DNA of 64,000 nt from NCBI GenBank assembly GCA_001029775.1, contig CP011215.1, positions 274,685 through 338,684 on the forward strand, in the 5' to 3' direction. How positions within the stretch are numbered: position 1 is the stretch's first letter; the number at the start of each line of letters is the position of its first letter. Source of the stretch: Candidatus Campbellbacteria bacterium GW2011_OD1_34_28. Lineage in GTDB: Bacteria > Patescibacteriota > Minisyncoccia > Phycocordibacterales > UBA12079. The notes under the pieces were generated by a model. It searched no databases and was not told where the DNA came from. It saw only the letters and a list, made by a program, of their open reading frames with translations. This document shows, piece by piece, positions 1 to 64,000 of the stretch. Position numbers and translations under genes: made by a program.

Positions 1-1
1 C

Positions 2-568
2 TTGCTTGCTGTAAATATCGCCGGTATTTTGCTTTTTACCTATTTATTTCTAGCGAGAGAAAATTATGAATTTATTATTTATATCGCTGTTATTGTTTTC
101 TTTCTGTTACTGATTTTGTTTTCTCACGAAAGGGTCAATTATCCAGAAGGAATCCTGTGGGGTCTCACAGCTTGGTCTTTTTTGCATATGGCAGGTGGGG
201 GATTGTATTGGCAAGGTACAAAATTTTACGAATTGATGCTGTTTCCAATAGTGGGCGAGCCATACAATATTTTTAAATATGATCAGTTTGTTCACATCGT
301 TGGTTTCTGGGTGGCGACATTGCTTGCGTATTATTTGATCAAACCATTAATGAGAGACGACTCTGTTAAAAAGTTTTCTTTTGGCCTTATCATAGTGATG
401 GCAGGATTGGGATTTGGTGCTTTGAACGAGATTGTAGAATTTGGAGCAACAGTAGTTATTCCCGAAACAGGTGTCGGGGGATACACAAACACTGCTCTTG
501 ATTTGGTTTCTGATTTGGTGGGGGCTATAGGGGCGATGGTGTATTTGAGAGTGCGAAGTATTAAGTAG
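2..568 (+). CDS. Integral membrane protein, 5'-truncated at window edge (hypothetical)
   Basis: Open frame from the window start; several hydrophobic helices; no recognised motif. Confidence 0.45.
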   Translation: MLAVNIAGILLFTYLFLARENYEFIIYIAVIVFFLLLILFSHERVNYPEGILWGLTAWSFLHMAGGGLYWQGTKFYELMLFPIVGEPYNIFKYDQFVHIVGFWVATLLAYYLIKPLMRDDSVKKFSFGLIIVMAGLGFGALNEIVEFGATVVIPETGVGGYTNTALDLVSDLVGAIGAMVYLRVRSIK

Positions 569-640
569 TAAGTAGTAAGTGACGAATTTCTGAAAGAAAT
601 TCGTCTTTGCGAACGAAGTGAAGCAATCCATAATATAATT

Positions 641-672
641 TAAAAAACTATCCCGAACGGGATAGTTTTTTA
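641..672. terminator. Bidirectional intrinsic terminator hairpin (ctatcccg-aac-gggatag flanked by A/T runs)
   Basis: Perfect 8-bp stem with A-run upstream and T-run downstream. Confidence 0.55.
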
Positions 673-758
673 AATTTGAATAAATACCATTGCGGAGAGG
701 GAGGGATTTTAATCCAGAACTAAAATTTTAAAGAGTTACAACTGATGATGAATTACAT

Positions 759-849
759 TGCGGAGAGGGAGGGATTCGAACCCTCGGCACGGTTTCCCGC
801 GCTCCGGTTTTCAAGACCGGTGCATTCGACCTCTCTGCCACCTCTCCGC
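759..849 (-). tRNA. tRNA-Ser (anticodon TGA)
   Basis: Reverse complement folds as GCGGAGA acceptor, D arm, anticodon loop CTTGAAA, long variable arm, T arm GGTTCGAATCC and 3' TCTCCGC-A. Overlapping + strand ORF 745..1077 is spurious. Confidence 0.8.
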
Positions 850-1162
850 AATAAAATCCATCACGAAATCAATATTAATTTAAAATTTAATTTTACTGTT
901 GTGCAAGACCAGTGCAATCGCCCACCTATCACCTGTCTCACTTCGTTCGACTTGGTGATTTCTTCGCTTCGCTCAGAACCGGATAAAAAGCTCAAACGCT
1001 TTTCATCCTCTCTGCCACCTCTCCGCAATAATATCTATATAAATTTACTACAACAAAATAACATATTTTTGATATAAAATCTACATTTCAAAATTTTATA
1101 ACAAAAACAACCCCTCTATGCCGAAGCAAGGGGGCTGTTGTTTTTGAGACGAGGCGAGACAA

Positions 1163-1585
1163 TTATTTTTTGATGCCCAAAATATGTTGTTCCTCGGGAG
1201 AAAGTTTTGAAAGGATCTTTTCCCGAATTTTCACCATCTCTTCTTCATCATCAAAGAGTTTTATTGGCTCTACGGAATTATTTATGACATAGCCGACAAG
1301 CCCGTTGGTCAAAACAAAAGCAGGACTTGTCTGGTGATAATTTGCATTAATCTGCACTTTGGAAAATGCTTTTGCTATATCTTCGTCTTTAAAAAATCCC
1401 AAGGAAGTGACCTTTCTCCCGTCTTCATTTGTTTGATAAACTTCTGTCATTTGGAGAACTTTAAAGTTAGAAAGCTCGGCCCCAACCAAATCTGCTAATT
1501 CCACATAGAAACTCTTGTCTGCCACATTGCCTCCATTAGTTAAATGTTTATTTATCTTGCGATATCTTACTTCAGGTACTCTCAA
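1163..1585 (-). CDS. Hypothetical protein (140 aa)
   Basis: Intact ORF followed by a terminator hairpin at 1108-1148; no motif recognised. Confidence 0.45.
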   Translation of the reverse strand: MRVPEVRYRKINKHLTNGGNVADKSFYVELADLVGAELSNFKVLQMTEVYQTNEDGRKVTSLGFFKDEDIAKAFSKVQINANYHQTSPAFVLTNGLVGYVINNSVEPIKLFDDEEEMVKIREKILSKLSPEEQHILGIKK

Positions 1586-1603
1586 AAGTCCAGAATGTAT
1601 ATA

Positions 1604-1690
1604 AAGCCTGCCTGCCGATAGGCAAGTTCATAAAGTTTTTAAAGCCTGCCTGTCGGCAGGCAGGCTCTCCGCAGTGGGACTTATTTATCG
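1604..1690 (+). repeat. Repeat family C (gcctgcctg.cggcaggcaggctctccgca.tg..acttatttat), followed by a terminator at 1725-1758
   Basis: Second copy at 14188-14230, also followed by its own terminator hairpin (14239-14262). Confidence 0.6.
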
Positions 1691-1834
1691 AAAGACCTGA
1701 TTGCCTTCTGAAATAAGCACAAACAAAAAACACTCATTTTGAGTGTTTTTGTTTTAATTGATGACTCGTATGTTAGAATTTAATTAATAGAATTATCGGT
1801 ATGTCATACAATAATATCGTGTTAGTACAAACTT

Positions 1835-2236
1835 ATGAAAAAAATTAATGGTCAAATTGGTTCCGATCTTGGGTTGTTACTCCTGTCATTACTGGGGTGG
1901 GTTAATGTTTTTCATTTTCTTACAGAGTATGATCCTCCGACTCCTGAATTATCAACATTTTACTGGTCATTTTTTTCTATTCTATTAATTGATAGAATAA
2001 TTTCTAAAAAGATTAATAATATACTTTTTTGGAAAGGAGTTTTTGTTTCAGGATTAATTATTTTTATAATAGATAATATAAGATTATTTCCACAACTACT
2101 CGCTTTAAAGCAGATAGCGTATAGTGATAACATCTTTTTATACTTTGCTTTCTCAATAACAGGATTCTTAATCTTTGAAGCTATTATGCTTATGTTTATA
2201 TACAGAAGTTATAAATTTATATCAAAAGGTATTTAA
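1835..2236 (+). CDS. Small multi-pass membrane protein (hypothetical)
   Basis: Four hydrophobic segments; ATG start. Confidence 0.45.
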   Translation: MKKINGQIGSDLGLLLLSLLGWVNVFHFLTEYDPPTPELSTFYWSFFSILLIDRIISKKINNILFWKGVFVSGLIIFIIDNIRLFPQLLALKQIAYSDNIFLYFAFSITGFLIFEAIMLMFIYRSYKFISKGI

Positions 2237-2242
2237 AATAAA

Positions 2243-4165
2243 ATGACTATATTTAATAAAACTTCAATTTTCGTAGTTCCAATAATTATTTTAATAATTG
2301 CTGGATTTTTTGTATTTAGCGGTGAGCAAAAACAAGAAAAAGAAAATAGTGAGGTGCCCGTAGAGAAGGTTACGAATGAAATCAGATTTATTAAAATAAG
2401 AGGGTGCCCCGACGATGCATACAAAGATATTGGCGTGGAGATTGTTAATCCTAAATATTTTATATGTAGAAGCTATCTCACAGACGGCACAAATGTGTAT
2501 TATCATGGCATACGGGCAGTAGCAATCCCTACTCAACCGCTTGCGCCAAGCTTTATTGCTACGTCTTCCCCAGACACAAGCGACAAAGCCCTTATGGAGT
2601 CAACAATAATCAAAGGAGCCGACCCAGAGACTTTTGAAATTATGTATTTCGATGAAAACCTACCTGTGGAGCAGCAAAACCACATGAATACATTCGCGAG
2701 AGATAAAGATTATTTGTATTGGGAAGGAAAGAGATTTGAGGGGCTTGATCCAAACACATTAGTTATATTGGGTAGAGGGTTTGTAAAAGACAAAGACGCA
2801 GTATATTTTTACTGGCGGAAACTTGAAGGATCGGATGCCACAACTTTTGAATTTTTGTGGGATGGGTTTGCGCGGGATAAAAATTTTGTGTACCGCAACA
2901 ATCCTCAACCTGAAATATTTAAAGGGGTTGACCCAGCTACATTTGAGAAAATTGACGATAATTATTTAAAAGACAAAAACGTCGTCTATTACCGACAGGA
3001 GAAAATTGGAGGATCCGACCCTGCAACTTTTGAGATTCTTTTAGGTTCCTATGCAAAAGATAAAAATAATGTGTATATGGATGGAAAGATAATCAATAAT
3101 GCTGACCCAGAGACCTTCTCTTTTTTGACGCACCCGTACCAGAGAGATGGTTATAATTATTTTTCGAAAGATAAAAACAATGTGTATTTTTCTGGAAATA
3201 TAATTTATGGAGCTGATTCAAACACATTCGAATTTATAGATTATCAATATATGAAAGATAAAAATGCTGTTTATTATAATAACGGCAGTAAAAAAATTGA
3301 TGGAGCCGACCCTAAAACATTTGAAGTGTTAGGAGGCGGGTATCTAAAAGACGGGAATTCTGTATGGATTTCTTACGGAGGCGAAGGAGGAGGTGTATCA
3401 TCTCATCGCAAATTAGAAAATGTAGATGCTCTAACTTTTGAGTTTATTGATCGTCAGTATGCACGCGATGTGACAGCAGTATATTGCTCTGGAGATGCTA
3501 TGGAGGGATTTGACTGGGGAAGCGTGGTAATACTTCAGGATAATTATATACGAGATAGCGAGCAAGTTTTCTTTAGATGTAAAAAAGTTGAAGGGGCGGA
3601 TGCAAAATCTTTTGAGGTGTTGGGCTATCAATATTCAAAGGATAAAATAGCAGTTTATTATATAGGCAAAAGAATTGATGGTGTGGATGCAGAGAGTTTT
3701 GAAAATCTGGCATGCAATTATTCAAAAGATAAAAATTCTGTATACAAGACTTCAGGGCAGACGATTTCCAAACTTGATAATTTTGATGCCTCCACATTTC
3801 GTATCATAGGCAATTGTAATCCGTCCGATAAAAATGGTGTGTATACAAACTCGGGAGAAAAAATAGCAGGTGCGGATCCTGGCACTTTCCAATTTTTAGG
3901 AGGAAGCTACAGTAAAGACAAGTATCGTGCCTATTGGAAGGCGATGCCTATTGCTAGCTCGGATACTGCAACATTCAAGTTTCTCAGTGGAGAATTTGCA
4001 AAAGATAACAATACCACATATTACAAAGGAGAAGTGTATGGTGATGAACTAAAGGCAATCTTGAGAGACACAGAAGAAGGGGGTGAACTTATGATCAACC
4101 CGACCCTTCCTCCATATGGACTTATTTACGAACTTAATAATATTGTGCCGACACCCGTTTATTAG
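2243..4165 (+). CDS. DKNYY-repeat protein, N-terminal membrane anchor
   Basis: More than 12 tandem ~35-aa repeats of the form KDKNxVYY...GADPxTFE, characteristic of the DKNYY family; N-terminal TM helix. Confidence 0.65.
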   Translation: MTIFNKTSIFVVPIIILIIAGFFVFSGEQKQEKENSEVPVEKVTNEIRFIKIRGCPDDAYKDIGVEIVNPKYFICRSYLTDGTNVYYHGIRAVAIPTQPLAPSFIATSSPDTSDKALMESTIIKGADPETFEIMYFDENLPVEQQNHMNTFARDKDYLYWEGKRFEGLDPNTLVILGRGFVKDKDAVYFYWRKLEGSDATTFEFLWDGFARDKNFVYRNNPQPEIFKGVDPATFEKIDDNYLKDKNVVYYRQEKIGGSDPATFEILLGSYAKDKNNVYMDGKIINNADPETFSFLTHPYQRDGYNYFSKDKNNVYFSGNIIYGADSNTFEFIDYQYMKDKNAVYYNNGSKKIDGADPKTFEVLGGGYLKDGNSVWISYGGEGGGVSSHRKLENVDALTFEFIDRQYARDVTAVYCSGDAMEGFDWGSVVILQDNYIRDSEQVFFRCKKVEGADAKSFEVLGYQYSKDKIAVYYIGKRIDGVDAESFENLACNYSKDKNSVYKTSGQTISKLDNFDASTFRIIGNCNPSDKNGVYTNSGEKIAGADPGTFQFLGGSYSKDKYRAYWKAMPIASSDTATFKFLSGEFAKDNNTTYYKGEVYGDELKAILRDTEEGGELMINPTLPPYGLIYELNNIVPTPVY

Positions 4166-4271
4166 ACATGGGTTTTAAACAAAGTGAGTAAAAACAATAA
4201 AAATTAAATACTATAGTGTCGTAATTTTTTATTATGATGCTTATCCAGAAATTGGAACGAGAGAATATGAT

Positions 4272-4646
4272 TTGGTAGGAAAACATAAATTTTATACTTA
4301 CCTTAAAAAAGGACTTGGTTTTATCGTCAGAAAAAAGCCCCTTAAAAGAATTAGTATACTTACGGATGATTTGGGAGAGAGTATAAAAGAGAAAGGCGAT
4401 ATGGATGTTGAGATTACCATTGATGCTGTTCATAATTTAAATAAATATGATGAAGCCGTGTTTTTTACAGGAGACTGTGATTTTTTACCACTTGTAACGT
4501 ATATAAAAAATAAAAACAAAAAAGTTTATATATATTCAACAAAAGATAATGTTTCGCATGAACTGAAAACAGGAGGGGATGGATATACTGATATTAAAGA
4601 TATAAAAGAAATTTGGGGAAAAGAATTAAAACATCGTAAAAAATAA
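4272..4646 (+). CDS. Hypothetical protein, possible NYN/LabA-like C-terminal fragment (TTG start)
   Basis: D-rich acidic segments (DMDVEITIDAV...FFTGDCDFLPLV) resemble the second half of NYN domains. The N-terminal half appears absent and the start codon is uncertain. Confidence 0.3.
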   Translation: MVGKHKFYTYLKKGLGFIVRKKPLKRISILTDDLGESIKEKGDMDVEITIDAVHNLNKYDEAVFFTGDCDFLPLVTYIKNKNKKVYIYSTKDNVSHELKTGGDGYTDIKDIKEIWGKELKHRKK

Positions 4647-4909
4647 AAGCAACCCTCAGTTAAGAGGGTTGCCCTTGGATGTATGACCCTTACAGTTTTA
4701 TGACAAAACCATAAGATAATATTATATTAACAAAAAGGAGAAGAAAGGCAAGTGTTTGAGAGTTTTGTCTAAACTTAAATAAAAAAGGCTTTGTTTATTA
4801 TCATAAACAAAGCCTTTTTTCGTCTTATTACTCACTACTCACTACTCATTACTTACCCCTTACACCTCTCTCCTTACCCCTTACACCTTACCCCTTTCTC
4901 CTTATCCAA

Positions 4910-4918
4910 ATTTGATAT
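4910..4918 (+). promoter_or_regulatory. Extended -10 (TGaTATAAT) 9 bp upstream of the rarA ATG, suggesting a near-leaderless transcript
   Basis: Sequence ttgatataatggctacATGG. Confidence 0.35.
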
Positions 4919-4927
4919 AATGGCTAC

Positions 4928-6169
4928 ATGGTAGAAAAGAAGACAAATAAAATAAACAAAACAACAGATTGGGACGAAGTTACACCTTTGGCGGATCGGA
5001 TGCGTCCTGAAAAATTGGACGACTTTCTCGGACAAGAAGAAATCGTCGGAAAAGGAAAACTGCTTCGCCAAGCGATTGAATCGGACAACCTTCCCTCAAT
5101 AATTTTTTGGGGCCCTCCGGGAAGCGGAAAAACAACACTGGCTTTTGTGATTGCAAAAATTACTAAATCAGAATTTATAAAAATATCCGCCGTTTCCAGT
5201 GGGCTAGAAGACTTGCGAAGAAATATTGAAATTGCCGAGATGAACCGCCGACTAGGAAAGAGAACAATTCTTTTTATAGACGAGATTCATCGTTGGAACA
5301 AAACTCAACAAGACGCTCTTTTGCCCCAAATTGAAAACGGAACAATTATTTTAATCGGTGCGACGACAGAAAATCCCAGTTTTGAAATCCGCGGAGCTTT
5401 GCTTTCTCGTTGTCGTGTTTTTGTTTTGTCTCGGTTGGACAAAGAGCATTTAACACAGATTGTTAAAAAGGCACTCAAAGACAAAGAAAAAGGATTGGGC
5501 AAACTTAAAATCAAAGCAACAAACAAAGTGATTCAAAGTTTATCCCAGATGAGCAACGGCGATGCTCGTGTGGCTTTGAATGTTTTGGAATACGCCAGTG
5601 TGATGAGTGATGAAATAACTTTGGAAATTATCAAACAGGCTTTTCAAAAACCGCATCTCTTTTACGACAAAGAAGGAGAAGAACATCACAATATAATTTC
5701 GGCTTTGCACAAATCAATGCGAGGGTCGGACCCAGACGCTTCTTTGTATTGGTTGGTGAGAATGTTGGAAGGGGGAGAGAACCCTTTGTATGTTGCTCGT
5801 CGCTTGATCCGTTTTGCTTCGGAAGATATTGGGCTCGCAAATTCACGCGCTTTGGAACAAGCCGTCTCGGCTTATCAAGCTTGTCATTTTATTGGGATGC
5901 CAGAATGCGGTGTAAATCTGGCTCAGGCTGTTGTCTATATGGCAAAGTGTAAAAAATCTAACGAGCTGTACACGGCTTATGGTGAAGCAGTGGAAGATGT
6001 AAAAAAGTTTGGAAATCTGAAAGTTCCTTTGCATATTAGAAATGCCCCTACAAAATTGATGAAAAATTTGGGATATGGAAAAGGATACAAATATTCACCC
6101 GATTTTGACTACAAAGAAGATCAAGAATATTTCCCAAAAGAACTGAAAGGAAAAAAATATTTGAAGTAA
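4928..6169 (+). CDS. rarA: Replication-associated recombination protein A (AAA+ ATPase RarA/MgsA)
   Basis: Walker [12 protein letters not shown], Walker [13 protein letters not shown], sensor and C-terminal MgsA helical domain ([11 protein letters not shown]). Confidence 0.85.
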
Positions 6170-6180
6170 CTCACAAAACC

Positions 6181-6234
6181 CGTCTTTGCGAACGAAGTGA
6201 AGCAATCCACGTCGTCTCGTCCGTCTTTGCGAGT
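6181..6234. repeat. Repeat family A (cgtctttgcgaacgaagtgaagcaatcca)
   Basis: Copies at 602-635, 6181-6209 (+ partial 6222-6234, 6355-6390) and inverted or partial copies at 17207-17290. Confidence 0.65.
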
Positions 6235-6478
6235 GTAACGAAGCCCTGCCTCTTTTCTGAAAGAAAAGCAACGACACGGCAGGCAGGAATCCAGAAAAAT
6301 AACGAAGCCAAAAACACAAACAAAGACGGATTTTGCTTCGCAAAATCCGCCCACTTTCGTCTTTGCATCTACCGTCGTCTTTGCGCCACCCCACCCATCT
6401 TTAAAACGGCTACGCTCCCCAAAAAGGACCGTAGCCGTTTGGTTTTTGCACCGATAAGGGTTAAAATAAAAGGTAATT

Positions 6479-7930
6479 ATGTTTGAACAACAATTTAAAA
6501 ATATTGATAATATTCTTCACACCGATTCTGGGTGCGGAACAGAACTTGACTATGTTGAGCAGACATCGTGGATTCTTTTTCTTAAATATTTAGACGATTT
6601 AGAGGAGACCAAAAAAACCGAAGCGGAATTGGCGGGACAGAAATATACATATATTTTGTCTTCAGAATATTGTTGGGATAATTGGGCTTGCCCAAAGGAT
6701 AACAAGGGAAAAATAGACCACAACAAAGCTCTAGATGGAGATGATTTAAAAGATTTTGTTGATCATCAATTATTTCCTTACCTTAAAAAATTTAAAGCGG
6801 AAGATTCTAATACTATTGAATATAAAATAGGGGAAATTTTTTCTGAATTAAAAAATAAAATTTCTAGTGGTTATAAGCTTAGACAGATTTTAAATGCTGT
6901 GGATGATATGCATTTTCGTCTATATGAAGAAAAACACGAACTCTCTCATCTTTATGAATCTAAAATTAAAAATATGGGAAATGCGGGGAGAAATGGTGGA
7001 GAATATTACACTCCGCGACCATTGATAAAAACTATTGTAAAAGTAATTGATCCTAAAATTGGGGATACTATTTATGACGGAGCCTGTGGTTCTGCCGGCT
7101 TTCTTGTGGAGGCTTATAATTATCTAACAGAAAATAAATCCAAACTTTCTTCTAAAGAAATGGATACCTTACAAAACAAAACTTTTTTTGGGAAAGAAAT
7201 AAAATCTTTGGCATATATTATTGGGATAATGAATATGATTTTGCATGGAGTGGAAGCTCCTAATATAAAACATGTAAATACTCTGGCGGAAAATATCAAT
7301 GATATTCAAGAGAAAGACAGATATAAAATAATTTTAGCCAATCCTCCTTTTGGAGCTGGAATTGGAAGAGAAATTCAACAAAATTTTCCTATTAAGACAG
7401 GCGAAACAGCTTTCTTGTTTTTACAACATTTTATAAAAATTTTGAAAGCAGGAGGGCGGGCTGGAATTGTTATCAAAAATACTTTTCTCTCTAATACAGA
7501 CAATGCGAGTGTATCACTTCGTAAACTTTTACTGGAAAATTGCAACTTGCACACTGTCTTAGATCTTCCTGGAGGTGCTTTTCAAGGGGCGGGAGTAAAA
7601 ACTGTTGTTTTGTTTTTTGAAAAGGGGACACCAACAAAGAAAATATGGTTTTATCAACTAAATCTCGCTCGCAATCTTGGTAAGGGTAATCCTTTGAGTG
7701 AAAATGACTTGGTGGAATTTGTAAAATTACAGAAAACTAAAGCAGATAGTGAAAATTCTTGGAGTATAGATATAAAAGATGTTGATCAAAAAACTTTTGA
7801 TTTATCTGTAAAAAATCCGAATAAAAATGAGGAAGTTTCTTTGCGTGAGCCGAAAGAGATTTTGGAGGAGATCTCAGCGCTTGATAGAGAAAGTGAAAAA
7901 ATTTTGAAAAATATTAAAATTTTAATATAA
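6479..7930 (+). CDS. hsdM: Type I restriction-modification N6-adenine DNA methyltransferase subunit
   Basis: HsdM N-domain plus motif I DGACGSAGFL plus motif IV NPPFG. Confidence 0.9.
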   Translation: MFEQQFKNIDNILHTDSGCGTELDYVEQTSWILFLKYLDDLEETKKTEAELAGQKYTYILSSEYCWDNWACPKDNKGKIDHNKALDGDDLKDFVDHQLFPYLKKFKAEDSNTIEYKIGEIFSELKNKISSGYKLRQILNAVDDMHFRLYEEKHELSHLYESKIKNMGNAGRNGGEYYTPRPLIKTIVKVIDPKIGDTIYDGACGSAGFLVEAYNYLTENKSKLSSKEMDTLQNKTFFGKEIKSLAYIIGIMNMILHGVEAPNIKHVNTLAENINDIQEKDRYKIILANPPFGAGIGREIQQNFPIKTGETAFLFLQHFIKILKAGGRAGIVIKNTFLSNTDNASVSLRKLLLENCNLHTVLDLPGGAFQGAGVKTVVLFFEKGTPTKKIWFYQLNLARNLGKGNPLSENDLVEFVKLQKTKADSENSWSIDIKDVDQKTFDLSVKNPNKNEEVSLREPKEILEEISALDRESEKILKNIKILI

Positions 7931-7936
7931 AAAATT

Positions 7937-8560
7937 ATGGAATATAAAATAATGAATATTACGCATTACAATGATCCTTCACAATATAACGGGCGCAATA
8001 TGATTTCCGGAATTTGCCCATTTTGTAATCAGTCTAGCGGGTTTAAAATTAATGGACAAAAGACTGGGCATACAGTTCCATTGAAATGTGATAATTGCGA
8101 AAAAAATGTCATTTGGGATTTTGATGAAAGAATTGTCTTGCCTGTTGCAAAACCAAATTCACTGATTGGATTGCCAGAAAATGTGGACCATTATTATCAA
8201 GAGGCATTGAATTGCATTGCGGCACTTGCGCCAAATGGTGCGGCAACTTTGTTTAGAAAATTGATCCATCAAGTCGGAATACATTACAATGTTGCAAAAA
8301 TCAATGACAGTATGTCCCTAATGGGCATCGTTGAAAAACTTGAAAGCGAAGGTCATATAAATAAAAAACTTGTAGAGGCATTAAGGCGAGTCAAGGATCT
8401 TGGAAATGACGGAGCGCATATAAATGAAAATGAGCCAGATATGGAACAAATTTATGTGGTAAAAAACTTGATTGATAGTTTTTTGCAGGCAACAGTTTTG
8501 CAGGATGCGAATATAGAAAAATATGATCAATCTAAAGAAGAAAATAAAAGTAAAAAATGA
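7937..8560 (+). CDS. DUF4145-like protein with N-terminal Zn-ribbon, embedded in the R-M operon
   Basis: CPFC...CDNC zinc ribbon; C-terminal ALRRVKDLGNDGAHINE...VKNLIDSFL resembles DUF4145; 7-bp gap to hsdM and 4-bp overlap with the next ORF. Confidence 0.6.
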   Translation: MEYKIMNITHYNDPSQYNGRNMISGICPFCNQSSGFKINGQKTGHTVPLKCDNCEKNVIWDFDERIVLPVAKPNSLIGLPENVDHYYQEALNCIAALAPNGAATLFRKLIHQVGIHYNVAKINDSMSLMGIVEKLESEGHINKKLVEALRRVKDLGNDGAHINENEPDMEQIYVVKNLIDSFLQATVLQDANIEKYDQSKEENKSKK

Positions 8561-9339
8561 AACTTGTTTTTATAGATGAATTCAAACCAAATAGTGATAA
8601 ATTAAATTCAGATAGACTGTATGGCATTTCGGTTGTTGTTTTAGATTCTGCGTACTATACGAATTACAAAAATGGTTTTGAAAAAGCATTTACTAAATTA
8701 GGATGGTCTAGAGAAAAAGAATTAAAAGGGCGCTATGTATATTCAAGTAAAATTTTTGAAGATATTACAATAGATCAAAGGCTCGGTTTTGCAGAAGAGC
8801 TTTTCAAATTATCTCTTTCGGAAAGCGGGAAGAAAAAACGCATTTCTGTTTTCATTGGTATAGATTCGTTTGATAAAAAAACTGGAGAATCAGAGGTATA
8901 TGTCAATCTATTATGCAAAGTGTTAAATAAAATTGGTAGGCCGTCTAATAAAAAACAAGACAAGAATTTGATTGCCTTCTTTCTGGATAATAATGACGAA
9001 GTGACACGTAAAATAAAAGAATCGGATTTTTATAGTGTATTATCGGAAAAGTTGCATAAAAATTGGATTATTTTAGAAAAACCATTTTTTGTTTCTTCAT
9101 CTAATTTATTGCCAGGTATAATCTTCGCAGATTTTATATCCTATTTTCATCAGAATTTTATAGATTCAAATAATTTTCATGCAAAAATTAAAGAACGATT
9201 TCTAAATCTTTTAGATAAAAGCGAAAAATATATTGATGATAAAGAAAAGGAAGAATTAAAAAAATATATAACAAATAGTAGAAAAAAAGAACAAGCTGCA
9301 AGAATTTTAGAAGTTTTAAGAGACATTGTATATGTATAA
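8557..9339 (+). CDS. Hypothetical protein, weakly DUF3800-like, embedded in the R-M operon
   Basis: N-terminal MKLVFIDE and C-terminal IIFADFISYF motifs reminiscent of DUF3800; overlaps both neighbours, consistent with translational coupling. Confidence 0.35.
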   Translation: MKLVFIDEFKPNSDKLNSDRLYGISVVVLDSAYYTNYKNGFEKAFTKLGWSREKELKGRYVYSSKIFEDITIDQRLGFAEELFKLSLSESGKKKRISVFIGIDSFDKKTGESEVYVNLLCKVLNKIGRPSNKKQDKNLIAFFLDNNDEVTRKIKESDFYSVLSEKLHKNWIILEKPFFVSSSNLLPGIIFADFISYFHQNFIDSNNFHAKIKERFLNLLDKSEKYIDDKEKEELKKYITNSRKKEQAARILEVLRDIVYV

Positions 9340-10444
9340 TTGGCAAACAAAAAAACTTGGCGAGGTTTGTGAAATCAAGACTGGCAAGAAAGACGTTAAT
9401 CAGGGAAATCCTAATGGAAAGTATCCTTTTTTTACTTGTGCAAAAGAGCATACTTACAGTGATGTATATTCTTTTGATACAGAAGCTATATTAATCGCTG
9501 GTAATGGGGATGTTGGATCACTTAATTATTGCAATGGGAAATTTGAAGCATATCAGCGAACCTACGTTCTTTCTGAATTCAAAGAAATTGATGCCAAGTA
9601 TTTATTATATGTTTTAGATGGATCACTAAAGGATGTTGTTTCAAAACAAAAATTAGGAAACACAATGCCCTATATAAAACTTGGAATGTTAGCTGAATTT
9701 TTAATCCCCATTCCACCTCTTTCTGAACAAAAACGCATTGTAAAAGTTTTGGATGAGATTTTTGAGAATATTGAAAAGGCAAAGAGAAATGCGGAAAAGA
9801 ATTTGAAAAATTCCAAAGAGATTTTTGAATCGTATTTGCAGAGTGTTTTTGAAAATCCGGAGAAGGATTGGGAAGAAAAAACGTTGGATGAAGTTTGTGA
9901 AATAAGTTCTAAATTAGTTGATCCACGAAAGCCAGAGTTTCTTGATTTGATCCATGTTGGAGCTGGAAATATGGAAACTAAATCTGAAAAATTAATTGAT
10001 TTGAAAACTGCGAGAGAAGAAAAACTCATATCGGGAAAATTTCTTTTTGATGAATCAATGGTTCTTTATAGCAAAATTCGTCCATATCTAATGAAAGTAG
10101 CAAGGCCGAATTTTTCAGGTTTGTGCAGCGCCGACATATATCCACTTGTACCTCGAAAAAATTTGAACAGAGATTATTTATTCCATCTATTATTAACATC
10201 AATGTTTACAGAGTTTGCGATAAAGGGATCAGCGAGAGCGGGTATGCCAAAAGTAAATCGGGAGCATCTTTTTTCATTCAATTTTTTCTTGCCACCAATT
10301 ACTAAACAAAAAGCCATCGTTAAAAAGCTGGATGTGCTGGCAGGGGAGACCAAGAAGCTAGAGGCGATTTATAAACAAAAACTGGCTGATCTGGATGAGC
10401 TCAAAAAATCAGTGTTAAAAAAAGCTTTTAGTGGGGAGTTGTAG
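9326..10444 (+). CDS. hsdS: Type I R-M specificity subunit
   Basis: Two target-recognition domains separated and followed by conserved LPPLSEQKRIV / LPPITKQKAIV coiled-coil repeats. Confidence 0.85.
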   Translation: MYMYNWQTKKLGEVCEIKTGKKDVNQGNPNGKYPFFTCAKEHTYSDVYSFDTEAILIAGNGDVGSLNYCNGKFEAYQRTYVLSEFKEIDAKYLLYVLDGSLKDVVSKQKLGNTMPYIKLGMLAEFLIPIPPLSEQKRIVKVLDEIFENIEKAKRNAEKNLKNSKEIFESYLQSVFENPEKDWEEKTLDEVCEISSKLVDPRKPEFLDLIHVGAGNMETKSEKLIDLKTAREEKLISGKFLFDESMVLYSKIRPYLMKVARPNFSGLCSADIYPLVPRKNLNRDYLFHLLLTSMFTEFAIKGSARAGMPKVNREHLFSFNFFLPPITKQKAIVKKLDVLAGETKKLEAIYKQKLADLDELKKSVLKKAFSGEL

Positions 10445-10576
10445 TGTTGTTTTTATCAACATTTTTCCTATATTTTTTAATAGAAAACTTGTATAATTTA
10501 AGTAGCTACTCGAAACTTTTTATGGATTATGTATTTACAAATTATAAATAATGTATTATTATAACCATAACAAACA

Positions 10577-11068
10577 ATGACTAATACTACAAAATTAAAT
10601 GAGAAAAAATACAAAAATGCAATTTTGTATTTTATAAAATATTGCAACAACAATTATCTTGGTGATACTAAGTTAAATAAATTGCTTTACTATTTGGACT
10701 TTATAAATTACAGGGACCGAAAAGAATCTGTAACAGGTGATTTTTATATACATAACCATTTTGGACCAACTCCAAGCGAGGCGACTGTCTTTTTGTCTGA
10801 TTTGGTTGAAAATCACGATATAGAAGTAAAGAAGAAAGATTTTAAGGATTCCCACACTACTTCTTTTGTTTTAAAAACAGAACCCGATGAAAGCGTGTTT
10901 TTAGAAGAAGAAAAAATATTGTTGAAAAATATTTGTAAAGAATTTTTAGACTGGTCAACGCCTAAAATAGTTGAACAAACTCACCTAGAAGCTCCTTGGT
11001 TTTATTCTAAACCATTTCAAAAAGTTGATTACAATTACTCGCGTGATATAGAATTTTTTGCTGAATAG
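10577..11068 (+). CDS. Panacea/DUF4065-domain protein (putative PanA-type antitoxin)
   Basis: KLNKLLYYLDF...FGPTPSEA pattern typical of DUF4065 (GepA/SocA-like). Confidence 0.6.
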   Translation: MTNTTKLNEKKYKNAILYFIKYCNNNYLGDTKLNKLLYYLDFINYRDRKESVTGDFYIHNHFGPTPSEATVFLSDLVENHDIEVKKKDFKDSHTTSFVLKTEPDESVFLEEEKILLKNICKEFLDWSTPKIVEQTHLEAPWFYSKPFQKVDYNYSRDIEFFAE

Positions 11069-11077
11069 TTTTTGCTT

Positions 11078-11470
11078 ATGACTGAATGGAATTATATTGA
11101 GACAGAATATTTTGTGAGATCTTGTGAGGAATATGGTATTTCTCAAGACATTAAGGATTTTATAGAAGAGTGGGCAAAATCTGTCAGAAGACAAATAACT
11201 CCATCAAACAAAAGACCTTTTATATCACCCAATAATATATTTGAAATTTGGGATGCTAGAATTCCTAATCCTGATGCTAACAAAGGAAAGAGTGGGGGTT
11301 ATCGCCTTGTGTATTATATTCATTTATCTGAAAGAAATTTATTTGTTGATTTAATGGTAGATAGAAAAGATTTAGATTATAAAGGTTCTAACGGAAAAAA
11401 ACAAAAGAAATGGGATGGGCATCTTGCTGATTTGAAGAAAGAATTATTGCAAAAATATGATAATTGTTGA
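11078..11470 (+). CDS. RelE/ParE-superfamily toxin-like protein
   Basis: KGKSGGYRLVYYIH...DLMVDRKD matches the RelE/ParE core (GGYRviYy...K); 10 bp downstream of the Panacea gene. Confidence 0.5.
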   Translation: MTEWNYIETEYFVRSCEEYGISQDIKDFIEEWAKSVRRQITPSNKRPFISPNNIFEIWDARIPNPDANKGKSGGYRLVYYIHLSERNLFVDLMVDRKDLDYKGSNGKKQKKWDGHLADLKKELLQKYDNC

Positions 11471-11551
11471 GTTTATAAATACCGTCTAATAAGGACGGTA
11501 TTTTTAATTTTAGTCTTTATTATATTGACCATAAGTGATATATTTAATTTT

Positions 11552-13924
11552 ATGAACGAATCAGAAACACGAGCAGAATATATAGATCCAAAGCTTAAAG
11601 AGGCTGGTTGGGGTGAGATGGAAGACTCTAAAATTTTGAGAGAGTTTGTTTTTACTGATGGAAAAATTCAAGCTGGTGGAATTCGTGGGAAACAAGAAAT
11701 CGCTGATTATATTTTGGTTTATAAAAATGTAAAATTGGCTGTAATTGAGGCAAAAAAAGAGGGTCTATATGCGACTGAGGGAGTAGCCCAAGCCAAAACT
11801 TATGCTCAAAAATTGAATATTAAATATACTTATTCAACCAATGGTAAGGAAATTTATGAAATTTCAATGGGTGGTGGTTGTGAAGATTATGTTGATAAAT
11901 TTCCGACTCCTGAAGAATTATGGAACAAAACTTTTTCAGACCAGAACGAATGGAAAGACAAATTTAATCAAATTTTGTTTGAAGACGGAGGTGGTAAAAG
12001 ACCAAGATATTATCAAGAAAACGCTATCAATAAAACTCTTGATGCCATTGCAGAAGAGAAAAACAGAATCCTTCTAACTCTTGCAACAGGAACAGGAAAA
12101 ACATTTATTGCTTTTCAAATTGTTTGGAAACTTTTTCAATCACGATGGAATTTAAACAGGGATGGGGCTAGGCGACCGAGAATCTTATTTTTGGCGGACA
12201 GAAATATTTTGGCCGACCAAGCTTTTAATGCTTTTTCCTCTTTTCCTGATGATGTTAAAGTTCGCATCAATCCATTGGATATTCGGAGACATGGTGGAGT
12301 ACCGATGAGTGGAAGTGTTTTCTTTACTATTTTTCAAACTTTTATGAGCGGGTCAAATAATACTCCTTATTTCGGAGAATATCCGAAAGATTTTTTTGAT
12401 TTAATCATTATCGATGAGTGTCATAGGGGCGGGGCTAATGATGAAAGTAATTGGCGAGGAATTTTGGAATATTTTTCACCTGCTGTGCAAATTGGTTTGA
12501 CTGCTACCCCTAAAAGAAAAGATAATATTGATACTTATAAATATTTTGGTGAACCGATTTATACTTATTCTCTCAAAGAGGGTGTGAGCGACGGTTTTTT
12601 GACACCATTTAAAGTAAAAAGAATTCAAACTACTTTAGATGATTATGTTTATACATCTGACGATGAAATTATTGAGGGCGAAGTGGAAGAGGGAAAAGTT
12701 TATGAAGAGCCGGATTTTAATAAAATTATTGTTATCAAAGAGCGCGAAGCTAAAAGAGTGCGAGTTGTTTTGGATGAAATAGATCAAAATGAAAAAACTA
12801 TTATTTTTTGTGCTACTCAGGATCATGCTGCAGCGGTGCGAGATTTAATAAATCAAATGAAAGAAAGTACTGACCCGAGTTATTGTGTTCGTGTGACGGC
12901 AAACGATGGAGCTAGGGGAGAACAAGCTTTGCGAGAATTCCAAGATAATGAAAAAACTATTCCTACTATTTTGACGACCTCACAAAAACTTTCTACTGGC
13001 GTTGATGCTAGAAATGTCAGAAATATTGTGTTGATGCGACCAGTAAATTCTATGGTGGAATTTAAACAAATTGTAGGTCGTGGAACAAGACTTTTTGACG
13101 GTAAAGAGTTTTTTACAATTTATGATTTCGTAGATGCGTATAAGCATTTTTCAGATCCTGAATGGGATGGCGAGCCGATTGAGGAGGTTTGTTCAAAATG
13201 CGAGCAAAATCCTTGTGTCTGTGAAGTAAAACCACCCAAAGAATGTTCTGTTTGTGGACAACGTCCTTGCGTATGTGAAAAACCATCTAAAATATGTTCT
13301 GTGTGTGGAAAAGATCCTTGCGAGTGTGAAAATCCGCCAAAAAGAAAATTGAAAATAAAATTAAGAGACGGAAAGGAAAGAGAAATTCAACATATGATCT
13401 CAACTTCTTTTTGGGGAGCTAATGGAAGACCTCTTTCGTCAGAAGAATTTATAACTAAAATATTTGGTGTGTTACCAGATTTATTTAAGAATGAGGAAGA
13501 ATTAAGGAAAATATGGTCAAATCCAGTAACAAGAAAAGAGTTTCTTGAAAGGTTGTTTGATTTAGGGATTGATTTAGAGCAATTAGATAATATTAAAAAA
13601 GTAGTTAATGCAGAAAATTGTGATTTATTTGATGTGCTTTCTTACCTTGCGTATAGTAAGCCATTGATTACTAGAGAGGAAAGAATTGATAAAACTAAAG
13701 AAAATATTTTTGAAGGAGTTGATGAAAAAAATAGAGAATTCTTAGATTTTGTTATTTCAAAATATAAAGAAAAAGGAGTTGAAGAGTTGGGTGAGGAAAA
13801 ATTACCAATTTTATTAAACTTAAAATATAACTCTCCTGCTGACGCTATAAGTATTCTTGGTGATGTTAATTTAATCCGTTCTACATTTTTTGATTTTCAA
13901 AAAAGACTATACACAAAAATATAA
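11552..13924 (+). CDS. hsdR: Type I restriction enzyme R subunit (EcoEI-like, short form)
   Basis: HSDR_N nuclease (EYIDPKL...), SF2 helicase motifs (LATGTGKT, DECHRG), EcoEI_R_C-like C-terminus. Contains a 3x tandem Cys-rich repeat at 13190-13345. Confidence 0.85.
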   Translation: MNESETRAEYIDPKLKEAGWGEMEDSKILREFVFTDGKIQAGGIRGKQEIADYILVYKNVKLAVIEAKKEGLYATEGVAQAKTYAQKLNIKYTYSTNGKEIYEISMGGGCEDYVDKFPTPEELWNKTFSDQNEWKDKFNQILFEDGGGKRPRYYQENAINKTLDAIAEEKNRILLTLATGTGKTFIAFQIVWKLFQSRWNLNRDGARRPRILFLADRNILADQAFNAFSSFPDDVKVRINPLDIRRHGGVPMSGSVFFTIFQTFMSGSNNTPYFGEYPKDFFDLIIIDECHRGGANDESNWRGILEYFSPAVQIGLTATPKRKDNIDTYKYFGEPIYTYSLKEGVSDGFLTPFKVKRIQTTLDDYVYTSDDEIIEGEVEEGKVYEEPDFNKIIVIKEREAKRVRVVLDEIDQNEKTIIFCATQDHAAAVRDLINQMKESTDPSYCVRVTANDGARGEQALREFQDNEKTIPTILTTSQKLSTGVDARNVRNIVLMRPVNSMVEFKQIVGRGTRLFDGKEFFTIYDFVDAYKHFSDPEWDGEPIEEVCSKCEQNPCVCEVKPPKECSVCGQRPCVCEKPSKICSVCGKDPCECENPPKRKLKIKLRDGKEREIQHMISTSFWGANGRPLSSEEFITKIFGVLPDLFKNEEELRKIWSNPVTRKEFLERLFDLGIDLEQLDNIKKVVNAENCDLFDVLSYLAYSKPLITREERIDKTKENIFEGVDEKNREFLDFVISKYKEKGVEELGEEKLPILLNLKYNSPADAISILGDVNLIRSTFFDFQKRLYTKI

Positions 13925-14081
13925 TTCTTAATTTAATAAATATTTTATCTTCCAAACCCATCACAAAAAATAGTGGAAAAACAGTGAAGGGTAGGAGAGA
14001 CTTTTCAATACCCAAAAACAAAACCATGATACAATTATGTTGATAAAGTGTTTTATTTTTCTTTGAATTACCGGCGTGGAT

Positions 14082-14128
14082 TCCTGCCTGCCGTGTCGTT
14101 GCTTTTCTTTCAGAAAAGAGGCAGGGCT
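14082..14128. repeat. Dispersed hairpin repeat family B (cctgcctgccgtgtcgttgcttttctttcagaaaagaggcagg)
   Basis: Near-identical copies at 6244-6288 (inverted), 14082-14128, 30610-30662 and 58765-58807. Confidence 0.7.
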
Positions 14129-14315
14129 TCGTTATTCCGCTCCACTCCATTCCTCGCAAAGACGACGAGGGCGGGAAATTTGCGAACCTGGCTGCCGGCA
14201 GGCAGGCTCTCCGCAATGTTACTTATTTATTTAAAAAGCTACTTTTCAGTAGCCTTTTAAATTTCAGTATTGCCAGAGGGTGGGATTCGAACGGAACTTT
14301 TTAAAACAAAGCAGT

Positions 14316-14753
14316 TTATTTTCTATAAACTAAAAAATGAGGTAATTTGTCCATATCTTTATATACAAACATTTCATAATTTGCTCGCCTAGCAGTTTTT
14401 GAAAGTTTGTAATTTGAAAGGTTCTTTTTTGGAACAAAAGGATAAAATTTTATTTCTTGTTTTTCTTCTCCCTTCTCAGACCATTTAAAATTTAAAAACA
14501 AAGACGGTGTCATGTACCCTGATTTTAAAACTTTGTTCATAATTTGCCATCCAGCACCAAAAACAACAGATTTTGGTTTACTTTGGTTTGTTTTAACTTG
14601 AGCACGAAAAGAACATCCTGTGCACTGAACATCATAAAGAGGATAGTTTGGAGGAAGTTTCATTAACATCTTCCCACAATTTGGACATGGAACAATATTG
14701 ACGATTTCTTGTTCGCCAGAATTACCAGATTCTTTTTTACTTTTTTTTAGCAT
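14316..14753 (-). CDS. Hypothetical Zn-ribbon protein
   Basis: CPNC...CTGC; no further motif recognised. Confidence 0.4.
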   Translation of the reverse strand: MLKKSKKESGNSGEQEIVNIVPCPNCGKMLMKLPPNYPLYDVQCTGCSFRAQVKTNQSKPKSVVFGAGWQIMNKVLKSGYMTPSLFLNFKWSEKGEEKQEIKFYPFVPKKNLSNYKLSKTARRANYEMFVYKDMDKLPHFLVYRK

Positions 14754-14788
14754 TTTTTAATTTTTATAGATAAATAATAATTTTTTGG

Positions 14789-15196
14789 TTATTCAAATTT
14801 AATTTGAAAACTGTACATCCCCATAGAACAAAGACCTTGGATTTCTTCACCTGCTTTTTGTGGCGGAACTTCTATCTCTGTTACAGCAGTAGGGGGGAGA
14901 TTTTTTTGATAATTTAAATCTGGAATAACAAGAGCCGAAGAACAATCAAAAGTACTCTTTGTCTCTACTTTTATTATCGTTGGCATATCTGCTTTTGCGA
15001 TTGTCATTTGGGGAAAATATCCGCCTCTTGCATCAATGGTGATTATTTGTTTTCCGTCTACAACACTGACATTACTTTTTACTTCTTTTATTTCTTCTTT
15101 TTTTGTGTCGTCTGAAACATCTTTATTTCTAGAGTACACAAAAGACGCTCCGATCAAGACGACTATTATTAAGATTGCGATTGTTGTTGGTTTCAT
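14789..15196 (-). CDS. Membrane-anchored cupredoxin-like protein (putative)
   Basis: N-terminal TM helix, beta-rich C-terminal domain ending with Cys/Met (GLCSMGMY); adjacent to a heavy-metal-associated domain transporter. Confidence 0.4.
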   Translation of the reverse strand: MKPTTIAILIIVVLIGASFVYSRNKDVSDDTKKEEIKEVKSNVSVVDGKQIITIDARGGYFPQMTIAKADMPTIIKVETKSTFDCSSALVIPDLNYQKNLPPTAVTEIEVPPQKAGEEIQGLCSMGMYSFQIKFE

Positions 15197-15250
15197 GAAA
15201 TTAAGTATTAAGTAGTAAGTAGTAAGTAGTGAGTAGTGAGTAGTGAGTGG
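15197..15250. repeat. AGTAAGT/AGTGAGT heptamer microsatellite-like intergenic repeat
   Basis: Similar tracts at 566-585, 4820-4900 (reverse complement), 30555-30590, 41150-41180, 41800-41830 and 60755-60780, always at gene boundaries. Confidence 0.6.
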
Positions 15251-15330
15251 GTGGAAAATTTGCGAAGCAAATTTTCCACCAAGTCGTTGTAGCTATCAGC
15301 TATTAGCTATAGGCTATCAGCTTGTAATTA

Positions 15331-16353
15331 TTAAATATTAAATACCGGCGGGATTATTCCAATTGCTGTAAATGCTCCTAATAAACTGAGTATTCCAAAG
15401 AAAATCACTACCAATCCCGCTGTCTTAAAGAATACACCAGATTGAGCTTTTTTGTGAATACCGAGAGAACTGAAACTGAGCAATGCCAAGACAGGAAGAG
15501 TACCAAGGGCAAAAGAAAACATTATCAATGCTCCTGTTAGAAAACTGCCTGTGGTCAAAGTATAAATTTGCATTGATTGAGTAAATCCGCAAGGCAAAAA
15601 GAAAGTCGCTATTCCTACCAAAAACGGAGTAAGGGTGTGATTGATGTCTTTTAAACCGTGAACTCTTTTACCGATAAATTTTGGAATAGTTGGTTGTAGT
15701 TTTTTTATCGCAGGAAAGACATCCAACAGATTGATACCCAAAATCAAAAGTACCAAAGCAACAAAAACATTGAGAGCAAATGTTCCCATCAATCCCAATT
15801 GGAAAACAGATCCAAGAGCGCCAATCACGCCACCCAAGATAAAGAAAGAAATCAAGCGACCAAGATGAAAATATATTTGAGGTTTTGTTTTGTCACCTTC
15901 TTTGGCAAAGTTTGCCGAGATAGAAAGTGTCAGTCCTCCAACTACCGCCATACAAGTAGAAACAGAAGCGACTAGCCCAATGACAAAAGCAGTGCCATAA
16001 CCGACCTCGTCGGCGGTTATCAGATTTACTATTCCCATTTTTTGAAGAAGGAGAAAGAAAGCGATAAATCCAACAGACAAAGGCAGGGCGATTTTGAAAT
16101 CGGACCATTTTGGTTTGTAAAAATTTTGTTTTTCTACAGAAATAGAATAGCCGTCGGATGTGAGTAACTCGTTTAGACTTTTGGCGATTTCTTCCGAACT
16201 TTTATTCTCAAAGTCTCCGGTAATTTCGACGCTGTGTTTTGAAAGGGAGGCATGCGCCGATTTTACGCCAACAGCATGATCAAGTTTTGATTCTACGAGA
16301 ACTGTACACGAATTACAGCTCATTCCTTCTATATGAAATTTGTATGTTTTCAT
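15331..16353 (-). CDS. HMA-domain fused to CcdA/DsbD-like membrane domain (heavy-metal-associated membrane protein)
   Basis: N-terminal GMSCNSC metal-binding motif, then 6-8 TM helices with conserved Cys in TM segments (VSTCMAV, LPCGFTQS). Confidence 0.55.
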   Translation of the reverse strand: MKTYKFHIEGMSCNSCTVLVESKLDHAVGVKSAHASLSKHSVEITGDFENKSSEEIAKSLNELLTSDGYSISVEKQNFYKPKWSDFKIALPLSVGFIAFFLLLQKMGIVNLITADEVGYGTAFVIGLVASVSTCMAVVGGLTLSISANFAKEGDKTKPQIYFHLGRLISFFILGGVIGALGSVFQLGLMGTFALNVFVALVLLILGINLLDVFPAIKKLQPTIPKFIGKRVHGLKDINHTLTPFLVGIATFFLPCGFTQSMQIYTLTTGSFLTGALIMFSFALGTLPVLALLSFSSLGIHKKAQSGVFFKTAGLVVIFFGILSLLGAFTAIGIIPPVFNI

Positions 16354-16673
16354 AGAGACATCATTTTAACATTTTGGGAGTTTGCAGTCGACAACCTACC
16401 TAACATCTTTTATCTTGCAGACAAAAAGTGTTGGGGTTTATAGGTTTATTTTGCTGAAAATCATTGTTTATGATAAGTTTAATTTAGATATGTCGATTTT
16501 CAATTTTTGAGATGGAGGATTCAGGTGAATAAAGCAGACTTTTTTAAAAGCGTGCGGGTGGATTTGATCCCCGAGACGAGACTTGAAAAATTTTGTGATT
16601 CTTTCTTGTATTTTTTAACAGGACTTTCTATTTTTATAACAAAAAAGAGACAACAGTTTTTAAGGAGAGTTTT

Positions 16674-16937
16674 GTGGTAAAACAAAAAAGCACAAGTCAA
16701 AAATTGTTGGACAAGCCAATATATATAACTTTGAGTGCAAAGACGATAACAGGCGAATTGGCCGAGGTAGAGTTTGTTAGAAAGGATTGTCCTTGTTGTG
16801 GAAAATGTGGATCGCTTCCAGAAGATCATGAAATTATAAATTACGAACGTATTTGTCACGGGTGGAACAAGGGAGATGTTCGGTGTAAAAAATGTGGATC
16901 TTTTGTCAGGAATAATGTTGAATTTATTGAATATTAA
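16674..16937 (+). CDS. Small Zn-ribbon protein (hypothetical)
   Basis: CPCCGKCG...CKKCG. Confidence 0.35.
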   Translation: MVKQKSTSQKLLDKPIYITLSAKTITGELAEVEFVRKDCPCCGKCGSLPEDHEIINYERICHGWNKGDVRCKKCGSFVRNNVEFIEY

Positions 16938-16961
16938 TTTATTTTTTCAAAAGGGAAAACA

Positions 16962-17150
16962 ATGACACAAAAAAGTGCCGGTCAAAAATTGTTTGATGCG
17001 TTGCGTGATGCGAGTTTTCCGTGTGACGAGGTGATTGTCGTAAAACCGACAGAAGAAGACCTTCGTCGAATGAGGGAAACAATTGCTTTTGTCCGCAGAG
17101 TGGATGAAGCTCACGAAGTGGCAAAAAATTCTACCCTTCATTTGGGGTGA
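16962..17150 (+). CDS. Small hypothetical protein
   Basis: N-terminus KSAGQKLFD is paralogous to the preceding ORF's KSTSQKLLD. Confidence 0.3.
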   Translation: MTQKSAGQKLFDALRDASFPCDEVIVVKPTEEDLRRMRETIAFVRRVDEAHEVAKNSTLHLG

Positions 17151-17359
17151 CGGCGTGGGCCGGACTGATTGCGATCAGTCCGGTCCTTTAAAATTGTGGG
17201 TCGGTCAAAGATTCGCAAAGACGACGTGGATTGCTTCGCTTAAGCTCGCAAAGACGGGTGGGGGCCGTCTTCGCGAACGCAGTGACGCGATCCATAATCA
17301 TTGTTTAAATTTTAAAATTTGGAGTCACGTCTTTTTATATGTTATTCTTATAAGCATAT

Positions 17360-18613
17360 ATGACGATAAAACTTTTTAATTTTTTTACAATTTTAACAAT
17401 TTTCGTTGGTGTTTTTTCTTTTGCTTCCCTGCCTGCCGTAGCTTTGGCGGAGGAGGGTGTCGAAGAAAAAGTAAATGTTTATGTTTTTGAAAGAGAAAAC
17501 TGCAATTTTTGCCAACTGGAGAAAACTTTTCTAAATAAACAACTTTCCGAAAGGGGAGACTTTAACATCGTTTCACTGGATGTCACAAACGAAAATGTTA
17601 AAAATCAATTTGACGATATCACTGCAAAATACAATCTGGTAAAAGCCACTCCTGTAACTTTGGTAGGCAATTCTATTATCCAAGGTTTTAATTCTGATGA
17701 AACGACGGGCAAAGATATCCTGTTTGCAATTGATAGTCATAAAGGAAAACCAAATCTAACTATTGAAGAATATTTGGAAGAAGGAAAGAATCTCTCTACA
17801 TCCAGCGCTATTTGTGATGATGAAGGGGAGGCTGTTACTTGTTCTGTGGATGTAAAAGAAAATACGGAAATAAAAGTTCCTTTTTTTGGGGTGATAGATT
17901 TTAAAGAATTTTCTCTCTTTTCAATGGCGGTGATTTTGGGATTTGTCGATGGGTTCAATCCTTGCGCGATGTGGGTACTGCTGACTTTCTTGTTGATTTT
18001 GTGGCAGGTGGGTAACAGAAAAAAGATGTTGCAAGTGGCGGGTTTGTTTATTCTTGCTGAAGGAATTATGTATTGGGCGATTTTGAATTTTTGGTTTAGC
18101 GCTTGGGACTTTGTTGGTTTGGACAAATTTGTTACCCCAGCCGTTGGATTGTTGGCAGTTGGTGGGGGAATATATTTCTTGAGAAGATATTTCAAAAACA
18201 AAGATCAATTGATTTGTGATGTGACTGATTATGAAAGCAAATCAAAAACGGAAATGAAAATAAAAAATCTGATCAGTTCTCCAATGACGATTTTGACCGC
18301 TTTGGGAATTATGGGCGTGGCATTTTCTGTAAATATAATAGAGTTTGCTTGCTCTGTTGGTATTCCACAAACATTTACAAAAGTTTTGGAAATGAATAAT
18401 CTAAATTTGTTGCAAGATCAATTTTATATCCTTGTTTATACTTTGTTCTATATGGTGGACGATTTTGTTGTGTTTGGATTGGCCCTATATGGTTTTGACA
18501 AGTTTTACACTGTGGGAACAAAATATTCAAACCTATCGTCACTAATCGGGGGAGTGCTGATGCTGATTTTGGGAGGTATGCTTTTGTTTGCTCCAAATTT
18601 GCTGGTGTTTTAA
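17360..18613 (+). CDS. Thioredoxin/glutaredoxin-like domain fused to CcdA/DsbD-like transmembrane domain
   Basis: Signal/TM helix, CNFC redox motif, then TM domain with FNPCAMW and EFACSVG cysteines. Confidence 0.5.
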   Translation: MTIKLFNFFTILTIFVGVFSFASLPAVALAEEGVEEKVNVYVFERENCNFCQLEKTFLNKQLSERGDFNIVSLDVTNENVKNQFDDITAKYNLVKATPVTLVGNSIIQGFNSDETTGKDILFAIDSHKGKPNLTIEEYLEEGKNLSTSSAICDDEGEAVTCSVDVKENTEIKVPFFGVIDFKEFSLFSMAVILGFVDGFNPCAMWVLLTFLLILWQVGNRKKMLQVAGLFILAEGIMYWAILNFWFSAWDFVGLDKFVTPAVGLLAVGGGIYFLRRYFKNKDQLICDVTDYESKSKTEMKIKNLISSPMTILTALGIMGVAFSVNIIEFACSVGIPQTFTKVLEMNNLNLLQDQFYILVYTLFYMVDDFVVFGLALYGFDKFYTVGTKYSNLSSLIGGVLMLILGGMLLFAPNLLVF

Positions 18614-18619
18614 TTTGAT

Positions 18620-19063
18620 ATGAAACTTATTATTTTAAAAGGTTTACCAGGGACAGGAAAGACTGCAGTTGCCCATGGGCTAGAAAATAGATTATCTAAT
18701 TCGGAGGTTATTCATCTAGATGACTTTGGCATAAAGACTGGCAAAAATATAGAAGAAAATTTTAAAAAAATTTTAAAAAAATTGTCAAAATTAATTGAGC
18801 AAGACACGGAGGTTGCAATTGTCGAGGGTTTAACAAAAGATGTCGATTTCTGGGGCAGGCTTGAAACTTTTGCTGAAGAAAATAAATTGACCCTAATTTC
18901 TTTTATGTTAGAACAGCCGTTAGATAGATTATTAGAAAGAAAGCCAAAAAATTCTGTAGAAGATTTTAAAAAATTACAGAAATATTTAGAAGTTAGTGAC
19001 GAAATTATTATCCGTGATAATGATATAGACGGAAGTGTTAATTTTATTTTAAATAAAATATGA
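18620..19063 (+). CDS. P-loop NTPase / kinase-like protein
   Basis: Walker A GLPGTGKT at the N-terminus; small size. Confidence 0.45.
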   Translation: MKLIILKGLPGTGKTAVAHGLENRLSNSEVIHLDDFGIKTGKNIEENFKKILKKLSKLIEQDTEVAIVEGLTKDVDFWGRLETFAEENKLTLISFMLEQPLDRLLERKPKNSVEDFKKLQKYLEVSDEIIIRDNDIDGSVNFILNKI

Positions 19064-19491
19064 AATATTTAGGAATAGACTATGGTTCAAAAAATGTTGG
19101 AATTGCTGTCTCTGATGTAGACGGTATTTTGGCTTTTCCTAAAACTGTTTTAGACAATGACAGAAACCTGTTAAAGAATATAAAAAAAATTATTAAAGAT
19201 GATAATGTCGGGGCTATTGTAATAGGAGAATCGTTAAATTTTTCAGGTGAGCCAAATGTTATAATGAAAAAGATAACACCCTTTAAAGCAGTTTTAGAAA
19301 ATGAAACTGGCTTGTCGGTGTATTTCCAAACAGAATTTTTCACCAGTAAAGAGGCGGATAGGGTGCAGGGAGAAAATTTGAAAGGTGTTCGTAAACAGGA
19401 TAGGCAAAAAGCAAAAGTAAGATTGGAAAAAAACGATGCCTCTGCCGCAGCGTTGATTTTAAGAAGTTATTTAGAAAAAAATAAAAAATAA
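19060..19491 (+). CDS. ruvX: Putative pre-16S rRNA nuclease / Holliday junction resolvase-like YqgF
   Basis: LGIDYGSKNVGIAVSD RNase H-like N-terminus. Confidence 0.8.
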   Translation: MKYLGIDYGSKNVGIAVSDVDGILAFPKTVLDNDRNLLKNIKKIIKDDNVGAIVIGESLNFSGEPNVIMKKITPFKAVLENETGLSVYFQTEFFTSKEADRVQGENLKGVRKQDRQKAKVRLEKNDASAAALILRSYLEKNKK

Positions 19492-19495
19492 AAAC

Positions 19496-19822
19496 ATGAT
19501 AAATATAGATGATTTTGCAAAATTGGAAATAAGGATTGGCGAGATTAAATCTGCCGAAAAAGTAGAGGGGTCTGACAGACTTTTGGTTTTTAAAGTAGAT
19601 TTGGGAGAAGAACAGACAAGACAAATTGTTTCTGGGGTAGCGGGATATTTTTCTGACCCTCAAGAATTGGTAGGCAGACAAGTGCCTGTTGTGGCAAATT
19701 TGGAACCGAGAACTATAAGAGGAGTTGAAAGCCAAGGAATGATTTTGTATGTGTCTGATGACGAGATTTTTACAACACTTAATCCAGGTCAAAAGATTAA
19801 AAATGGATCATTGGTTAAATAG
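19496..19822 (+). CDS. tRNA-binding domain protein (CsaA/Trbp111-like)
   Basis: EIRIGEI...DRLLVFKVDLGEE...IVSGVA...VANLEPRTIRGVESQGMIL. Confidence 0.75.
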   Translation: MINIDDFAKLEIRIGEIKSAEKVEGSDRLLVFKVDLGEEQTRQIVSGVAGYFSDPQELVGRQVPVVANLEPRTIRGVESQGMILYVSDDEIFTTLNPGQKIKNGSLVK

Positions 19823-19828
19823 TATTTA

Positions 19829-20419
19829 ATGAAAAACTATTTTAAAAATCTAAAAGAAAAAATGTCTCGTTGGGCGGTGTCTCATGTGGAGAGCGGAAAG
19901 GCAGATTTTTGGTTGGGTGCAGTTTCTTTTTCCGAAGCATCTTTTTTTCTTGTTCCGCCAGATTTGTTGTTAATCGCTATTTTGTCTACTAGTACTCAGA
20001 GGTGGTTTTATTATGCTTCTTTTACGACAATTTTTTCTGTTCTCGGCGGTTTCTTGGGTTATCTCATCGGAGCGGTATTTTTTGATGTTGTAGGAAAGAC
20101 AATAATTGATTTTTATGATCTTCAATCACAAGTAGATTTTATCGGGCAAAAATTTTCTGAAAACGCCTTTTTAGCAATATTTGTTTCTGCTTTTACACCT
20201 ATCCCTTATAAACTGTTTACTATCTCGGCTGGATTTTTCAAAATAAATTTTATTATCTTTGGTCTGGCATCTTTGTTTGGTAGGGGAATGAGATTTTTCC
20301 TCGTCGCTTTTTTTATGCACAAATTTGGAAAAAAGATGACAGACTTTTTCTTTAAATATTTTGATATTCTCTCTGTTGTCCTGGTTCTTGTCATCATTGC
20401 GATTTTTTACCTATTTTAA
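19829..20419 (+). CDS. YqaA/DedA-family membrane protein
   Basis: Four TM helices, FLVPPDLLLIA motif. Confidence 0.5.
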   Translation: MKNYFKNLKEKMSRWAVSHVESGKADFWLGAVSFSEASFFLVPPDLLLIAILSTSTQRWFYYASFTTIFSVLGGFLGYLIGAVFFDVVGKTIIDFYDLQSQVDFIGQKFSENAFLAIFVSAFTPIPYKLFTISAGFFKINFIIFGLASLFGRGMRFFLVAFFMHKFGKKMTDFFFKYFDILSVVLVLVIIAIFYLF

Positions 20420-20533
20420 AATAGAGGACGTTCGACGTCCTCCATTTTTCTAAAATTTTAATTTTTTTTGTCCCCTTAAATTGTGGATTTTTCGTTTAAC
20501 CTACGGTTTAATACCTGTTATAATTATCAACAA

Positions 20534-21676
20534 ATGAACAAAGACTTTTTTTTAAATCATTTCCCTGTGCCAAATTTTCTGAAGATGCCAGCTATTGGTT
20601 TTGATATTTCCGATGGATCGGTTCGTTATGTTGAATTGGTTGAAAAAAATGGCAAAAAAGTGCTGGGAAGATACGGAAGAATAAAGATGCCAAAAGGAAC
20701 AGTAGTCGACGGCGATATAAAAGACAAAATTAAGCTGGTAAACATCTTGAAAGAAATTAAAAAGAAAAATGATTTTAATTTTGTAAGAATTTCTGTTATT
20801 GAAAAAAATTCTTATATTTTCAAAACGGTTGTGCCTTACAAAAAGGGAGCGAGCCGAGACGAAATATTAGGAGCACTAAGTTTCAAACTAGAAGAAAATG
20901 TTCCTCTTTCATCAGAAGACGCCTTTTTTGATTTTGATGTCTTAACTGAAAAAGATGGGCAGATAGAAGTGGTTGTCTCTGCTTTGCCTAAAAAGATAGT
21001 AGAGCAGTTTCTAGAAGTTTTTGAAGCATCTGGTATGACTCCGATTTCTTTCGAGGTAGAGGCACAAGCCGTCGCAAGATCTTCTATCGCAAGAGGGGAT
21101 ATGGGAACAAATATGATCGTCGATTTTAGAAGCACCCGTGCCAGTATTTCTGTTGTTAGCGAGGGACTTGTACAGATGACTTCTACAATTGATGTTGGAG
21201 GAGACGATCTGATTGCTGCAATACAAAAATCTGAAAATGTAACAGAGGTAGAAGCTGAAAAAATAAAAAAAGAAAAAGGATTTAAGAGGGTTGGATATGA
21301 AGATGCCTTGTTTTATGCGATGATGAATACAATAACAGTTCTAAAGGATGAAATAAGCAAATATGTAATGTATTGGGCGACACATCACAGGAACGAATTG
21401 ATAGATAAAGACGCAAGGGGCAAAGTCTCTAAAATTATTTTGTGTGGAGAAAATGGTTCTTTGAGAAGTTTGGATGATTATCTTTCTCTAAGTTTGGGTT
21501 TGAATATAGAAAAGGCACTGGTTTGGAGAAATCTTTTTTCTTTGGACGAAGTTGTTCCAAATATGGATTTTTTTACATCGCTTGAATATGCGGCTGCGAT
21601 TGGTCTTGCAATGCGACACGATAACGATGTTTTTAGTTTTAATACTGTTAGTTTAGATAATTTAGAAAATGCCTAA
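20534..21676 (+). CDS. pilM: Type IV pilus assembly ATPase-like protein PilM
   Basis: Actin-like fold pattern; operon with pilN/pilO-like genes. Confidence 0.7.
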   Translation: MNKDFFLNHFPVPNFLKMPAIGFDISDGSVRYVELVEKNGKKVLGRYGRIKMPKGTVVDGDIKDKIKLVNILKEIKKKNDFNFVRISVIEKNSYIFKTVVPYKKGASRDEILGALSFKLEENVPLSSEDAFFDFDVLTEKDGQIEVVVSALPKKIVEQFLEVFEASGMTPISFEVEAQAVARSSIARGDMGTNMIVDFRSTRASISVVSEGLVQMTSTIDVGGDDLIAAIQKSENVTEVEAEKIKKEKGFKRVGYEDALFYAMMNTITVLKDEISKYVMYWATHHRNELIDKDARGKVSKIILCGENGSLRSLDDYLSLSLGLNIEKALVWRNLFSLDEVVPNMDFFTSLEYAAAIGLAMRHDNDVFSFNTVSLDNLENA

Positions 21677-22202
21677 TTTATTACCAGAAAAAAATAAAAA
21701 AGAGATAAGAAACGAATTTATTTTACGACTTTTGGTTGTATTTTTTGTTTTTGTTTTTTTTGCAATAACGATTTTTATTATTTCCCTCGTTCCTTCTTAT
21801 AACTTATCTGTTGTGAAGAAGACGATTACTCTTGAACAGGTAAATAGTTTAAAAGAGAGTGCTGGTATAGAGGAAGATATATTGTCGGCTAGTATTTTAA
21901 AAAATGAAAATGCAAAAGTTGCTGTTCTAAGTGCGGTAGACCAAAATAGTGCTAGCAAAATTATTGAAAAAATATTGGAAAAGAGACCGCAGGGAGTAAA
22001 AATTACCGATATTTTTTATGAAAAAAACGATGCAGGAGGAATAGATATTGTTGTTAAGGGTAATTCGTCGAGTAGAAATATTTTAATTGGTTTTGTTGAA
22101 AAACTTGAATTAGAAGAAGATTTCGAAAAAATAGATTTTCCTGTTTCCAATTTGGTAAAAGACGAATCAATGGATTTTTCGATAAATATTTATATTAAAT
22201 GA
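21669..22202 (+). CDS. pilN: PilN-like bitopic membrane protein
   Basis: Short cytoplasmic N-terminus, one TM helix, periplasmic domain; overlaps pilM. Confidence 0.55.
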   Translation: MPNLLPEKNKKEIRNEFILRLLVVFFVFVFFAITIFIISLVPSYNLSVVKKTITLEQVNSLKESAGIEEDILSASILKNENAKVAVLSAVDQNSASKIIEKILEKRPQGVKITDIFYEKNDAGGIDIVVKGNSSSRNILIGFVEKLELEEDFEKIDFPVSNLVKDESMDFSINIYIK

Positions 22203-22759
22203 AAAAGAGAAAAGAATTTTTAATCAAAATGTTGCTTGTTGTGATCATTGCCAATGTGATTGTTTTGGCGAGCATGATATTTTTCTACTCTATGATTAAG
22301 AAAACAAATCAGGATATTTTTGATTTGGAAACAGAATTGCTTGATTGGAGAAAAAAACAAACAGAATCAAGTTTGATAAACGACAATTTAGACGATACGG
22401 CACGAGAAAGATACAAAATAAATGCTTATTTTGTTAAGGGAGACAAGGTCGGAGTGGCAAATTTTATTGAAAATTTGGAAAATATTGGAAAAGTTTCTGA
22501 GGTGACTGTTGATGTGAGTGGCTTGTTCTTGAAAGATTCTGATAAGACAAATACAGAAGAGATAGTCGAGGTGGGTAGTATGGGGTTAAATTTGAAAATA
22601 ATGGGAAAATGGGAAAATGTAATTCATTTTTTGAAATTACTCGAGGTAGCGCCATATAGAATTACTTTTGAAAAAGTTTATCTTGAAAAAAATTCCGCCG
22701 AGAATTCTGTGGATTGGAATGGAGCATTTAATATAAATGTTATGAAGTTGTCTGAATAA
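22199..22759 (+). CDS. pilO: PilO-like bitopic membrane protein
   Basis: Single TM helix plus coiled-coil; operon position. Confidence 0.5.
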   Translation: MKKRKEFLIKMLLVVIIANVIVLASMIFFYSMIKKTNQDIFDLETELLDWRKKQTESSLINDNLDDTARERYKINAYFVKGDKVGVANFIENLENIGKVSEVTVDVSGLFLKDSDKTNTEEIVEVGSMGLNLKIMGKWENVIHFLKLLEVAPYRITFEKVYLEKNSAENSVDWNGAFNINVMKLSE

Positions 22760-22760
22760 T

Positions 22761-23087
22761 ATGAAAATAGATTTAAAAAACATTAATATACCAGATTTTC
22801 TAAGACTGAAGAATTTTAGCTTTAATAGTTTTTATGGTTGGTTTATTTTGACTATTATTTTTTCTTTTTCTGTTTTGGTAATTTTAGGATATTCTTTATT
22901 TTTCTTTTTAAAAATAGATGAGGGAAAAGCTTTTAGTTTTAGAACGGAAGAAACTTTGAAAGATAATTTTGAAAAAATAAACAAAAGTGAATTAATGAAA
23001 ATTATTTCTTCTTTTGATGCTAAAGAAATTGAATTTAATCTTCTACTTGAAGAATGTCCGTCAGAGATTATTGACCCTTCAATATAA
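22761..23087 (+). CDS. Small membrane protein (hypothetical, pilus operon tail)
   Basis: One TM helix; operon context. Confidence 0.3.
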   Translation: MKIDLKNINIPDFLRLKNFSFNSFYGWFILTIIFSFSVLVILGYSLFFFLKIDEGKAFSFRTEETLKDNFEKINKSELMKIISSFDAKEIEFNLLLEECPSEIIDPSI

Positions 23088-23163
23088 TATTGCTATATTA
23101 TGGCAGTCTATAGTTTTTAGAAGAAGTTTTTTGAACATAATAGTTTTTAAGGTTAGAATTGTA

Positions 23164-23172
23164 TGGTATAAT
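23164..23172 (+). promoter_or_regulatory. Extended -10 promoter (TGgTATAAT) upstream of the HNH gene
   Basis: ttgtatggtataat, 7 bp before the ATG. Confidence 0.35.
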
Positions 23173-23178
23173 CCTTGT

Positions 23179-23484
23179 ATGCCATATAAAAATAAAGAAG
23201 ACTTGTATAAGGCTCAAAAAAGACATCGTCTAAAAGTAAGAAAGATGTTGTTGGAATTTTTATCTACAAAAGAATGTGTTGATTGTGGAGAAAAAGATCC
23301 GATTGTCTTAGACTTTGATCATATAAATCAAAAAAATAAATTTAAGACCGTTGCTCAGATGCTGTCAGGGCATTATTCCTGGGAGTCTGTTAGTAAGGAG
23401 ATAAATAAGTGTGAAATAAGATGTGCCAATTGTCATAGGAGAAAAACTTATGTTCAATTGAATTATTTTGGAAAAACTAAATAA
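23179..23484 (+). CDS. Small HNH endonuclease
   Basis: CVDCGEK...LDFDHINQKNK...CANCHRRK (CxxC...DH...N...CxxCH). Confidence 0.65.
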   Translation: MPYKNKEDLYKAQKRHRLKVRKMLLEFLSTKECVDCGEKDPIVLDFDHINQKNKFKTVAQMLSGHYSWESVSKEINKCEIRCANCHRRKTYVQLNYFGKTK

Positions 23485-23489
23485 TAAAT

Positions 23490-23561
23490 GCTCCCATAGT
23501 TTAATGGATAAAACAAGAGACTTCTAATCTCTAGATTTAGGTTCGATTCCTAGTGGGAGCA
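23490..23561 (+). tRNA. tRNA-Arg (anticodon TCT)
   Basis: GCTCCCA acceptor, anticodon loop CTTCTAA, T arm GGTTCGATTCC, 3' TGGGAGC-A. Confidence 0.8.
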
Positions 23562-23632
23562 CAAAACGCCAAGACCAAAGCATCGCTTTGGTCTTGTTGC
23601 GTTTTGTAGCTCCCACTAGGAATCGAAACGAG
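23541..23632. repeat. ~90-bp palindrome formed by the tRNA-Arg 3' end and an inverted copy of it (23606-23630)
   Basis: ttcgattcctagtgggagc...gctcccactaggaatcgaa with an internal hairpin. Confidence 0.6.
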
Positions 23633-23803
23633 CGAAGTATATTTTTTCGTAGCGAAGCGGAGAAAAAATACGAGCGAGCGGGGCAGCGAGTTCTTAATAT
23701 TTTGAAGTCACGAGCTTGTCGAGTGACGAACAAAATATTTAAAACGGGCGTATCTTGACGAGAGTGTGGAGAGCACAATTTAAAAAAGCCCGACAAGCGG
23801 GCT

Positions 23804-24013
23804 TTATGCAAATTTTTTCTTATAGCAGTCATGGCATATGCCGTGACTGATTTCATCAAATTGAGAAGGGCAGTTGCCTTCTCTGTGGCAACGACACATA
23901 CATAGACTTGTGATATGAGCCGTTTTCCCATCACCGTTCTTTACCTCCTCTTTACAGCCGTATTGTTCCTTGCAGTACGAACAAACAGAGGAGAATACTC
24001 TCAGCTTTTTCAT
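23804..24013 (-). CDS. Small Cys-rich (Zn-binding?) protein, 69 aa
   Basis: Nine Cys/His in CxxC/CxC spacing; AAGGGG RBS; terminator at 23770-23800; lies inside the IR-bounded element. Confidence 0.4.
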   Translation of the reverse strand: MKKLRVFSSVCSYCKEQYGCKEEVKNGDGKTAHITSLCMCRCHREGNCPSQFDEISHGICHDCYKKKFA

Positions 24014-24334
24014 AATCGCGCCCCTTCATATTCATAGTAGTTTTTAAAGGTTTTTTATCTTTATATATTATATAATAGATTTATTAAATTGTAAAGGGTT
24101 GGTGTAAAAAACAAAAATTTCAACATTTTCGCGTTGGTTTGCGATGAGGGACTCGGTCGCCAGTTCTAAATAAAATTTTCGTTCTGCGAACTCAATTTTA
24201 TTAAGAACTCGCGACCCCGCTCGCTCGTGTTCGTCGGGCAAAGCCCTCCTCCATACTTCGCTCGGTTCGAGTCCCTCATCTTGCCTCAAAAACAAAAAAA
24301 CGACAATGTATGCACATTGTCGTTTTTTGTTTTG

Positions 24335-24407
24335 TGGGCGATGAGGGACTCGAACCCCCGACCTTCCCGGTGTAAACGGGTTGCTCTACCAACTGAGCTA
24401 ATCGCCC
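24335..24407 (-). tRNA. tRNA-Val (anticodon TAC)
   Basis: Reverse complement GGGCGAT...anticodon loop TTTACAC...GGTTCGAGTCCCTCATCGCCC-A. Confidence 0.8.
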
Positions 24408-24575
24408 AAATAAAACTATATTGGGTATTTATATCTTGATTTTCAAATTTAGTGGCAACCCACTTTCTTCAGCCATCCAAGTTAATCGCTCCTTAATAAC
24501 TTGTATATTATATTATTTATTTATTGTTGTAAATATAAAATAAGAGACCGATCGCACAGATGCGACCGGTCTTGT

Positions 24576-24926
24576 TTATTTGGAAAGGAGTTCGCGAATT
24601 TTACCGACAACCTCTTGCTTGATAACCGAGTGTTCACAACCTGCTTTTATCAGGATTTTGTTGTTGTCCGGATCTCCTGATATTGCAAGTATTTTAGAAG
24701 AAGGAAATTCACCAACAATTTTTTTGACTAGAACCACTGTGTTGTTTACAGAACCGTGTACTTCGCCATCAACGGCTACGAGGTCCAACCCTTCTTTGTG
24801 TTTGTTAAAAAGTTCTTGGCCTTGTTGCAGAGTTTCTGCGGTTAAAACAAAAGCAACATCGGAAAGAAGTTTTCTCCACATTTTGCTTAACACAACATAG
24901 TCCTCAATCACAAGAATCATTTTCAT
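24576..24926 (-). CDS. Stand-alone receiver (REC)-like domain protein
   Basis: ILVIEDYVV...DLVAVDGEV...ILAISGD pattern; AAGGAG RBS. Confidence 0.5.
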   Translation of the reverse strand: MKMILVIEDYVVLSKMWRKLLSDVAFVLTAETLQQGQELFNKHKEGLDLVAVDGEVHGSVNNTVVLVKKIVGEFPSSKILAISGDPDNNKILIKAGCEHSVIKQEVVGKIRELLSK

Positions 24927-25051
24927 AAAATCTCCTTTTATGTATGAAAAATTAATCAAATTTCTTATTTGAAAATAGTATAATAAAACAATTTTGTCAA
25001 ACAAAATAAAAACGGCGAAGCAGAGCCTCGCCGTTTTGTGTGCGATGTTTT

Positions 25052-25492
25052 TTATATTGTCGCACTTTCTTCTTTATTGGGAATGTCGATGACATCGTGA
25101 TTTCTCAGAGCCTCGACGATCTCTTCCACCATGTAGCCTTTGTGAGAAAATATACGAGTGCACCCCGCATTGTACATTTGAGCACCGAAATCTGGGTTTC
25201 CGGAAAAACCGACTAAGGGTTTTTCCCAACCGGATTCGCGTATTTCACGGATGAATCCAAGGGTCGCGGGCTCTCGGGCGTCTTCAATCGTGAAACTGGC
25301 AATACCAGATCCGACGAAAACCGCTTTGAGGGATTCGTGACACGAATCAAAGATATATCTCGCGTTTTCCACATCGGTTTCGCCGATGATTTTGATATCG
25401 TCGGAAAACATTTTAATCTTTGCTTTTGCCAGTTTGAGGATCTCCTCGTTGGCATCAACAACCAGCACGAAATTTTTTTCTTTTTCTTTCAT
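25052..25492 (-). CDS. Stand-alone REC-like (pseudo-receiver) domain protein
   Basis: FVLVVDANEE... fold pattern, but the conserved phospho-acceptor Asp is not evident. Confidence 0.45.
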   Translation of the reverse strand: MKEKEKNFVLVVDANEEILKLAKAKIKMFSDDIKIIGETDVENARYIFDSCHESLKAVFVGSGIASFTIEDAREPATLGFIREIRESGWEKPLVGFSGNPDFGAQMYNAGCTRIFSHKGYMVEEIVEALRNHDVIDIPNKEESATI

Positions 25493-25676
25493 CGTTTTTC
25501 TCCATAAAAAAGATTAGTATGAACAAAGATTTCTGACCGTAGAATACATATTTAAAACAAATTAGTCAAGGTTTGAAAAAATAGCCAAATCAAAAAGATG
25601 CAACACTTTGATTTAGAGATATAATAGAGTTATATTATTCAATTTTTTAAAATTTTTATAAAAAGAAAGAAGTTAA

Positions 25677-26396
25677 ATGAATAAGGATAAGATAGAAATA
25701 ATTTACGAAGATGAAAACATTTTGGCTATAAACAAGCCGTCTGGTTTGGTTGTGCATCCAGATGGAAAAACGACCGAGACGACTTTGGTGGATTGGATTT
25801 TAAAAAATTATCCCGAGATAGAAGATGTGGGAGAGCCTCTTATTTTGAGTACTGGGGAAATAATAAAAAGACCAGGGATTGTTCATCGATTGGATAGAGA
25901 GACATCGGGGATTTTGTTGATAGCAAAAAATCAAAAAACTTTTTTGTTTTTGAAAGAGCAATTTAAAGAAAGGGCTATCAAAAAAAGTTATCGTGCTTTT
26001 GTATATGGTGAGATGAAAATGGAAGAGGGAATAGTAGATAGACCAATAGGGAGAAGTAATAAAGACTTTAGAATGTGGAGCGCACAAAGAGGGGCGCGTG
26101 GACAAATGAGAACGGCGGTAACAGAATATAATGTCTTGGAAAGGGGAAATGGTTTTAGTTTTGTAGAGGCCAACCCAAAAACGGGACGCACTCATCAGAT
26201 TCGTGTTCATTTTAAAGCAATCAATCACCCGATTGTTTCCGATTCTCTTTATGCACCCAAAAAAGAAAAAGGGCTTGGTTTTGAGAGATTGGCTCTGCAT
26301 TCGTATTCTATAGAATTTTCTTTGCCTGAGGGTAAAAAAATAAAATTGGAGGCGGAATTGCCGCCAGACTTTAAAAAAGCGTTGAAACTTATATAA
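25677..26396 (+). CDS. RluA-family 23S rRNA pseudouridine synthase
   Basis: [12 protein letters not shown] catalytic motif. Confidence 0.8.
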
Positions 26397-26439
26397 TTTA
26401 TTGCCAAATTTAGTGGCTTGTGATAAAGTATTGGACATT

Positions 26440-26994
26440 ATGAAGACAGATACTATAAATGTTTCACCGGTAAATATGGCAGACAGAAAAGCTTTGGGAA
26501 TCAAGGCGGGAGATACTGTTCGTGTTTGGGTGAAAATTCAGGAAAAAGGAAAAACTCGTTTACAGGCTTTTGAAGGTCTTGTTTTGGCGACAAAGCACGG
26601 AGCAGAAGCAGGAGCAACTTTTACAGTAAGAAAGGTTTCTTTGGGAGTTGGTGTGGAAAGAATTTTCCCTCTATATTCACCAAGTATTGATAAGATTGAA
26701 ATCGTTAAGAGAGCAAACGTTAGAAGAGCAAAACTTTATCACATTAGAGACAAAGTGGCTCGTGAGATCAAGAGACAAATGAGAAAAATGAGTTTGGTAA
26801 AAATTTCTTCATTGAGCGACGGGGAAGAAACAGATAGAATCGCAAAGGAAGAAGCCGAAGTTGAAGCCAAAGCTATGGCAGACAAGGAGGCAGAAGCAAA
26901 GGCAGAAGCTGAAGCAAAAGTATCAGAAGAAGCTAACACAGCTGACAACAACGAAACTGTTGCTGAAACTCCAGCAGAAGAAGTTAAAGAATAA
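26440..26994 (+). CDS. rplS: 50S ribosomal protein L19 with Ala/Glu/Lys-rich C-terminal extension
   Basis: [23 protein letters not shown]...[21 protein letters not shown]. Confidence 0.8.
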
Positions 26995-27147
26995 TAAAAA
27001 TAAAAAACGTCGCGACCTGAAAGGTCGCGATTTTTTTCTTGTAACTTATTACTTGCTACTTTATAATTGCGAGTGAGGATGTGTGAAAATTTATTTTCAC
27101 GACATCCGAGCGAAGCAATTATATGCTTTGCATATATTGTTTTCTAT

Positions 27148-27231
27148 GCTCAGGTGCGGAAATTGGTAGACCGGTACGCTTGAGGGGCGTATGTCTTTAC
27201 AGACGTGAGGGTTCGAGTCCCTCTCTGGGCA
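27148..27231 (+). tRNA. tRNA-Leu (anticodon GAG), type II
   Basis: Acceptor with two G-U pairs, anticodon loop TTGAGGG, long variable arm, T arm GGTTCGAGTCC. Confidence 0.7.
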
Positions 27232-27310
27232 CAAAGTCGTTGATATATTTTTTGTTTTAATATAGTATTCGTTTTAGGTTTGTATTATTAATTTTTTTAG
27301 GGAGAAAAAT

Positions 27311-27961
27311 ATGACAAAACCAAAGCTGTTAATTTTTGCCGCTGGTTCAAAAGACGGAGGGGGATCGGGTTTTAAAGAATTGGTTGAAAATTCCAAGTCT
27401 GGTATTTTGGACGCGGAGATTGTTGCCGTTGTCTCTAACCACGAGAATGGGGGTGTTCGAAAAATTGCTGACGAGTATGGTATAAAATTTATTTTGTTTA
27501 AAGGACCTTACACGGCCGAAGAATACCAAAAAATCGTACGAGAAACTGGTGCGGAATGGGTCTCTTTGTCTGGTTGGTTGAAACTTGTTTTGGGACTTGA
27601 TCCGAAAAGGACAATCAATATTCACCCAGGTAGAATTCCTCAATTTGGTGGAAGCGGAATGTATGGACATTTTGTTCACGAAGCTACCATTGAAGCCTTT
27701 AAGAGAGGCGAGGTAAAAACTTCTGCTGTGACGATGCATTTTGCAACAGAGATTTATGATGACGGTCCTGTATTTTTTGTTTACCCTGTTTGGATCATAG
27801 AAGGGGATACTGCCGAGATATTGGCACAAAGAGTAAACAAAATAGAACACGGCTGGCAATCCTATGTTACCAATTTGGTGGTTCACGAAAGAATTAGTTG
27901 GGACGGAAAAAATAGAAACTCTTTGAAGGTTCCCGACGGATATATTTTTCATCGTTTTTAA
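27311..27961 (+). CDS. purN: Phosphoribosylglycinamide formyltransferase-like protein
   Basis: NIHPGRIPQFGG (PurN HPSLLP-like) and VTMHFATEIYDDGPV... motifs; ~215 aa. Confidence 0.6.
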   Translation: MTKPKLLIFAAGSKDGGGSGFKELVENSKSGILDAEIVAVVSNHENGGVRKIADEYGIKFILFKGPYTAEEYQKIVRETGAEWVSLSGWLKLVLGLDPKRTINIHPGRIPQFGGSGMYGHFVHEATIEAFKRGEVKTSAVTMHFATEIYDDGPVFFVYPVWIIEGDTAEILAQRVNKIEHGWQSYVTNLVVHERISWDGKNRNSLKVPDGYIFHRF

Positions 27962-28116
27962 AATTTGAAGAGCGGGTCGCGAAGCGACCCGCTCTTTTGC
28001 TGTCTAAAAAACTAGACTATGTTAAAATAAATTGGTATAAATGAGTTCGCGGTTAATAATTTGAGGTTATTGGTTTTCTAAAAACTAATGACTAAAAGCT
28101 ATCAACTAATTAAACA

Positions 28117-28189
28117 TGGCGGTCATGGTGTAATGGTAACACTAGGGTTTGTGGATCCCTCAATCCGAGTTCAATTCTCGGTGACCGCC
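28117..28189 (+). tRNA. tRNA-His (anticodon GTG) with encoded G-1
   Basis: G-GCGGTCA acceptor, anticodon loop TTGTGGA, discriminator C, then a strong terminator hairpin at 28196-28246. Confidence 0.75.
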
Positions 28190-28293
28190 CACGAAAAAAC
28201 AAACAGCGACGAAAGGCAAAGCCTTTCGTCGCTGTTTGTTTTTTGTGTGAATTTTGGCTTCGCCAAAATTCACACCCTAATACTAATACTTTT

Positions 28294-29001
28294 TTAATAT
28301 TTCCTTTGTAAATACACGGTCACAGTTCTTCTCTTAAATGCTTTGCCATGTAACATATGTAGATGAGATTTTTCTATTTTACGAATTTCAAAAAAAGGGG
28401 AGAAAAACTTTTTTATCTCATCGGTCGTCCATGTGTGTTCTTGCACACCAATTCTTGGGTGAATATAAGATCCTTTTTCTTGAGAGGGATTTTTTTCTAG
28501 TAATCTTTTTGCATGCAGGTCTCCTTCGCGAAGAAAAGATTTAAAAAATAACCAACCATTTGGTTTTATTATTCTGTTTAATTCTTCAAGTAAAAACTCT
28601 CTTTCGCTTTCGTTTAGAAAATGTGAAGACATCATATCCAGCACTATGTCTGTGGACTCGTTTGGTAAATCAATTTCTCCTGCGATAGAGCGGACTTTCC
28701 ATTCTATGGAAGGGTTTGTTTTTTTTGCTTGGTTTATAGCTTCTTCTGAAATGTCGTATCCAACACCTTTTATATTAAATTGGTTTGTCATATAAACAAG
28801 ATTGCGACCATTACCACATCCCAGATCAAGAACAAGAGAATTTTTATCAAGAGTTGTTTCGGGTTCGTTTCTGTTTAACCACCTAAAGAATTTTAAAAGA
28901 TCCTCGGATGGTTTTACCGAGAGATTTAGATGTTCTCCTTTTTGATATTCTTTATTCCAGAATGTTTTAGAGCTTTTTCCTTTTTTATTATTTTTCTTCA
29001 T
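28294..29001 (-). CDS. Class I SAM-dependent methyltransferase
   Basis: Motif I LDLGCGNGRN. Confidence 0.7.
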   Translation of the reverse strand: MKKNNKKGKSSKTFWNKEYQKGEHLNLSVKPSEDLLKFFRWLNRNEPETTLDKNSLVLDLGCGNGRNLVYMTNQFNIKGVGYDISEEAINQAKKTNPSIEWKVRSIAGEIDLPNESTDIVLDMMSSHFLNESEREFLLEELNRIIKPNGWLFFKSFLREGDLHAKRLLEKNPSQEKGSYIHPRIGVQEHTWTTDEIKKFFSPFFEIRKIEKSHLHMLHGKAFKRRTVTVYLQRKY

Positions 29002-29200
29002 CGTCTTAAGTATAAACTAGAAGGGTTTTGGTGGAAAGTTTAGGTGTTACTTTTGTTTTTGTGAGCGTGTTTGACTTATTATCAGATAAGGGGTAGTATA
29101 TTGACATAGGCCCGAAAGGGCTTTTAAAAATGCTTTTAATTCCAATTTTTAATAATTGGGCTTCTGGTTAAAAGTTTAAAAATTTAAATTTTAGTATATT

Positions 29201-29380
29201 ATGAAATTAATAGATTATCTTAAAGATACAAGAGGAGAGATGAAGCATGTAAGCTGGCCTACAAAGAGTCAGGCTGTTTGGTACACAATTATTGTTATTG
29301 TTATTTCTTTGTTCGTAGCTTTTTTCCTTGGTTTCTTTGATTACATTTTTTCATTACTAATTGAAAAATTTATCATTTAG
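29201..29380 (+). CDS. secE: Preprotein translocase subunit SecE (59 aa, absent from the ORF track)
   Basis: Single C-terminal TM helix, WPTKSQ motif, directly upstream of nusG. Confidence 0.6.
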   Translation: MKLIDYLKDTRGEMKHVSWPTKSQAVWYTIIVIVISLFVAFFLGFFDYIFSLLIEKFII

Positions 29381-29401
29381 TCTTTTCTAAAAATTAAAAT
29401 T

Positions 29402-29980
29402 ATGGAAACACAAGAAAACGAACAAGAAAATAAGATAACAAAGCAAGACGCCAGCGCCGGAAGAAATTGGTATGCAATTCACACATATGCTGGTTATGAA
29501 AATGCTGTTGTAAGAAATCTTAAACAAAGAGTAGAGTCTTTGGGTATGCAAGATCTTATTTTTGATGTTGTTGTTCCGACAGAAAAGAAAATAAAGATAA
29601 AAGGAGGAAAGAGAGTGGAAGAAATGGAAAAAGTTTATCCAGGATATGTTTTGGTAGATATGATCGTAACAGATGAATCATGGTATGTTGTGAGAAATAC
29701 TCCAAGAGTTACTGGTTTCGTTGGGGCGGGAGTAAACCCAGTTCCTGTCAGTCAAACAGAGATGGTAGATTTGATGGCAAGAATGAACACAGATATTACC
29801 AAACACTCTATTGATCTTCAGGCAGACGATGCAGTTATCATTGTCGACGGTCCTTTCAAGGATACAGAAGGAAAGGTAATTGAGTCAGACGAAAAGAGCG
29901 GTAAAGTAAAAGTGCTCGTTTCAATGTTCGGAAGAGAAACCCCTGTAGAGTTGGACTTTTTACAAGTAAAGAGAATATAA
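29402..29980 (+). CDS. nusG: Transcription antiterminator NusG
   Basis: NGN (WYAIHTYAGYE) and KOW (GKVKVLVSMFGRETPVEL) domains. Confidence 0.9.
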   Translation: METQENEQENKITKQDASAGRNWYAIHTYAGYENAVVRNLKQRVESLGMQDLIFDVVVPTEKKIKIKGGKRVEEMEKVYPGYVLVDMIVTDESWYVVRNTPRVTGFVGAGVNPVPVSQTEMVDLMARMNTDITKHSIDLQADDAVIIVDGPFKDTEGKVIESDEKSGKVKVLVSMFGRETPVELDFLQVKRI

Positions 29981-30072
29981 AGTTTAATTAAAAATTAAAT
30001 TAAGCCAACAGCCGATAGCCGATAGCCAGGTTTTAAAAAATCTTGCTATAAGCTATAAGCTATAAGCTTTTG
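29981..30072. repeat. Leader module E, copy 1 (…gccgatagccgatagcc…gctataagctataagctataagc…), immediately 5' of rplK
   Basis: ~90% identical inverted copy at 60618-60724 upstream of recA; identity continues through ATGAAAAATATGGCAAA. Confidence 0.75.
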
Positions 30073-30078
30073 AAAAAT

Positions 30079-30501
30079 ATGGCAAAAGAAGTAATAAAAA
30101 AATTAAAGTTGCAAATTCCTGCGGGAAAAGCAACACCAGCACCTCCTACAGGACCAGCTCTTGGTCAAGCAGGAGTTAACATCAGTGAATTCGTAAATCA
30201 ATTTAACGAAGCAACAAGAGAAAAAGCAGGAAATATTATTCCTGTTGAAATCTCGGTTTATGAAGACAGAACATTTAGCTTTGTTTTGAAGACACCTCCA
30301 GCATCAAGACTTATTTTAAAAGCTCTTGGAGTTGAAAAAGGTTCAGGAAAAAATGTTTCAAAAAAAGTTGGTACAATAACAAAAGACCAAGTTAGACAAA
30401 TTGCAGAAGAGAAAATGCCTGACTTGAGTGCAAACGATGTTGAATCAGCTATGAAAATTATAGAGGGAACAGCTAGATCAATGGGTGTTGAAGTTAAATA
30501 A
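30079..30501 (+). CDS. rplK: 50S ribosomal protein L11
   Basis: [17 protein letters not shown]... Confidence 0.9.
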
Positions 30502-30510
30502 ATAAAATAA

Positions 30511-30545
30511 AAATGACAGAAGCCTTGCTTCTGTCATTTTTATTT
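30511..30545 (+). terminator. Intrinsic terminator after rplK
   Basis: aaatgacagaagc-ct-tgcttctgtcattttt. Confidence 0.6.
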
Positions 30546-30775
30546 TATTTATTTAACTTCAAGTAGTAAGGTGTAAGTAATAAGCAGAGAAAAGAATTTA
30601 GAAAATAGACCTGCCTGCCGTGTCGCTGCTTTTCTTTCAGAAAAGAGGCAGGATTTAGAATTTACCCCGTTTTTCTATAAGCTATCAGTTTTTCTGTTGA
30701 CTTCTTTTGTCTAAAAAACTATACTCGCTTTAGGAATTTTGAAATTCAAATCTCTAATCAAAAAGAGGTGCTTGT

Positions 30776-31423
30776 ATGTTCATAACATTGGAAGGTGGAG
30801 AAGGGGCCGGCAAAACGACCCAGATAGAAAGAATTTTTCAATATTTATCTCAAAAAGGTCATTCGTGTGTAAAGACGAGAGAACCTGGACACGGTTTTAT
30901 TGGGAGACAGATTCGTGCTTTGTTGATGCTTCCTGAAAATGAAACACTTGTTCCAACAGCAGAACTGCTTTTGTTTATGGCAGATCGGGCACAGCACATT
31001 GAATCATTTATTTTGCCCGAAATGCAAAAAGGCAACGTGGTTTTGTGTGATCGCTTTTTTGATTCAACAATTGTCTACCAAGGTTTTGCGGGAAGGATTG
31101 GTGTTGAGAGAGTGATTGCATTTCACGATGTTGTCTTTAGCCATTTTCGTCCCGATCTTACGATTTTGTTTGATTTGTCTCCCGAGGTTGGTCTTGCTCG
31201 GACGATGTGCCAGCTTGATCAAGGAGAGCGATGCGAGAGTGAATCTCGTTTTGAAAAAAAGATGTTGGATTTTCATGAAAGGATTCGTGAAGGATTTTTA
31301 GGTCTTTCAAAATTGGAGTCAAAAAGAATAAAAGTAGTTAATGCAGAATTTTCTCAAGAAGAAGTTTGGTCTCAGATCAAAAAAATTCTTGATGAATTTC
31401 TTGCGAACAACCCCGTCCAGTAG
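30776..31423 (+). CDS. tmk: Thymidylate kinase
   Basis: FITLEGGEGAGKTT P-loop, DRF motif. Confidence 0.85.
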   Translation: MFITLEGGEGAGKTTQIERIFQYLSQKGHSCVKTREPGHGFIGRQIRALLMLPENETLVPTAELLLFMADRAQHIESFILPEMQKGNVVLCDRFFDSTIVYQGFAGRIGVERVIAFHDVVFSHFRPDLTILFDLSPEVGLARTMCQLDQGERCESESRFEKKMLDFHERIREGFLGLSKLESKRIKVVNAEFSQEEVWSQIKKILDEFLANNPVQ

Positions 31424-31616
31424 ACGGGGTTTTAAATTTGAATATATGTAGGATTATTTAAAAATATCTTTTACCACTATCCCAAAATTTTAACGACCGT
31501 TAAAATTTTGGGATAAGGTTGTTTTTGTTGACTTCACCCGCTCAAATAACTATACTTCTTTTCAGGTTTGTTGTTCGTCATTAAAAGCCCATAAGGGCAA
31601 AACAAAGGAGAGGTCT

Positions 31617-32621
31617 ATGAGAAATCTGTTGGTTGTTCCGCCGTCGTCTGAGATTTTGCCGGACGATCTTGGTCTGGCACAGAGGATTGAATACACCGGT
31701 CGGATATGTTACAAAAGCGAAGATAAAATCACGCCTGATTCATCAGCCGGTTTTTGTCGGGACATGACAGGCCACAAACACAATTCTGTTCTTGAAATGG
31801 CCGTTCGGAGCTACTGGTTTAACATCAATTCTTACCCGTATATGAACGAGATTCTTAAATCAATCCCGAAATACCTCATCATTGATGAGGTTGGCATCGG
31901 AGAATGGTTTATAACAGGAAGTGTGCGGGCATTTCGTGAGATGTTTATGTGGTTTCCGGATAACGCGATTTTTCAGGCGATTGCATTTGATATCAACAAA
32001 TCGCACCCGTATTTTTTTGAAGACCTCAAGAAGATTCTCCCTGAATCAGCCCCAGCGAATGTTTCTTATCGTCAGATTCCCCTTGAGGAAATTGATCAAA
32101 TGTCCACAACAATTCAGGCGCGGCATCGTCATGTCGCGGTAAAGTTTATCGTTAATCGTGCCGTGACACACGAGATCGTTCGCCACCGTCCCTGCGCTTT
32201 TCTTCAGGAGAGCCAGCGTTACTGTCGTTACGGTAGTGGCAAATTCGGCGACAGGGTTACCTTTATCAAGCCGATGTTTTTCAAAGAGGACAGCGAAGGT
32301 TATCGTCTGTGGGAGCAGGCGATGCTGGAGACCGAGAGGATTTATCTTGACCTCGTTAACATGAAGGACGAGAACGGAAAAAATCTTTATACGGCTCAGG
32401 CCGCTCGTACGGTTCTTCCAAACTCGTGTAAGACCGAACTTTTTTTGTATGCCCCTCTGACAGAGTGGCATCACATTTTGCACATGCGTACCAGCAAAGC
32501 GGCAGAACCCTCTATGAGAGAAGTGATGGTTCCGCTTCAGCAAGAGTTCATCACACGCTGGCCCAACCAGAATTTCGGCGAACCTCTTCGGATGCCGGAA
32601 GGCCATGTGGTTCAAAGGTAA
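31617..32621 (+). CDS. thyX: FAD-dependent thymidylate synthase ThyX-like (long form, visibly higher GC than its neighbours)
   Basis: ThyX signature RHRPCAFLQESQRY (RHR-x7-S-x-RY), HNSVLEMA; AAAGGAGAGG RBS. Confidence 0.65.
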   Translation: MRNLLVVPPSSEILPDDLGLAQRIEYTGRICYKSEDKITPDSSAGFCRDMTGHKHNSVLEMAVRSYWFNINSYPYMNEILKSIPKYLIIDEVGIGEWFITGSVRAFREMFMWFPDNAIFQAIAFDINKSHPYFFEDLKKILPESAPANVSYRQIPLEEIDQMSTTIQARHRHVAVKFIVNRAVTHEIVRHRPCAFLQESQRYCRYGSGKFGDRVTFIKPMFFKEDSEGYRLWEQAMLETERIYLDLVNMKDENGKNLYTAQAARTVLPNSCKTELFLYAPLTEWHHILHMRTSKAAEPSMREVMVPLQQEFITRWPNQNFGEPLRMPEGHVVQR

Positions 32622-32661
32622 TAATTGAAATATTTACCAAAAAGAAAGGTCTAACTTTTCA

Positions 32662-32695
32662 CAAAGCCCCGACTTCGGTTCGGGGCTTTTTTTTA
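32662..32695 (+). terminator. Intrinsic terminator after thyX
   Basis: aaagccccgacttcggttcggggcttttttttat. Confidence 0.6.
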
Positions 32696-32723
32696 TCCTT
32701 TATTTAGGCTACTATATTGATTA

Positions 32724-34424
32724 ATGATTAAGAATGAGTTGGAAAAAGTAATAAAGTCCGCTGTGTCCGAGTTGGGTATAGAAGCAGGGAAGGTTCATCT
32801 GGAACACCCTGTTGATTTAAAAATGGGTGATTATTCTACTAATGTGGCGATGGTTTATGCAAAACAGATAGGACAGAATCCTCGCGAACTTGCTGAAAAA
32901 ATTGTCGAAAGAATTAAGGCAATTCCAACAGCAACCGGGTTGCTGTTAGGCGTGGAGGTGGCGGGTGCTGGGTTTATAAATTTTTATTTAAAGTCAGAGT
33001 TTTTTGCTGACTCTGTAAAAGATGTTTTAGAAAAAAAAGATGATTACGGAAAAAATGAAAAGTTGAAAGGTAAAAAAATGATGGTGGAATACACCGACCC
33101 AAATCCTTTCAAAGAAATTCATATCGGACATCTAATGACCAATGCTATTGGAGAATCTATTGCAAGAATTATTTCTGCTCAGGGAGCGCAGGTTATTCGT
33201 GCAAACTACCAAGGTGATGTAGGAATGCATGTTGCCAAAGCGGTTTATGGACTTTTGAAATTGGGATACGACGGTTCAAAGATAGGCGAGCTGGCGAGTG
33301 CTTATGCATATGGTGCAAAAGATTTTGATGAAAATAGAAAAGAAATAACCGAAATAAATAAAAAAATTTATGAAAGAAGTGATGAAAAAATAAATGCTCT
33401 TTATGATATTGGTAGAGAAGCAAGTTTGCGTTATTTTGAAGTAATTTATAAAAAATTGGGAATGTTTCCTACAAAACAAGGTAAACATTTTGATGAATAT
33501 TTTTTTGAGAGTGAAACAGCACCGATTGGAAAAGAATTTGTTAAAGGAAATATAGGAAAAGTTTTTAACGAGAGCGAAGGCGCTGTAATCTTTGAGGGAG
33601 AAAAATATGGATTGCATACCCGTGTCTTTTTGAATTCCGAAGGTATTCCTACTTATGAAGCAAAGGATTTGGGACTTATAAAAACAAAGTTTGAAAAGTA
33701 TCCCGACTTGGATTTGTCTATTTCAATAACAGGAAATGAAGTAAACGAATATTTTAAGGTGATGTTAAAATCTGCTGAATTGATAGAACCACAATTGGCA
33801 GAAAAAACAAAACACATTTCACATGGAATGTTGCGATTGCCAGAAGGAAAAATGTCGTCACGAACAGGAGATGTAATAAGTGCCGTTGGATTGATGGCGG
33901 AAATAGAAAAAGAAGTCCAAAAGAGAATGGAAAAGAAAGAAAGTCTTGATTATGATAAGACTGTCGAACAAGTAACATTGTCTGCGATCAAATATTCTAT
34001 TTTGAAATCTGCCAACGGAAAAGATGTTGTCTTTGATATGAATAAATCCGTATCTATTGAAGGAAACTCTGGACCTTATTTGCAATACACAAATGCGAGA
34101 ATAAATTCTATTTTGGAAAAAGCAAAACAAGAAAATATAAAAAGTTGGGAGCAAGGCACCCAAATAGAAATATCCGATGTGGAGAAAATTCTTTATCGTT
34201 TTCCAGAGGTGGTTGAGAGAGTGGGTGAAGAATACGAACCTCATTATATTGCGGTATATTTGTCAGAATTAGCGCAAGCATTTAACTCTTATTATTCCGC
34301 AAACAAAATTGTAGATAGCGGAGATATTAATTCTCCTTATCGTACAGCTCTTGCTCAAGCAGTAGGGCAGGTGATTAAAAATGGGCTGTATCTTTTGGGA
34401 ATTGAGTCTCCTGAGAAGATGTAA
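32724..34424 (+). CDS. argS: Arginine--tRNA ligase
   Basis: HIGH (HIGHLMT), C-terminal anticodon-binding DALA-like domain. Confidence 0.9.
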   Translation: MIKNELEKVIKSAVSELGIEAGKVHLEHPVDLKMGDYSTNVAMVYAKQIGQNPRELAEKIVERIKAIPTATGLLLGVEVAGAGFINFYLKSEFFADSVKDVLEKKDDYGKNEKLKGKKMMVEYTDPNPFKEIHIGHLMTNAIGESIARIISAQGAQVIRANYQGDVGMHVAKAVYGLLKLGYDGSKIGELASAYAYGAKDFDENRKEITEINKKIYERSDEKINALYDIGREASLRYFEVIYKKLGMFPTKQGKHFDEYFFESETAPIGKEFVKGNIGKVFNESEGAVIFEGEKYGLHTRVFLNSEGIPTYEAKDLGLIKTKFEKYPDLDLSISITGNEVNEYFKVMLKSAELIEPQLAEKTKHISHGMLRLPEGKMSSRTGDVISAVGLMAEIEKEVQKRMEKKESLDYDKTVEQVTLSAIKYSILKSANGKDVVFDMNKSVSIEGNSGPYLQYTNARINSILEKAKQENIKSWEQGTQIEISDVEKILYRFPEVVERVGEEYEPHYIAVYLSELAQAFNSYYSANKIVDSGDINSPYRTALAQAVGQVIKNGLYLLGIESPEKM

Positions 34425-34463
34425 TATAGTATGATTAATTATTAATTTAAATTATTTTTTAAA

Positions 34464-34925
34464 ATGGAAAACAAAAATTATTATTGGATTATTTTAGTTT
34501 TATTAGTGTTAGTGGTTGGAGGTTTTTGGTATTATCAAACATACCAAGTCAATCCAAAATCAGAAGATGAATCTTCTGAAGTAAAGATAATCGATTCTTC
34601 TGACACCATTTCTAATAATGTAAGCACTTCTACCGTTCAGATTTATGGTGAGGAATATGAAAAATTTTTAATTGGTACATGGCAGAATTCTGCGAATATT
34701 TTGGATATGACAGTAATAAAACAAGACGGAACAATTGAAAATATTTATGATGGTGATTTGGTTAGTTCTGGAACTTGGAAGACAGAAGGATATCATTTAA
34801 AAATTACCACAAACGGACAAGATAAAACCTACACAGTTTTATTTGCGGGTAATGAGAGGTTGCAACTGGCTCCTTCTCCAGCAGGAACAGGGAATAATTT
34901 GAATTTTACAAGAGTTATTAAATAA
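34464..34925 (+). CDS. Membrane-anchored hypothetical protein
   Basis: N-terminal TM helix, beta-rich remainder. Confidence 0.4.
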   Translation: MENKNYYWIILVLLVLVVGGFWYYQTYQVNPKSEDESSEVKIIDSSDTISNNVSTSTVQIYGEEYEKFLIGTWQNSANILDMTVIKQDGTIENIYDGDLVSSGTWKTEGYHLKITTNGQDKTYTVLFAGNERLQLAPSPAGTGNNLNFTRVIK

Positions 34926-35185
34926 ACTTAAAAGATAAAAGATGACCACAGCAAGACCGTGGTCATTTTTTGTTTGACTTTATGTTGTGTTTGAGTATTA
35001 TGTACACATAAATGTTCTTGATTAAATCTTGAAAAGAGATGCATTTGTAAGTATTTTCCGGCGTGGAAGACATTGGTTTTCCGGAAAACCAGAGTCAAAA
35101 CTTTCAGATGTTTAGCGAACGAACCGGTGTGAGGACACTGTCGCTGGTCTTTTCTCTCCTCATCTCTTTTCATCCTTGTTGTGTT

Positions 35186-35264
35186 GGGGCGTAGCTCAAT
35201 CTCTCTCTTGGCAGAGCGCCTGTTTGAGAACAGGAAGATGGTCGGTTCGAATCCGTCCGCTCCA
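35186..35264 (+). tRNA. tRNA-like element / probable degenerate tRNA (Ala-type GGGGC acceptor with G3:U70)
   Basis: GGGGCGTAGCTCAA[tctctctctt]GGCAGAGCGCCTGTTTGAGAACAGG...GGTTCGAATCC...CGCTCCA. The D-loop is ~16 nt, the T-stem has a mismatch and the anticodon loop reads GAG. Followed by a terminator at 35275-35300. Confidence 0.3.
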
Positions 35265-35299
35265 ATCAAAAATAAAAGTCCGCCTGTGGCGGACTTTTT

Positions 35300-36022
35300 C
35301 TATTGGTGGAGATTTTCTCTCCGCTCAGAAATATAGGCTCTCTTGATAGCGGTGTATTGGTCCACCGATCCATCCATAATACCTTTGTATGTTGGAGAAA
35401 AATCATGCCATAGATCGATAGAATCGGCTGATTGTAAAGAAAATCTTTCTACACTGCCGGTGTATTTTACTGGTGAAATAAAATATTCACCAAAATTACC
35501 AAAAGAACTGCGGAAAGTTCGGGGTCCAAATAATGGCCAGATGATGTAAACACCTTCGCCGACGCCCCAATAGGCAAGGCCTTGGTCGATGTCTTCTTCA
35601 TCTGGCGGGTTAAATTTTACTGGTCGAAAAATTCCGCCGATTCCAAAAAAAGAATTGTTAATTGTTTCATTCATTGTGAGACCGACAATTTCTCCTTTTC
35701 CTTGCATTGCTGCTCCAAAAAGACGAGTTGGAAATGAAAGGTTGTAAAAGAAATTTCCGATACAGTCTCGGACAGGCTCCGGAATTTTTTCGTAAAGATT
35801 TTTGTTGATTGGTTCCAGTACCCACATATAGAATTTGTCGTTGACGTAAAATGTGATTCTGTTCAGTGGTTCAAAAGGGTCCCATACTTCACACACTGTT
35901 TGCTCTTCGTCTGAAAGAGGGTCTTCATAAAAAACGCACCCTTCCGGTTTTTGAGCACAACCGATTTGAGTTGTAACCAATAATAAAAAAATTGACGAAA
36001 GAACCCATTCTTTTTTCTGCAT
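35300..36022 (-). CDS. MlaA/VacJ-family lipoprotein
   Basis: Signal peptide plus lipobox (QIGC), then DPFEPLNR...NFFYNLSFP...MQGKG...TMNETINNSFFGIGG, a close match to the MlaA domain; GC higher than the genome background. Confidence 0.65.
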   Translation of the reverse strand: MQKKEWVLSSIFLLLVTTQIGCAQKPEGCVFYEDPLSDEEQTVCEVWDPFEPLNRITFYVNDKFYMWVLEPINKNLYEKIPEPVRDCIGNFFYNLSFPTRLFGAAMQGKGEIVGLTMNETINNSFFGIGGIFRPVKFNPPDEEDIDQGLAYWGVGEGVYIIWPLFGPRTFRSSFGNFGEYFISPVKYTGSVERFSLQSADSIDLWHDFSPTYKGIMDGSVDQYTAIKRAYISERRENLHQ

Positions 36023-36125
36023 TTGCCCCTCCTTTTTTGTCGATGATAGACGGTTCTAGTATTTAGCGTATAGTAGTTTTGAATAATCTCAAAGGGGATA
36101 AATTTTGTTTAGATATTAAAAACAT

Positions 36126-36154
36126 TTGACATTTTTCTGTTTAGAATCTATCCT
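36126..36154 (+). promoter_or_regulatory. Sigma70-like promoter (TTGACA, 17 nt spacer, TATCCT) driving the small-ORF/rSAM operon
   Basis: ttgacatttttctgtttagaatctatcct about 55 bp upstream of the AGGAGG RBS. Confidence 0.45.
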
Positions 36155-36208
36155 TTTAAAAGGACTAGGTACTATTACGAAAATCTTTTAACCAGAGGAG
36201 GCGGTATC

Positions 36209-36310
36209 ATGAAGAGAAATGTGGCAAAAAAGAGCGGGAAGAAAATACCCCGTTCGAAAAAAAAGATTCGTGTGCGTATCGGCAAGGGTAGTTGCAGTAT
36301 TTGCGACTGA
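36209..36310 (+). CDS. 33-aa basic Cys-containing peptide (candidate rSAM substrate/precursor): MKRNVAKKSGKKIPRSKKKIRVRIGKGSCSICD
   Basis: Perfect AGGAGG RBS 7 nt upstream of the ATG; not in the ORF track (<60 aa); followed by a hairpin/terminator and the rSAM-SPASM gene. Confidence 0.4.
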   Translation: MKRNVAKKSGKKIPRSKKKIRVRIGKGSCSICD

Positions 36311-36320
36311 TCTCGGCAAA

Positions 36321-36347
36321 CAAGGAGGGCTCGCCCTCCTTGTTTTC
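36321..36347 (+). terminator. Inter-cistronic hairpin/attenuator (caaggaggg-ctcg-ccctccttg + TTTTC)
   Basis: 9-bp perfect stem then a T-run, between the small ORF and the rSAM gene. Confidence 0.5.
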
Positions 36348-36369
36348 AAATCAAGACAAGGGAGAAAAA

Positions 36370-37455
36370 ATGGATTGCAATACTGAAACACCAACATTAG
36401 ATGTTGAAATAGGTGATACTGTTTACGCAATTGAATTTGGACAGATTCAGATTGAAATTACCGGACTTTGTAATATGCATTGTCAGCATTGCAGGGCGTC
36501 GAATCAGCCTGTCGAGGAAATGAGTATTGATAATATCGTAAAAATTATCAAATTTGCTCGGCAGTTCAGCCCCAATTACAAAGAAATTGTCGTTTCAGGC
36601 GGTGAGCCAACATTGCATAGAGATTTTTCTGGCGTGTTGAAAGCTGTGAGAAAAAATGGCGGTGATTTTGTCACCCTTACTACAAACGGTTCCATTTTTA
36701 ATAAAACACATCTCGACTTGATCGAAAGCCTGGATTTTAAGCGCTTTGTTTTATCGGTCAGTATCGACAGTCTTGACGCCAAAGAGCACGACACTTTTCG
36801 TGGGTATCAGGGAGCGTTTGATAAAGCCGTTCGATCTTTGTCGTTAATTGCAGAAAGTAAACTTCCCAACATCGTTGCCTCGATGCGTTCTACCATCAAG
36901 GCTACACAAATCGACGATATGGAAGCTATGGCAGAATATGCTCAAAAAATAGGTTGTCAAAGAGTTAGTTTCTCTGCTATTCATCCGGCTGGTCGTGCCA
37001 TCTTGCGTCCTGATTTGTGGATGACCTCTGAGCAGAAACTCGCTTTTCTCAAAAACATCTACGCATTGAAGGAAAAATTTCCCGAGATGAACATCACGAC
37101 CAACGACCCTCTTAAATGTTTGTTGCGTGGCAAGAGTGATGTCGGAGGAGAAGACGAACTAGTCTTTGATGGTTGCGGAGCTGCGGCGATTACTTTCAAT
37201 GTAAATGCTGACGGGGTAATGACCCCTTGTGCGCTTCTGGATGTTCCGATGATGAACACGAAAAATCTTTCCATTGAGGAAATCACCGAACAGTATCGAA
37301 AAAACTGGATTGTGAGGAATATGCTCACTATGAATTTCGACGGTAAGTGTGGAACTTGCCCGACGAAATATCAGTGCGGTGGTTGTCGTGCCAGAGCATT
37401 GATTCAAAACGGCGACATGTTTGGCGAAGATCCTCATTGTTGGATTACACCGTAA
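36370..37455 (+). CDS. Radical SAM enzyme with C-terminal SPASM domain (peptide-modifying maturase-like)
   Basis: CNMHCQHC rSAM cluster, GGEPTL, C-terminal CGAAA...C...CGTCPTKYQCGGCRARA SPASM cysteines. Confidence 0.75.
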   Translation: MDCNTETPTLDVEIGDTVYAIEFGQIQIEITGLCNMHCQHCRASNQPVEEMSIDNIVKIIKFARQFSPNYKEIVVSGGEPTLHRDFSGVLKAVRKNGGDFVTLTTNGSIFNKTHLDLIESLDFKRFVLSVSIDSLDAKEHDTFRGYQGAFDKAVRSLSLIAESKLPNIVASMRSTIKATQIDDMEAMAEYAQKIGCQRVSFSAIHPAGRAILRPDLWMTSEQKLAFLKNIYALKEKFPEMNITTNDPLKCLLRGKSDVGGEDELVFDGCGAAAITFNVNADGVMTPCALLDVPMMNTKNLSIEEITEQYRKNWIVRNMLTMNFDGKCGTCPTKYQCGGCRARALIQNGDMFGEDPHCWITP

Positions 37456-37460
37456 TTTTT

Positions 37461-37496
37461 GCAAGCCACCCTTTGGATAAGGGGTGGCTTTTTTGT
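37461..37496 (+). terminator. Intrinsic terminator after the rSAM gene
   Basis: gcaagccaccc-tttggataa-ggggtggcttttttg. Confidence 0.6.
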
Positions 37497-37524
37497 TTGC
37501 CCGTTTTAGTGTATTATTTTTTCT

Positions 37525-40500
37525 ATGACTAACGAAAATAATATTAATAATAAATCTGAGACAGCCAAGAATGAAGAAAACATTATAAAGTTTTGGCAGG
37601 AGAACAAAATTTTTGAAAAATCCGTAGAGAAAGAAGCTCCGAACGGCGAGTTTACTTTTTATGACGGACCTCCTTTTGCTACCGGTCTTCCGCACTATGG
37701 GCATCTTTTGCCTGGGACGATGAAAGATATTATTCCTCGTTATCAAACAATGAAAGGCAAAAGAGTTAATCGTCGTTGGGGTTGGGATTGTCACGGTCTA
37801 CCGATTGAGAATTTGATTGAAGATGAATTGGGACTTAAAACAAAAAAAGATATTTTTGAACATGGAGTAGAAAAATTTAATCAGTCTGCAAAAGACAGCG
37901 TTCTTCGTTATGATGCTGATTGGAAAAAGATTATTCCAAGAACGGGAAGGTGGGTGGATATGTCGCACAGTTACAAGACTATGGACACGACCTATTCAGA
38001 AACTATTTGGTGGATTTTTAAAACTGTCTACGAAAAGAAATTAATTTATGAAGGACATAAAGCAATGCATTTGTGCCCTCGATGTGAAACAACACTTTCT
38101 AATTTTGAGGTTAATCAAGGGTACAAAGATATAAAAGATATTTCGGTTACTGCAAAATTTGAAGTTGAACATACCAATAGTACGAATGATACTAATGATA
38201 CGAATAATACAAATACTAAGACTTATATTTTAGCTTGGACTACTACACCATGGACTTTGCCTGGTAATGTTGCTTTGGCTGTCGGAAAAGATATCGATTA
38301 TGTAGAAGTAGAAGTTTTGCCAGAATCAGATATTAGAGAAGTTGGAAACACGGATTATAAAGTCCTTCCAATAGAATATTATATTTTAGCTAAAGAAAAA
38401 TTAGAAAGTGTTTTTGGGGGTCGTCGTTATAGCGTTAAGGAAGAATTTAAAGGATCAGAGCTTGTTGGAAAATCTTATAAACCGGTTTTTGATTATTATC
38501 AAAACGAAGATTTAGAAAATAAAGAAAACGGTTGGAAAATTTACGGGGCGGATTTTGTGACGACCGAGGACGGAACGGGAATTGTTCACATCGCTCCGGC
38601 TTTTGGATCGGACGATATGGAATTGGGAAAGAAAGAAAATTTGCCGTTTATTCAGCATGTCACAGTGGACGGAAAATTTAAACCTGAAGTAAAAGACTTT
38701 GTCGGTTTGACAGTAAAGCCAAAAGACACAAAAGAAGATGCCAGTGCGCACCTGAGAACAGATATTGAGATTGTCAGATGGCTACAAGAACACGACAAGT
38801 TTTTCTCGAAGGAAAATTTGGTCCACTCCTATCCTCATTGTTGGAGATGCAATACACCGCTTTTGAATTATGCGACATCATCGTGGTTTTTGAAGGTGAC
38901 CGATTTGAAGGATAAATTGTTGGAGGTAAATAGCAAAATTCACTGGGTGCCGGAACACATCAGAGACGGAAGATTTGGAAAATGGTTGGAAGGGGCGAGA
39001 GATTGGGCGATTTCCAGAACGCGTTTTTGGGGTGCACCTTTACCAGTTTGGAAATGTAAAGAATGTGACAATGTTCATGTACTTGGTTCTATTGAAGACC
39101 TTAAACAAAAAACAAGAGGCACTAACAAATATTTTGTAATGCGACACGGCGAAGCGGAAAACAATACTTTGAATGTTTCCAGCACGAAAGCAGAAAATCC
39201 CCATCACTTAACTGACAAAGGAAAAGAACAGGTATTGGGTGCGATTGCAAAATTGAAAGAAAAGAAAATTGATTTTATTATCTCGTCTCCTTTTGTTAGG
39301 ACAAAAGAGACGACTGAAATGATTGCGAAAGAAATCGGTATCAACGAAATAATTTTTGATGACAGATTGATAGAGGCACAGGTAGGTGATTTTGAAGGAA
39401 AAGATATTTCCGAATACAGAAATTATACGAAATCTTTGGAAGAAAAATTTTTGCAAACTCCGCCTAACGGAGAAAGTTTGACCGAGTTAAAAAACAGAGT
39501 AGGGGATTTTATTTACGAGATTGATAAAAAATATTCCGACAAAAATATTTTGATTGTTACTCATGAATATCCAGCTTGGTTGTTGATTGCCGTGACAAAA
39601 GGACTAAATGGCACAGAGGCGGTTGAATTGAAACACAAAGAAAATCTTTTTGAAAATGCCGACATAAAAGAATTGGATTTTGCACCAATTTCTCATAACA
39701 AAAATTATGAGTCTGATTTGCATATGCCATATATAGACGAGATAAAATTTGCTTGTGAATGTGGAGGAGAGATGGAAAGAATCAAAGAAGTTTTTGATTG
39801 TTGGTTTGAATCTGGCGCGATGCCTTATGCTTCGAATCATTATCCTTTTGAAAATCTGGACAAATTTAATCCTGAAAAAGGTATTGGTTTTCCGGCTGAT
39901 TTTATTGCTGAAGGAACCGATCAGACCAGAGGGTGGTTTTATACATCATTGGTTTTGTCGACCGCATTGTTTGAAAAAGCGTCTTTCCAAAATGTAATTG
40001 TAAACGGAATGATAATGGCAGAGGACGGCAAAAAAATGTCAAAGAGTCTCAGAAATTATCCCGATATTTCGTATATGTTGGATAAATACGGAGCGGATGC
40101 TCTAAGATACTATATTATTTCTTCTCCAGCTGTTCGTGCCGAGGATTTAAATTTTTCTGAAAAGGGAGTAGATGAGATTTTGAAAAAAATTATTTTGAAA
40201 ACAAAAAATGTTTTGTCTTTTTATGAATTGTATAAAGACGAAATCTCTGCAGAGGTTAAACCTCTGCAAAGCGACAATGTTCTTGATAGATGGATTATTG
40301 CTCGTTTGAATCAATTAATTGTAGAAGTTACGACAGGATTGGACAATTACGAATTAGATAGAGCATCCAGACCGATTGTTGATTTTGTCGAAGATCTTTC
40401 TACTTGGTATATTCGTCGTTCAAGAGATAGGTTTAAGGGGGAAGACGAAAAAGACAAGAATTTTGCAATAGAAACGACAGGTTTTGTTTTGAAAGAATTA

Positions 40501-41115
40501 ACAAAAGTAATGGCTCCGTTTATGCCGTTTGTCGCCGAAGAGGTTTATCAAAGAGTAAAAGGTAATGAAGGAAAAGAAAGTGTCCATTTAGAAAACTGGT
40601 CAGAAGTTGAAAAAGTGGACGAAAAGATTTTGGAAGAAATGAAAAGGGTGAGAGATATTGTGTCGCTGGCTTTGGAGGCGAGAGCAAAGACGGGGATAAA
40701 GGTGAGACAACCGCTTCAAAAGCTGACAGCTTACAGCCAACAGCCTACAGCAATGGACGAAGAATTGGTTGGTGTCATTAAAGATGAGGTGAATGTGAAG
40801 GATGTGGTATTTGAAAAAGGAGATGAAGAGAAGGTTGAATTAGATATAGAAATCACCCCGGAACTAAAAGCCGAAGGGCAATATAGAGAACTGCTTCGAA
40901 ATATTCAGAGGATGAGAAAAGATGCAAACCTTGTGCCGAACGATTTGGTAGAGTTGGAAGTAGAAACAGATGAAGTAGGAAAAGAATTGATAGAAAAATT
41001 TGCCGAAGATTTGAAACGTACGGCTGGATTAGAAAAAATAGAATTTGAGGGTGTCGATGACGGAGAAAATATAAAAATCGACAATCTAACTTTTAAAATA
41101 AAATTAGAAAAATAA
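37525..41115 (+). CDS. ileS: Isoleucine--tRNA ligase (type 2) carrying an inserted histidine-phosphatase (PGAM-like) domain
   Basis: HYGHLLP (HIGH), KMSKSLRN, WxCxxC zinc region, editing domain. Residues encoded ~39100-39700 read VMRHGEAENN...LTDKGKEQ...FIISSPFVRTKET...NGESLTEL...ILIVTHEYPAW, a PGAM branch-1 signature. Confidence 0.85.
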   Translation: MTNENNINNKSETAKNEENIIKFWQENKIFEKSVEKEAPNGEFTFYDGPPFATGLPHYGHLLPGTMKDIIPRYQTMKGKRVNRRWGWDCHGLPIENLIEDELGLKTKKDIFEHGVEKFNQSAKDSVLRYDADWKKIIPRTGRWVDMSHSYKTMDTTYSETIWWIFKTVYEKKLIYEGHKAMHLCPRCETTLSNFEVNQGYKDIKDISVTAKFEVEHTNSTNDTNDTNNTNTKTYILAWTTTPWTLPGNVALAVGKDIDYVEVEVLPESDIREVGNTDYKVLPIEYYILAKEKLESVFGGRRYSVKEEFKGSELVGKSYKPVFDYYQNEDLENKENGWKIYGADFVTTEDGTGIVHIAPAFGSDDMELGKKENLPFIQHVTVDGKFKPEVKDFVGLTVKPKDTKEDASAHLRTDIEIVRWLQEHDKFFSKENLVHSYPHCWRCNTPLLNYATSSWFLKVTDLKDKLLEVNSKIHWVPEHIRDGRFGKWLEGARDWAISRTRFWGAPLPVWKCKECDNVHVLGSIEDLKQKTRGTNKYFVMRHGEAENNTLNVSSTKAENPHHLTDKGKEQVLGAIAKLKEKKIDFIISSPFVRTKETTEMIAKEIGINEIIFDDRLIEAQVGDFEGKDISEYRNYTKSLEEKFLQTPPNGESLTELKNRVGDFIYEIDKKYSDKNILIVTHEYPAWLLIAVTKGLNGTEAVELKHKENLFENADIKELDFAPISHNKNYESDLHMPYIDEIKFACECGGEMERIKEVFDCWFESGAMPYASNHYPFENLDKFNPEKGIGFPADFIAEGTDQTRGWFYTSLVLSTALFEKASFQNVIVNGMIMAEDGKKMSKSLRNYPDISYMLDKYGADALRYYIISSPAVRAEDLNFSEKGVDEILKKIILKTKNVLSFYELYKDEISAEVKPLQSDNVLDRWIIARLNQLIVEVTTGLDNYELDRASRPIVDFVEDLSTWYIRRSRDRFKGEDEKDKNFAIETTGFVLKELTKVMAPFMPFVAEEVYQRVKGNEGKESVHLENWSEVEKVDEKILEEMKRVRDIVSLALEARAKTGIKVRQPLQKLTAYSQQPTAMDEELVGVIKDEVNVKDVVFEKGDEEKVELDIEITPELKAEGQYRELLRNIQRMRKDANLVPNDLVELEVETDEVGKELIEKFAEDLKRTAGLEKIEFEGVDDGENIKIDNLTFKIKLEK

Positions 41116-41191
41116 AGTTAAGCAAAAAGTGCAGTTAACTGCACTTTTTGCTTAACTTACACCTTGCACCTTACTCCTGTATACTGTCCCT

Positions 41192-41791
41192 ATGAGCCAT
41201 AACATCTACAACACAGAGGGGATTGTTTTAGGAAGTTTTGCTATTGGTGAGGCGGACAAATTTTTTCGGATTTTCACGAGAGAATTGGGATTGATAGAAG
41301 CGACAGCACAGGGCATTAGAAAAACAGAATCAAAAAATCGTTACGGTTTGCAAGATTTTTCTCTTCTTCACATTTCTTTGGTACGGGGGAGAGAAGTATG
41401 GAGAATTACAAGTGTCTCTACAATAAAAAATCTATTTTTTGATTTGGAAGAAAAAAAAGATGCCCGAGAATCTTTGATAAAAATAATTTTATTTATACAG
41501 AAATTGGTTCACGGAGAAGAAAAGAATGAAAAATTATTTGACCTTGTTTTGAATGCTTTTGAATTTTTGAAACGAAAAGAAATTAGCTCAACCTCTTTGA
41601 AAAGTTTTGAGACTATTTATTTTTTAAAAATATTGGATAACTTGGGATATTTTGATAAAAATATTCAGGAGGAAAAATTTAAAGATTTTTTGAGTTGCGA
41701 TGTAACTGATGATTTAATCAATAAGATGTCTTTTGTTGAAAAAGATGCACAAAGAGAAATAGACGAGGCTTTGAGAGAAACACATTTGTAA
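41192..41791 (+). CDS. recO: DNA repair protein RecO-like
   Basis: N-terminal OB fold (TEGIVLGSFAIGEADKFFRIFTRELGLIEATAQGIRK). Confidence 0.65.
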   Translation: MSHNIYNTEGIVLGSFAIGEADKFFRIFTRELGLIEATAQGIRKTESKNRYGLQDFSLLHISLVRGREVWRITSVSTIKNLFFDLEEKKDARESLIKIILFIQKLVHGEEKNEKLFDLVLNAFEFLKRKEISSTSLKSFETIYFLKILDNLGYFDKNIQEEKFKDFLSCDVTDDLINKMSFVEKDAQREIDEALRETHL

Positions 41792-42058
41792 ACGAGAAAA
41801 TAAGGGTTAAGGGGTAAGATATAAGGAGTGAGTAGAAAAAATAAGAAATAAAAAAAGCGGTACATGGTACCGCTGAAAGAACGAGGCGTTCGCTTCCTGT
41901 TCCTGGTATGGATATACTGCTTGAACGGTAGGGTGAAGTTGATCGGAAGCGAACGCTAATTTAATAATATATGAAAGTAGATTCTTGTCAATAAAAATTA
42001 GTTTCACTTGTATTACTAGCTAATTTTAAATTATTTCAAATTTGGTATAATTATCTTT

Positions 42059-43984
42059 ATGTTTGAAGATAAAAATTATAGTAAGTTGGAGGGGTTAAAA
42101 AAAGGACTCTATTCTGCAAAAAATGTCTTTGTGAAAAAAGATGTTTCAGGACTGCACTCAAAAAATTATGATGTAAAAACCGATTGGGAAAAGGAAGCTC
42201 CTGTCATCGATGATAATTTCAACAACAATCAAATGCCAATAAAAAATAAATCAAAAAAAGAAAAAAACTTTGTTGAAAAGTTTTTGATATTTTCCTCTGT
42301 TCTGTTTTTTGTTGCGGCAATTCTTGTTTTGTTTACAATTTTTGGAGGAATAAATAATATATCAACATCCAATGTAGATATCTCTGTTATCGGACCTGCC
42401 ACTATAGAAAGTGGTGGAGAATTATCTTTGCAAATTAGTATAGAAAATAAAAACTCTACTGATCTAGAATTGGTGGATTTGGTTGTTAAATATCCGAAAG
42501 GGACTCGCTCTGTTTCTGGAGAAAGTATGGAAAAATTCACTGAACCACTGGGTACGATTCGTTCGGGAAAAGAAGTAAAAAAAGAAGTAAAAGCAGTTTT
42601 GTATGGTGAAGAAAATAGTGAACAACAAATTGTGGTGAGTCTAGAATACAGAATTGCAGACTCAAATGCCATTTTTTTTAAAGAAAGAAGTTTTGATTTA
42701 AAAATTAGCTCTTCACCTGTTAATTTGGTGATCAGTCCGATAGAAGAATCTATCTCAGGACAAGAGGTAAACTTTTCCGTAAGCGTGATTTCAAACACGA
42801 AGGGAGATGTAAATGATCTATTACTGACAGCCGAGTATCCTTTTGGGTTTGAGTTTATTAGTTCCGATCCAAAACCAGATTTTAGTGATAATGCTTGGAA
42901 AATAGATGGTGAAAAACAGGTTATAAATATCAAGGGTATTATAACAGGACAAGAAGGTGACGAGAGAGTATTTAAATTTACTTGTGGAACTCCCGATGAT
43001 AACAATGAGAAAAAAATCAGTGCAATTTTTGCTATTGCTGAAAAATCTTTGGAAGTGAAAAGACCATTCTTGGGTATTGATTTGGCAATAAATGGGGATA
43101 GCCGTGCTGAATATATTTTGGCTCCGAACAAACCTATCAGAGTGGATGTTACTTGGAAAAATAATTCTCCTGAAAAAATTCTCGATGCCGAAATCTCTGT
43201 TAAATTGAAAGGAACAATCATAAACAAAACTAGTATCAATGTTGAAAAAGGATTTTATCGTTCAACCGACAATACTATTGTTTGGGATAAAAGAACAAAT
43301 GCTGATTTAGCAGAAGTAGTTTTGGGTGACAGTGGAAGATTTAGTTTCTATTTTGAGCCAGTAGGAATTAGCACGAGAGGGTCTTTTGTTAATCCAGAAA
43401 TTTCAATGGAGGTAAGTGCAAAAGGAAACAGAGTTTTTGAGAATGCTACTCCCGAAGAAGTGATATCTACAATGACTAGAACAATAAAAATATCTTCTGA
43501 CCTAGCAGTTACTCCTAGGGCAACATATTATTCAGGTCCTTTTACCAATTCGGGTTCATTGCCTCCTCAGGTAGAAAAAGAAACGAGCTATACAATCACA
43601 TGGACAGTCACAAACACAATGAATGATATTTCGGGAGTGAGGGTGATATCATCTTTGCCTCCGTATGTGAGATGGTTAGGAGTTGTTTCTCCATCATCAG
43701 AAAAAATTTCTTACAATCCTGTTGGTGGAGAAATATCTTGGAATGTTGGTGATGTTGATTCTGGGACAGGAATAAATATTCCTTCAAAAGAAATTTCTTT
43801 TCAAGTAATGTTACTTCCGAGTGTTAGTCAAATAGGACAAACTCCAGATTTAACTACCGAAGTTGTTGTAACCGGAAAGGATATGTTTACAAACGCTTCT
43901 TTGAGAGAAGTGTTTAGAAGTGTAAACACAAGACTGAGCACAGATCCAGGTTTTAACGCATCAAAGGCCAATGTGGTAGAATAG
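42059..43984 (+). CDS. Membrane-anchored large extracellular protein (hypothetical, beta-rich)
   Basis: N-terminal TM helix after a ~80-aa cytoplasmic region, Ig-like beta-rich repeats. Confidence 0.45.
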   Translation: MFEDKNYSKLEGLKKGLYSAKNVFVKKDVSGLHSKNYDVKTDWEKEAPVIDDNFNNNQMPIKNKSKKEKNFVEKFLIFSSVLFFVAAILVLFTIFGGINNISTSNVDISVIGPATIESGGELSLQISIENKNSTDLELVDLVVKYPKGTRSVSGESMEKFTEPLGTIRSGKEVKKEVKAVLYGEENSEQQIVVSLEYRIADSNAIFFKERSFDLKISSSPVNLVISPIEESISGQEVNFSVSVISNTKGDVNDLLLTAEYPFGFEFISSDPKPDFSDNAWKIDGEKQVINIKGIITGQEGDERVFKFTCGTPDDNNEKKISAIFAIAEKSLEVKRPFLGIDLAINGDSRAEYILAPNKPIRVDVTWKNNSPEKILDAEISVKLKGTIINKTSINVEKGFYRSTDNTIVWDKRTNADLAEVVLGDSGRFSFYFEPVGISTRGSFVNPEISMEVSAKGNRVFENATPEEVISTMTRTIKISSDLAVTPRATYYSGPFTNSGSLPPQVEKETSYTITWTVTNTMNDISGVRVISSLPPYVRWLGVVSPSSEKISYNPVGGEISWNVGDVDSGTGINIPSKEISFQVMLLPSVSQIGQTPDLTTEVVVTGKDMFTNASLREVFRSVNTRLSTDPGFNASKANVVE

Positions 43985-44032
43985 ATTGATTTTTCAAAAA
44001 GTTTAGTAAAATGATCGCTATAAAATAAAAAA

Positions 44033-45409
44033 ATGGAAAAAGAAACAGAGCAAAATAAAATGGATAAAATAATTTCTCTCGCAAAGAGAAGAGGGTTTGT
44101 GTATCAAGGATCAGAGATTTACGGCGGTTTGGGAGGAACTTATTCATACGGCCCATTAGGTGTTGAATTGAAAAACAATATTAAACAACTTTGGTGGAAA
44201 AAATTTGTTCAAGATCGAACCGATGTCGTTGGAATTGATGGCCCTATTTTGCTTCACCCAAAATTGTGGGAAGCCTCAGGACACAAAGCTGGATTTGGAG
44301 ACGCAATGGTTGATTGTAAAGAATGTAAAAAAAGATTTAGAGCAGATCACTTGGTGGAAGAAGCTATTGGTATTGATATGGAAGGGGAGAACGAAAAGAT
44401 GAACCAAGCTATTCAAGAAAATAAAATAAAATGTCCCGCTTGCGGAAAATTTAACTGGACCGATGTTCGCGATTTCAATATGATGTTCAAGACAGAAATG
44501 AATGGAGTAGAAGAATCTGTTTTTTTGAGACCAGAAACTGCGGGAGCAATTTTTATTGAATTTAAAAATATTATTGATTCAACAAGAAAGAAAATTCCTT
44601 TTGGTATTGCCCAAATCGGAAAGGCTTTTAGAAATGAAATAGTAGCAGGCAATTTTATTTTCAGACTTCGTGAATTTGAACAAATGGAAATAGAATATTT
44701 GATTCACCCAAATATGGATTGGGAGCCTTTGTTTGAAGAATGGATAAAATTGCAAGAAGATTTTGCTTTGGAATTGGGTGCTAAACGAGAAGACTTGAGA
44801 AGAAGAGAACACTCGAAAGAAAAGCTTTCTCATTATTCAAAAAAGACAGTGGATATAGAATACAATTTTCCGTTTGGAGGTTTTAAAGAGCTTTTTGGAT
44901 TGGCACACAGAGGTGATTTTGATTTAACTCAACACAGCAAATATTCAAACGAAAAGTTGGAATATTTTGATCAAGATAGCGGAGAGAGATTCACTCCTCA
45001 TATTATAGAGCCAACATTTGGTGTTGAGAGAAGTTTACTAATGACACTTATTTCTGCGTACAACGAAGAAGAAGTAGAGGGGGAAATGCGAGTAGTTTTG
45101 AAATTACCTAAAAAAATCGCTCCTGTTAAAGTAGCTATTTTGCCTCTTTCTAAAAAAGAAGAACTGACAAAACCAACAATGGAATTGTTTAATAGTTTGA
45201 AAAATTCTTTTGTTTGTCAGTATGACGAAACGCAATCAATTGGAAAGAGATACAGAAGACAAGACGAGATTGGTACACCATTTTGCATTACATTTGATTT
45301 TGATTCTTTGAATGATTTGTCAGTGACTGTTCGTGATAGAGATACGATGAAACAAGACAGAGTAAAGATTGAAGAAGTTGAAAGTTATCTAAAAGAAAAA
45401 TTGAAGTAA
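44033..45409 (+). CDS. glyQS: Glycine--tRNA ligase (dimeric class II)
   Basis: YGGLGGTYSYGPLGVELK..., class II motifs, C-terminal anticodon-binding domain. Confidence 0.85.
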   Translation: MEKETEQNKMDKIISLAKRRGFVYQGSEIYGGLGGTYSYGPLGVELKNNIKQLWWKKFVQDRTDVVGIDGPILLHPKLWEASGHKAGFGDAMVDCKECKKRFRADHLVEEAIGIDMEGENEKMNQAIQENKIKCPACGKFNWTDVRDFNMMFKTEMNGVEESVFLRPETAGAIFIEFKNIIDSTRKKIPFGIAQIGKAFRNEIVAGNFIFRLREFEQMEIEYLIHPNMDWEPLFEEWIKLQEDFALELGAKREDLRRREHSKEKLSHYSKKTVDIEYNFPFGGFKELFGLAHRGDFDLTQHSKYSNEKLEYFDQDSGERFTPHIIEPTFGVERSLLMTLISAYNEEEVEGEMRVVLKLPKKIAPVKVAILPLSKKEELTKPTMELFNSLKNSFVCQYDETQSIGKRYRRQDEIGTPFCITFDFDSLNDLSVTVRDRDTMKQDRVKIEEVESYLKEKLK

Positions 45410-45410
45410 A

Positions 45411-45450
45411 AATAAAAAAATCTGTTGCCGTCCGGCAACAGATTTTTGTT
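45411..45450. terminator. Bidirectional terminator between glyQS and the convergent gene
   Basis: aaaaaaatctgttgccg-tcc-ggcaacagatttttgttttt. Confidence 0.6.
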
Positions 45451-45451
45451 T

Positions 45452-45871
45452 TTAAGATAATTTTTTCATAATCTCGCGGAATTTTTTCAGATTGCTCTGA
45501 AGACGAGAAATTTTAAAATGTTTTCCATCGGTATTTACCAAGAAGGTTGTGATAAAATGCCCACCCCTTGTTGGTTCGGGAGGATCGTTGGAAGAAAAAA
45601 TTTCTGGGATTTCATCACGAATTCTTTTTAAGCACTCGTTACAGACACAAATTAATCCTTCTTTTGCATAGAAAGCAATTTCTTCATGAATTCCGTGGAT
45701 GAAGCGAATATGATCTTTTGAAACGCCAAAAATGAAACTGTTTTTTTCGCCGTTCGGTAGTCTTCCTCCAACAATCGTTTTGCAAAATTTGCATTGCAAT
45801 TGTTCTGGTCCTACGCCGATACTTTTTGCCATGTCCGTTAAAACATTGGCTTTTACATCTAGAAATTTCAT
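45452..45871 (-). CDS. Hypothetical Cys-rich protein
   Basis: CKFC...CVCNEC; AGGTGAG RBS. Confidence 0.4.
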   Translation of the reverse strand: MKFLDVKANVLTDMAKSIGVGPEQLQCKFCKTIVGGRLPNGEKNSFIFGVSKDHIRFIHGIHEEIAFYAKEGLICVCNECLKRIRDEIPEIFSSNDPPEPTRGGHFITTFLVNTDGKHFKISRLQSNLKKFREIMKKLS

Positions 45872-45961
45872 TTTTCTCACCTTTAACAGAAGATTATTTA
45901 TCAAATTTCTTCAATTTCTGGATTTACTATATAATATGTTGATATAAAAAACAATCAAAAC

Positions 45962-46092
45962 ACTTGTCCCGTTAGAGATGGCGGACGCGGGGCAATATAT
46001 TTAACAAAAAAATTATAAAATATTTAAATTATAGTAACGATTACTTTTTAGGGACTTGTCCCGTTAGAAGTAGTCTCGCTACTTCTAACGGG
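45962..46092 (+). promoter_or_regulatory. Direct repeats (acttgtcccgttaga x2) plus 14-bp perfect hairpin abutting the start codon of the M16 peptidase gene
   Basis: cccgttagaagtag-tctcgc-tacttctaacggg ends 1 nt before the ATG at 46093. Confidence 0.4.
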
Positions 46093-47367
46093 ATGAAATA
46101 TAAAAAAAAGATTTTAAAAAACGGATTAAGGATAATCACTGTCCCTATGAAAGATAATAATACTGTCACGGCTTTGGTGTTGGTAGAAGCAGGTTCTAAA
46201 TATGAGGAAAAAAATAATAACGGTATTTCACATTTTTTAGAACATGTTTGTTTTAAGGGAACAAAAAACCGTCCCAATCCAGGAGATATTTCCAGAGAAC
46301 TTGATGGTTTGGGAGCAGAAACAAACGCTTTCACATCGCACGAATTTACAGGTTATTATGCAAAGGCTCATTCAAAACATACTCATAAATTGATTGAAAT
46401 AATTTCTGATTTGTATTTAAACCCTGTTTTCAATGAAAATGAAATAAACAAAGAAAAAGGTGTGATTATTGAAGAGATGAATATGTATGAAGATTTGCCG
46501 ATGAGAAAAGTGCATGATGTTTTGATGAATTTGTTGTACGGAGATCAACCTGCTGGGATGACCATTGGAGGCGATCCAAATTTTGTCAAAATAGCTCTTC
46601 CTAAAGATTTTATTGAATATAGGCATAAACATTATGTTGCCTCTGCGACAACAGTTGTTGTGGCGGGGAATATAAACGAAAGTGCTGTTATAAAAGATAT
46701 TGAAAAAAGATTTGAGAATATTTCGGAGTCTAAAAAATATAAAAAATTAAAGGTAAAAGAATCTCAAAAAGATTCACAAATTGCTATCAAACATAAAAAA
46801 CTTGATCAAACTCACTTGGTTTTGGCAGTGAGAGCTTTTGATACATTCAAAAAAGAGAGTGCTGTCGTTTCTGTTATCGCTGGTTTGTTGGGTAGTGGCA
46901 TGAGTTCGCGTCTTTTTACAAAATTACGAGAAGAAATGGGTGTTTGTTATTATGTTCGCTCAGGTAACAACACTTTTACCGATCACGGTTATTTGGACGT
47001 ATCTGTGGGATCGGATAATAAAAGAGCAAAAGAAGTAATAACCGCTATTTTGGAAGAATTTAAAAAATTGAAGACAGAAATAGTTTCTGAAAAAGAATTG
47101 AAAAAAACAAAAGAATATCTTATTGGAGGGATGACGCTATCTTTGGAATCGTCTGATTCATTCGCAGAGTTTTATGGAATTCAGGATATTTTAAAAGAGA
47201 CCATTGAAAGTCCAAAAGAGAAAGCGGACAGAATTAAAAAAGTGACAGCAGGAGATATAAAGAAAACTGCAAACAAAATTTTTACCAATGCCAATTTAAA
47301 TCTTGCCATCGTTGGTGGAGTGGATGAAAAACAAAAACAAGAATTATTAAAACTATTAAAGCTGTAA
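46093..47367 (+). CDS. M16-family zinc peptidase (insulinase-like)
   Basis: HFLEHVCFKGT (HxxEH) and downstream E. Confidence 0.8.
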   Translation: MKYKKKILKNGLRIITVPMKDNNTVTALVLVEAGSKYEEKNNNGISHFLEHVCFKGTKNRPNPGDISRELDGLGAETNAFTSHEFTGYYAKAHSKHTHKLIEIISDLYLNPVFNENEINKEKGVIIEEMNMYEDLPMRKVHDVLMNLLYGDQPAGMTIGGDPNFVKIALPKDFIEYRHKHYVASATTVVVAGNINESAVIKDIEKRFENISESKKYKKLKVKESQKDSQIAIKHKKLDQTHLVLAVRAFDTFKKESAVVSVIAGLLGSGMSSRLFTKLREEMGVCYYVRSGNNTFTDHGYLDVSVGSDNKRAKEVITAILEEFKKLKTEIVSEKELKKTKEYLIGGMTLSLESSDSFAEFYGIQDILKETIESPKEKADRIKKVTAGDIKKTANKIFTNANLNLAIVGGVDEKQKQELLKLLKL

Positions 47368-47389
47368 CTTTTTGTGAGCTATTGACTTA

Positions 47390-47599
47390 TTGTGCTTGCA
47401 CACTGTACCATTAATTACAGGATTTTTGACAAAAACTTTTTCGCGGGAGGTTCTTATGGAACAGGAGAGCTTGCGTAAGTTTTTTTGCGGGTTTATTGCG
47501 TTTTTTTTCATCTGTGCGATGATTTTTGGGCAAATTTGGAAGAAGAATTATGATGAAAGATATAATAATCAAGTAAGCAAGATTGAAAAAAATATGTAA
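47390..47599 (+). CDS. Small membrane protein (hypothetical)
   Basis: One TM helix (FFCGFIAFFFICAMIFG). Confidence 0.3.
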   Translation: MCLHTVPLITGFLTKTFSREVLMEQESLRKFFCGFIAFFFICAMIFGQIWKKNYDERYNNQVSKIEKNM

Positions 47600-47642
47600 T
47601 TAAAAAGCCGAGGGTTACCCCTCGGCTTTTTAAATAAAATAG

Positions 47643-47852
47643 TTAAGCTTTTTTACAACCAAAAATCATATAAATAGCGGAAATACCCACTACTAGATAT
47701 ACGATCGCTTCAACCGTTGGCCATGATCCAAATAGCATGTATACAAGATTTAGGTTTGTATCCATAAGCATTCCTAGACCAACCAAACCCCAATTTAGAC
47801 CACCGACAATTGTTAACCAAAAAGCTATTTTACCCCATATTGTTGAGCACAT
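47643..47852 (-). CDS. DUF378-family small membrane protein
   Basis: GGLNWGLVGLG motif, two TM helices. Confidence 0.7.
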   Translation of the reverse strand: MCSTIWGKIAFWLTIVGGLNWGLVGLGMLMDTNLNLVYMLFGSWPTVEAIVYLVVGISAIYMIFGCKKA

Positions 47853-47973
47853 AGTTTTTATTTAAATTATTTTTAACAGTTTTTAACAGATCGACCTTTT
47901 ACTTAATTTTATCATTGTCATATTTTTTTAATAGGAGAGTGTTGATAAGTTTTACGAGTATTTTTAATTTTTT

Positions 47974-49080
47974 ATGACGATACCTTGGGTGAAGGGGCTT
48001 GCCCCAGCTTGTTTAGGCTTATATACTAATGGTATGGATTCAAATTCAAATATCAATATAACAATTACTTCGGGAACAATCATCAGGTCTATTTTGTTCG
48101 TTTTGCTTGTTTGGTTATTATGGTTTTTGCAAGGCATCGTTTTGGTGATTTTGACAGCAGTTGTAATTGCATCTTCAATTGAACCTCTGGCAAGATGGCT
48201 CGTTAAATACAAGATTCCGAGAGTTTTGGCGGTTATTCTAATTTATGTTTCTTTTGCAGGAATTGTTGTTGGAACATTTTTTGCTTTTGTTCCTCTTTTG
48301 TTAGATGATGCAGCAGGGCTCATTTCTTCATTGCCAGCATATTTTGACTCGATAACTCTTTGGGGCCCTGTGGCCGATTTTAGTGCCGATTTTTCTTTGA
48401 AAAGTTTATTAACAGAATTTAGATCCAGTATTACTGGCGCAACAGGAAGTTTGTTTCAAACATTGAGCGTTATTTTCGGAGGTGCTTTAAACTTTGTCTT
48501 GATTATTGTGCTGTCTTTTTATTTGTCTGTTCAAGAGACTGGAATTCGAGATTTTCTAAAAGTAGTCACTCCTTTAAAACAAGAAAAATATGTTATTGAT
48601 CTTTGGAGACGAACACAGGAAAAAATAGGTCTCTGGATGCAGGGACAATTGTTGTTAGGGATAATTATTGGTATTTTAGTTTATTTGGGATTGACGATTC
48701 TTGGTGTTAAATATGCTTTCTTTTTAGCAATACTGGCTGCTGTCGCAGAATTGATTCCTTTGTTCGGTCCTGTGGTTGCTTCTTTGCCTGCTATTGTGAT
48801 TGGTTTTGCGGATGGTGGAGCTACTATGGGGTTATTTGTTATAGGTCTTTATATAATTATTCAACAATTTGAGAATCATTTAATTTATCCTTTAGTTGTT
48901 AAAAAGGTTGTCGGGGTGCCTCCGCTTTTGGTTATTTTGGCTTTGATTATTGGTGCAAAACTAGCTGGATTTTTGGGACTAATTTTATCAGTTCCGATTG
49001 CGGCCGCTCTTATGGAGTTTGTTCACGATATTGAAAATGATAGAAGAAGTCAGTTAAAAAATCCCCATCAAAATGATTAA
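47974..49080 (+). CDS. AI-2E family transporter (PerM/UPF0118)
   Basis: 8 TM helices, LIPLFGPVVASLPAI motif. Confidence 0.75.
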   Translation: MTIPWVKGLAPACLGLYTNGMDSNSNINITITSGTIIRSILFVLLVWLLWFLQGIVLVILTAVVIASSIEPLARWLVKYKIPRVLAVILIYVSFAGIVVGTFFAFVPLLLDDAAGLISSLPAYFDSITLWGPVADFSADFSLKSLLTEFRSSITGATGSLFQTLSVIFGGALNFVLIIVLSFYLSVQETGIRDFLKVVTPLKQEKYVIDLWRRTQEKIGLWMQGQLLLGIIIGILVYLGLTILGVKYAFFLAILAAVAELIPLFGPVVASLPAIVIGFADGGATMGLFVIGLYIIIQQFENHLIYPLVVKKVVGVPPLLVILALIIGAKLAGFLGLILSVPIAAALMEFVHDIENDRRSQLKNPHQND

Positions 49081-49144
49081 GAATTGACTTGTCGTTCAAA
49101 AATCTCAATTCGGTATAATTTTTTAATTGGTTTTCAAAAATAAA

Positions 49145-50575
49145 ATGTTTAATAAAAAAATAGAAAAATTTTATGTGACAACAGCGATTGATTACGCTAA
49201 TGCGGGTCCTCATTTAGGACACGCCTTAGAAAAAATCCAAGCTGATGTTGTCGCTCGCTATCAAAGACTCTTGGATAAAGATGTTTATTTTTTAACGGGA
49301 ACCGATGAACATGGAATAAAGATTTTGCGAACAGCTGAAAGAGAACATAAAAATGTAACTGATTTCGTTAATGAAAACTCTGATAAGTTTAGAAAATTGC
49401 TAACATCCTTAAACATTTCCAATGATTATTTTGTTAGAACATCAGACAAAAAGGTGCACTGGCCAGGGGCACAATTTTTGTGGAAAAAAATTTTTGAAGC
49501 AGGTGATCTATACAAAGCAAATTATAAGGGCTTTTATTGTGTTGGTTGTGAAGCTTTCCTTACAGAAAAAGATTTGGTTGATAGGAAATGTCCGTACCAC
49601 GACAAAGAACCTGAATTGATTATGGAAGAAAATTATTTTTTTAAAATTTCAAAATATATAGATGAGATTAGAAAAAAAATAAAATCAGACGAATTAGAAA
49701 TTTATCCTAGATCAAGAAAAAATGAAATTTTGGCAATGATTGATAGGGGGGTAGAAGATATTAGTTTTTCTCGCCCAAAAGACAAACTGAGTTGGGGAAT
49801 AGATATACCGAACGATGATACTCAGGTGATGTATGTTTGGTGTGATGCGCTTTCAAATTATATTTCAGCACTTGGTTTTGGAACAGATGAGGATGAAGAT
49901 TATAAAAAGTTTTGGCCGGCAGATTTACATATTGTTGGGAAAGACATCTTGAGATTTCATGCAATTATTTGGCCTGCGATGCTTTTGTCTGCGGGACTGT
50001 CACTGCCTAAGAAGATTTTTGTTCACGGGTTTTTAAATTCTGGTGGAAAGAAGATGTCAAAATCTTTGGGTAATGTCATTACTCCAGAAGAAATAATAGA
50101 AGAATACGGGGCAGAAGCTCTTCGTTATTATTTGCTTCGCGAAGTAACTTCTTATGAAGACGGGGATATTACAAAAGAAAAATTTAAAACTGCTTATAAT
50201 GCAAATCTTGCGAACGGTTTAGGTAATCTCACAAGTAGGATAATGAAAATGGCGGAAAACAATTTGGATAAACCTGTAGATATAGAAAGGGAAGTCTCAC
50301 CTTCTGATTTTTTGGATAATTTAGAGTTCCATAAATTTATGGATTATGTTTGGGAACAAATATCTGAAACAGACCTTTACATTCAAGAGACAGAGCCGTT
50401 TAAACTTATAAAAATTAACCCCGCTCAGGCAAAAGATGTTATTCGTGATCTAGTTCAAAAATTAAATTCTATCGCTGTGTTGTTGGAACCTGTAATGCCG
50501 GAAAGTGCTCAAAAAATTCAAAACGCTATAAAAGAAAACAGGATGCCGTCCGAACCTTTATTTTTGAGAAAATAA
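49145..50575 (+). CDS. metG: Methionine--tRNA ligase (short form without C-terminal tRNA-binding domain)
   Basis: YVTTAIDYANAGPHLGHA (HIGH-like), KMSKSLGN. Confidence 0.85.
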   Translation: MFNKKIEKFYVTTAIDYANAGPHLGHALEKIQADVVARYQRLLDKDVYFLTGTDEHGIKILRTAEREHKNVTDFVNENSDKFRKLLTSLNISNDYFVRTSDKKVHWPGAQFLWKKIFEAGDLYKANYKGFYCVGCEAFLTEKDLVDRKCPYHDKEPELIMEENYFFKISKYIDEIRKKIKSDELEIYPRSRKNEILAMIDRGVEDISFSRPKDKLSWGIDIPNDDTQVMYVWCDALSNYISALGFGTDEDEDYKKFWPADLHIVGKDILRFHAIIWPAMLLSAGLSLPKKIFVHGFLNSGGKKMSKSLGNVITPEEIIEEYGAEALRYYLLREVTSYEDGDITKEKFKTAYNANLANGLGNLTSRIMKMAENNLDKPVDIEREVSPSDFLDNLEFHKFMDYVWEQISETDLYIQETEPFKLIKINPAQAKDVIRDLVQKLNSIAVLLEPVMPESAQKIQNAIKENRMPSEPLFLRK

Positions 50576-50666
50576 AGGTGTTAATAACCTGTTTATTCAT
50601 TTTTGAATAAGTGCTATTCTAAATATTAGGACACTCTTTATTAAGAAATCTACTTTTTATAAAAAA

Positions 50667-53600
50667 ATGAATAAAATTAATTACGGAATGATCCTTGTGA
50701 TTATTGTTGCTTTTCTCTTTGTAGTCACATCTGATTTTTCAAATAAAACAAATAAAAACGAACAACTTGCTCTCGCTGCACCCGTTTCTGGTGGAGAAAC
50801 TGTCTCTGTTATACGACCAAGTTGTAGTGGTTATGAGCCTGGCACTTGTTTTACATCTCTTGCTAGTTGGGAAAGTAACTTTGGAGGAATAGATTTTGGT
50901 ACTTGTACTAGTGGTGATTTGGTGTGTGCTAATACAAGCGCCGTAGCAAAGATAGAAGGAAGCTGGACCACTGCTGACAATGCCATAATAATTAGTGGCT
51001 GGACAACATCTTCCTCAAATTATATCAAGATCTATACAGCATCAGATGCAAGGCATAGCGGAGTTTGGAGCAATAGTAAATATAGGATTTCTTCTACTGC
51101 CTCATCTATTGATGTGAGAGAGAAGAATGTGATTATTGATGGTTTGCAGTTGGTTTTGACAGGTTCTAATGGTTGGAAAAATGGCGTACGCTATGAGCCT
51201 GAAGAGAGCCTTATTTCTGGAGGAACACACATTGTTTCAAATTGTATTATAAAATCTACAAACACATCTACTTCGGGAATTAGTGGTATTAATGCAAGCA
51301 ATTGGGATTCAGAAAGTTCGGTGAGTTTTTATAACAATATTGTTTATGGGTTTTCTAATTATGGTATTTATTTAAAATTGCTTAATTCTTCTAATGCTTT
51401 TATTTATAACAATACTGTTTATGGAATAAACGGCAACGGAATAGAGGTGGGTAATAATTTTGCTTTGTTAAAAAATAATATTGTTCAAAATTCTTTGAAA
51501 AGTTATGTGGGCACAGCAAAAACAGGCTCTTCAAACAATATTTCTTCCGACGCTACAGCTCCTGGTTCTAATTCAAAAATAAATCAGACAGTGTCTTTTG
51601 TTTCGACAAGTGCGGGAAGTGAAGACTTCCACCTTTCTTCTTCTGACACCTCAGCAAGAGACGCTGGCATAAGTTTGAGCGGAGATAGCGGACTGTCTTT
51701 TTCAACGGATATAGATGGATCAGCAAGAAGTGGTGCTTGGGATATTGGAGCCGATGAACAAAGCGGTTCTGCTCTTCCTCCAGAACCTCCAACTTCCGAC
51801 ACAACCCCTCCAACAGTCACCAGTCCATCACCAAGTGGAACATTATCATCTGGGACAACATCGGTGACACTTTCGGTAACAACAAACGAAACATCTGTTT
51901 GTAAATATTCCACAATCGCCAACACTGCATATACATCAATGACAAACACAATGTCAACGAGCGGAAATACACACACAAAAATAATAAGTAGCTTAACAAA
52001 TGGAACAACTTACAATTATTACGTAAAGTGTAGAGACACAGCAGGGAACACGACAGCTTCTGATACTACAATTAGTTTTGGTGTGGCGAGTGTTGTTACA
52101 CCACCCTCAAGCTCATCTTTTAAACCAGTGGCAAGATTTGATGTCGTTCCATATCAAAGAATCGAATATGGCAATTCATTTAAAATAGGAGTAGTGGCTT
52201 TTTCCAAGCCGGGAATTCAAAGAGTTGAATTTAGTGCCACCGGTCAGGGCTATTCCGGTGGAACAAAAACTGTCACTTCAATGTCTCTCAATAGTACTAG
52301 CGGAGTATGGGAATATTGGACGACATTTTCTGCCAGTGAATTTACAGGCAATGGGGCTATCACTATTACCGCCTTGGTTAGAGATAATCAAGGGAATACT
52401 CGAAATCTTACCCTTCCGATGTTTGCATATGGTGCAAGTGCTTTTACGCCTGTTAAGATTTGGATAGACAACACTGTGGGAAATGATAGCACTTGTGCAA
52501 TTAATAAAGAGACGACTCCATGTAAAACTCTTTCTTCGGCAGTAACAAAAGTTAAGACCGCAAACGGCGGAGTGTGTGATGGAGCTGTTTTCTATTATCA
52601 AGAAGGAACTTATTCCAACTCAGCTTCTGTCACCGTCACAACTTCAGCTCAGTGGGCGACTATAACAAAAGATCCAGATGCCGATAAAAACAAAGTGATC
52701 CTTAACGGAGCTCCAAGTAGCGGAAGAATTTATGGTGGTTATGTTAAGTTCGATTCTGTTACGATGAAAAGTTTAGGAGCTTCTTCATATGTAGCTGATC
52801 CGGATCGTATTTGGACTAACAATTCTAGAAAGATTGGATCTGGTCGTTGGAATTCCAATTCAAATCCTATACAAATCAGTGATCCAGATAACCATTGGAG
52901 CACAAATGATTATACCTATGATGTAGATTTCGCTTATCAACGTGCCGCACTCGTAAGGGGGGCAACCATTGAAAAAGTGGGAAATGATACTTTTCAGAAT
53001 ACTCGAATGGTAGTTAACAGCACTATGAATGATTCTGATCACGGTACTAACTATGCTACACACAATGATGGTTATCAGGTATTTAATACAAATGAAGCGT
53101 CACCACCAGCAGACAATAGAATCATCTATAATTACAAAGCAACCAATATGCATTATCAGGGTATTTTCATGCGGTCCGATTTGGGGACTGCTACCAATAA
53201 TGCTTTTGTTAATGTTGTAATGGAAATGCGTGATCCAGCAAATCTAAATGAAGCTAACAACTATCCTCACTCTGCATTCGCGGCATATCATAATTGGGAC
53301 CACCTGATAATTTGGAACAGCTCATTCTTGTGGGGAAATTCTAGCATTTATACTTCTGGGCTTACAAATTCGTCTATTGTTGGAAATGTTTTCTTTTCTC
53401 TTGAAAATACAGAAACATCAGCTGGAAATCCAGTTGTTCCATCGATGGCACCTGGAAACGCTGGCAACAATGAAGTAATTCACAATCACTTTGAGTGGGT
53501 GTACGGAGTATCTCCATCTTGTTCTTATCTTGGAAGGTCTTCCGACACTCTTTATAATCCTGATAAAATTTGCCCAAGGTATTATGCAAAACGTCCTGAT

Positions 53601-54932
53601 TCTGATGCGGGGGTATCTTCTACCGTAGGCGGAGGCACAATTAACCTAGACAATCAATCCGCGTCCTTTCTTCGTCCGGTCGGCAGTATTTTGATTGGCA
53701 GATTCACATCTCGCGTTCCAGTCGATGTTAATAATGTAATCAGAGGTGCCTTGTCTGATGTGGGGGCTGTTGAACAAAGCGGTTCTTCTCTTCCTCCAGA
53801 GCCTCCAGCTTCCGACACAATCCCTCCAACAGTCACCAGTCCATCACCAAGTGGAACATTATCATCTGGAACAACATCGGTAACACTTTCAGTAACAACA
53901 AACGAAACATCTGTTTGTAAATATTCCACAACCGCCAACACTGCATATACATCAATGACAAACACAATGTCAGCGAGCGGAAATACACACACAAAAACAA
54001 TAAGTAGCTTAACAAACGGGACAACTTACAATTATTACGTAAAGTGTAGAGACACAGCAGGGAACACGACAGCTTCTGATACTACAATTAATTTCAATGT
54101 AGGAACTTCGAGCTCGCTTCCTGATACACAAGCTCCGACTGGTGGAACTATTTTAATTAACAATGGTTCTGACACAACCAATTCAGTAGATGTTATTTTG
54201 ACACTAAGTGCGAATGACAATGTTGGAGTAACTCAGATGAGATTTTCAAATAACAATTTGATATATTCAGAATGGGAGAATTACAGCACAACTAAAAATT
54301 GGATTTTGCCTTCTGGAGACGGAACAAAAACTATTTATGTTAAATACAGAGATTCCGCAGGAAACACTTCCTCTTCTGCGAGCGATTCAATTACTTACAC
54401 AACTTCTACTACACCACCTGTTAGTGGAGGAGGAGGTGGAAGCGGCGGAGGTGGAGGTAGTACCGGTGGAAGTAGCGGCGGAGGTGGAAGTATCAGTTAT
54501 CCCGGTCAAACAAATCCTACAAATGTTCCTGCTCCTACAAATATAATTACAGTTTTCACTCAAAATCTTTCTTTTGGATCAGAGAATGATATGGTAAGAA
54601 AATTGCAAGAATTTTTGGCAAGAGACAGAACAATCTATCCTGAAGGAATTATCAGTGGTTTTTATGGAAACATGACGCTTAAAGCGATACAAAGATTCCA
54701 ATCAAAATACAATATCGTTACTTCGGGAACTCCAGAAACTACTGGTTATGGAAGTGTTGGACCAAAGACAAGAATAAAATTGAATGAAATATATGGTGGT
54801 TCTCCAATAACAGCCGCATCAAATATTGCCAGATTAACCTTTGAACAAATTAATGCCATTGTTAACTTGCTAATTTCTTTCGGAGCAGACAATGCTGTTG
54901 TGGAAAATGTAAGAAACATTTTGAATCGGTGA
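50667..54932 (+). CDS. Large surface protein: signal/TM anchor, parallel beta-helix, two near-identical Fn3/Ig-like modules, Gly-rich linker, C-terminal peptidoglycan-binding domain
   Basis: PbH1-like NNxVYG repeats; two ~108-aa modules (VTSPSPSGTLSSGTTSVTLSVTTNETSVCKYS...YYVKCRDTAGNTT) ~97% identical at DNA level (51755-52077 vs 53773-54100); GGGGGSGGGGGS linker; PG_binding_1-like LQEFL...FQSKYNI...GPKT. Confidence 0.7.
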   Translation: MNKINYGMILVIIVAFLFVVTSDFSNKTNKNEQLALAAPVSGGETVSVIRPSCSGYEPGTCFTSLASWESNFGGIDFGTCTSGDLVCANTSAVAKIEGSWTTADNAIIISGWTTSSSNYIKIYTASDARHSGVWSNSKYRISSTASSIDVREKNVIIDGLQLVLTGSNGWKNGVRYEPEESLISGGTHIVSNCIIKSTNTSTSGISGINASNWDSESSVSFYNNIVYGFSNYGIYLKLLNSSNAFIYNNTVYGINGNGIEVGNNFALLKNNIVQNSLKSYVGTAKTGSSNNISSDATAPGSNSKINQTVSFVSTSAGSEDFHLSSSDTSARDAGISLSGDSGLSFSTDIDGSARSGAWDIGADEQSGSALPPEPPTSDTTPPTVTSPSPSGTLSSGTTSVTLSVTTNETSVCKYSTIANTAYTSMTNTMSTSGNTHTKIISSLTNGTTYNYYVKCRDTAGNTTASDTTISFGVASVVTPPSSSSFKPVARFDVVPYQRIEYGNSFKIGVVAFSKPGIQRVEFSATGQGYSGGTKTVTSMSLNSTSGVWEYWTTFSASEFTGNGAITITALVRDNQGNTRNLTLPMFAYGASAFTPVKIWIDNTVGNDSTCAINKETTPCKTLSSAVTKVKTANGGVCDGAVFYYQEGTYSNSASVTVTTSAQWATITKDPDADKNKVILNGAPSSGRIYGGYVKFDSVTMKSLGASSYVADPDRIWTNNSRKIGSGRWNSNSNPIQISDPDNHWSTNDYTYDVDFAYQRAALVRGATIEKVGNDTFQNTRMVVNSTMNDSDHGTNYATHNDGYQVFNTNEASPPADNRIIYNYKATNMHYQGIFMRSDLGTATNNAFVNVVMEMRDPANLNEANNYPHSAFAAYHNWDHLIIWNSSFLWGNSSIYTSGLTNSSIVGNVFFSLENTETSAGNPVVPSMAPGNAGNNEVIHNHFEWVYGVSPSCSYLGRSSDTLYNPDKICPRYYAKRPDSDAGVSSTVGGGTINLDNQSASFLRPVGSILIGRFTSRVPVDVNNVIRGALSDVGAVEQSGSSLPPEPPASDTIPPTVTSPSPSGTLSSGTTSVTLSVTTNETSVCKYSTTANTAYTSMTNTMSASGNTHTKTISSLTNGTTYNYYVKCRDTAGNTTASDTTINFNVGTSSSLPDTQAPTGGTILINNGSDTTNSVDVILTLSANDNVGVTQMRFSNNNLIYSEWENYSTTKNWILPSGDGTKTIYVKYRDSAGNTSSSASDSITYTTSTTPPVSGGGGGSGGGGGSTGGSSGGGGSISYPGQTNPTNVPAPTNIITVFTQNLSFGSENDMVRKLQEFLARDRTIYPEGIISGFYGNMTLKAIQRFQSKYNIVTSGTPETTGYGSVGPKTRIKLNEIYGGSPITAASNIARLTFEQINAIVNLLISFGADNAVVENVRNILNR

Positions 54933-54955
54933 TAGGGGGTGCTATTATTGTTTTT

Positions 54956-55747
54956 ATGTATCCAAAATATTTTGATATTCATTCACATTTAGATTTTCCA
55001 AAGTTTGATGATGATAGAGAAGAAGTAATTTCTCGTATGCGAGAGAATGAAGTTTTTACTATTTCTGTTGGAACCGATTTAGAAAATTCTAAAAAAGTGG
55101 TTGAGATTGCTGAAAAAAATGAAAATGTTTTTGCTATTATTGGTTTACACCCAAACGATAATCATTTGGAAGGTTTTGAAGAAGAAGATTACACCGAATT
55201 GGCAAAGAGCAAAAAAGTGGTCGGAGTAGGAGAATGTGGTTTGGATTTTTTTCGTTTAAATAATGAAAACAGAGATGTGGAAAAGATAAGACAAATAAGT
55301 ATTTTTAATAAACAAATTGATTTTGCCGTTAAGCATGATTTGCCGTTGATGATACATATAAGAGAAGCGCACGAAGAAACGCTAAAAATTTTGCAAGAAA
55401 AAAAGAAACATTATGGAGATAGATTGAGAGGGAATATTCATTTTTTTTCGGGCGGTGTTGATTTGGCAAAAAAATATATTGATCTGGGGTTTACAATCTC
55501 TTTTACGGGAGTAGTCACTTTTACTAGTGATTATGACGAGGTGATTAGACAAATGCCTTTGGATAAAATCATGTCCGAGACAGACGCTCCTTTTGTTGCG
55601 CCAGTACCATTTAGGGGGCAGAGATGCGAACCTGCTTATGTAAAAGAGGTGGTAAAGCGGATCGCCGAGATAAAAAATCTCGATTTTGAGGAGGTAAGAA
55701 CAAAAATGGTTGAAAATGCCCTGAGAGAGTTTAAAATAACCCTTTAA
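54956..55747 (+). CDS. tatD: TatD-family metal-dependent DNase
   Basis: YFDIHSHLDF, GECGLD, HxR motifs. Confidence 0.8.
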   Translation: MYPKYFDIHSHLDFPKFDDDREEVISRMRENEVFTISVGTDLENSKKVVEIAEKNENVFAIIGLHPNDNHLEGFEEEDYTELAKSKKVVGVGECGLDFFRLNNENRDVEKIRQISIFNKQIDFAVKHDLPLMIHIREAHEETLKILQEKKKHYGDRLRGNIHFFSGGVDLAKKYIDLGFTISFTGVVTFTSDYDEVIRQMPLDKIMSETDAPFVAPVPFRGQRCEPAYVKEVVKRIAEIKNLDFEEVRTKMVENALREFKITL

Positions 55748-55785
55748 TATTGCATTAGAGTGAGACATGTGTTAATCTAGTAGCC

Positions 55786-56271
55786 ATGACAAACGCAGAT
55801 AAACTATCAAAAAATGAAGGAAACAAGGTCTACGAGATAGGCTTTCTTTTGTTGCCTAACATAGAAGAGACAAAAGTTTCTGGAGAAGTTGTAAAAATTA
55901 AAGACATTATTGAGAAAAAAGGTGGATCTTTTATTTCAGAAGGAACAACCGAAATGAGAAATTTGGCTTATCAAATGTCAAAATCATTGAATGGAAAGAA
56001 ACAAAAGTTTAACAATGCTTATTCTGGTTGGGTAAAGTTTGAAGCAAACGCCAGCGTGATAAACGATGTAAAGAAAGAAATTGACGGATTGGAAAAAGTT
56101 TTGAGATATTTGATCATTATTACAACAAGAGAAAATGTTGCAATCCCTCCTATAAAAACAGGAAAATTCTCTTTTAACGAAGAAGAAAAGACAGTTGTTG
56201 AGCCTGTAGTAGAAGAAAAACCGGTTTCTGAGGAACTTGATGAAACAATTGACGAATTGGTAATAGAATAG
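55786..56271 (+). CDS. rpsF: 30S ribosomal protein S6 with acidic C-terminal extension
   Basis: YEIGFLL...NLAYQ...GWVKFEA pattern; rpsF-ssb-rpsR operon. Confidence 0.7.
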   Translation: MTNADKLSKNEGNKVYEIGFLLLPNIEETKVSGEVVKIKDIIEKKGGSFISEGTTEMRNLAYQMSKSLNGKKQKFNNAYSGWVKFEANASVINDVKKEIDGLEKVLRYLIIITTRENVAIPPIKTGKFSFNEEEKTVVEPVVEEKPVSEELDETIDELVIE

Positions 56272-56332
56272 AATTTACAAAATAAGTTTTTTACTATAGA
56301 CTAAAAACTATAAACTAAAAACTATAAAAATT

Positions 56333-56779
56333 ATGTATTTAAACAAAGTCATCATAATTGGAAATTTAACAAGAGACCCTGAATTGAAGTCTCTTCCATC
56401 TGGAATACAGGTAGCCAATATTGGAGTTGCTACAAACAGAGTTTGGAAAGACAAAGATGGAAACAAGCAAGAAAATACAGAATTTCACAATGTGGTGATC
56501 TTTGGAAGACAGGCAGAAACAACATCGCAATATTTGAAAAAAGGAAGCAGTGTCTTGATTGAAGGAAGATTGCAGACGAGAAGTTGGGAAGATAAAGAGA
56601 CAGGAAAAAAATTGTATAGAACCGAGGTAATCGCCGAAGCCGTACAATTTGGACCAAGAAAAGATGGATCAGTAGGGGGAGGAAATACACAACAAACCCA
56701 ACAACAAGCACCAGCTAAAGAGATAGAAACGATTGAATATCCAGAGGAAGAAATTAACCCCGAAGATATTCCATTCTAA
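56333..56779 (+). CDS. ssb: Single-stranded DNA-binding protein
   Basis: OB fold NKVIIIGNLTRDPEL..., C-terminal acidic tail ending DIPF. Confidence 0.85.
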   Translation: MYLNKVIIIGNLTRDPELKSLPSGIQVANIGVATNRVWKDKDGNKQENTEFHNVVIFGRQAETTSQYLKKGSSVLIEGRLQTRSWEDKETGKKLYRTEVIAEAVQFGPRKDGSVGGGNTQQTQQQAPAKEIETIEYPEEEINPEDIPF

Positions 56780-56912
56780 TTTTCTTTAGAAAATTAGAAC
56801 AAGTAGAAAGTTCGTAAAGTTCATAAAGTTACAAGTATTGAATTTTATGATTTATCAGTTATGATGAAACTTTATAAACTTTTAACTTTATAAACTTTTA
56901 AACTTAATTTTT

Positions 56913-57113
56913 ATGAAACAATGTCATTTTTCAAAAAATAATATAAATTATATAGACTACAAAGAAGTAGATTCTTTGAGAAAGTTTATTAACCCTCACG
57001 GAAGAATGGTTGCAAGAAAGAGATCAGGTCTTTGTGCAAAACATCAAAAGCAACTAACAGAGGCAATCAAGAGAGCAAGATTTATGGGGTTTTTGCCTTT
57101 CGTAATAAGATAA
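56913..57113 (+). CDS. rpsR: 30S ribosomal protein S18
   Basis: IDYKEVDSLRKFI...RKRSGLCAKHQKQLTEAIKRARFMG. Confidence 0.85.
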   Translation: MKQCHFSKNNINYIDYKEVDSLRKFINPHGRMVARKRSGLCAKHQKQLTEAIKRARFMGFLPFVIR

Positions 57114-57116
57114 TTT

Positions 57117-57150
57117 AATTTAAAAAACCGAGCACTTGCTCGGTTTTTTA
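57117..57150 (+). terminator. Intrinsic terminator after rpsR
   Basis: aaaaaaccgagcacttgctcggttttttaaa. Confidence 0.6.
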
Positions 57151-57232
57151 AATTTGCTTAATCATACCAGTTTTGATATAACTAATTCAGAAAATTGAAC
57201 TTGAAAAAGCCAAATAAATAAAGAGGTATTCA

Positions 57233-57526
57233 ATGACAAATGAGAACAAAAGCCTTTGCTGGGTTGATGGGGATGCTTGTCCTTATCATAGTGGCTTGTC
57301 TTGTTTAAAAAATTCTCCGATAAATTCTTGTTCGCACTGTGTCAGATACGAACAAAATAAGGAACTAATTATTGACCTAATAGGAGATAGCATTGATTCC
57401 GTATTTGTAAGCGATGAGGACATTGGTGTAATATGCTCTCTTCTTAGGATTTTGAGAAAGCACGAGGAATATTTGTCACAAGACAGCGCTGAATCTCTTA
57501 AAAGAATCTTAAAACATTACGAATGA
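57233..57526 (+). CDS. Small Cys-rich protein (CWVDx3C...CxxC), hypothetical
   Basis: AAAGAGG RBS; N-terminus paralogous to the next ORF. Confidence 0.4.
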   Translation: MTNENKSLCWVDGDACPYHSGLSCLKNSPINSCSHCVRYEQNKELIIDLIGDSIDSVFVSDEDIGVICSLLRILRKHEEYLSQDSAESLKRILKHYE

Positions 57527-57533
57527 GGTGTAT

Positions 57534-58115
57534 ATGAATAATACTTGCTGGGTTGATAATAAGGTTTGTCACGAGTCGGACAGAATGATCCTTGGGGTTT
57601 TGAACTCTGGGGTCTGTAAAGATTGCTCAAGGATTATCGGACGAAAAGGCGAGATAGAAGATTTCTTTTTTGAGGTTATTGGCGAGAAAAAAGACGATTG
57701 GGTGGACGAGGAAAGTATTTTGAGTAGTTTGGCACAGGCTAATGTTTTAGAAAATGCTTGTTTCATTTATAATTTACTGGAAGACCTTCAGAAACTTCTT
57801 AAAAAACATTTGGAGAATTTTGTCGAGAAAGTTAAGTCGTCTAACAATCTTCTTGAAATCAGAACCGTTGTTGAAGTAAATAGGGAACTGATTTTGGTTT
57901 CCAGTAGTCAGGACACATGGGAGGAGATTCTTCAGATACTGGATTCAGAAGATAGTGACCTAAAAATCTACAAGGATTTATTGGTAAGGTTGGATGAACT
58001 ATTCTATAGCAATCATTTTGAAAATTCATCGACTTTCGCAGAATTAATATCCCTTTTCCGAGAAATTGACCAGTCACAACTGATACGTAAAACAAAGACC
58101 CGTGTCTTTTTTTAA
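57534..58115 (+). CDS. Hypothetical protein with paralogous CWVDx3C...CxxC N-terminal module
   Basis: GAGGTG RBS; start 8 nt after the previous stop; terminator at 58116-58150. Confidence 0.4.
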   Translation: MNNTCWVDNKVCHESDRMILGVLNSGVCKDCSRIIGRKGEIEDFFFEVIGEKKDDWVDEESILSSLAQANVLENACFIYNLLEDLQKLLKKHLENFVEKVKSSNNLLEIRTVVEVNRELILVSSSQDTWEEILQILDSEDSDLKIYKDLLVRLDELFYSNHFENSSTFAELISLFREIDQSQLIRKTKTRVFF

Positions 58116-58290
58116 CATCAAAAACCCGAGCACTCGCTCGGGTTTTTATAATTCAAAAATAACCAAACTATACTAAAACACTGACGGCCGTCAGAATTTT
58201 AGTATAGTTTATTTGCTTTTATTTTTGATATATTGTAACTTTATAGGTAGATATTTTTTCTTAATCATCTTTAGAATAGGAGAACCTGAA

Positions 58291-58686
58291 ATGTCAGAAT
58301 CGAAATATTCGGCGGAATGGCCGGAGAGATGGCGTCAATCAAAAGAGAAGTGGGAAGGGGTTGTTAGACGAGTTAAAAATAAGCAACGTTTTGATGTTGA
58401 TTCCATTGGATGGTATGATCTTCTTGTTGTTGCAGAATGTGGTTATTGTGAGGAATTTGTTGATAATCCCGAATCCCATGTTTCTCCTTGCCGACATTGC
58501 TCTCTTTTTAATGATAATTATTGTTCTTGCTATCAATATTCTAATGTTTTCTGGGATTTTGTCGGAAAAATGCGAAGAAAAGATTTTTGTGATGCGCAGG
58601 AGCTCGCCCAAAAAATGCTTGATCGGATTATGCAGGATGATCCGGAGAAAGCGATTGCTGATGTGGGCAAGAAAATCGAGGCGTGA
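58291..58686 (+). CDS. Cys-rich hypothetical protein (CGYCEEF...CRHC...CSCYQY)
   Basis: ATAGGAGAA RBS; terminator at 58693-58735. Confidence 0.4.
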   Translation: MSESKYSAEWPERWRQSKEKWEGVVRRVKNKQRFDVDSIGWYDLLVVAECGYCEEFVDNPESHVSPCRHCSLFNDNYCSCYQYSNVFWDFVGKMRRKDFCDAQELAQKMLDRIMQDDPEKAIADVGKKIEA

Positions 58687-58764
58687 ATATACAGGACGGA
58701 ATTTGCCGTAAGGCAAATTCCGTCCTTTTGTTTTTTAAATTTTATAATTTATTTACAAATTAGA

Positions 58765-58807
58765 CCTGCCTGCCGTGTCGTTGCTCTTCTTTCAGAAAAG
58801 AGGCAGG
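58765..58807. repeat. Repeat family B copy
   Basis: cctgcctgccgtgtcgttgctcttctttcagaaaagaggcagg. Confidence 0.7.
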
Positions 58808-58832
58808 AATTAGGATTTAGAAATTGGAGTGT

Positions 58833-58874
58833 CTAAGACAAAAAACATCGAGCAGTTGCTCGATGTTTTTTTGT
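58833..58874 (-). terminator. Intrinsic terminator of efp
   Basis: aaaacatcgagca-gt-tgctcgatgttttttgtttt. Confidence 0.55.
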
Positions 58875-58875
58875 T

Positions 58876-59433
58876 TTAGACACGACCGGTGTATTCGCCC
58901 TTTTCTGTATTTATTTCTATAATATCTCCTTCTTTTACGAAAATAGGAACTCCGATTGTTGCCCCTGTTTCTAACACAACAATTTTGTTTGCTCCTGTGG
59001 CTGTGTTTCCTTTAACTGCAGGAGGAGCTTCTTTTACTAAAAGTTGCACCTTGATAGGCAATGTTATTCCAATGGTTTTGTCTCCAAAAAGTTGAGCTTC
59101 AACAAGAGAGTTTTGCTTCATAAACTGTGATCCTGTTATTATTTCTTCTGGCAGACTAAATCGTTTACTTGGATCTTTTTCTTCACAAAACCAAAATTCT
59201 CCACGATTAGTAAAGAGATATTTTATCTTTTTTCTTTCGATGTTAGCTTCGTCAGCTTTTTCTGATTGGTGAAAAGATTTTTCTGTAACTTTTCCAGTAA
59301 TCAAATTCTTTAATTTTGTCTGGTTAACAGGTTTTCTTTGTTGCTTTCTAAATACATGAGAAGAAAGCACCTCATAAGGCTCTCCGTCTACTACAATGTA
59401 TTTTCTTTCTTTAATTTCGTTGTAATCTAACAT
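58876..59433 (-). CDS. efp: Elongation factor P
   Basis: KGNTATGANKIVVLETGATIGVPIFVKEGDIIEINTEKGEY; three-domain length. Confidence 0.8.
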   Translation of the reverse strand: MLDYNEIKERKYIVVDGEPYEVLSSHVFRKQQRKPVNQTKLKNLITGKVTEKSFHQSEKADEANIERKKIKYLFTNRGEFWFCEEKDPSKRFSLPEEIITGSQFMKQNSLVEAQLFGDKTIGITLPIKVQLLVKEAPPAVKGNTATGANKIVVLETGATIGVPIFVKEGDIIEINTEKGEYTGRV

Positions 59434-59606
59434 AAATTTAAATTCTAATCCTTTAATAGGGGATAGCTTACATATTTTCTGTGAATAATTCAAGTGTTAG
59501 GGCTACGAGCTATTATTTATAAGCTCATCGTTTCGTTTATTTTCGTTTTGTTTTTCTCTAGTTTTTTATTAAATCTTTAAATTTTTAAATCTTTAAATAT
59601 AAAAAT

Positions 59607-60611
59607 CTACGATTTTTTCAATTCCTCCTTAATTTTTTTGAATATTTCCGCAGAAACCTTTTTGTTTTCCTTCAAAAATGTTCTTGTGTTGTCATATCCA
59701 ACCGCGAGCTTTTCTTCTTCATAGCTATAAGTAGCTCCTTTTTTTACAATGATTCCAAATTTTTCTCCAAGAGCAATCATTTCTCCTTCTTTTGAAATAC
59801 CTTCGTCATACATCAAATCAAATTCGGCAACTCTGAATGGGGGAGCGACTTTGTTTTTTACTACCTTTACTCTCACTCTTCCGCCAATTACATCTTCACC
59901 TTTTTTAATTTGAGCGATTCTTCTCACATCCAATCTAACAGAAGTATAAAATTTTAATGCCTTTCCTCCGGGTGTTGTCTCTGGATTTCCAAACATAACC
60001 CCAATCTGCATTCTTATTTGGTTGATGAAGATAACCGTTGTTTTGCTTTTTGCAACAATCGCGGTAAGTTTTCGAAGTGCCTGAGACATCAGTCGGGCTT
60101 GTTTTCCCACATGGTGAGCCCCCATATCGCCCTCAATTTCGTCCTTTGGAGTAAGAGCAGCTACCGAGTCCACAACAACTATATCCACCTTTCCAGATCT
60201 AACCAAACTTTCTGTGATTTCAAGAGCCTGTTCACCATTGTCGGGCTGAGATACCAATAATTCTTTTATGTTTACACCGATTTTTTTTGCATATTCTGGG
60301 TCTAGAGCGTGTTCGGCATCAACAAAGGCACAGATACCTCCTTCTTTTTGAGCTTGGGCTACCGAATGAAGGGCAAGGGTGGTTTTCCCAGATGATTCTG
60401 GACCAAATATTTCAATTATTCTTCCTCGGGGGATTCCTCCAACACCTAGGGCGTGGTCAAGACTGATTGAGCCAGTAGAAATAGCACCTACATCTACTCT
60501 CGGTGCATCACCCAATTTTATTATAGCCCCCTCTCCAAATTTTGTTTGAATTTGAGCAATTGTATCTTCAATTCCCAAATTATCTTCTTTTTTTGTTGTT
60601 TTCTTTGCCAT
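59607..60611 (-). CDS. recA: Recombinase RecA
   Basis: [20 protein letters not shown]1/L2 loops. Confidence 0.9.
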
Positions 60612-60617
60612 GTTTTT

Positions 60618-60724
60618 CAAAAGCTTATAGCTATATAGCTTATAGTTTATAGCAAGATTTTTTAAAACCTGGCTATCGGCTATTGGCTATCGGCTGTTGG
60701 CTTAATTTAATTTTTAATTAAACT
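60618..60724. repeat. Leader module E, copy 2 (inverted relative to copy 1), immediately 5' of recA
   Basis: Reverse complement matches 29981-30072 including ...agcttttgaaaaa(t/c)ATGGCAAA. Confidence 0.75.
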
Positions 60725-60771
60725 TTATATTCTCTTTACTTGTAAAAAGTCCAATACTTTTACCTTACACC

Positions 60772-61122
60772 TTACTCCTTGTAAACCACTTCAATCTCTT
60801 TTTTTTCTATTCTTCCAAATTTGTCTTTTAATTCAAATTCAAAAACATTATATCCAAGAGATAAAATTATTTTTTCGTTGAACAAATTATTTTCATCAAT
60901 AAAAATCTGTCGTCCGTTCAGTGTGATGTATGATGCATTTTTAATCGAACCTTTTATGTTTAAAGAGGGGATATTGAGAGTTCCTCCATCTGCAGGATAT
61001 TCTATTTTCACCACAGGTCCTTTTATGATGGCTCTGGTTTGATAAAAACTGTAAAAAGCGATGCTGATGAAAACAACAAATACAATTATGTTTCTTGCTA
61101 CTTTTGAACCAATTTTATTCAT
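60772..61122 (-). CDS. Small membrane-anchored protein (hypothetical)
   Basis: N-terminal TM helix. Confidence 0.35.
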   Translation of the reverse strand: MNKIGSKVARNIIVFVVFISIAFYSFYQTRAIIKGPVVKIEYPADGGTLNIPSLNIKGSIKNASYITLNGRQIFIDENNLFNEKIILSLGYNVFEFELKDKFGRIEKKEIEVVYKE

Positions 61123-61171
61123 CTCATTTTTTACTTGGAAACCCGGTTTCCAAGTGATTTATTTGTTATCT

Positions 61172-63433
61172 CTATAATTCTCTGGAACCTTCTTCGGCGT
61201 CTTCTTCATTTAAATATCCGTTTGTTTGAGTATTTGTTGTGACAGAATTTTCTTCTTTGCCAATCAGTACTTCTCTTGGTTTTGATCCATCTGCAGGACC
61301 GATGACACCTCTTTCCTCCAACATGTCCATCAATCTCGCTGCTCGGGCATAACCAACACGCAATTTTCTTTGAATATAAGAAGTAGAAGCTTTTCCAATC
61401 TTGATTACTTCTTCTCGTGCGGATTCATACAGATCATCACTGTCGTCGCTGTTCAAATCTCCGTCCAAGATTCCCTCGAACAAAACATTTTTGTCAGTCC
61501 CTGCCACGCTGATATCGATTTCGTCAGGAATTTCGTCTTCATAGGCTCTTTTGAGGAATTTAACAACATCTTTTACCTCCGTTTCAGATATAAATGCTGC
61601 TTGAATACGACGAGGTTTTGACATATCGCCAGATAAATAAAGCATATCTCCGGCTCCTAACAATTTTTCTGCACCACTTTGGTCAAGAATTGTTCGTGAA
61701 TCTACTTGTGAAGCTACTTGCAAGGCTACTCTGGTAGGGACATTGGCTTTGATCAAACCTGTAATAACATTTACCGACGGTCTTTGAGTAGAGAGAATAA
61801 GGTGGATACCCACGGCACGACTCATTTGTGCCAATCTAACAATTGCCGACTCTAATTCTCTTGGGTATGTCTGCATTATATCTGCCAATTCGTCTATGAT
61901 GACTACTATATAAGGCATTGTTTCTGGCATTTCTGACTCATCAATCTCTTTTTTACTTTCCAATTTCTTTTTTGCGGGTTCTAAAATATTTTTGTGATAT
62001 GACTGGATATCTCTTACTGACAATCCTTCCAATATTTCATAGCGTCTTTCCATTTCTTTGATTGCCCATTTTAAAGAAAGGATCGCTTTTTTGGGATCGG
62101 TAATAACTGGTGTTAATAGGTGAGGAATGTTTTTGTACAAAGTCAGCTCTACTCTTTTTGGGTCAATCATCAACAATCTCAAATCTTCTGGATTGTTTCT
62201 ATATAATAGAGAAGTTATCAAGGTATGGATTGTTACAGACTTTCCAGAACCTGTTGATCCCGCAATTAGCATATGCGGAGCTTTTGCCAAGTTTGTAAAA
62301 TGTGAATTCCCAGAAATGTCTTTTCCGAGGGCAATCGTTAGAGGATGTTCTGCATCTTGAAATTTTGGAGATTCAAACAATGTCGCAAGACCTACGGTTG
62401 TCTTTGTACTGTTTGGAATTTCAATTCCAACTAGTGCCTTTCCAGGGATAGGAGCTTCTATTCGGAGAGGGTGTGCAGCAAGAGCCAATGATAGATCATT
62501 TTGTAATGCGACAATTCTGGAAAGTTTTACTCCTTCGGCAGGTTTCAATGCATATCGTGTAACTGACGGCCCGATAGAAATCTCATCCATCTCAACGATG
62601 ATTCCAAAATTTTGTAGGGCTCTTTTTATAATGTTTGCGTTTGCTTTGATATCTCCAACTCCGGGCTTGCCTTTGTCTTTTGACAAGATGCTCAAGGGTA
62701 GGGTAATTTGTTTTTTACTAAAGAATTTTTTCTTCTTTGTTTCTTCTATTTTTTCATCAAAATTTTCTTCTTCGCTTTTCTTTCCAAAACCGAGCATTCC
62801 TTTGAGAGATTTTTCAGCTGTATTTTTTGCGAGAGCTGGTTCCTCGGCCTCATCTTCTTCCTCCAAAATTTCTTCTACGGTTTCGTCCTCTTCGTCTTCT
62901 ATATTTTCTTTTTTCTCTTTTTTCCAAAACATCAGAGATTTGAAATCGGGAGTAGTATCAAAAATTATTACGATAGAAACAACCAATAGGGTAGAGAGAA
63001 TCAAGAGGCCTGCAAGGACGTCAAAAAGTTTTATCACAGGAGACGAAATTAAATTTCCGATCAAGCCCCCTTCGTTTTGTATCGCGATATCAATTATTCC
63101 GAGACCTGAGAGAATAAAAATTATAGAACCCAAAATTCTGACTGTCGTAAAATCTGTTTTAACTTCTTTTGCATAAGAAACACCCAAAATAAAAAATAAG
63201 GCAGGAAGAAGAAAATATCCGATACCTAACATGTATGTCATCCAATCAAACAAGGTGCTTCCCACCATTCCTCCTTTTTGGAAAGATGCTAATACAAAAA
63301 ACAGAGCAAGAACAAAGAATGCTATTGATACCAGCCAGTGAATTGTTTCTGTTTTTAAGTTCAAGTTAATCTTTTTTTCTTCAAATATTTTTGAGTCTTT
63401 TTTTGAATTCTTCTGTGTTTTTTTCTTGGCCAT
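61172..63433 (-). CDS. ftsK: DNA translocase FtsK
   Basis: N-terminal 4-5 TM helices, acidic linker, motor domain GSTGSGKS, C-terminal gamma (winged-helix) domain. Confidence 0.85.
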   Translation of the reverse strand: MAKKKTQKNSKKDSKIFEEKKINLNLKTETIHWLVSIAFFVLALFFVLASFQKGGMVGSTLFDWMTYMLGIGYFLLPALFFILGVSYAKEVKTDFTTVRILGSIIFILSGLGIIDIAIQNEGGLIGNLISSPVIKLFDVLAGLLILSTLLVVSIVIIFDTTPDFKSLMFWKKEKKENIEDEEDETVEEILEEEDEAEEPALAKNTAEKSLKGMLGFGKKSEEENFDEKIEETKKKKFFSKKQITLPLSILSKDKGKPGVGDIKANANIIKRALQNFGIIVEMDEISIGPSVTRYALKPAEGVKLSRIVALQNDLSLALAAHPLRIEAPIPGKALVGIEIPNSTKTTVGLATLFESPKFQDAEHPLTIALGKDISGNSHFTNLAKAPHMLIAGSTGSGKSVTIHTLITSLLYRNNPEDLRLLMIDPKRVELTLYKNIPHLLTPVITDPKKAILSLKWAIKEMERRYEILEGLSVRDIQSYHKNILEPAKKKLESKKEIDESEMPETMPYIVVIIDELADIMQTYPRELESAIVRLAQMSRAVGIHLILSTQRPSVNVITGLIKANVPTRVALQVASQVDSRTILDQSGAEKLLGAGDMLYLSGDMSKPRRIQAAFISETEVKDVVKFLKRAYEDEIPDEIDISVAGTDKNVLFEGILDGDLNSDDSDDLYESAREEVIKIGKASTSYIQRKLRVGYARAARLMDMLEERGVIGPADGSKPREVLIGKEENSVTTNTQTNGYLNEEDAEEGSREL

Positions 63434-63676
63434 ATTTTAGTGTATAGAATTTAGGGTTTAGTATTTTTTATAGGTATATAAGGGTAAATTTTTGCTTCAT
63501 AAAAATTTACCCTTATACAGCTGATTATATCATACAGAGCCTTTTATTTTCTCATTGAAACTGTTTATTATTTGGATTAAATAAAATTAGAAGAGTTGTT
63601 TGCTAAATCCTTATTTAAAGCCATAAAATATTCTTGTCTTTTATGTCTTTTACGCTATAATGGACAGTATAGAGAA

Positions 63677-64000
63677 ATGTCTTTTACATCAAAAAGACAT
63701 TTTAAAAAACTTATAAAAGACATTATGAATATCATAAAAGACATAGTTAAAAAGGACACTCAAAATCTTTCGGAAGAACAAGCTTTTTTGATACAAGGAA
63801 AGTTGGAGAAAATAATTATGGCTATCTATATGGTGACAGAATTCTTCCCAAAACAAGAACCTCTAAAATATAGTTTGAGAGAAAAGAGTGTGAGTTTTTT
63901 GTCCTTTATAATGTCCTTGAAAAACGACTCTTCGGAACACAAAAACGAAATACTCTCTCTTTCGTCCGAGATCAATTCTTTATTAAAATTATCTGCCTCT
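63677..64000 (+). CDS. Hypothetical protein, 3'-truncated at window edge
   Basis: ATG at 63677, open to the end of the window (108 codons, no stop); absent from the ORF track. Confidence 0.3.
   Translation, partial: MSFTSKRHFKKLIKDIMNIIKDIVKKDTQNLSEEQAFLIQGKLEKIIMAIYMVTEFFPKQEPLKYSLREKSVSFLSFIMSLKNDSSEHKNEILSLSSEINSLLKLSAS

Follow-up and report, generated by a model that had tools for sequence, protein, structure and literature searches.

Within the 64-kb stretch of DNA that was analysed (the window), ArgRS (32724..34424, + strand) and IleRS with an inserted His_Phos_1 domain (37525..41115, + strand) form the left and right anchors of a segment that encodes a small protein, p153, a structured RNA followed by a tRNA-like element, a lipoprotein of the MlaA/VacJ family, and a short peptide upstream of a radical SAM enzyme. 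ArgRS is part of a conserved ArgRS-IleRS-RecO string, with Pfam matches for the matching locus, and synteny on its side extends across 25+ Paceibacteria loci. In about 15 other Paceibacteria IleRS comes directly after ArgRS, with gaps of ~15-125 nt; the order is either ArgRS then IleRS, or ArgRS, a free His_Phos and IleRS (L007, L008, L009, L014-L017 and L019, and likewise L022, L023, L025, L036 and L042). Because IleRS directly follows ArgRS in these relatives, the comparison with sister genomes identifies positions 34425-37524 as a clade-specific insertion of ~3.1 kb. Unrelated cargo is found at the same junction in other lineages. The locus context is identical in 24 independent contigs and is therefore not an assembly chimera.

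The first unit of the segment, p153 (34464..34925, + strand), falls inside the insertion as synteny defines it and was found only in the window and in L064, L005 and L003. It combines an N-terminal membrane helix with a small all-beta domain and would be a membrane-anchored protein specific to this clade. Searches of Pfam assigned it to no family and gave a weak lipocalin-like hint (E 0.28), and the AF2 single-sequence model is of low confidence (pLDDT 46). A hairpin terminator, without assigned strand, follows p153 at 34942..34966 and is conserved in L005 and L064.

Beyond this terminator, a promoter-like site (TTGACT-16 nt-TATTAT; 34974..35001, + strand) with 10/12 consensus matches, identical in L005 and L064, is the putative driver of a structured RNA of ~145 nt (35029..35175, + strand). 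The RNA is predicted to fold into a three-way junction whose closing stem of 12 bp pairs 35030-35041 with 35161-35172, with an MFE z of -3.0. Nine of its 44 pairs change on both sides and 94.7% of cells are paired, a value reached by none of 500 shuffles; this covariation is drawn from only three distinct sequences and is for that reason suggestive, not conclusive. The RNA is unclassified: an Rfam search of 34900-35320 at E<=10 returned a tRNA match alone and no 6S, SRP, tmRNA, Y-RNA, T-box or riboswitch. A covariance model run on 40 sources (582 kb) detected no additional copy, and pattern scans with the core gave 26 matches in metagenomes, of which L064 alone was real, and one match, by chance, in viral sequences. 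Coding on the minus strand was also considered and rejected. A 113-aa ORF at 34928-35269 has no Pfam match and carries frameshifting 1-nt indels in relatives, and the antisense ORF over the RNA is cut to 28 aa in L003. The 81-aa gene of GCA_003489565.1 on the strand opposite 34928-35173, a 'hypothetical protein' in GenBank, was likewise rejected as coding; judging by sequence comparison, what was annotated there is most likely the structured sRNA instead. The covariation, the promoter-like site and the loss of the antisense frame in relatives are the basis on which we predict an sRNA. The second unit would be this promoter-driven sRNA of ~145 nt, carrying here a tRNA-shaped module at its 3' end and then a terminator. 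That terminator (35274..35298, strand not assigned) is bidirectional, with an 11-bp stem and T-runs on both sides, and is common to the sRNA/tRNA-like unit and the convergent MlaA gene.

The MlaA/VacJ-family gene (35300..36022, - strand), correctly recognised in a first-pass annotation of this DNA made from its letters, encodes a lipoprotein of 240 aa with a signal peptide and lipobox Cys22. Its match to PF04333 is unambiguous (E 3.7e-45; 154 bits, where the cutoff is 25) and spans profile positions 2-194 of 195, and its AF2 model (pLDDT 89.9, pTM 0.80) fits the solved MlaA structures. The top nine Foldseek matches in the PDB are MlaA chains (probability 1.0, TM 0.70-0.83), the next match having E>2, and superposition on 5NUO, 5NUR and 8I8R gives a TM of 0.82 with an rmsd of 2.6-2.9 Å. 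The lipobox is MQKKEWVLSSIFLLLVTTQIGC^AQ, with x-G-C read from the sequence of all seven CPR-type homologues, and the signature motifs DPxEPxNR, NFxxNL, LQGK and GPxxxR are conserved. The full domain, the motifs, the lipoprotein Cys and the fold are thus shared with the MlaA-porin systems of E. coli, K. pneumoniae and S. marcescens (5NUO/5NUP/5NUR, 8I8R). However, the CPR protein is shorter (234-241 aa as against 250-300 aa) and has an extra conserved Cys-rich N-terminal segment (GC..P.GCVFY.DPL...EQ..CEV), its host is a CPR bacterium, no MlaB-F/MCE genes lie within 64 kb and the porin partner is presumably absent. Its score against NF011672 ('phospholipid-binding lipoprotein MlaA') is 50.9 bits where the trusted cutoff is 375, and we therefore regard it as a member of the family and not as an orthologue of enterobacterial MlaA. 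Among the ~60 ORFs of the window none matched the MCE, MlaE, MlaC or STAS Pfam families, and the rest of an Mla pathway (MlaC with MlaFEDB/MCE) is thus missing from these 64 kb; MlaBCDEF partners in other parts of the genome are possible.

CPR bacteria (Patescibacteria) presumably have a single membrane and no outer membrane, and they are not known to make their own lipids. The literature yielded nothing relevant on MlaA in Patescibacteria. MlaA-like genes fall well short of universal: the short CPR-type group makes up 4 of 6091 MlaA-family clusters at 50% identity in an exhaustive phmmer search, and a survey reports MlaABC as absent from Terrabacteria (PMC10665443). The seven CPR-type sequences form one clade beside Desulfobacterota/Nitrospirota sequences in a tree built by neighbour joining, which carries no support values and in which few sequences are named. 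The gene is syntenic in L003 and L005 at 64-72% amino-acid identity. From the sequences, MlaA was probably borrowed long ago from a diderm donor resembling Desulfobacterota/Nitrospirota; we consider the acquisition old because the gene is syntenic in three diverged genomes and has a near-native codon GC. The third unit would have entered before the four sampled genomes diverged, its composition having since largely ameliorated, and it appears to be dispensable. Its product would sit on the outside of the single membrane, held there by its lipid anchor, and may act in phospholipid extraction or transfer, possibly in lipid scavenging.

Divergently from MlaA, as had been described earlier, runs a peptide/rSAM operon with a promoter-like site (TTGACA-17 nt-TATCCT; 36126..36154, + strand) that is conserved in L005. 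A precursor-type peptide of 33 aa, MKRNVAKKSGKKIPRSKKKIRVRIGKGSCSICD (36209..36310, + strand), is encoded upstream of the enzyme. Its tail, ...VRIGKGSCSICD, is identical in L005, L074, L076 and L077 and occurs in variant forms in L079 and L080, and an upstream peptide with the tail IG(K/E)(G/N)SCS(I/S)C was present in all seven distinct loci examined. The spacing CX3D is found here; L079 has Asn for Asp and L080 an altered spacing. The peptide matched no Pfam or NCBIfam model, a search of a protein database with the 46-aa extended ORF returned nothing, genes so short evidently not being called there, and the literature on CPR SPASM precursors and the motif SCSICD held nothing relevant. A perfect 13-bp hairpin with a U-tract (36318..36345, + strand), with equivalents after the peptide in L074, L076 and L077, separates peptide and enzyme and can be read as an attenuator or partial terminator.

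The enzyme (36370..37455, + strand) is a radical SAM/SPASM protein of 361 aa with a CNMHCQHC motif and C-terminal CGTCPTKYQCGGC. It matches PF04055 at E 5e-21 and SPASM at E 0.009, the latter below the gathering score, and the SPASM Cys set can be followed in the translation (CGAAA...PCALL...CGTCPTKYQCGGC...HCW). With CxxxCxxC, this Cys set and an adjacent conserved precursor it belongs with the SPASM peptide maturases. It nevertheless reaches the trusted cutoff of no NCBIfam equivalog, NirJ2 scoring best (144 bits against 500), and the PapB model gives 80.8 bits against 340. With the PapB/SCIFF ranthipeptide and MftC/PqqE types it shares CxxxCxxC and the full SPASM Cys set, as well as a short precursor directly upstream followed by an attenuator-type hairpin. 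The core contains Cys with CX3D spacing like PapB substrates, and is invariant like MftA and PqqA. In contrast to these types, the leader here is strongly basic, and the usual partner elsewhere is a methyltransferase of 154 aa, of which none was found in the window. The cassette here is also without the long 5' UTR seen elsewhere; Rfam searches of the conserved 5' UTRs of L074, L076 and L077 gave nothing. About 2000 homologues of the enzyme occur across CPR at 60-70% identity, in sources named Moranbacteria, Magasanikbacteria and Paceibacterota, and the cassette is better conserved across CPR orders than aminoacyl-tRNA synthetases. This distribution of homologous sequences marks the cassette as native to CPR. 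As the fourth unit, it would be gained and lost independently of MlaA, and the invariant SCSxC core at the C terminus of the peptide is the presumed site of modification by the enzyme. The operon ends in a terminator (37463..37490, + strand).

Positions 34930-37500 had been regarded in the first-pass annotation as one compositionally foreign islet, acquired horizontally. The raised GC is real: the region has 41.3%, the window on average 35.5%, and among 2571-nt windows (standard deviation 2.4%) only 0.5% of positions are as high. The proposed '42-45% versus 32%' was however overstated, and two other patches, at ~30.4-33.4 kb (Tmk/ThyX) and ~51.5-54.2 kb, reach the same level. The rise is also uneven, with 43.5% in the sRNA, 55.6% in the tRNA-like element, 39.8% in MlaA, 32.3% in the divergent promoter region and 42.8% in the rSAM gene. 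Codon usage gives a divided answer: MlaA, with a GC3 of 0.344 (z 0.46), is close to the window background (mean 0.308, sd 0.079), and the rSAM gene is a mild outlier (GC3 0.42-0.43, z ~1.5). The strongest outlier, ThyX, lies outside the region (0.52, z 2.7), and p153 is native-like (0.23). In L074 and L077, too, the rSAM gene exceeds its neighbours in GC. At 0.42 here its GC3 is above the 0.32 of L005, so this strain may have exchanged its cassette more recently by recombination. At the left edge GC rises because of the ~145-nt structured sRNA, previously unrecognised, and the excess as a whole adds up from three unrelated causes: the structured RNA, an MlaA of slightly raised GC and an rSAM gene that is GC-rich by nature.

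Much of this would suit an explanation in which the GC patch has no evolutionary meaning and reflects amino-acid and RNA-structure constraints in native genes with zero horizontal transfer: MlaA GC3 is within background, the rSAM gene is GC-rich in several unrelated CPR genomes, and structured RNAs are GC-rich throughout the window (its tRNAs range over 40-64%). The segment is, however, absent from the ArgRS-IleRS junction in all more distant Paceibacteria sampled, MlaA is extremely rare outside diderms, and the CPR MlaAs group beside Desulfobacterota/Nitrospirota and not outside all MlaAs, so that we consider such a purely constraint-based origin unlikely. The earlier proposal of horizontal acquisition probably holds for MlaA, whose neighbours in the tree are diderm; it does not stand as a recent event, nor for the CPR-native rSAM gene.

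The tRNA-like element (35185..35265, + strand) scores 40.1 bits with the Rfam tRNA model (gathering score 29). Its presence had been noted before, along with a D-loop of ~16 nt, an imperfect T-stem and a terminator of its own, all of which we recover. An Ala-type acceptor with G3:U70 is not supported; when U8, A14 and the T-loop are held in register, the acceptor stem reads U1-A72 ... G4:U69. Could it be an unusual genuine decoding tRNA, either class I with anticodon GAG or a frameshift/suppressor tRNA? The score above the gathering threshold, a 7-nt anticodon loop UUGAGAA with U33 and A37, a canonical T-loop GGUUCGAAUCC, U8, A14 and GG in the D-loop are what such a tRNA would show. On the other hand, the 16-nt D-loop, the U50-U64 mismatch in the T-stem, a 6-nt variable region and the lack of an encoded CCA depart from the standard cloverleaf of bacterial tRNAs, the score is the weakest of any tRNA in the window, and ARAGORN labels the element 'tRNA-???' with no isotype. 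The anticodon duplicates that of a genuine, canonical class II tRNA-Leu(GAG) at 27148. Neither the element nor its anticodon arm is conserved in close relatives: it is missing from L005 and from the near-identical L064, and in the positional homologue of L003 a ~58-nt arm replaces the anticodon arm, leaving no anticodon loop. A decoding role is on these grounds quite improbable. A two-piece or permuted tmRNA was also considered and dropped because ARAGORN finds no tmRNA in the window.

The element is instead a variable 3' appendage of the sRNA, most probably without a part in decoding, and it is not an attachment site; two tRNA-shaped modules flank the sRNA in L003. The module may be an RNase P/Z-type processing or stability handle, or a decaying tRNA relic. 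RNAs of the MALAT1/mascRNA type (RNase P processing), the YrlA Y-RNA domain and tRNA-operon sRNAs offer a parallel, in that a structured ncRNA and a cloverleaf-like element form one unit, and the acceptor and T arms are conserved here with the anticodon arm free to vary. There is, however, no sequence or Rfam kinship with them, processing here is a candidate feature, no Rsr/Ro gene lies nearby and the module is dispensable, L005 and L064 being without it.

The relatives also show how the segment has changed. L003 has MlaA and lacks the rSAM cassette, and L005 has both without the tRNA-like element. In L064, whose flanks are 92-97% identical to the window, p153 and the sRNA are kept and MlaA and rSAM are gone, save ~45 nt of the MlaA 3' end, joined to the IleRS promoter across the microhomology GGCTTTTTT, which is the 3' half of the rSAM-operon terminator and the right-hand microhomology of the deletion. 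Because of this MlaA remnant, the absence in L064 is a deletion, and the sequence of the junction indicates that this close relative lost MlaA and rSAM through microhomology. The proposal of one recent island, integrated site-specifically at a tRNA or tRNA-like attachment site, is largely refuted on present data and very remote: GC above background, a tRNA-like element near the left end of the GC rise and a close relative (L064) without MlaA and rSAM speak for it, but the genes between ArgRS and IleRS are p153, MlaA, peptide and rSAM, with no integrase or recombinase among them, there are no flanking direct repeats (none >=12 nt links the tRNA-like element to the 37.4-37.6 kb border), an ARAGORN scan of 21 outgroup loci gave no tRNA between ArgRS and IleRS, L064 shows a deletion scar and not an empty att site, L005 keeps MlaA yet has no tRNA-like element, MlaA is syntenic in L003 and L005 with a near-background GC3, and the components vary independently, the CPR-native rSAM cassette being absent in MlaA-bearing L003 and its GC excess recurring in other CPR genomes. 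With tRNA-targeted islands the locus shares a raised-GC accessory segment beside a tRNA-shaped sequence and variable presence among close relatives; it differs from them in lacking an integrase, att repeats and a tRNA where the site is empty, and its tRNA-like element is inside the clade-specific segment, not at the border. We consider it likely that positions 34425-37524 are a mosaic, clade-specific accessory segment of four independent units at a recurrently variable junction. What looked like an 'island' is a variable junction of an ordinary kind, the outcome of old transfer, recombination and deletion, and a tRNA-shaped sequence can stand beside GC-rich accessory genes without marking a site of integration.

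We raise tentatively, and at less than even odds, that the peptide/rSAM cassette and the orphan MlaA could both be new biology. The CPR-wide peptide/rSAM system, with its invariant core ...IGKGSCSICD, falls under no curated family; peptide and rSAM/SPASM enzyme, with the methyltransferase where present, may make a CPR-specific peptide-derived cofactor or metal-binding small molecule and not a variable antimicrobial RiPP. The predicted well-folded, lipid-anchored MlaA falls outside the distribution of MlaABC as published. A single-membrane episymbiont may have recruited it, perhaps together with p153, to draw phospholipids out of the membrane of a diderm host, and MlaA in CPR offers a concrete candidate for how lipids are acquired or membranes remodelled. 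An sRNA with exchangeable tRNA-shaped ends would, if true, be a third clade-specific novelty.

The genes of interest follow one another in the order Tmk, ThyX, ArgRS (32724-34424), the clade-specific protein p153 (34464-34925; low GC, with a membrane helix and an all-beta domain), a 374-nt non-coding stretch, MlaA (35300-36022, minus strand), a small peptide (36209-36310), a radical SAM/SPASM enzyme (rSAM, 36370-37455), IleRS (37525-41115) and RecO. The MlaA protein is found in the same context on 24 independently assembled contigs, and the arrangement is therefore not an assembly chimera. An ArgRS-based scan, with one genome per GTDB species, gave 40 loci, and among the Paceibacteria of this set ArgRS-IleRS-RecO forms a conserved string. 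IleRS lies ~15-125 nt after ArgRS in L007 (the closest outgroup, with an IleRS that is 65% identical), L008, L009, L015, L017, L019 and L036; in L042 it follows within 240 nt. A free-standing His_Phos gene separates the two in L014, L016, L022, L023 and L025. None of these outgroup loci carries p153, MlaA or rSAM. Judged by synteny, the clade-specific segment is an insertion spanning 34425-37524, which reaches further left than the start at 34930 proposed in the first-pass annotation and takes in the low-GC p153. Unrelated genes occupy the ArgRS-IleRS junction in L010, L012, L018, L020, L021 and L027, making this a recurrently variable spot. IleRS itself holds an inserted PF00300 His_Phos_1 domain (about residues 533-718); in view of the five free-standing copies, IleRS seems to have taken up an adjacent gene as a domain of its own.

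The first-pass annotation had regarded the region as a single, recently acquired islet, possibly inserted at a tRNA-like attachment site. Comparison with three related loci argues against a single, recent islet, as the parts vary independently. The window has a predicted structured RNA (sRNA, 35029-35175), one tRNA-like element 3' of it, MlaA and the rSAM cassette. L005 (ArgRS 84% at the amino acid level) has the sRNA with a terminator directly after it and no tRNA-like element, an MlaA that is 64% identical, and rSAM. L003 (Ca. Pacebacteria GCA_028689435.1; ArgRS 76%) has the sRNA flanked by two tRNA-like elements and an MlaA that is 72% identical, separated from IleRS by a spacer of 121 nt without the rSAM cassette. 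L064 (flanks 92-97% at the nucleotide level) has the sRNA with an L005-type terminator and no tRNA-like element, only ~45 nt of the 3' end of MlaA, and no rSAM. This MlaA remnant is fused to the IleRS promoter at the shared GGCTTTTTT, and the gap in L064 is a ~2.15-kb microhomology deletion that removed MlaA, the peptide and rSAM. MlaA is therefore older than the split of these genomes, has since been vertically inherited or recombined, and is dispensable. The rSAM cassette and each kind of tRNA-like module were gained or lost independently among the four genomes.

Integration at a tRNA-like attachment site is not supported: the segment 34425-37524 contains no integrase, no direct repeats joining its borders were found and ARAGORN detected no tRNA in the ArgRS-IleRS gap of 21 outgroup loci. 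The segment is a mosaic of some age, set in a variable junction, and not a recent tRNA-targeted island. Horizontal acquisition is retained in part: the segment is lineage-specific and its MlaA very probably diderm-derived, but its rSAM module does not come from outside CPR. When L064 is aligned with the window (32724-35173 and 37486-40712), nucleotide identity jumps from block to block between 83% and 97-99%, which, along with the L005-type terminator of L064, indicates recombination mosaicism among related strains hereabouts.

The GC content of 34930-37500 is elevated as first described (41.3% against 35.5% for the window, a level reached by only 0.5% of 2571-nt windows), although the original figures were overstated. 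Equally high patches occur at ~30.4-33.4 kb (Tmk/ThyX) and ~51.5-54.2 kb, and the region itself is uneven, with 43.5% in the sRNA, 55.6% in the tRNA-like element, 39.8% in MlaA, 32.3% in the divergent promoter region and 42.8% in rSAM. In codon usage, measured as GC3, MlaA (0.344) is within the background (window mean 0.308, sd 0.079), whereas rSAM (0.42-0.43) is a mild outlier. The strongest compositional outlier, ThyX (31617-32621; GC 47%, GC3 0.52, z 2.7), lies outside the region. ThyX is equally outlying in L003 and L005, and its position in L064 (3772-5136) is taken by a divergent ThyX-like protein of 454 aa that contains an RHR motif. In L003, L005 and L064, ThyX and ArgRS are also separated by a NUDIX-like gene of 130 aa, which is missing from the window. 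The third GC peak stems from a 1421-aa surface-type protein (50667-54932; Big_13/FN3-like repeats, C-terminal PG_binding_1), whose GC excess sits at the second position of codons (GC2 0.51) rather than at GC3 (0.27). Elsewhere in the window, a type I restriction-modification operon (HsdM, HsdS, HsdR; 6479-13924) is interrupted by four genes, namely a DUF4145 gene, an unassigned ORF of 260 aa, a gene with a SocA/Panacea antitoxin domain and an ORF of 132 aa, and a DpnI-like gene is found at 14316-14753.

The assignment of the MlaA/VacJ lipoprotein gene was borne out by Pfam (E 3.7e-45) and by an AF2 model (pLDDT 89.9) whose significant PDB matches are MlaA chains only (5NUO, 5NUR, 8I8R; probability 1.0, TM 0.82). 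A word-indexed search of 5.8 billion proteins recovered just seven CPR-type MlaA sequences, 38-100% identical, all of 234-241 aa with the lipobox Cys; the next matches, 29-37% identical, are named Desulfobulbaceae, Desulfobacteraceae, Desulfuromonadales, Nitrospirota and Proteobacteria. Similarly, phmmer run exhaustively over 1.84 billion representatives yielded 6091 family members, of which only four form a short, high-scoring group (173-203 bits), after which the score falls to 143 bits. In a neighbour-joining tree without support values, the phylogeny for which the first-pass annotation had called, the CPR-type sequences are monophyletic and lie beside Desulfobacterota/Nitrospirota, away from Beta- and Alphaproteobacteria. 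MlaABC is reported to be narrowly distributed and wholly missing from diderm Terrabacteria, the division to which the authors assign CPR (Grasekamp et al. 2023, PMC10665443). These relationships point to a very probable diderm origin of this MlaA by an ancient acquisition. No MCE, MlaE, MlaC or STAS domain was found among the ~60 ORFs of the window, and we conclude that MlaA now appears to be an orphan within these 64 kb. It is probably lipid-anchored on the outer face of a single membrane, handling phospholipids; lipid scavenging is plausible because CPR are not known to synthesise lipids. The adjoining p153, which gave a very weak lipocalin-like hint, could be a candidate partner.

The sRNA (~145 nt) is preceded by a putative promoter (TTGACT-16 nt-TATTAT) and is conserved in 4/4 genomes, with no Rfam family match. 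It is predicted to fold into a three-way junction with a 12-bp closing stem (MFE z -3.0). Among three distinct sequences, 94.7% of cells pair and 9/44 pairs are changed on both sides, including a double compensatory change in the closing stem (GAAAAGAGAUG/CAUCUCUUUUC versus GAAAAGGAAUG/CAUUCCUUUUC); none of 500 shuffles reached the real value, and slid controls dropped to 43-55% paired. An antisense 81-aa hypothetical protein called over the sRNA (GCA_003489565.1; window 34928-35173, minus strand) is frame-shifted in L005 and cut to 28 aa in L003, so that conservation acts at the RNA level; the call is probably spurious.

The tRNA-like element (35185-35265, plus strand) scores 40.1 bits against Rfam tRNA and is reported by ARAGORN as 'tRNA-???'. 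Its 16-nt D-loop, imperfect T-stem and own terminator (35274-35298) agree with the initial description, but the G3:U70 acceptor does not hold, as the register that keeps U8, A14 and the T-loop gives U1-A72, G2-C71, G3-C70 and G4:U69. The element is the variable 3' module of the sRNA transcription unit: it has an expanded D-loop in the window, is not present in L005 and L064, and in L003 is a cloverleaf with a ~58-nt helix replacing the anticodon arm. L003 has another such module 5' of its sRNA, with an anticodon loop of 8 nt. Both L003 modules (5676-5752 and 5408-5518, minus strand) encode 3' CCA. None of the genuine tRNAs of L003 (His, Leu) does so, nor does any of the five in the window, which hints at a different origin or maturation route for the modules. 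The window has a canonical class II tRNA-Leu(GAG) at 27148, and the GAG loop of its tRNA-like element is therefore redundant. These modules are neither decoders nor att sites; we infer that they act as handles for processing or stability, or are relics of tRNAs.

The peptide/rSAM operon is divergent from MlaA, as first noted. Its supposed foreign origin, however, is contradicted by ~2000 CPR-wide homologues of rSAM, named by source as Moranbacteria, Magasanikbacteria, Paceibacterota and Patescibacteria. The best 120 of them are 57-99% identical, a conservation exceeding that of ArgRS or IleRS among Paceibacteria (44-65%), and the module is CPR-native. Additionally, rSAM is GC-richer than its neighbours in two other CPR loci (L074 and L077), and its composition in the window therefore does not speak for a foreign source. 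The translated enzyme contains CxxxCxxC and the full SPASM cysteine set but does not reach the cutoff of any NCBIfam equivalog. Immediately 5' of rSAM, every locus examined encodes a short basic peptide, with the tail VRIGKGSCSICD in the window, L005, L074, L076 and L077, VRIGKGSCSSCGD in L080 and KKVYIGENSCSICN in L079. The peptide has no Pfam or NCBIfam match, no literature on it was found, and its 46-aa extended ORF retrieved nothing from the protein collection, where such short genes are evidently not called. Directly 3' of the peptide lie a hairpin and a U-tract, which we read as a putative attenuator of the kind usual in RiPP operons. In other loci rSAM is followed by a methyltransferase of 154 aa (convergent to it in L079), which is missing in the window. 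A conserved 5' UTR of ~110 nt, downstream of a TTGACA promoter and upstream of the ribosome-binding site of the peptide, is seen in L074 (~290-430), L076 (~3725-3860) and L077 (~3575-3712), with apparently compensatory helices (GGAAATCCA/TGGATTTTC versus GAAACTTAT/ATAAGTTTC; TTGGG/CCCAA versus TTAGG/CCTAA). This structured leader has no Rfam match, is missing in the window and L005, and may serve the cassette as a riboswitch or leader.

Three things stand out as most interesting: an MlaA that occurs as an orphan in a CPR cell, an sRNA of no known class whose tRNA-like ends are exchangeable, and a peptide/rSAM system that is invariant and CPR-wide.

Follow-up and report, generated by a model that had tools for sequence, protein, structure and literature searches.

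The locus lies in the genome of Candidatus Campbellbacteria GW2011_OD1_34_28, within a stretch of 64,000 nucleotides that was analyzed as a whole and is referred to here as the window. It consists of a short open reading frame (ORF) and, 60 nt downstream on the same strand, a gene for a radical SAM (rSAM)/SPASM enzyme. An earlier note had placed a promoter-like site, a ribosome-binding site, the short ORF, a hairpin and the rSAM gene here, and its positions proved mostly correct. The features are as follows.

36126..36154, plus strand: promoter-like site, with TTGACA at 36126-36131, a 17-nt spacer and TATCCT at 36149-36154 (10/12 matches)
36196..36201, plus strand: Shine-Dalgarno sequence AGGAGG of the peptide ORF, 7 nt before the ATG (read from the sequence)
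36209..36310, plus strand: precursor-like peptide ORF of 33 aa, MKRNVAKKSGKKIPRSKKKIRVRIGKGSCSICD and a stop codon (read from the sequence, with homologous ORFs upstream of rSAM genes at about 50 loci)
36272..36307, plus strand: conserved core VRIGKGSCSICD with a Cys-x-x-Cys-Asp signature (11/12 residues invariant in the close family)
36318..36345, plus strand: GC-rich intercistronic hairpin AAACAAGGAGGGCTCGCCCTCCTTGTTT, with a 12-bp stem, a 4-nt loop and a weak U-tract
36360..36364, plus strand: Shine-Dalgarno-like GGGAG of the rSAM gene, 5 nt before the ATG (read from the sequence)
36370..37455, plus strand: rSAM/SPASM enzyme of 361 aa without an RRE domain (AKM84026.1)
36469..36492, plus strand: rSAM cluster motif C34-X3-C38-X2-C41 (from the translation and invariant alignment columns)
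37174..37440, plus strand: SPASM auxiliary-cluster cysteines C269, C287, C327, C330, C336, C339 and C357, with the upstream C250
37463..37490, plus strand: intrinsic terminator ending the two-gene operon, a 12-bp stem followed by TTTTTGTTT (from a terminator scan)

The 33-codon ORF, which the ORF track had missed and the earlier note had pointed out, is present with its ATG at 36209 and the C-terminus VRIGKGSCSICD. The AGGAGG claimed for it is also in place, and GGAGG at the same spacing to the ATG is invariant in an alignment of relatives. Taken alone, an ORF of 33 codons with a ribosome-binding site is not significant; on comparative sequence evidence, it is conservation elsewhere that lifts it above chance. 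A same-strand short ORF with a near-invariant C-terminus lies upstream of the enzyme in all close homologs for which upstream DNA was available (about 50 loci), and reciprocal look-ups starting from the peptide found an rSAM gene of ~360 aa next door every time. The earlier note had offered to give up its proposal if the small ORF were not conserved upstream of homologous rSAM genes, and it is conserved at every such locus. The general definition of a RiPP, a precursor encoded beside its modifying enzyme, is met by the coding signature and by obligate adjacency in both directions.

A chance open frame whose conservation stems from an RNA or DNA element would fit an ORF that is short and, by inference, unannotated in the deposited genome, since the numbering AKM84023-84026 leaves no slot for it in GenBank. 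However, minor-allele counts over the 12 conserved codons were 17, 8 and 163 at codon positions 1, 2 and 3 (33 distinct loci), which practically refutes a chance frame and indicates a translated peptide under selection on its amino acid sequence rather than an RNA element. The stop position and ribosome-binding site are conserved among relatives as well, and Rfam detected only tRNAs in the window, with no match at the conserved leader of the relatives. We therefore give this explanation next to no credence.

Relatives of the peptide, retrieved with a profile led by a longer version of the ORF, are 21-35 aa long and have a variable, low-complexity N-terminus. Their net charge runs from -5 to +12; the "extremely basic body" ascribed to this Lys-rich peptide thus describes this lineage and is not a family trait. 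Across the family, the core is invariant while the leader varies. The typical antibiotic RiPP shows the reverse, a conserved leader and a variable core, and this pattern speaks against a RiPP reading. The peptide contains two Cys, in a single C-x-x-C-D. In SCIFF peptides there are six Cys within about 45 aa, and the remark that the peptide is unlike SCIFF in having only two was borne out. The acceptor may be D, N, S or G, or may be displaced by one residue, and a tail can come after it, as in the L052 and L069 lineages, where one follows Cxx C-Asp. Searches of the peptide against Pfam and NCBIfam gave no match even at E = 10.

Ahead of the peptide, the consensus-like TTGACA-17-TATCCT promoter of the earlier note is present and is one of two top scorers (both 10/12) within 35000-38500. 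The number of promoter-like sites in that region was not above expectation (9 vs 7.9 +/- 2.7 in shuffles), so the promoter is plausible without being significant on its own. A TTGACA box also occurs 5' of the peptide in relatives; it stands at -83 in the window and between -160 and -179 in the main clade, where there is a covarying 5' leader RNA of 140 nt. Behind the peptide, the stem-loop described as carrying a T-run does exist: the folding energy of 36308-36372 is -20.6 kcal/mol (z = -2.5), a value reached by 3/200 shuffles. Its tail, however, holds only 4 T in 8 and the scan therefore did not call it an intrinsic terminator; the canonical terminator of the locus sits after the rSAM gene. 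The hairpin is a weak terminator at best, and is probably either a leaky terminator or an mRNA-stabilizing stem. An equivalent hairpin of -13 to -36 kcal/mol, beginning 1-22 nt past the peptide stop codon, was found in 24/24 bacterial-type loci, all of which keep the precursor-hairpin-enzyme order, and in 0/5 archaeal-type loci.

This arrangement raises the possibility that the ORF is a regulatory leader peptide, an arrest or attenuation uORF whose translation governs read-through at the hairpin and, with it, how much of a housekeeping rSAM enzyme is made. The ORF always directly precedes the enzyme gene in the same orientation, the short distance from stop codon to hairpin means that a terminating ribosome could interfere, and arrest peptides likewise have conserved C-termini. 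However, the same peptide persists in the archaeal-type loci, which lack the hairpin and have a peptide-enzyme gap of only 21-45 nt, so an attenuator does not explain the conservation of the peptide. The conserved residues are also Cys-centered and co-diverge with a Cys-chemistry enzyme class, no housekeeping family fits the enzyme, and the main clade already has its structured 5' leader as a separate regulatory element. Regulation by a leader peptide is, in our judgement, very unlikely.

The enzyme gene starts at the ATG at 36370, not at the TTG at 36292. Its product meets the criteria of the radical SAM superfamily, with the CX3CX2C motif, the fold and a PF04055 match of 76 bits against a cut-off of 29.5. 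The seven SPASM cysteines (C269-X12-G-X4-C287 ... C327-X2-C330-X5-C336-X2-C339 ... C357) and C34, C38 and C41 are invariant in an alignment of 37 sequences, and C250 is present in at least 90% of them. The SPASM 7-Cys motif CX9-15GX4C ... CX2CX5CX3C ... C binds a pair of auxiliary [4Fe-4S] clusters; in this enzyme its last spacing is X2 instead of X3. The Pfam SPASM model PF13186 scored 16.7 bits over residues 269-331, below its gathering threshold of 21.5. The CxxxCxxC motif and C-terminal SPASM array noted before are nevertheless both supported by motif and fold, and we assign the enzyme to the SPASM subfamily on its Cys motif and predicted structure, with cluster binding itself being inferred. 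Auxiliary cluster I is fully ligated in anSME and open in the thioether-forming CteB; because all eight SPASM-region cysteines are present here, it may be fully ligated in an anSME-like manner, which counts against the RiPP-like reading proposed below.

We used the AF2 model of the enzyme (pLDDT 93) for fold comparison. The best matches were SkfB, SuiB, CteB, PqqE and anSME, all peptide- or protein-modifying SPASM/twitch enzymes (TM 0.63-0.75). The nearest PDB sequences were SkfB and PqqE, with SkfB remote (E = 8e-14 over the rSAM core). No RRE (PqqD-like) domain was found: there was no PqqD Pfam match, only ~30 residues precede the rSAM motif, and the modeled N-terminus forms only a short beta-hairpin at residues 10-21. 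In an enzyme of 361 aa whose rSAM motif begins at residue 34, this absence leaves room for the small protein to be an accessory partner, ligating a cluster through its CxxC pair or presenting a substrate in the role of PqqD, with the true protein, RNA or metabolite substrate encoded elsewhere. In other systems, an auxiliary role has been proposed for small proteins encoded just upstream of SPASM enzymes (PMC8939145). However, a peptide of 21-35 aa whose N-terminus is variable and of low complexity lacks the size and order needed for a chaperone fold; its sole constrained part is a Cys-bearing 12-mer with the look of a typical SPASM substrate, and neither a second conserved short ORF nor a candidate substrate recurs in the vicinity. 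We find an accessory role improbable, although less so than regulation by a leader peptide.

Comparison with curated families did not assign the enzyme to any of them. Across the best 25 of 80 NCBIfam matches, it remained below the cut-offs throughout, including those of NirJ2, AhbD, MftC, PqqE and MoaA, and membership of a housekeeping family, named in the earlier note as a possible refutation, is not supported by scores so far below them. Neither of the two conditions under which the note would have withdrawn its RiPP-like reading was fulfilled, and that reading is supported. The top curated models were NirJ2 (144 bits) and AhbD (134 bits), less than a third of their cut-offs of 500. We rejected an AhbD/NirJ haem-enzyme identity: besides these scores, no tetrapyrrole or haem-pathway genes occurred in the neighborhoods fetched, and conservation of the peptide upstream favors a peptide substrate.

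The likeness to sactipeptide, ranthipeptide and SCIFF-type loci claimed by the earlier note holds for the precursor-hairpin-enzyme layout but not for family membership, as the enzyme lacks an RRE and falls below the PapB and StsB cut-offs. SkfB and CteB, top sequence and fold matches, have the precursor-hairpin-maturase layout in common with the locus. SCIFF and sactipeptide maturases (CteB, SkfB, AlbA, StsB), however, carry an N-terminal RRE or peptide-binding domain that is missing here; the StsB model gave 66 bits against a cut-off of 625, and the SCIFF maturase model was not among the best 25 of 80 NCBIfam matches. As in ranthipeptides and the PapB/PapA (freyrasin) system, a SPASM rSAM enzyme stands beside a short Cys-containing precursor. 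PapB crosslinks Cys-X3-Asp, a spacing that the window core C-S-I-C-D shares. In contrast, PapA bears six motifs per peptide as repeated CX3D and the peptide here bears one, the acceptor is N, S, G or shifted by one position in relatives, the core is invariant across lineages, there is no RRE, and the PapB model NF047865 scored 80.8 bits with a cut-off of 340.

In build, the enzyme resembles anSME, with about 360-370 aa, an rSAM domain plus a full SPASM domain of eight Cys, and no RRE (TM 0.67-0.69). Within a short motif, the residue on which anSME acts is either Cys or Ser, and in one cousin peptide CxxS replaces CxxC. The substrate of anSME, however, is a sulfatase; here there is a dedicated 21-35-aa peptide without the C/S-x-P/A-x-R motif, and the anSME model was absent from the best 25 of 80 NCBIfam matches.

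We then consider relatives and neighborhoods. In cousin enzymes of 32-45% identity, the upstream peptide is kept and its core has diverged to Cxx[C/S]: the cores at 45, 41, 36, 35 and 32% enzyme identity are CRTCD, CGRCSD, CCTCGSFK, CSKCSGSWK and CSTSGDYK, respectively. As far as these sequences tell, peptide core and enzyme co-diverge. The archaeal (DPANN) context of family members was confirmed by Dph5 above its cut-off. By homology, the peptide and rSAM/SPASM enzyme form an undescribed, strictly conserved cassette common to ultra-small CPR bacteria and DPANN archaea, with an unknown product. No description of it was found in the literature, including for the motif string itself, and there is no family model.

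The only recurrent neighbor of the cassette is a dedicated 154-aa methyltransferase, found in most relatives and absent from the window. Its acceptor could not be identified: family models, a PDB profile and a fold search with a pLDDT-96 model returned generic small-molecule class I methyltransferases only (JHAMT, PMT, BioC, TehB), among which O-, N- and S-methylation are indistinguishable. A window methyltransferase at 28294-29001 (minus strand) was dismissed as a displaced ortholog, as it shares only the generic SAM-binding fold (hhalign probability 50%). In the neighborhoods compared, no RRE gene, leader peptidase or protease, transporter or exporter, or immunity gene was linked to the cassette; the lack of an RRE, leader peptidase, transporter and immunity gene is a further point against a RiPP reading. 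An IMG/VR scan returned no family member, only generic rSAM proteins with a best identity of 27%. In PADLOC, similarity to viperins was confined to the generic rSAM core (60 bits, residues 26-199), and an anti-phage pVip was discarded for want of a full-length match to its viperin models.

We regard a two-gene minimal RiPP-like operon as the best explanation of the locus in this CPR genome. Modification of the peptide and removal of a leader in the Campbellbacteria cassette are inferences only, made without experimental or expression data. The strict, bidirectional linkage across domains, the co-divergence of core and enzyme and the fold class of the enzyme suggest that the 33-aa peptide is its substrate; we hold this inference to be likely, without extending that estimate to any specific chemistry. 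The peptide would be translated, as the substitution pattern supports, and then modified by the RRE-less SPASM enzyme. Its variable, charged N-terminal part may act as a loosely constrained leader, and the invariant C-terminal h-x-h-G-x-x-x-C-x-x-C-(D/N/S) may serve as both recognition element and modification site. The hairpin probably stops part of the transcripts or stabilizes the peptide mRNA, from which we infer more peptide than enzyme. In most relatives, the 154-aa SAM methyltransferase could add a methyl group that the window version would lack. In the absence of a linked protease or exporter, the product may either remain in the cell at full length or rely on general machinery.

The chemistry would most likely center on the first Cys. 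By analogy with known enzymes, a short thioether joining this Cys to the fourth residue after it, which is Asp in the window, is our leading guess, but a tentative one that could well be wrong. Because the acceptor varies, a PapB-like link to the Asp beta-carbon fits no better than an alpha-carbon link that is indifferent to the residue, or than a modification of the Cys itself.

The invariance of the core suggests a conserved target or a cofactor role. Precursors in the MftA/MftC and PqqA/PqqE systems also lie directly upstream of a SPASM enzyme and have an invariant, non-diversifying C-terminal core; in PqqA and MftA, too, it is the leader that varies. The peptide could accordingly be the precursor of a peptide-derived cofactor or housekeeping small molecule, not of a secreted natural product: the rSAM enzyme would alter the invariant C-terminal residues, and general peptidases would later free a small moiety that is redox-active or binds metal. 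Enzymes of deep lineages share 60-70% identity, transporter and immunity genes are unlinked, PqqE is among the best sequence and fold matches, and the window encodes an M16 (PqqF-like) peptidase at a distance of 9 kb, although it is unlinked in other loci. However, no PqqD/MftB-like gene, dedicated peptidase, oxidoreductase or client enzyme recurs beside the cassette, where the methyltransferase is the one tailoring gene, and the precursor cores of those systems (GVY or E..Y) are unrelated to the one here. The MftC and PqqE models gave 75.7 and 70.6 bits against cut-offs of 265 and 381. Tails after Cxx C-Asp in several lineages mean that a free C-terminal carboxylate, which MftC uses, is not required, and the cassette looks patchy and horizontally spread rather than core. 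We consider a cofactor precursor unlikely, if less so than an accessory role, and continue to favor a RiPP-like peptide modified by its neighboring enzyme.

A bolder extension can be proposed, in which new radical-SAM chemistry on the C-x-x-C-Asp terminus, proceeding without an RRE, yields an unknown invariant peptide or cofactor, and the whole unit (promoter, structured leader RNA, peptide, hairpin, enzyme and methyltransferase) has spread horizontally among CPR bacteria and into DPANN archaea. This remains speculative, and we are more doubtful of it than of the thioether. If true, horizontal spread of such a unit would imply a role linked to ultra-small, episymbiotic life and not to ordinary antibiosis. 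IleRS adjoins the cassette in the window as well as in two lineages of archaea; the identity between the two IleRS proteins is only ~40%, giving no evidence of co-transfer.

The tiny genomes of CPR bacteria and DPANN archaea are generally reported to contain few biosynthetic clusters, if any, with none in the Patescibacteria MAGs of one survey (PMC11613949). A cross-domain peptide and radical-SAM cassette would be among their few lineage-typical specialized products. CPR graspetide loci with SPASM enzymes were set aside as a different, ATP-grasp-based system. For enzymology, a compact, RRE-less SPASM enzyme with a 12-residue motif for recognition and modification would offer an easy system for new Cys-centered radical chemistry. 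For annotation, a conserved gene is missing from deposited records and its enzyme is sometimes mislabeled, some pipelines calling family members "AdoMet-dependent heme synthase". The 36 database members of the peptide are all unnamed, and the exact 33-aa sequence occurs only in JGI/Logan gene calls.

Each element described in the earlier note (promoter, AGGAGG, 33-codon ORF, hairpin and radical-SAM (rSAM) ORF) was present in the sequence or the ORF list, arranged as follows:

36126-36154, + strand: promoter-like TTGACA-17-TATCCT (sequence)
36196-36201, + strand: AGGAGG ribosome-binding site of the peptide ORF, 7 nt 5' of the ATG at 36209
36209-36310, + strand: peptide ORF, 33 codons, MKRNVAKKSGKKIPRSKKKIRVRIGKGSCSICD (sequence, ORF list)
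36318-36345, + strand: GC-rich hairpin, 12 bp (sequence)
36370-37455, + strand: enzyme ORF, 361 aa, ATG at 36370, GGGAG ribosome-binding site ahead (sequence)
37463-37490, + strand: canonical terminator (terminator scan)

The promoter was one of the region's two top-scoring sites, but promoter-like sites were not enriched relative to shuffles. The proposed stem-loop with a T-run folded better than shuffles (z = -2.5), although the scan called no terminator there because its U-tract is weak. The enzyme is AKM84026.1 in GenBank, from Candidatus Campbellbacteria bacterium GW2011_OD1_34_28. The peptide gene seems to be missing from this genome's GenBank annotation, an inference from the accession run between ArgRS (AKM84023) and the rSAM gene (AKM84026), which is fully taken by other ORFs and leaves no slot. 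We found the peptide only in JGI/Logan gene calls, where it is unnamed.

The enzyme belongs to a large, tight family (~359 aa, 57-70% identical) in Patescibacteria/CPR MAGs. All 14 genome loci that include DNA 5' of the enzyme gene, and likewise all metagenome loci (about 50 loci in total), have a short ORF ending ...[KR][VI][KR]VRIGKGSCxICD-stop on the enzyme's strand, 20-207 nt upstream of it. Two seeming exceptions were variant peptides, KVSVGKNVCRTCDSPSG and VNIGRNSCNICS, each followed by a stop codon. A profile search yielded 36 uninformatively named peptide calls, all ending in D, N or S, and reverse look-ups from peptides found a 360-aa rSAM adjacent every time. The small ORF is thus kept upstream of homologous rSAM genes in both search directions, contrary to the non-conservation that would have refuted the original proposal. 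Across 12 conserved codons in 33 distinct loci, minor-allele counts were 17/8/163 at codon positions 1/2/3. Such a pattern is what purifying selection leaves in the gene of a translated peptide, and the aligned codons establish coding selection. The ORF could instead be a chance open frame, but these codon statistics exclude a non-coding element and render that explanation less likely.

The enzyme carries PF04055 with a CX3CX2C motif (C34/C38/C41), a seven-cysteine SPASM motif invariant in 37 family members, and an eighth, nearly invariant cysteine, C250. Only ~30 residues precede the rSAM motif, and the enzyme therefore lacks an RRE domain. All 80 of its NCBIfam matches were far under the curated cut-offs (bits/cut-off: NirJ2 144/500, AhbD 134/500, GeoRSP 132/400, PapB 81/340, MftC 76/265, PqqE 71/381, StsB 66/625). 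The best fold matches of its AF2 model (pLDDT 93) were SkfB, SuiB (TM 0.75), CteB, PqqE, anSME and ChlB, which are peptide- or protein-modifying SPASM/twitch enzymes; by sequence, the nearest solved structures were SkfB and PqqE. These data place the enzyme in the SPASM fold class and outside every curated family. Given the cysteine motifs, sub-cut-off scores and predicted fold, it resembles SPASM peptide maturases, belongs to a subfamily without a curated model and is not a recognisable housekeeping enzyme, the other outcome named as refuting. Some pipelines label two family proteins, P0014 and P0090, 'AdoMet-dependent heme synthase' (AhbD); this label is probably an over-annotation in view of the low AhbD score.

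A search against 50%-clustered representatives returned two core clusters above 440 bits, followed by ~50 representatives at 32-45% identity (cousins), beyond which scores fell to generic levels. An upstream short ORF was present in five of six sampled cousins, its core diverging in step with the enzyme:

Cousin peptides (each followed by a stop codon) and enzyme identity
MKTRRRIKSGKHACGRCSD: 41%
ending ...RLRVSMGDDACRTCDVNGFPPRTVQR: 45%
ending ...VTIEKNACCTCGSFK: 36%
ending ...VEVLNNTCSKCSGSWK: 35%
ending ...TLNSSCSTSGDYK: 32%

No peptide was found in the sixth, L071, with just 137 nt of upstream DNA. At the level of sequence comparison, the peptide-enzyme link is obligate, and the two co-diverge. 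What all the peptides share is the first Cys of C-x-x-[C/S], ahead of which stand h-x-h and then three residues that are small or polar. With cousins included, Asp is not always at the peptide C-terminus, which argues against chemistry requiring a free C-terminal carboxylate. N-terminally, the peptides differ in both length and charge. The 'extremely basic body' emphasised in the earlier note holds for the window's peptide, the most basic of those compared, but is a lineage trait, since net charge spans -5 to +12 among relatives.

A strong hairpin lay 1-22 nt past the peptide stop codon in 24/24 bacterial-type loci and in 0/5 archaeal-type loci (those in DPANN context). By inference, it may set the peptide-to-enzyme ratio. 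The ORF might itself be a regulatory leader peptide, but archaeal loci retain the peptide without any hairpin, which makes this less likely. In the main CPR clade, a ~140-nt leader is conserved 5' of the peptide ORF (L001:283-435, in a relative's locus, and 13 other loci), with a TTGACA box ahead of it at -160 to -179. Its predicted fold is a bulged hairpin with an outer stem GGGU/ACCC, a conserved asymmetric loop (CAAUAAAGUUAAA) and a 9-bp inner stem (UGAAAAUCC/GGAUUUUCA). Covariation support for this fold is good: 92.9% of cells were paired vs. 24-58% when slid, with 23 double-change cells vs. 7.1 +/- 2.0 in shuffles. Rfam gave no match, and the leader qualifies as a candidate for a new cis-regulatory RNA. 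The window lacks it and has a leader of only ~50 nt (36155-36208).

The evidence best supports a minimal RiPP-like operon in which the peptide is the substrate of an RRE-less SPASM enzyme, the enzyme-substrate relationship being inferred. The invariant C-terminal 12-mer would serve as recognition element and modification site at once. That the constrained part of the peptide is this Cys-centred 12-mer also makes it less likely that the small protein is an accessory subunit of the enzyme. For a peptide substrate, our leading guess is a thioether that would link the first Cys with the residue at position +4, a spacing that matches the Cys-X3-Asp of PapB; the alternatives are an alpha-carbon sactionine, epimerisation, formylglycine-type oxidation or a new chemistry. 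Because the core is invariant, the leader varies and genes for export are lacking, the system looks more like a cofactor-type one, such as PQQ or mycofactocin, or like a small modified peptide kept inside the cell, than like an antibiotic under diversification.

The only recurrent neighbour was a class I SAM methyltransferase (154-155 aa, PF13489), found in 40 loci, where its gene either follows that of the enzyme or precedes that of the peptide:

L019:9153-9620, methyltransferase in a relative's locus
L020:7323-7790, methyltransferase in another, with 38 further loci

Its family comprises 214 proteins, confined to CPR and only generically named. This partner is inferred to methylate, and its acceptor could not be inferred from family, PDB profile or fold searches. 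Neither the 64-kb window, over its full length, nor the archaeal-type loci encode the cassette-type methyltransferase; a different methyltransferase in the window has only the fold in common with it. No recurrent protease, transporter, immunity or PqqD-like gene lay near the cassette in the neighbourhoods compared. Downstream in the window, 9-11 kb from the cassette, are an M16 peptidase that weakly matches a PqqF-like C-lobe (46093-47367, +) and an AI-2E family transporter (47974-49080, +), neither of which recurs near other cassettes. Two relatives' loci hold unrelated rSAM genes upstream: a second system, a PqqD plus 309-aa rSAM/SPASM pair, 2 kb away (L156:327-1540), and a 485-aa rSAM directly adjacent (L067:1039-2496).

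The cassette is really present in an archaeon (DPANN-labelled MAGs), since the contig of L064, which with its relatives forms an archaeal lineage carrying it, encodes the diphthine synthase Dph5 (L064:11856-12587, -; 172 bits vs. cut-off 114), a DTD2-type D-aminoacyl-tRNA deacylase and TrmB. In a rough NJ tree, archaeal-context enzymes nested within a bacterial clade, and the window with its near-identical relative L022 formed a separate long branch. Even the non-coding leader can be aligned between MAGs of the main CPR clade that carry the labels of different candidate phyla. The genes flanking the cassette change from one locus to the next, and both findings suggest that the cassette as a whole has spread horizontally. 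IMG/VR and the PADLOC defence models contained no family member.

Radical-SAM/SPASM-modified peptides are a well-known kind of system; what sets this family apart is the missing RRE, the invariant C-x-x-C-Asp core and the CPR-plus-DPANN distribution. Searches of open-access full-text literature, the motif string included, turned up no description of the cassette, and Pfam, NCBIfam and Rfam had no model for the peptide, enzyme subfamily, methyltransferase or leader RNA. CPR graspetide loci with SPASM enzymes were considered and are a different system.

IleRS adjoins the peptide-rSAM pair, with ArgRS a few kb off, in the window (37525-41115; 32724-34424) and in two archaeal lineages, L064 (7127-9907; 1561-3255) and L011/L057. 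The IleRS proteins are only ~40% identical, so this shared neighbourhood may be coincidence. The window's IleRS (1196 aa, +) has an inserted histidine-phosphatase/dPGM-like domain at residues about 531-722 (NF038349 87 bits, ribazole phosphatase 74 bits, residues 535-702), which divides the IleS match in two and is lacking in the archaeal IleRS of L064. The Campbellbacteria genome also encodes an MlaA/VacJ-type lipoprotein (35300-36022, -; PF04333, 154 bits), which is odd in a CPR organism because MlaA is known from diderm bacteria, as a component of lipid asymmetry in their outer membrane.

What the first reader, a model, noticed from the sequence alone, without database searches (positions are those of the whole stretch)
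39100..39700. Histidine-phosphatase (PGAM-like) domain inserted into isoleucyl-tRNA synthetase
IleS is 1196 aa. Between the zinc-binding WKCKECDNVHVLGS segment and the conserved DLHMPYID segment lies a ~200-aa insertion. It carries the complete branch-1 histidine phosphatase signature (VMRHGEAENN; LTDKGKEQ; FIISSPFVRTKETTEMIA; NGESLTEL; ILIVTHEYPAW) in the same frame, with no intein splice motifs. A phosphatase or phosphomutase domain embedded in an aaRS catalytic core is highly unusual. It could act on a nucleotide or phosphorylated intermediate, or be a lineage-specific regulatory insertion.
Basis: seen in the sequence. Interest (0 to 1): 0.7.

Follow-up and report, generated by a model that had tools for sequence, protein, structure and literature searches.

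The report
Phosphatase domain built into isoleucyl-tRNA synthetase
The isoleucyl-tRNA synthetase gene of this Patescibacteria (CPR) genome really does carry a complete, apparently active histidine-phosphatase domain in a zinc-binding surface loop, and this uncharacterised arrangement is shared by at least 80 related species and descends from a small phosphatase gene that sits between the arginyl- and isoleucyl-tRNA synthetase genes in other relatives.

Summary
ORF 37525..41115 (+) encodes a 1196-aa type-2 IleRS. Residues 530-729 (nt 39112-39711) are a ~200-aa insert. It matches Pfam His_Phos_1 at E=1.3e-31.

The insert replaces a 5-10-residue loop of the CP3 subdomain, between the CxxC and CxC zinc ligands. 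It is not a chimera or an intein.

- All 120 best full-length relatives carry it, as do at least 80 species-representative genomes of Paceibacteria/Parcubacteria. Where site and size were examined they are the same.
- The catalytic residues R540, H541, N547, R592, E617 and H680 are invariant or nearly so.
- The predicted fold (pLDDT 93) is closest to small phosphomonoesterases (PspA, PhoE, CobC), not to mutases.

New findings:
- Free-standing orthologues (~190 aa) lie in a tight argS-hp-ileS-recO arrangement, with median gaps of 3-4 nt.
- Rare proteins fuse the same domain to ArgRS or TsaC.
- Other IleRS lineages carry it at other sites, in 2-4 copies.
- The free form is strongly basic. The embedded form is not.

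My reading is a bifunctional IleRS-phosphatase. Physical coupling to tRNA-charging enzymes appears to be selected. The substrate is unknown; a tRNA-linked or nucleotide phosphate is my leading guess. I found no description in the searchable literature.

The parts
37525..41115 (+). ileS: type-2 (eukaryote/archaea-like) isoleucyl-tRNA synthetase, 1196 aa, carrying the inserted phosphatase domain
   Evidence: ORF. TIGR00392 scores 885.6 bits (cut-off 621.4). Pfam domain matches. AF2 model has pLDDT 88.8 and pTM 0.82. Best Foldseek match is P. megaterium IleRS2 8c8v, TM(target) 0.81.
37525..39111 (+). IleRS residues 1-529: Rossmann N-half (HYGH at 57-60, nt 37693-37704), CP core, CP1 editing domain (WTTTPWTLP at 238-246), CP2 and the first half of CP3
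   Evidence: H57, G59 and H60 are invariant in 119 sequences.
39055..39066 (+). CxxC (C511, C514): first pair of the CP3 zinc ligands, just upstream of the insert
   Evidence: Both Cys are invariant in 119 of 119 sequences. By the offset of the 1ile alignment they correspond to T. thermophilus Cys461/464. The CP3 of TtIleRS carries a zinc motif (PMC7191050).
39112..39711 (+). Inserted histidine-phosphatase module, residues 530-729. The Pfam core is 537-710 (nt 39133-39654). The conserved linker 711-729, NADIKELDFAPISHNKNYE, is nt 39655-39711
   Evidence: His_Phos_1 E=1.3e-31. Boundaries come from the PDB alignments. Insert length is 198-217 aa in 118 of 119 relatives. Insert-only AF2 model has pLDDT 92.8 and pTM 0.90. 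Foldseek gives prob 1.0 and TM 0.75-0.80 to PspA, PhoE, CobC and GpgP.
39142..39150 (+). RHG: R540 and the predicted nucleophile H541
   Evidence: R, H and G are invariant in 119 of 119 sequences. They are also invariant across free-standing, ArgRS-fused and TsaC-fused forms.
39298..39300 (+). R592, the second phosphate-pocket arginine (SSPFVRTKET)
   Evidence: Invariant in 119 of 119 sequences.
39373..39375 (+). E617, the predicted general acid/base
   Evidence: Invariant in 119 of 119 embedded sequences. It is E or D in free-standing forms.
39562..39564 (+). H680, the second active-site histidine (IVTHEYP)
   Evidence: Present in 118 of 119 sequences.
39712..41112 (+). IleRS residues 730-1196: second half of CP3 (DLHMPYID at 731-738; CxC at C744/C746, nt 39754-39762), Rossmann C-half (WFESG at 760-764; KMSKS at 837-841, nt 40033-40047), anticodon-binding domain and the type-2 C-terminal domain
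32724..34424 (+). argS (arginyl-tRNA synthetase), the upstream partner of the conserved argS-(hp)-ileS-recO arrangement. In this window it is separated from ileS by about 3.1 kb
   Evidence: Pfam Arg_tRNA_synt_N + tRNA-synt_1d + DALR_1. Synteny statistics.
41192..41791 (+). recO-like gene, the downstream member of the conserved arrangement
   Evidence: RecO_N E=2.5e-16. recO lies downstream of ileS in 61 of 78 embedded loci.

Best explanation
**Shown.** This is a genuine, ancient domain insertion.
- A compact PhoE/PspA/CobC-like branch-1 histidine phosphatase (HP) sits in the loop between the two cysteine pairs of the zinc-binding CP3 subdomain of a type-2 IleRS.
- The synthetase motifs, the editing-domain motifs and the zinc ligands are intact.
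- The complete HP catalytic set is conserved: R540, H541, N547, R592, E617 and H680.

**Inferred from comparative data.** The module descends from a separate ~190-aa gene. In related Patescibacteria that gene lies between argS and ileS, packed tightly against both. In this lineage the separate gene is absent from the ±10 kb examined, and the domain is inside ileS instead.

**Inferred mechanism.**
- The protein is bifunctional. IleRS charges tRNA-Ile as usual.
- The tethered HP works as an autonomous phosphomonoesterase by the family's standard chemistry. H541 attacks a terminal phosphoryl group held by R540, R592 and H680. E617 protonates the leaving group and then activates water to release phosphate.

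**Why I think the two activities are coupled.** The same HP subfamily is also fused to ArgRS and to TsaC. It is inserted at several other IleRS sites, in 2-4 copies. It is strongly basic only when free-standing. I therefore infer that its task belongs to the tRNA-charging process and involves a polyanionic partner.

**Most likely substrate.** My leading guess is removal of a terminal phosphate from a tRNA-linked or nucleotide substrate. One example is a 3'/2'-phosphorylated tRNA end, which cannot be aminoacylated. Another is a phosphorylated by-product of adenylate formation.

**Graded confidence.**

| Claim | Confidence |
|---|---|
| Anatomy and origin | about 0.9 |
| Catalytically active phosphatase | about 0.8 |
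| Functional coupling to aminoacylation | about 0.5 |
| tRNA-end substrate specifically | about 0.2-0.25 |
For: **Anatomy.**

**Not an artefact.**
- All 120 best full-length relatives (55-87% identity) have PF00300.
- 80 of the 80 kept species-representative genomes cover the whole junction query.
- Insert length is 198-217 aa in 118 of 119 sequences.

**Active site kept.** R540, H541, G542, R592 and E617 are invariant in 119 of 119 sequences. N547 and H680 are present in 118 of 119. The insert is about as conserved as the editing domain (0.62 against 0.65).

**Fold.** pLDDT is 92.8. The nearest solved structures are the riboflavin-pathway HFP 9mmh, PspA 4ij5, GpgP, PhoE and CobC.

**Origin from a neighbouring gene.**
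- Of 64 free-standing HP loci, 49 have an insert-less ileS directly downstream, 5 run out of contig, and 56 have argS upstream.
- Median gaps are 4 nt (argS to hp) and 3 nt (hp to ileS).
- Among embedded loci, 42 of 74 have argS directly upstream and 61 of 78 have recO downstream. None has a second HP within 10 kb.

**Recurrent coupling.**
- There are three ArgRS::HP fusion clusters. One of them is followed 5 nt later by ileS.
- One protein is a TsaC/Sua5::HP fusion in an unrelated context.
- HP is found at other IleRS sites: after the CxC pair, between WFESG and FPADFIAEG, in the anticodon-binding domain, and near CP2. Copy number is 2-4 per protein. One such protein comes from a cluster with a member on a 1.06-Mb contig.

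**Charge.** Free-standing HP has a median net charge of +11.5 per 100 aa (pI 10.0). ORFs of at least 150 aa in the same loci have +2.8. Embedded HP has a median net charge of -2 over the domain (about -1 per 100 aa; pI 6.3), against a background of 0.0. The extra positive charge peaks next to the catalytic motifs.
Against: - No substrate was identified and no activity can be measured here.
- The nearest characterised relatives all act on small metabolites, not on RNA.
- Gene order is generally well conserved in these small genomes. Adjacency alone therefore does not prove a shared function, and the ArgRS fusions are simple read-throughs of neighbouring genes.
- The TsaC fusion is a single protein on one 3.7-kb contig.
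- The basicity of the free form lies only at about the 90th percentile of an already basic local proteome.
- Several insertion sites may simply be permissive surface loops. I could not obtain model coordinates, so the geometry relative to the tRNA acceptor end and the KMSKS loop is unknown.
- The NJ trees of the HP domains and of the IleRS cores are poorly resolved. They do not show a single clean insertion event.
Confidence: 0.55

Rival explanations
1. Hitch-hiking housekeeping phosphatase. On this view HP is an ordinary small-molecule phosphatase, for example of the phosphoserine, sugar-phosphate or cofactor-precursor type. Its gene happened to lie next to ileS and argS in a gene-dense, rarely rearranged genome. 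Fusion or insertion only guarantees co-expression, and there is no mechanistic link to aminoacylation.
For: - The closest sequence and fold relatives are metabolite phosphatases.
- The ArgRS fusions are read-throughs of adjacent genes.
- Patescibacterial IleRS also accepts other unrelated domains. GNAT and an IS200-like Y1 transposase domain occur in P0134 and P0339, and NCBIfam has a curated 'ileS_w_GNAT' model. IleRS may therefore simply be a permissive scaffold.
Against: - The same subfamily is inserted at several different IleRS sites, in up to four copies, in lineages with different genomic contexts.
- It is fused to TsaC outside the argS-ileS context.
- The strong basicity of the free form, and its loss on embedding, is unexpected for a metabolite phosphatase.
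- An in-frame insertion into the middle of an essential gene needs more than the loss of a stop codon.
Confidence: 0.28
2. By-product clearance. On this view HP hydrolyses pyrophosphate, or a nucleotide product, released by adenylate-forming enzymes. IleRS, ArgRS and TsaC all convert ATP to an acyl-AMP plus PPi. Removing the product locally would pull these reactions forward in organisms with minimal metabolism.
For: - The three fusion or neighbour partners share exactly this chemistry.
- His-phosphatase chemistry only needs a terminal phosphoryl group. This rests on general knowledge of the superfamily.
- A basic active-site rim would suit a small polyanion.
Against: - No branch-1 relative found here is a pyrophosphatase.
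- I could not test whether these genomes lack a conventional ppa gene.
- A diffusible product does not obviously require tethering.
- The charge difference between the free and the embedded form is not explained.
Confidence: 0.12
3. Non-catalytic role. On this view the domain acts as a structural, tRNA-binding or ligand-sensing (regulatory) module, or as a protein phosphatase acting on the synthetase itself.
For: - CP insertions of class Ia synthetases often serve tRNA handling. This rests on general knowledge.
- The full-length model has high confidence: pTM is 0.82 and pLDDT across the insert is 92-96.
Against: Near-absolute conservation of the whole catalytic set over sequences down to about 35-40% identity argues for retained catalysis. 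No kinase partner is seen in the conserved neighbourhood.
Confidence: 0.04
4. Artefact or mobile element. On this view the insert is an assembly chimera, an intein, or a recently inserted selfish element.
For: Nothing beyond the a-priori oddity. Some database relatives appear as short fragments.
Against: - The same insert is found at the same site in many independent assemblies from many studies.
- There is no Hint or intein Pfam hit.
- There is no compositional break and there are no flanking repeats.
- The two short fragments on long contigs that I examined are frameshifted gene calls (overlapping ORFs).
Confidence: 0.01

Closest known systems
Type-2 (eukaryote/archaea-like) bacterial IleRS, e.g. 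Priestia megaterium IleRS2 (PDB 8c8v) and Thermus thermophilus IleRS (1ile)
   Same: - It has the same overall fold and domain order. Foldseek TM(target) is 0.81-0.89. Sequence scores are 699 and 685 bits, against 264 bits for type-1 S. aureus IleRS.
- HIGH, KMSKS and the editing motifs are present.
- CP3 carries the CxxC...CxC zinc motif, as in T. thermophilus.
- The C-terminal DUF5915-type domain is present.
   Different: About 200 extra residues form a complete second enzyme domain inside the CP3 zinc loop. Known structures have 5-40 residues there.
Small branch-1 histidine phosphatases: Hydrogenobacter PspA phosphoserine phosphatase (4ij5), Geobacillus PhoE (1h2e/1ebb), CobC alpha-ribazole phosphatase (6e4b/6nru), mycobacterial GpgP (4pz9), riboflavin-pathway HFP (9mmh)
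   Same: - The compact fold of about 190-210 aa is shared (TM 0.7-0.8, prob 1.0).
- The catalytic residues are the same: the RHG histidine, two arginines, the acid and the second histidine.
- It resembles phosphatases rather than mutases.
   Different: - Identity is only 20-26%, and it falls below every curated equivalog cut-off.
- It is embedded in, or operon-coupled to, aminoacyl-tRNA synthetases.
- The free-standing members are very basic (pI about 10).
Mycobacterium Rv2228c-type bifunctional RNase H / acid phosphatase (NCBIfam NF005567)
   Same: It is a precedent for a CobC/PhoE-like histidine phosphatase fused to an enzyme that acts on nucleic acid. The insert matches the phosphatase half at 84.8 bits.
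   Different: That protein is an end-to-end fusion to RNase H, not an internal insertion, and it is not a synthetase. The score is far below the family cut-off of 326 bits.
NCBIfam NF040702 'isoleucine--tRNA ligase, N-acetyltransferase domain-containing' and other domain-bearing IleRS
   Same: It shows that IleRS can carry an extra enzyme domain. Some Patescibacteria IleRS carry GNAT together with HP (P0134 and P0339).
   Different: The extra domain is a different one (GNAT), at a different site. The window protein scores 314 bits against a cut-off of 1999.

Membership tests
Isoleucyl-tRNA synthetase (class Ia), type 2 | Curated equivalog model TIGR00392 at or above its cut-off | tested here: met
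   885.6 bits against a cut-off of 621.4, in two stretches split by the insert.
Isoleucyl-tRNA synthetase (class Ia), type 2 | HIGH and KMSKS signature motifs of the Rossmann fold | tested here: met
   HYGH at 57-60 and KMSKS at 837-841. H57, G59, H60, K837 and K840 are invariant in 119 relatives.
Isoleucyl-tRNA synthetase (class Ia), type 2 | CP1 editing domain with the Thr-rich motif and the conserved GTG.VH.AP..G..D segment | tested here: met
   AWTTTPWTLPGN at 237-248 and GTGIVHIAPAFGSDD at 350-364. These positions are invariant or nearly so in 101 sequences.
Isoleucyl-tRNA synthetase (class Ia), type 2 | Overall fold and type-2 C-terminal domain; closer to IleRS2/eukaryotic IleRS than to type 1 | tested here: met
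   Foldseek TM(target) 0.81 to 8c8v and 0.80-0.88 to yeast 8wnd. DUF5915 is present. Sequence score is 699 bits to IleRS2 against 264 bits to S. aureus type 1.
Isoleucyl-tRNA synthetase (class Ia), type 2 | Ile-specific aminoacylation and editing activity | not testable with these tools
   Needs biochemistry.
Histidine phosphatase superfamily, branch 1 (PF00300) | Pfam model above its gathering score | tested here: met
   110.2 bits against 21.7, E=1.3e-31, residues 537-710.
Histidine phosphatase superfamily, branch 1 (PF00300) | Catalytic core: the RHG histidine, two arginines, a second histidine and an acidic proton donor | tested here: met
   R540, H541, R592, E617 and H680 are present. They are invariant in 118-119 of 119 relatives.
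Histidine phosphatase superfamily, branch 1 (PF00300) | alpha/beta fold of the superfamily | tested here: met
   Model pLDDT is 92.8. Foldseek gives prob 1.0 and TM 0.7-0.8 to many solved members.
Histidine phosphatase superfamily, branch 1 (PF00300) | Phosphoryl transfer through a phospho-histidine intermediate | not testable with these tools
   Needs an enzyme assay or intermediate trapping.
Cofactor-dependent phosphoglycerate mutase (dPGM) | Curated dPGM models above their cut-offs | tested here: not met
   NF038349 dPGM_arch scores 87.5 against 225. GpmB NF002901 scores 54.4 against 261.
Cofactor-dependent phosphoglycerate mutase (dPGM) | Conserved H-G-N-S-L-R segment after the second histidine (recalled from E. 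coli and yeast dPGM, not from a tool) | tested here: not met
   The window has T-H-E-Y-P-A-W. The residue after H680 varies (E in 62, N in 42, D in 6, G in 6 of 119 sequences).
PspA-type phosphoserine phosphatase / CobC alpha-ribazole phosphatase | Curated equivalog models above their cut-offs | tested here: not met
   PspA NF045917 scores 65.8 against 350. CobC TIGR03162 scores 74.1 against 162.9. These are the nearest relatives, but membership is not shown.
Intein | Hint-domain blocks and splice-junction residues (Cys/Ser at the N-junction; His-Asn followed by Cys/Ser/Thr at the C-junction) | tested here: not met
   No Hint or intein family appears in the Pfam scan. The insert begins TRGTN and ends ...SHNKNYE|SD, and the His-Asn there is followed by Lys.
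IleRS with GNAT domain (NF040702) | Model above its cut-off; GNAT domain present | tested here: not met
   314 bits against 1999. There is no acetyltransferase Pfam hit in the window protein.

The most novel reading that the evidence does not exclude
The histidine phosphatase may be a previously unrecognised tRNA-end 'healing' or quality-control activity attached to aminoacyl-tRNA synthetases. In that case it would remove a 3'/2'-phosphate or pyrophosphate from the acceptor end, or another terminal phosphate on tRNA. Such groups are left by damage, ribonuclease toxins or tRNA-phosphorylating toxins. Removing them would let the bound tRNA be charged at once. The basic free-standing form would find tRNA by itself. 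The embedded, neutral form would rely on IleRS to hold the tRNA.
Probability: 0.2. Interest if true: 0.9.

Novelty: new variant of a known kind. Interest (0 to 1): 0.68.

Why it matters
Aminoacyl-tRNA synthetases rarely carry a second, unrelated catalytic domain inside the catalytic body. Here an intact phosphatase has been attached to IleRS repeatedly: at several sites, in several copies, and also to ArgRS and TsaC. This occurs across a very large branch of uncultivated, reduced-genome bacteria.

That pattern points to an unrecognised phosphate-removing step linked to tRNA charging, or at least to a strongly selected co-localisation. The step could be tRNA-end repair, by-product removal or something else.

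The question is directly testable with recombinant protein. It matters for three reasons:
- how minimal cells keep translation running;
- how these proteins are annotated, since NCBI's pipeline currently names many of them only 'class I tRNA ligase family protein';
- how new domains get inserted into essential enzymes.

Tried and rejected
1. **Locus scan with the broad alignment.** I replaced it with narrower alignments.
2. **Short hits.** I suspected a naturally split IleRS because some short hits lay on long contigs. The two I examined are overlapping, frameshifted gene calls on long contigs. I rejected the split-gene idea.
3. **Counting insertion events.** NJ trees of the HP domains and of the IleRS cores have very short internal branches, and embedded forms interleave with free forms. 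I draw no conclusion on single versus multiple origin at site A. The identical site and the shared linker motif (F..P.N...-D[LF]HRP) favour one origin followed by spread.
4. **Signs of recent insertion.** Flanking-repeat and composition checks found nothing.
5. **AlphaFold database search.** The afdb50 fold library was unavailable.
6. **Literature.** Eight full-text searches found no paper describing a histidine phosphatase in or next to IleRS or ArgRS.
7. **Geometry.** I could not get model coordinates or PAE. The distance from the HP active site to the synthetic site, the KMSKS loop or the tRNA path was therefore not measured.
8. **Genome-wide gene content.** I could not test presence or absence of ppa, PGM, serB or RNA-repair genes, because only ±10 kb around each locus is available.
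Full report
**1. The observation**

The window has one uninterrupted ORF at 37525..41115 (+) encoding 1196 aa.

Pfam finds the following domains:

| Domain | Residues | Score |
|---|---|---|
| tRNA-synt_1, first stretch | 20-531 (profile 2-268 of 414) | family E=7.8e-130 |
| His_Phos_1 | 537-710 | E=1.3e-31, 110 bits (cut-off 21.7) |
| Anticodon_1 | 921-1066 | E=4.9e-36 |
| DUF5915 | 1103-1196 | E=1e-15 |

- NCBIfam's ileS equivalog scores 885.6 bits against a cut-off of 621.4.
- Alignments to solved IleRS chains define the insert. Query 529 aligns to human IleRS residue 491 and query 730 to residue 497. For P. megaterium IleRS2 the corresponding residues are 476 and about 485.
- Residues 530-729 (nt 39112-39711) therefore replace a loop of about 5-10 residues.
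- GC and GC3 of the insert equal those of the rest of the gene (0.345/0.369 and 0.325/0.314). There are no meaningful flanking repeats and no intein-type domain.

**2. Where it sits**

- The insert lies between CKEC (C511, C514) and CEC (C744, C746). By the offset of the alignment to T. thermophilus IleRS, C511/C514 correspond to Cys461/464 of that enzyme.
- The published description of IleRS architecture places this region in the CP3 subdomain (C. albicans residues 473-534). It notes that CP3 of T. thermophilus IleRS carries a zinc-binding motif (PMC7191050).
- The enzyme is a type-2 IleRS. It scores 699 bits to P. megaterium IleRS2 and 707 bits to human IleRS, against 264 bits to type-1 S. 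aureus IleRS.
- HYGH (57-60), KMSKS (837-841), the Thr-rich editing motif and all four zinc cysteines are conserved.
- An AlphaFold2 model built on 101 sequences has mean pLDDT 88.8 and pTM 0.82, with pLDDT 92-96 across the insert. Its synthetase body superposes on IleRS2 and on the yeast IleRS-tRNA complex with TM(target) 0.80-0.89.

**3. It is a conserved lineage feature, not an artefact**

- All 120 best full-length relatives (55-87% identity, 1150-1350 aa, from NCBI, JGI, ENA and Logan assemblies) carry PF00300.
- The closest named one is OGD69410.1 / UniRef100_A0A1F5EQ06 from a Candidatus Campbellbacteria genome, at 85% identity.
Among 600 pattern matches there were 561 candidates. The records are labelled Paceibacterota or Parcubacteria, including Lloyd-, Yonath-, Taylor- and Nomurabacteria.
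- Insert length is 198-217 aa in 118 of 119 aligned proteins.
- R540, H541, G542, R592 and E617 are invariant in 119 of 119. N547 and H680 are present in 118 of 119.
- Mean column conservation of the insert is 0.62, similar to the editing domain at 0.65.
- Many hits come from short contigs and are labelled partial by their sources. The two short ones on long contigs that I examined are frameshifted gene calls (overlapping ORFs).

**4. What kind of histidine phosphatase**

- The insert-only model (pLDDT 92.8, pTM 0.90) is a compact branch-1 fold.
- The best structural matches are all small-molecule phosphomonoesterases: a riboflavin-pathway phosphatase (9mmh), PspA phosphoserine phosphatase (4ij5/4ij6), mycobacterial GpgP, PhoE and CobC.
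- A profile search of PDB sequences gives the same list.
- Every curated equivalog model is far below its cut-off: dPGM_arch 87.5/225, PspA 65.8/350, CobC 74.1/162.9.
- The residue after the second histidine is variable. As I recall, dPGMs have a fixed H-G-N-S-L-R motif there.
- I therefore read the domain as a phosphatase of unknown specificity, not a mutase.

**5. Origin: a separate gene between argS and ileS**

- An exhaustive phmmer search with the insert found 1230 representatives at E<1e-10.
- Of the 143 listed hits not already retrieved, 92 are IleRS-embedded and about 50 are short proteins or fragments.
- One free-standing 195-aa protein lies 8 nt upstream of an insert-less 955-aa ileS. 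argS is further upstream and recO is downstream.
- A metagenome scan seeded with free-standing proteins returned 80 loci. Sixty-four hold a free-standing HP of about 188-200 aa.
  - 49 have an insert-less ileS (907-1011 aa) directly downstream on the same strand.
  - 5 run out of contig.
  - Most of the remaining 10 have ileS nearby.
  - 56 have argS upstream and 28 show recO.
- Median gaps are 4 nt (argS to hp) and 3 nt (hp to ileS). The hp-to-ileS gap is 30 nt or less in 48 of 55 cases.
- In loci with the embedded form, argS is directly upstream of ileS in 42 of 74 and recO is downstream in 61 of 78. No second HP of this subfamily occurs within 10 kb.
- The window fits this pattern. It has argS at 32724..34424, ileS with the insert, and recO at 41192..41791. 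Here about 3.1 kb of other material separates argS from ileS.
- All site-A proteins share the same insertion point and a linker motif (F..P.N...-D[LF]HRP) that the free proteins lack.

**6. The association recurs in other forms**

- **ArgRS::HP.** Three clusters carry a C-terminal fusion (P0383, P0385, P0386). One is followed 5 nt later by ileS, so it is a read-through of argS-hp.
- **TsaC/Sua5::HP.** A single protein (P0279) has this fusion, in an unrelated context.
- **Other IleRS lineages carry HP at different places.**
  - P0366 and P0308 have one copy between WFESG...HYPFEN and FPADFIAEG (window position about 787) and another after the first helix of the anticodon-binding domain (about 905-919).
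  - P0295 has copies right after the CxC pair and at both of those sites.
  - P0244 has four copies, one of them near CP2.
- P0366 is one of six near-identical proteins. One of them is on a 1.06-Mb contig. Its neighbourhood is different (purA, DAHP synthase, an SLH protein).
- The RHG, arginine and second-histidine motifs can be found in most of these extra copies.
- Some Patescibacteria IleRS also carry GNAT and, in one case, an IS200-like Y1 transposase domain.

**7. A charge difference**

| Protein set | Median net charge per 100 aa | Median pI |
|---|---|---|
| Free-standing HP | +11.5 | 10.0 |
| Other ORFs of ≥150 aa, same loci | +2.8 | 9.2 |
| IleRS, same loci | +1.3 | 8.7 |
| ArgRS, same loci | +3.6 | 9.4 |
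| Embedded HP domains | about -1 (net -2 over ~200 aa) | 6.3 |
| Other ORFs of ≥150 aa, embedded loci | 0.0 | 7.0 |

- The extra positive charge is spread over the domain. It peaks next to the catalytic motifs, at window residues 545, 613, 616, 624 and 681.
- This fits a free protein that must find a polyanionic partner or substrate, with RNA the obvious candidate. An embedded domain would not need that affinity because IleRS already holds the tRNA.
- The evidence is indirect. The free form sits at only about the 90th percentile of an already basic local proteome.

**8. Interpretation**

- **Shown.** This is a real, old, conserved insertion of a complete histidine-phosphatase fold into the CP3 zinc loop of an otherwise intact type-2 IleRS. 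There is a conserved argS-hp-ileS-recO arrangement in relatives, and the same HP subfamily is fused or inserted repeatedly.
- **Inferred.** The domain is catalytically active by the superfamily's standard mechanism (H541 nucleophile, R540/R592/H680 phosphate pocket, E617 acid/base). Physical coupling to tRNA-charging enzymes is selected.
- **Leading guess, about 0.2-0.25.** The substrate is a terminal phosphate on tRNA, or on a nucleotide, at the synthetase.
- **Rivals.** They are a hitch-hiking metabolic phosphatase (about 0.28), PPi or nucleotide by-product clearance (about 0.12), a non-catalytic, regulatory or protein-phosphatase role (about 0.04), and an artefact or mobile element (about 0.01).
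- **Limits.** I could not measure the geometry between the two active sites, because no coordinates were returned. I could not survey whole genomes for missing phosphatase or pyrophosphatase genes.

**9. Novelty**

- The architecture is visible in public protein databases.
- Eight full-text searches found no description of it.
- Precedents exist for histidine phosphatases fused to nucleic-acid enzymes (the RNase H/acid phosphatase model NF005567) and for IleRS with an extra domain (the ileS_w_GNAT model NF040702).
- I rate it a new variant of a known kind, with interest of about 0.68.

Noticed in passing
window 35185-35265 (+): An odd tRNA gene. Rfam scores it 40.1 bits, but ARAGORN could not type it. 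Read by eye, the acceptor stem GGGGCG/CGCTCC gives a G3:U70 pair, which is the alanine identity element. The D-loop is very long and contains TCTCTCTCTT. The anticodon loop TTGAGAA gives anticodon GAG (Leu codons), and the variable loop is short. A normal long-arm tRNA-Leu(GAG) lies at 27148-27232. It could be a mis-charging tRNA or a decayed one.
   Followed up: partly
window 34464-37455: About 3.1 kb lies between argS and ileS, where many relatives have the two genes adjacent. It holds a 153-aa ORF with no Pfam hit, the odd tRNA, an MlaA lipoprotein gene (35300..36022, minus strand, E=3.7e-45) and a radical-SAM gene (36292..37455). The right-hand ~2.3 kb of it (from the tRNA onward) has higher GC, up to 0.47 against about 0.35 nearby. 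MlaA is unexpected in a lineage thought to lack an outer membrane. This may be a small acquired islet.
   Followed up: no
window 38170-38220 (IleRS residues 216-232): A low-complexity run, HTNSTNDTNDTNNTNTK, lies in the CP1/editing region. It is predicted disordered (pLDDT below 50 at 218-228). A second low-confidence segment is at 269-279. The consensus of 101 relatives has only a short, variable stretch at the position of the first run.
   Followed up: no
P0339 and P0134 (relatives found): Some Patescibacteria IleRS carry further in-frame domains in addition to the phosphatase. P0134 has a GNAT acetyltransferase inside the editing region. P0339 has an IS200-like Y1 transposase domain at residues 340-461 and a C-terminal GNAT. 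IleRS seems unusually prone to domain accretion in this group.
   Followed up: partly
L166 6001-10260 (P0366); also P0308, P0295 and P0244: IleRS proteins from other lineages carry two to four histidine-phosphatase domains at sites different from the one in the window. The taxon is unknown. The L166 neighbourhood has purA, DAHP synthase and an SLH-domain protein. A near-identical protein lies on a 1.06-Mb contig.
   Followed up: partly
L167 3745-7243 and L168 3337-6857: In these two contigs (61 kb and 733 kb) the ileS-with-phosphatase gene is called as 3-4 separate, in one case overlapping, ORFs. These are most likely frameshift errors. They create spurious 'histidine phosphatase family protein' and 'class I tRNA ligase, partial' entries in the databases.
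   Followed up: yes
window 41192-45409: The genes downstream of ileS keep the same order as in distant relatives (L001, L167, L168). The order is recO, then a large DUF11/CLIPPER-like protein (42059..43984), then a class II synthetase with an HGTP anticodon domain (44033..45409). This suggests a long conserved block rich in translation genes.
   Followed up: no
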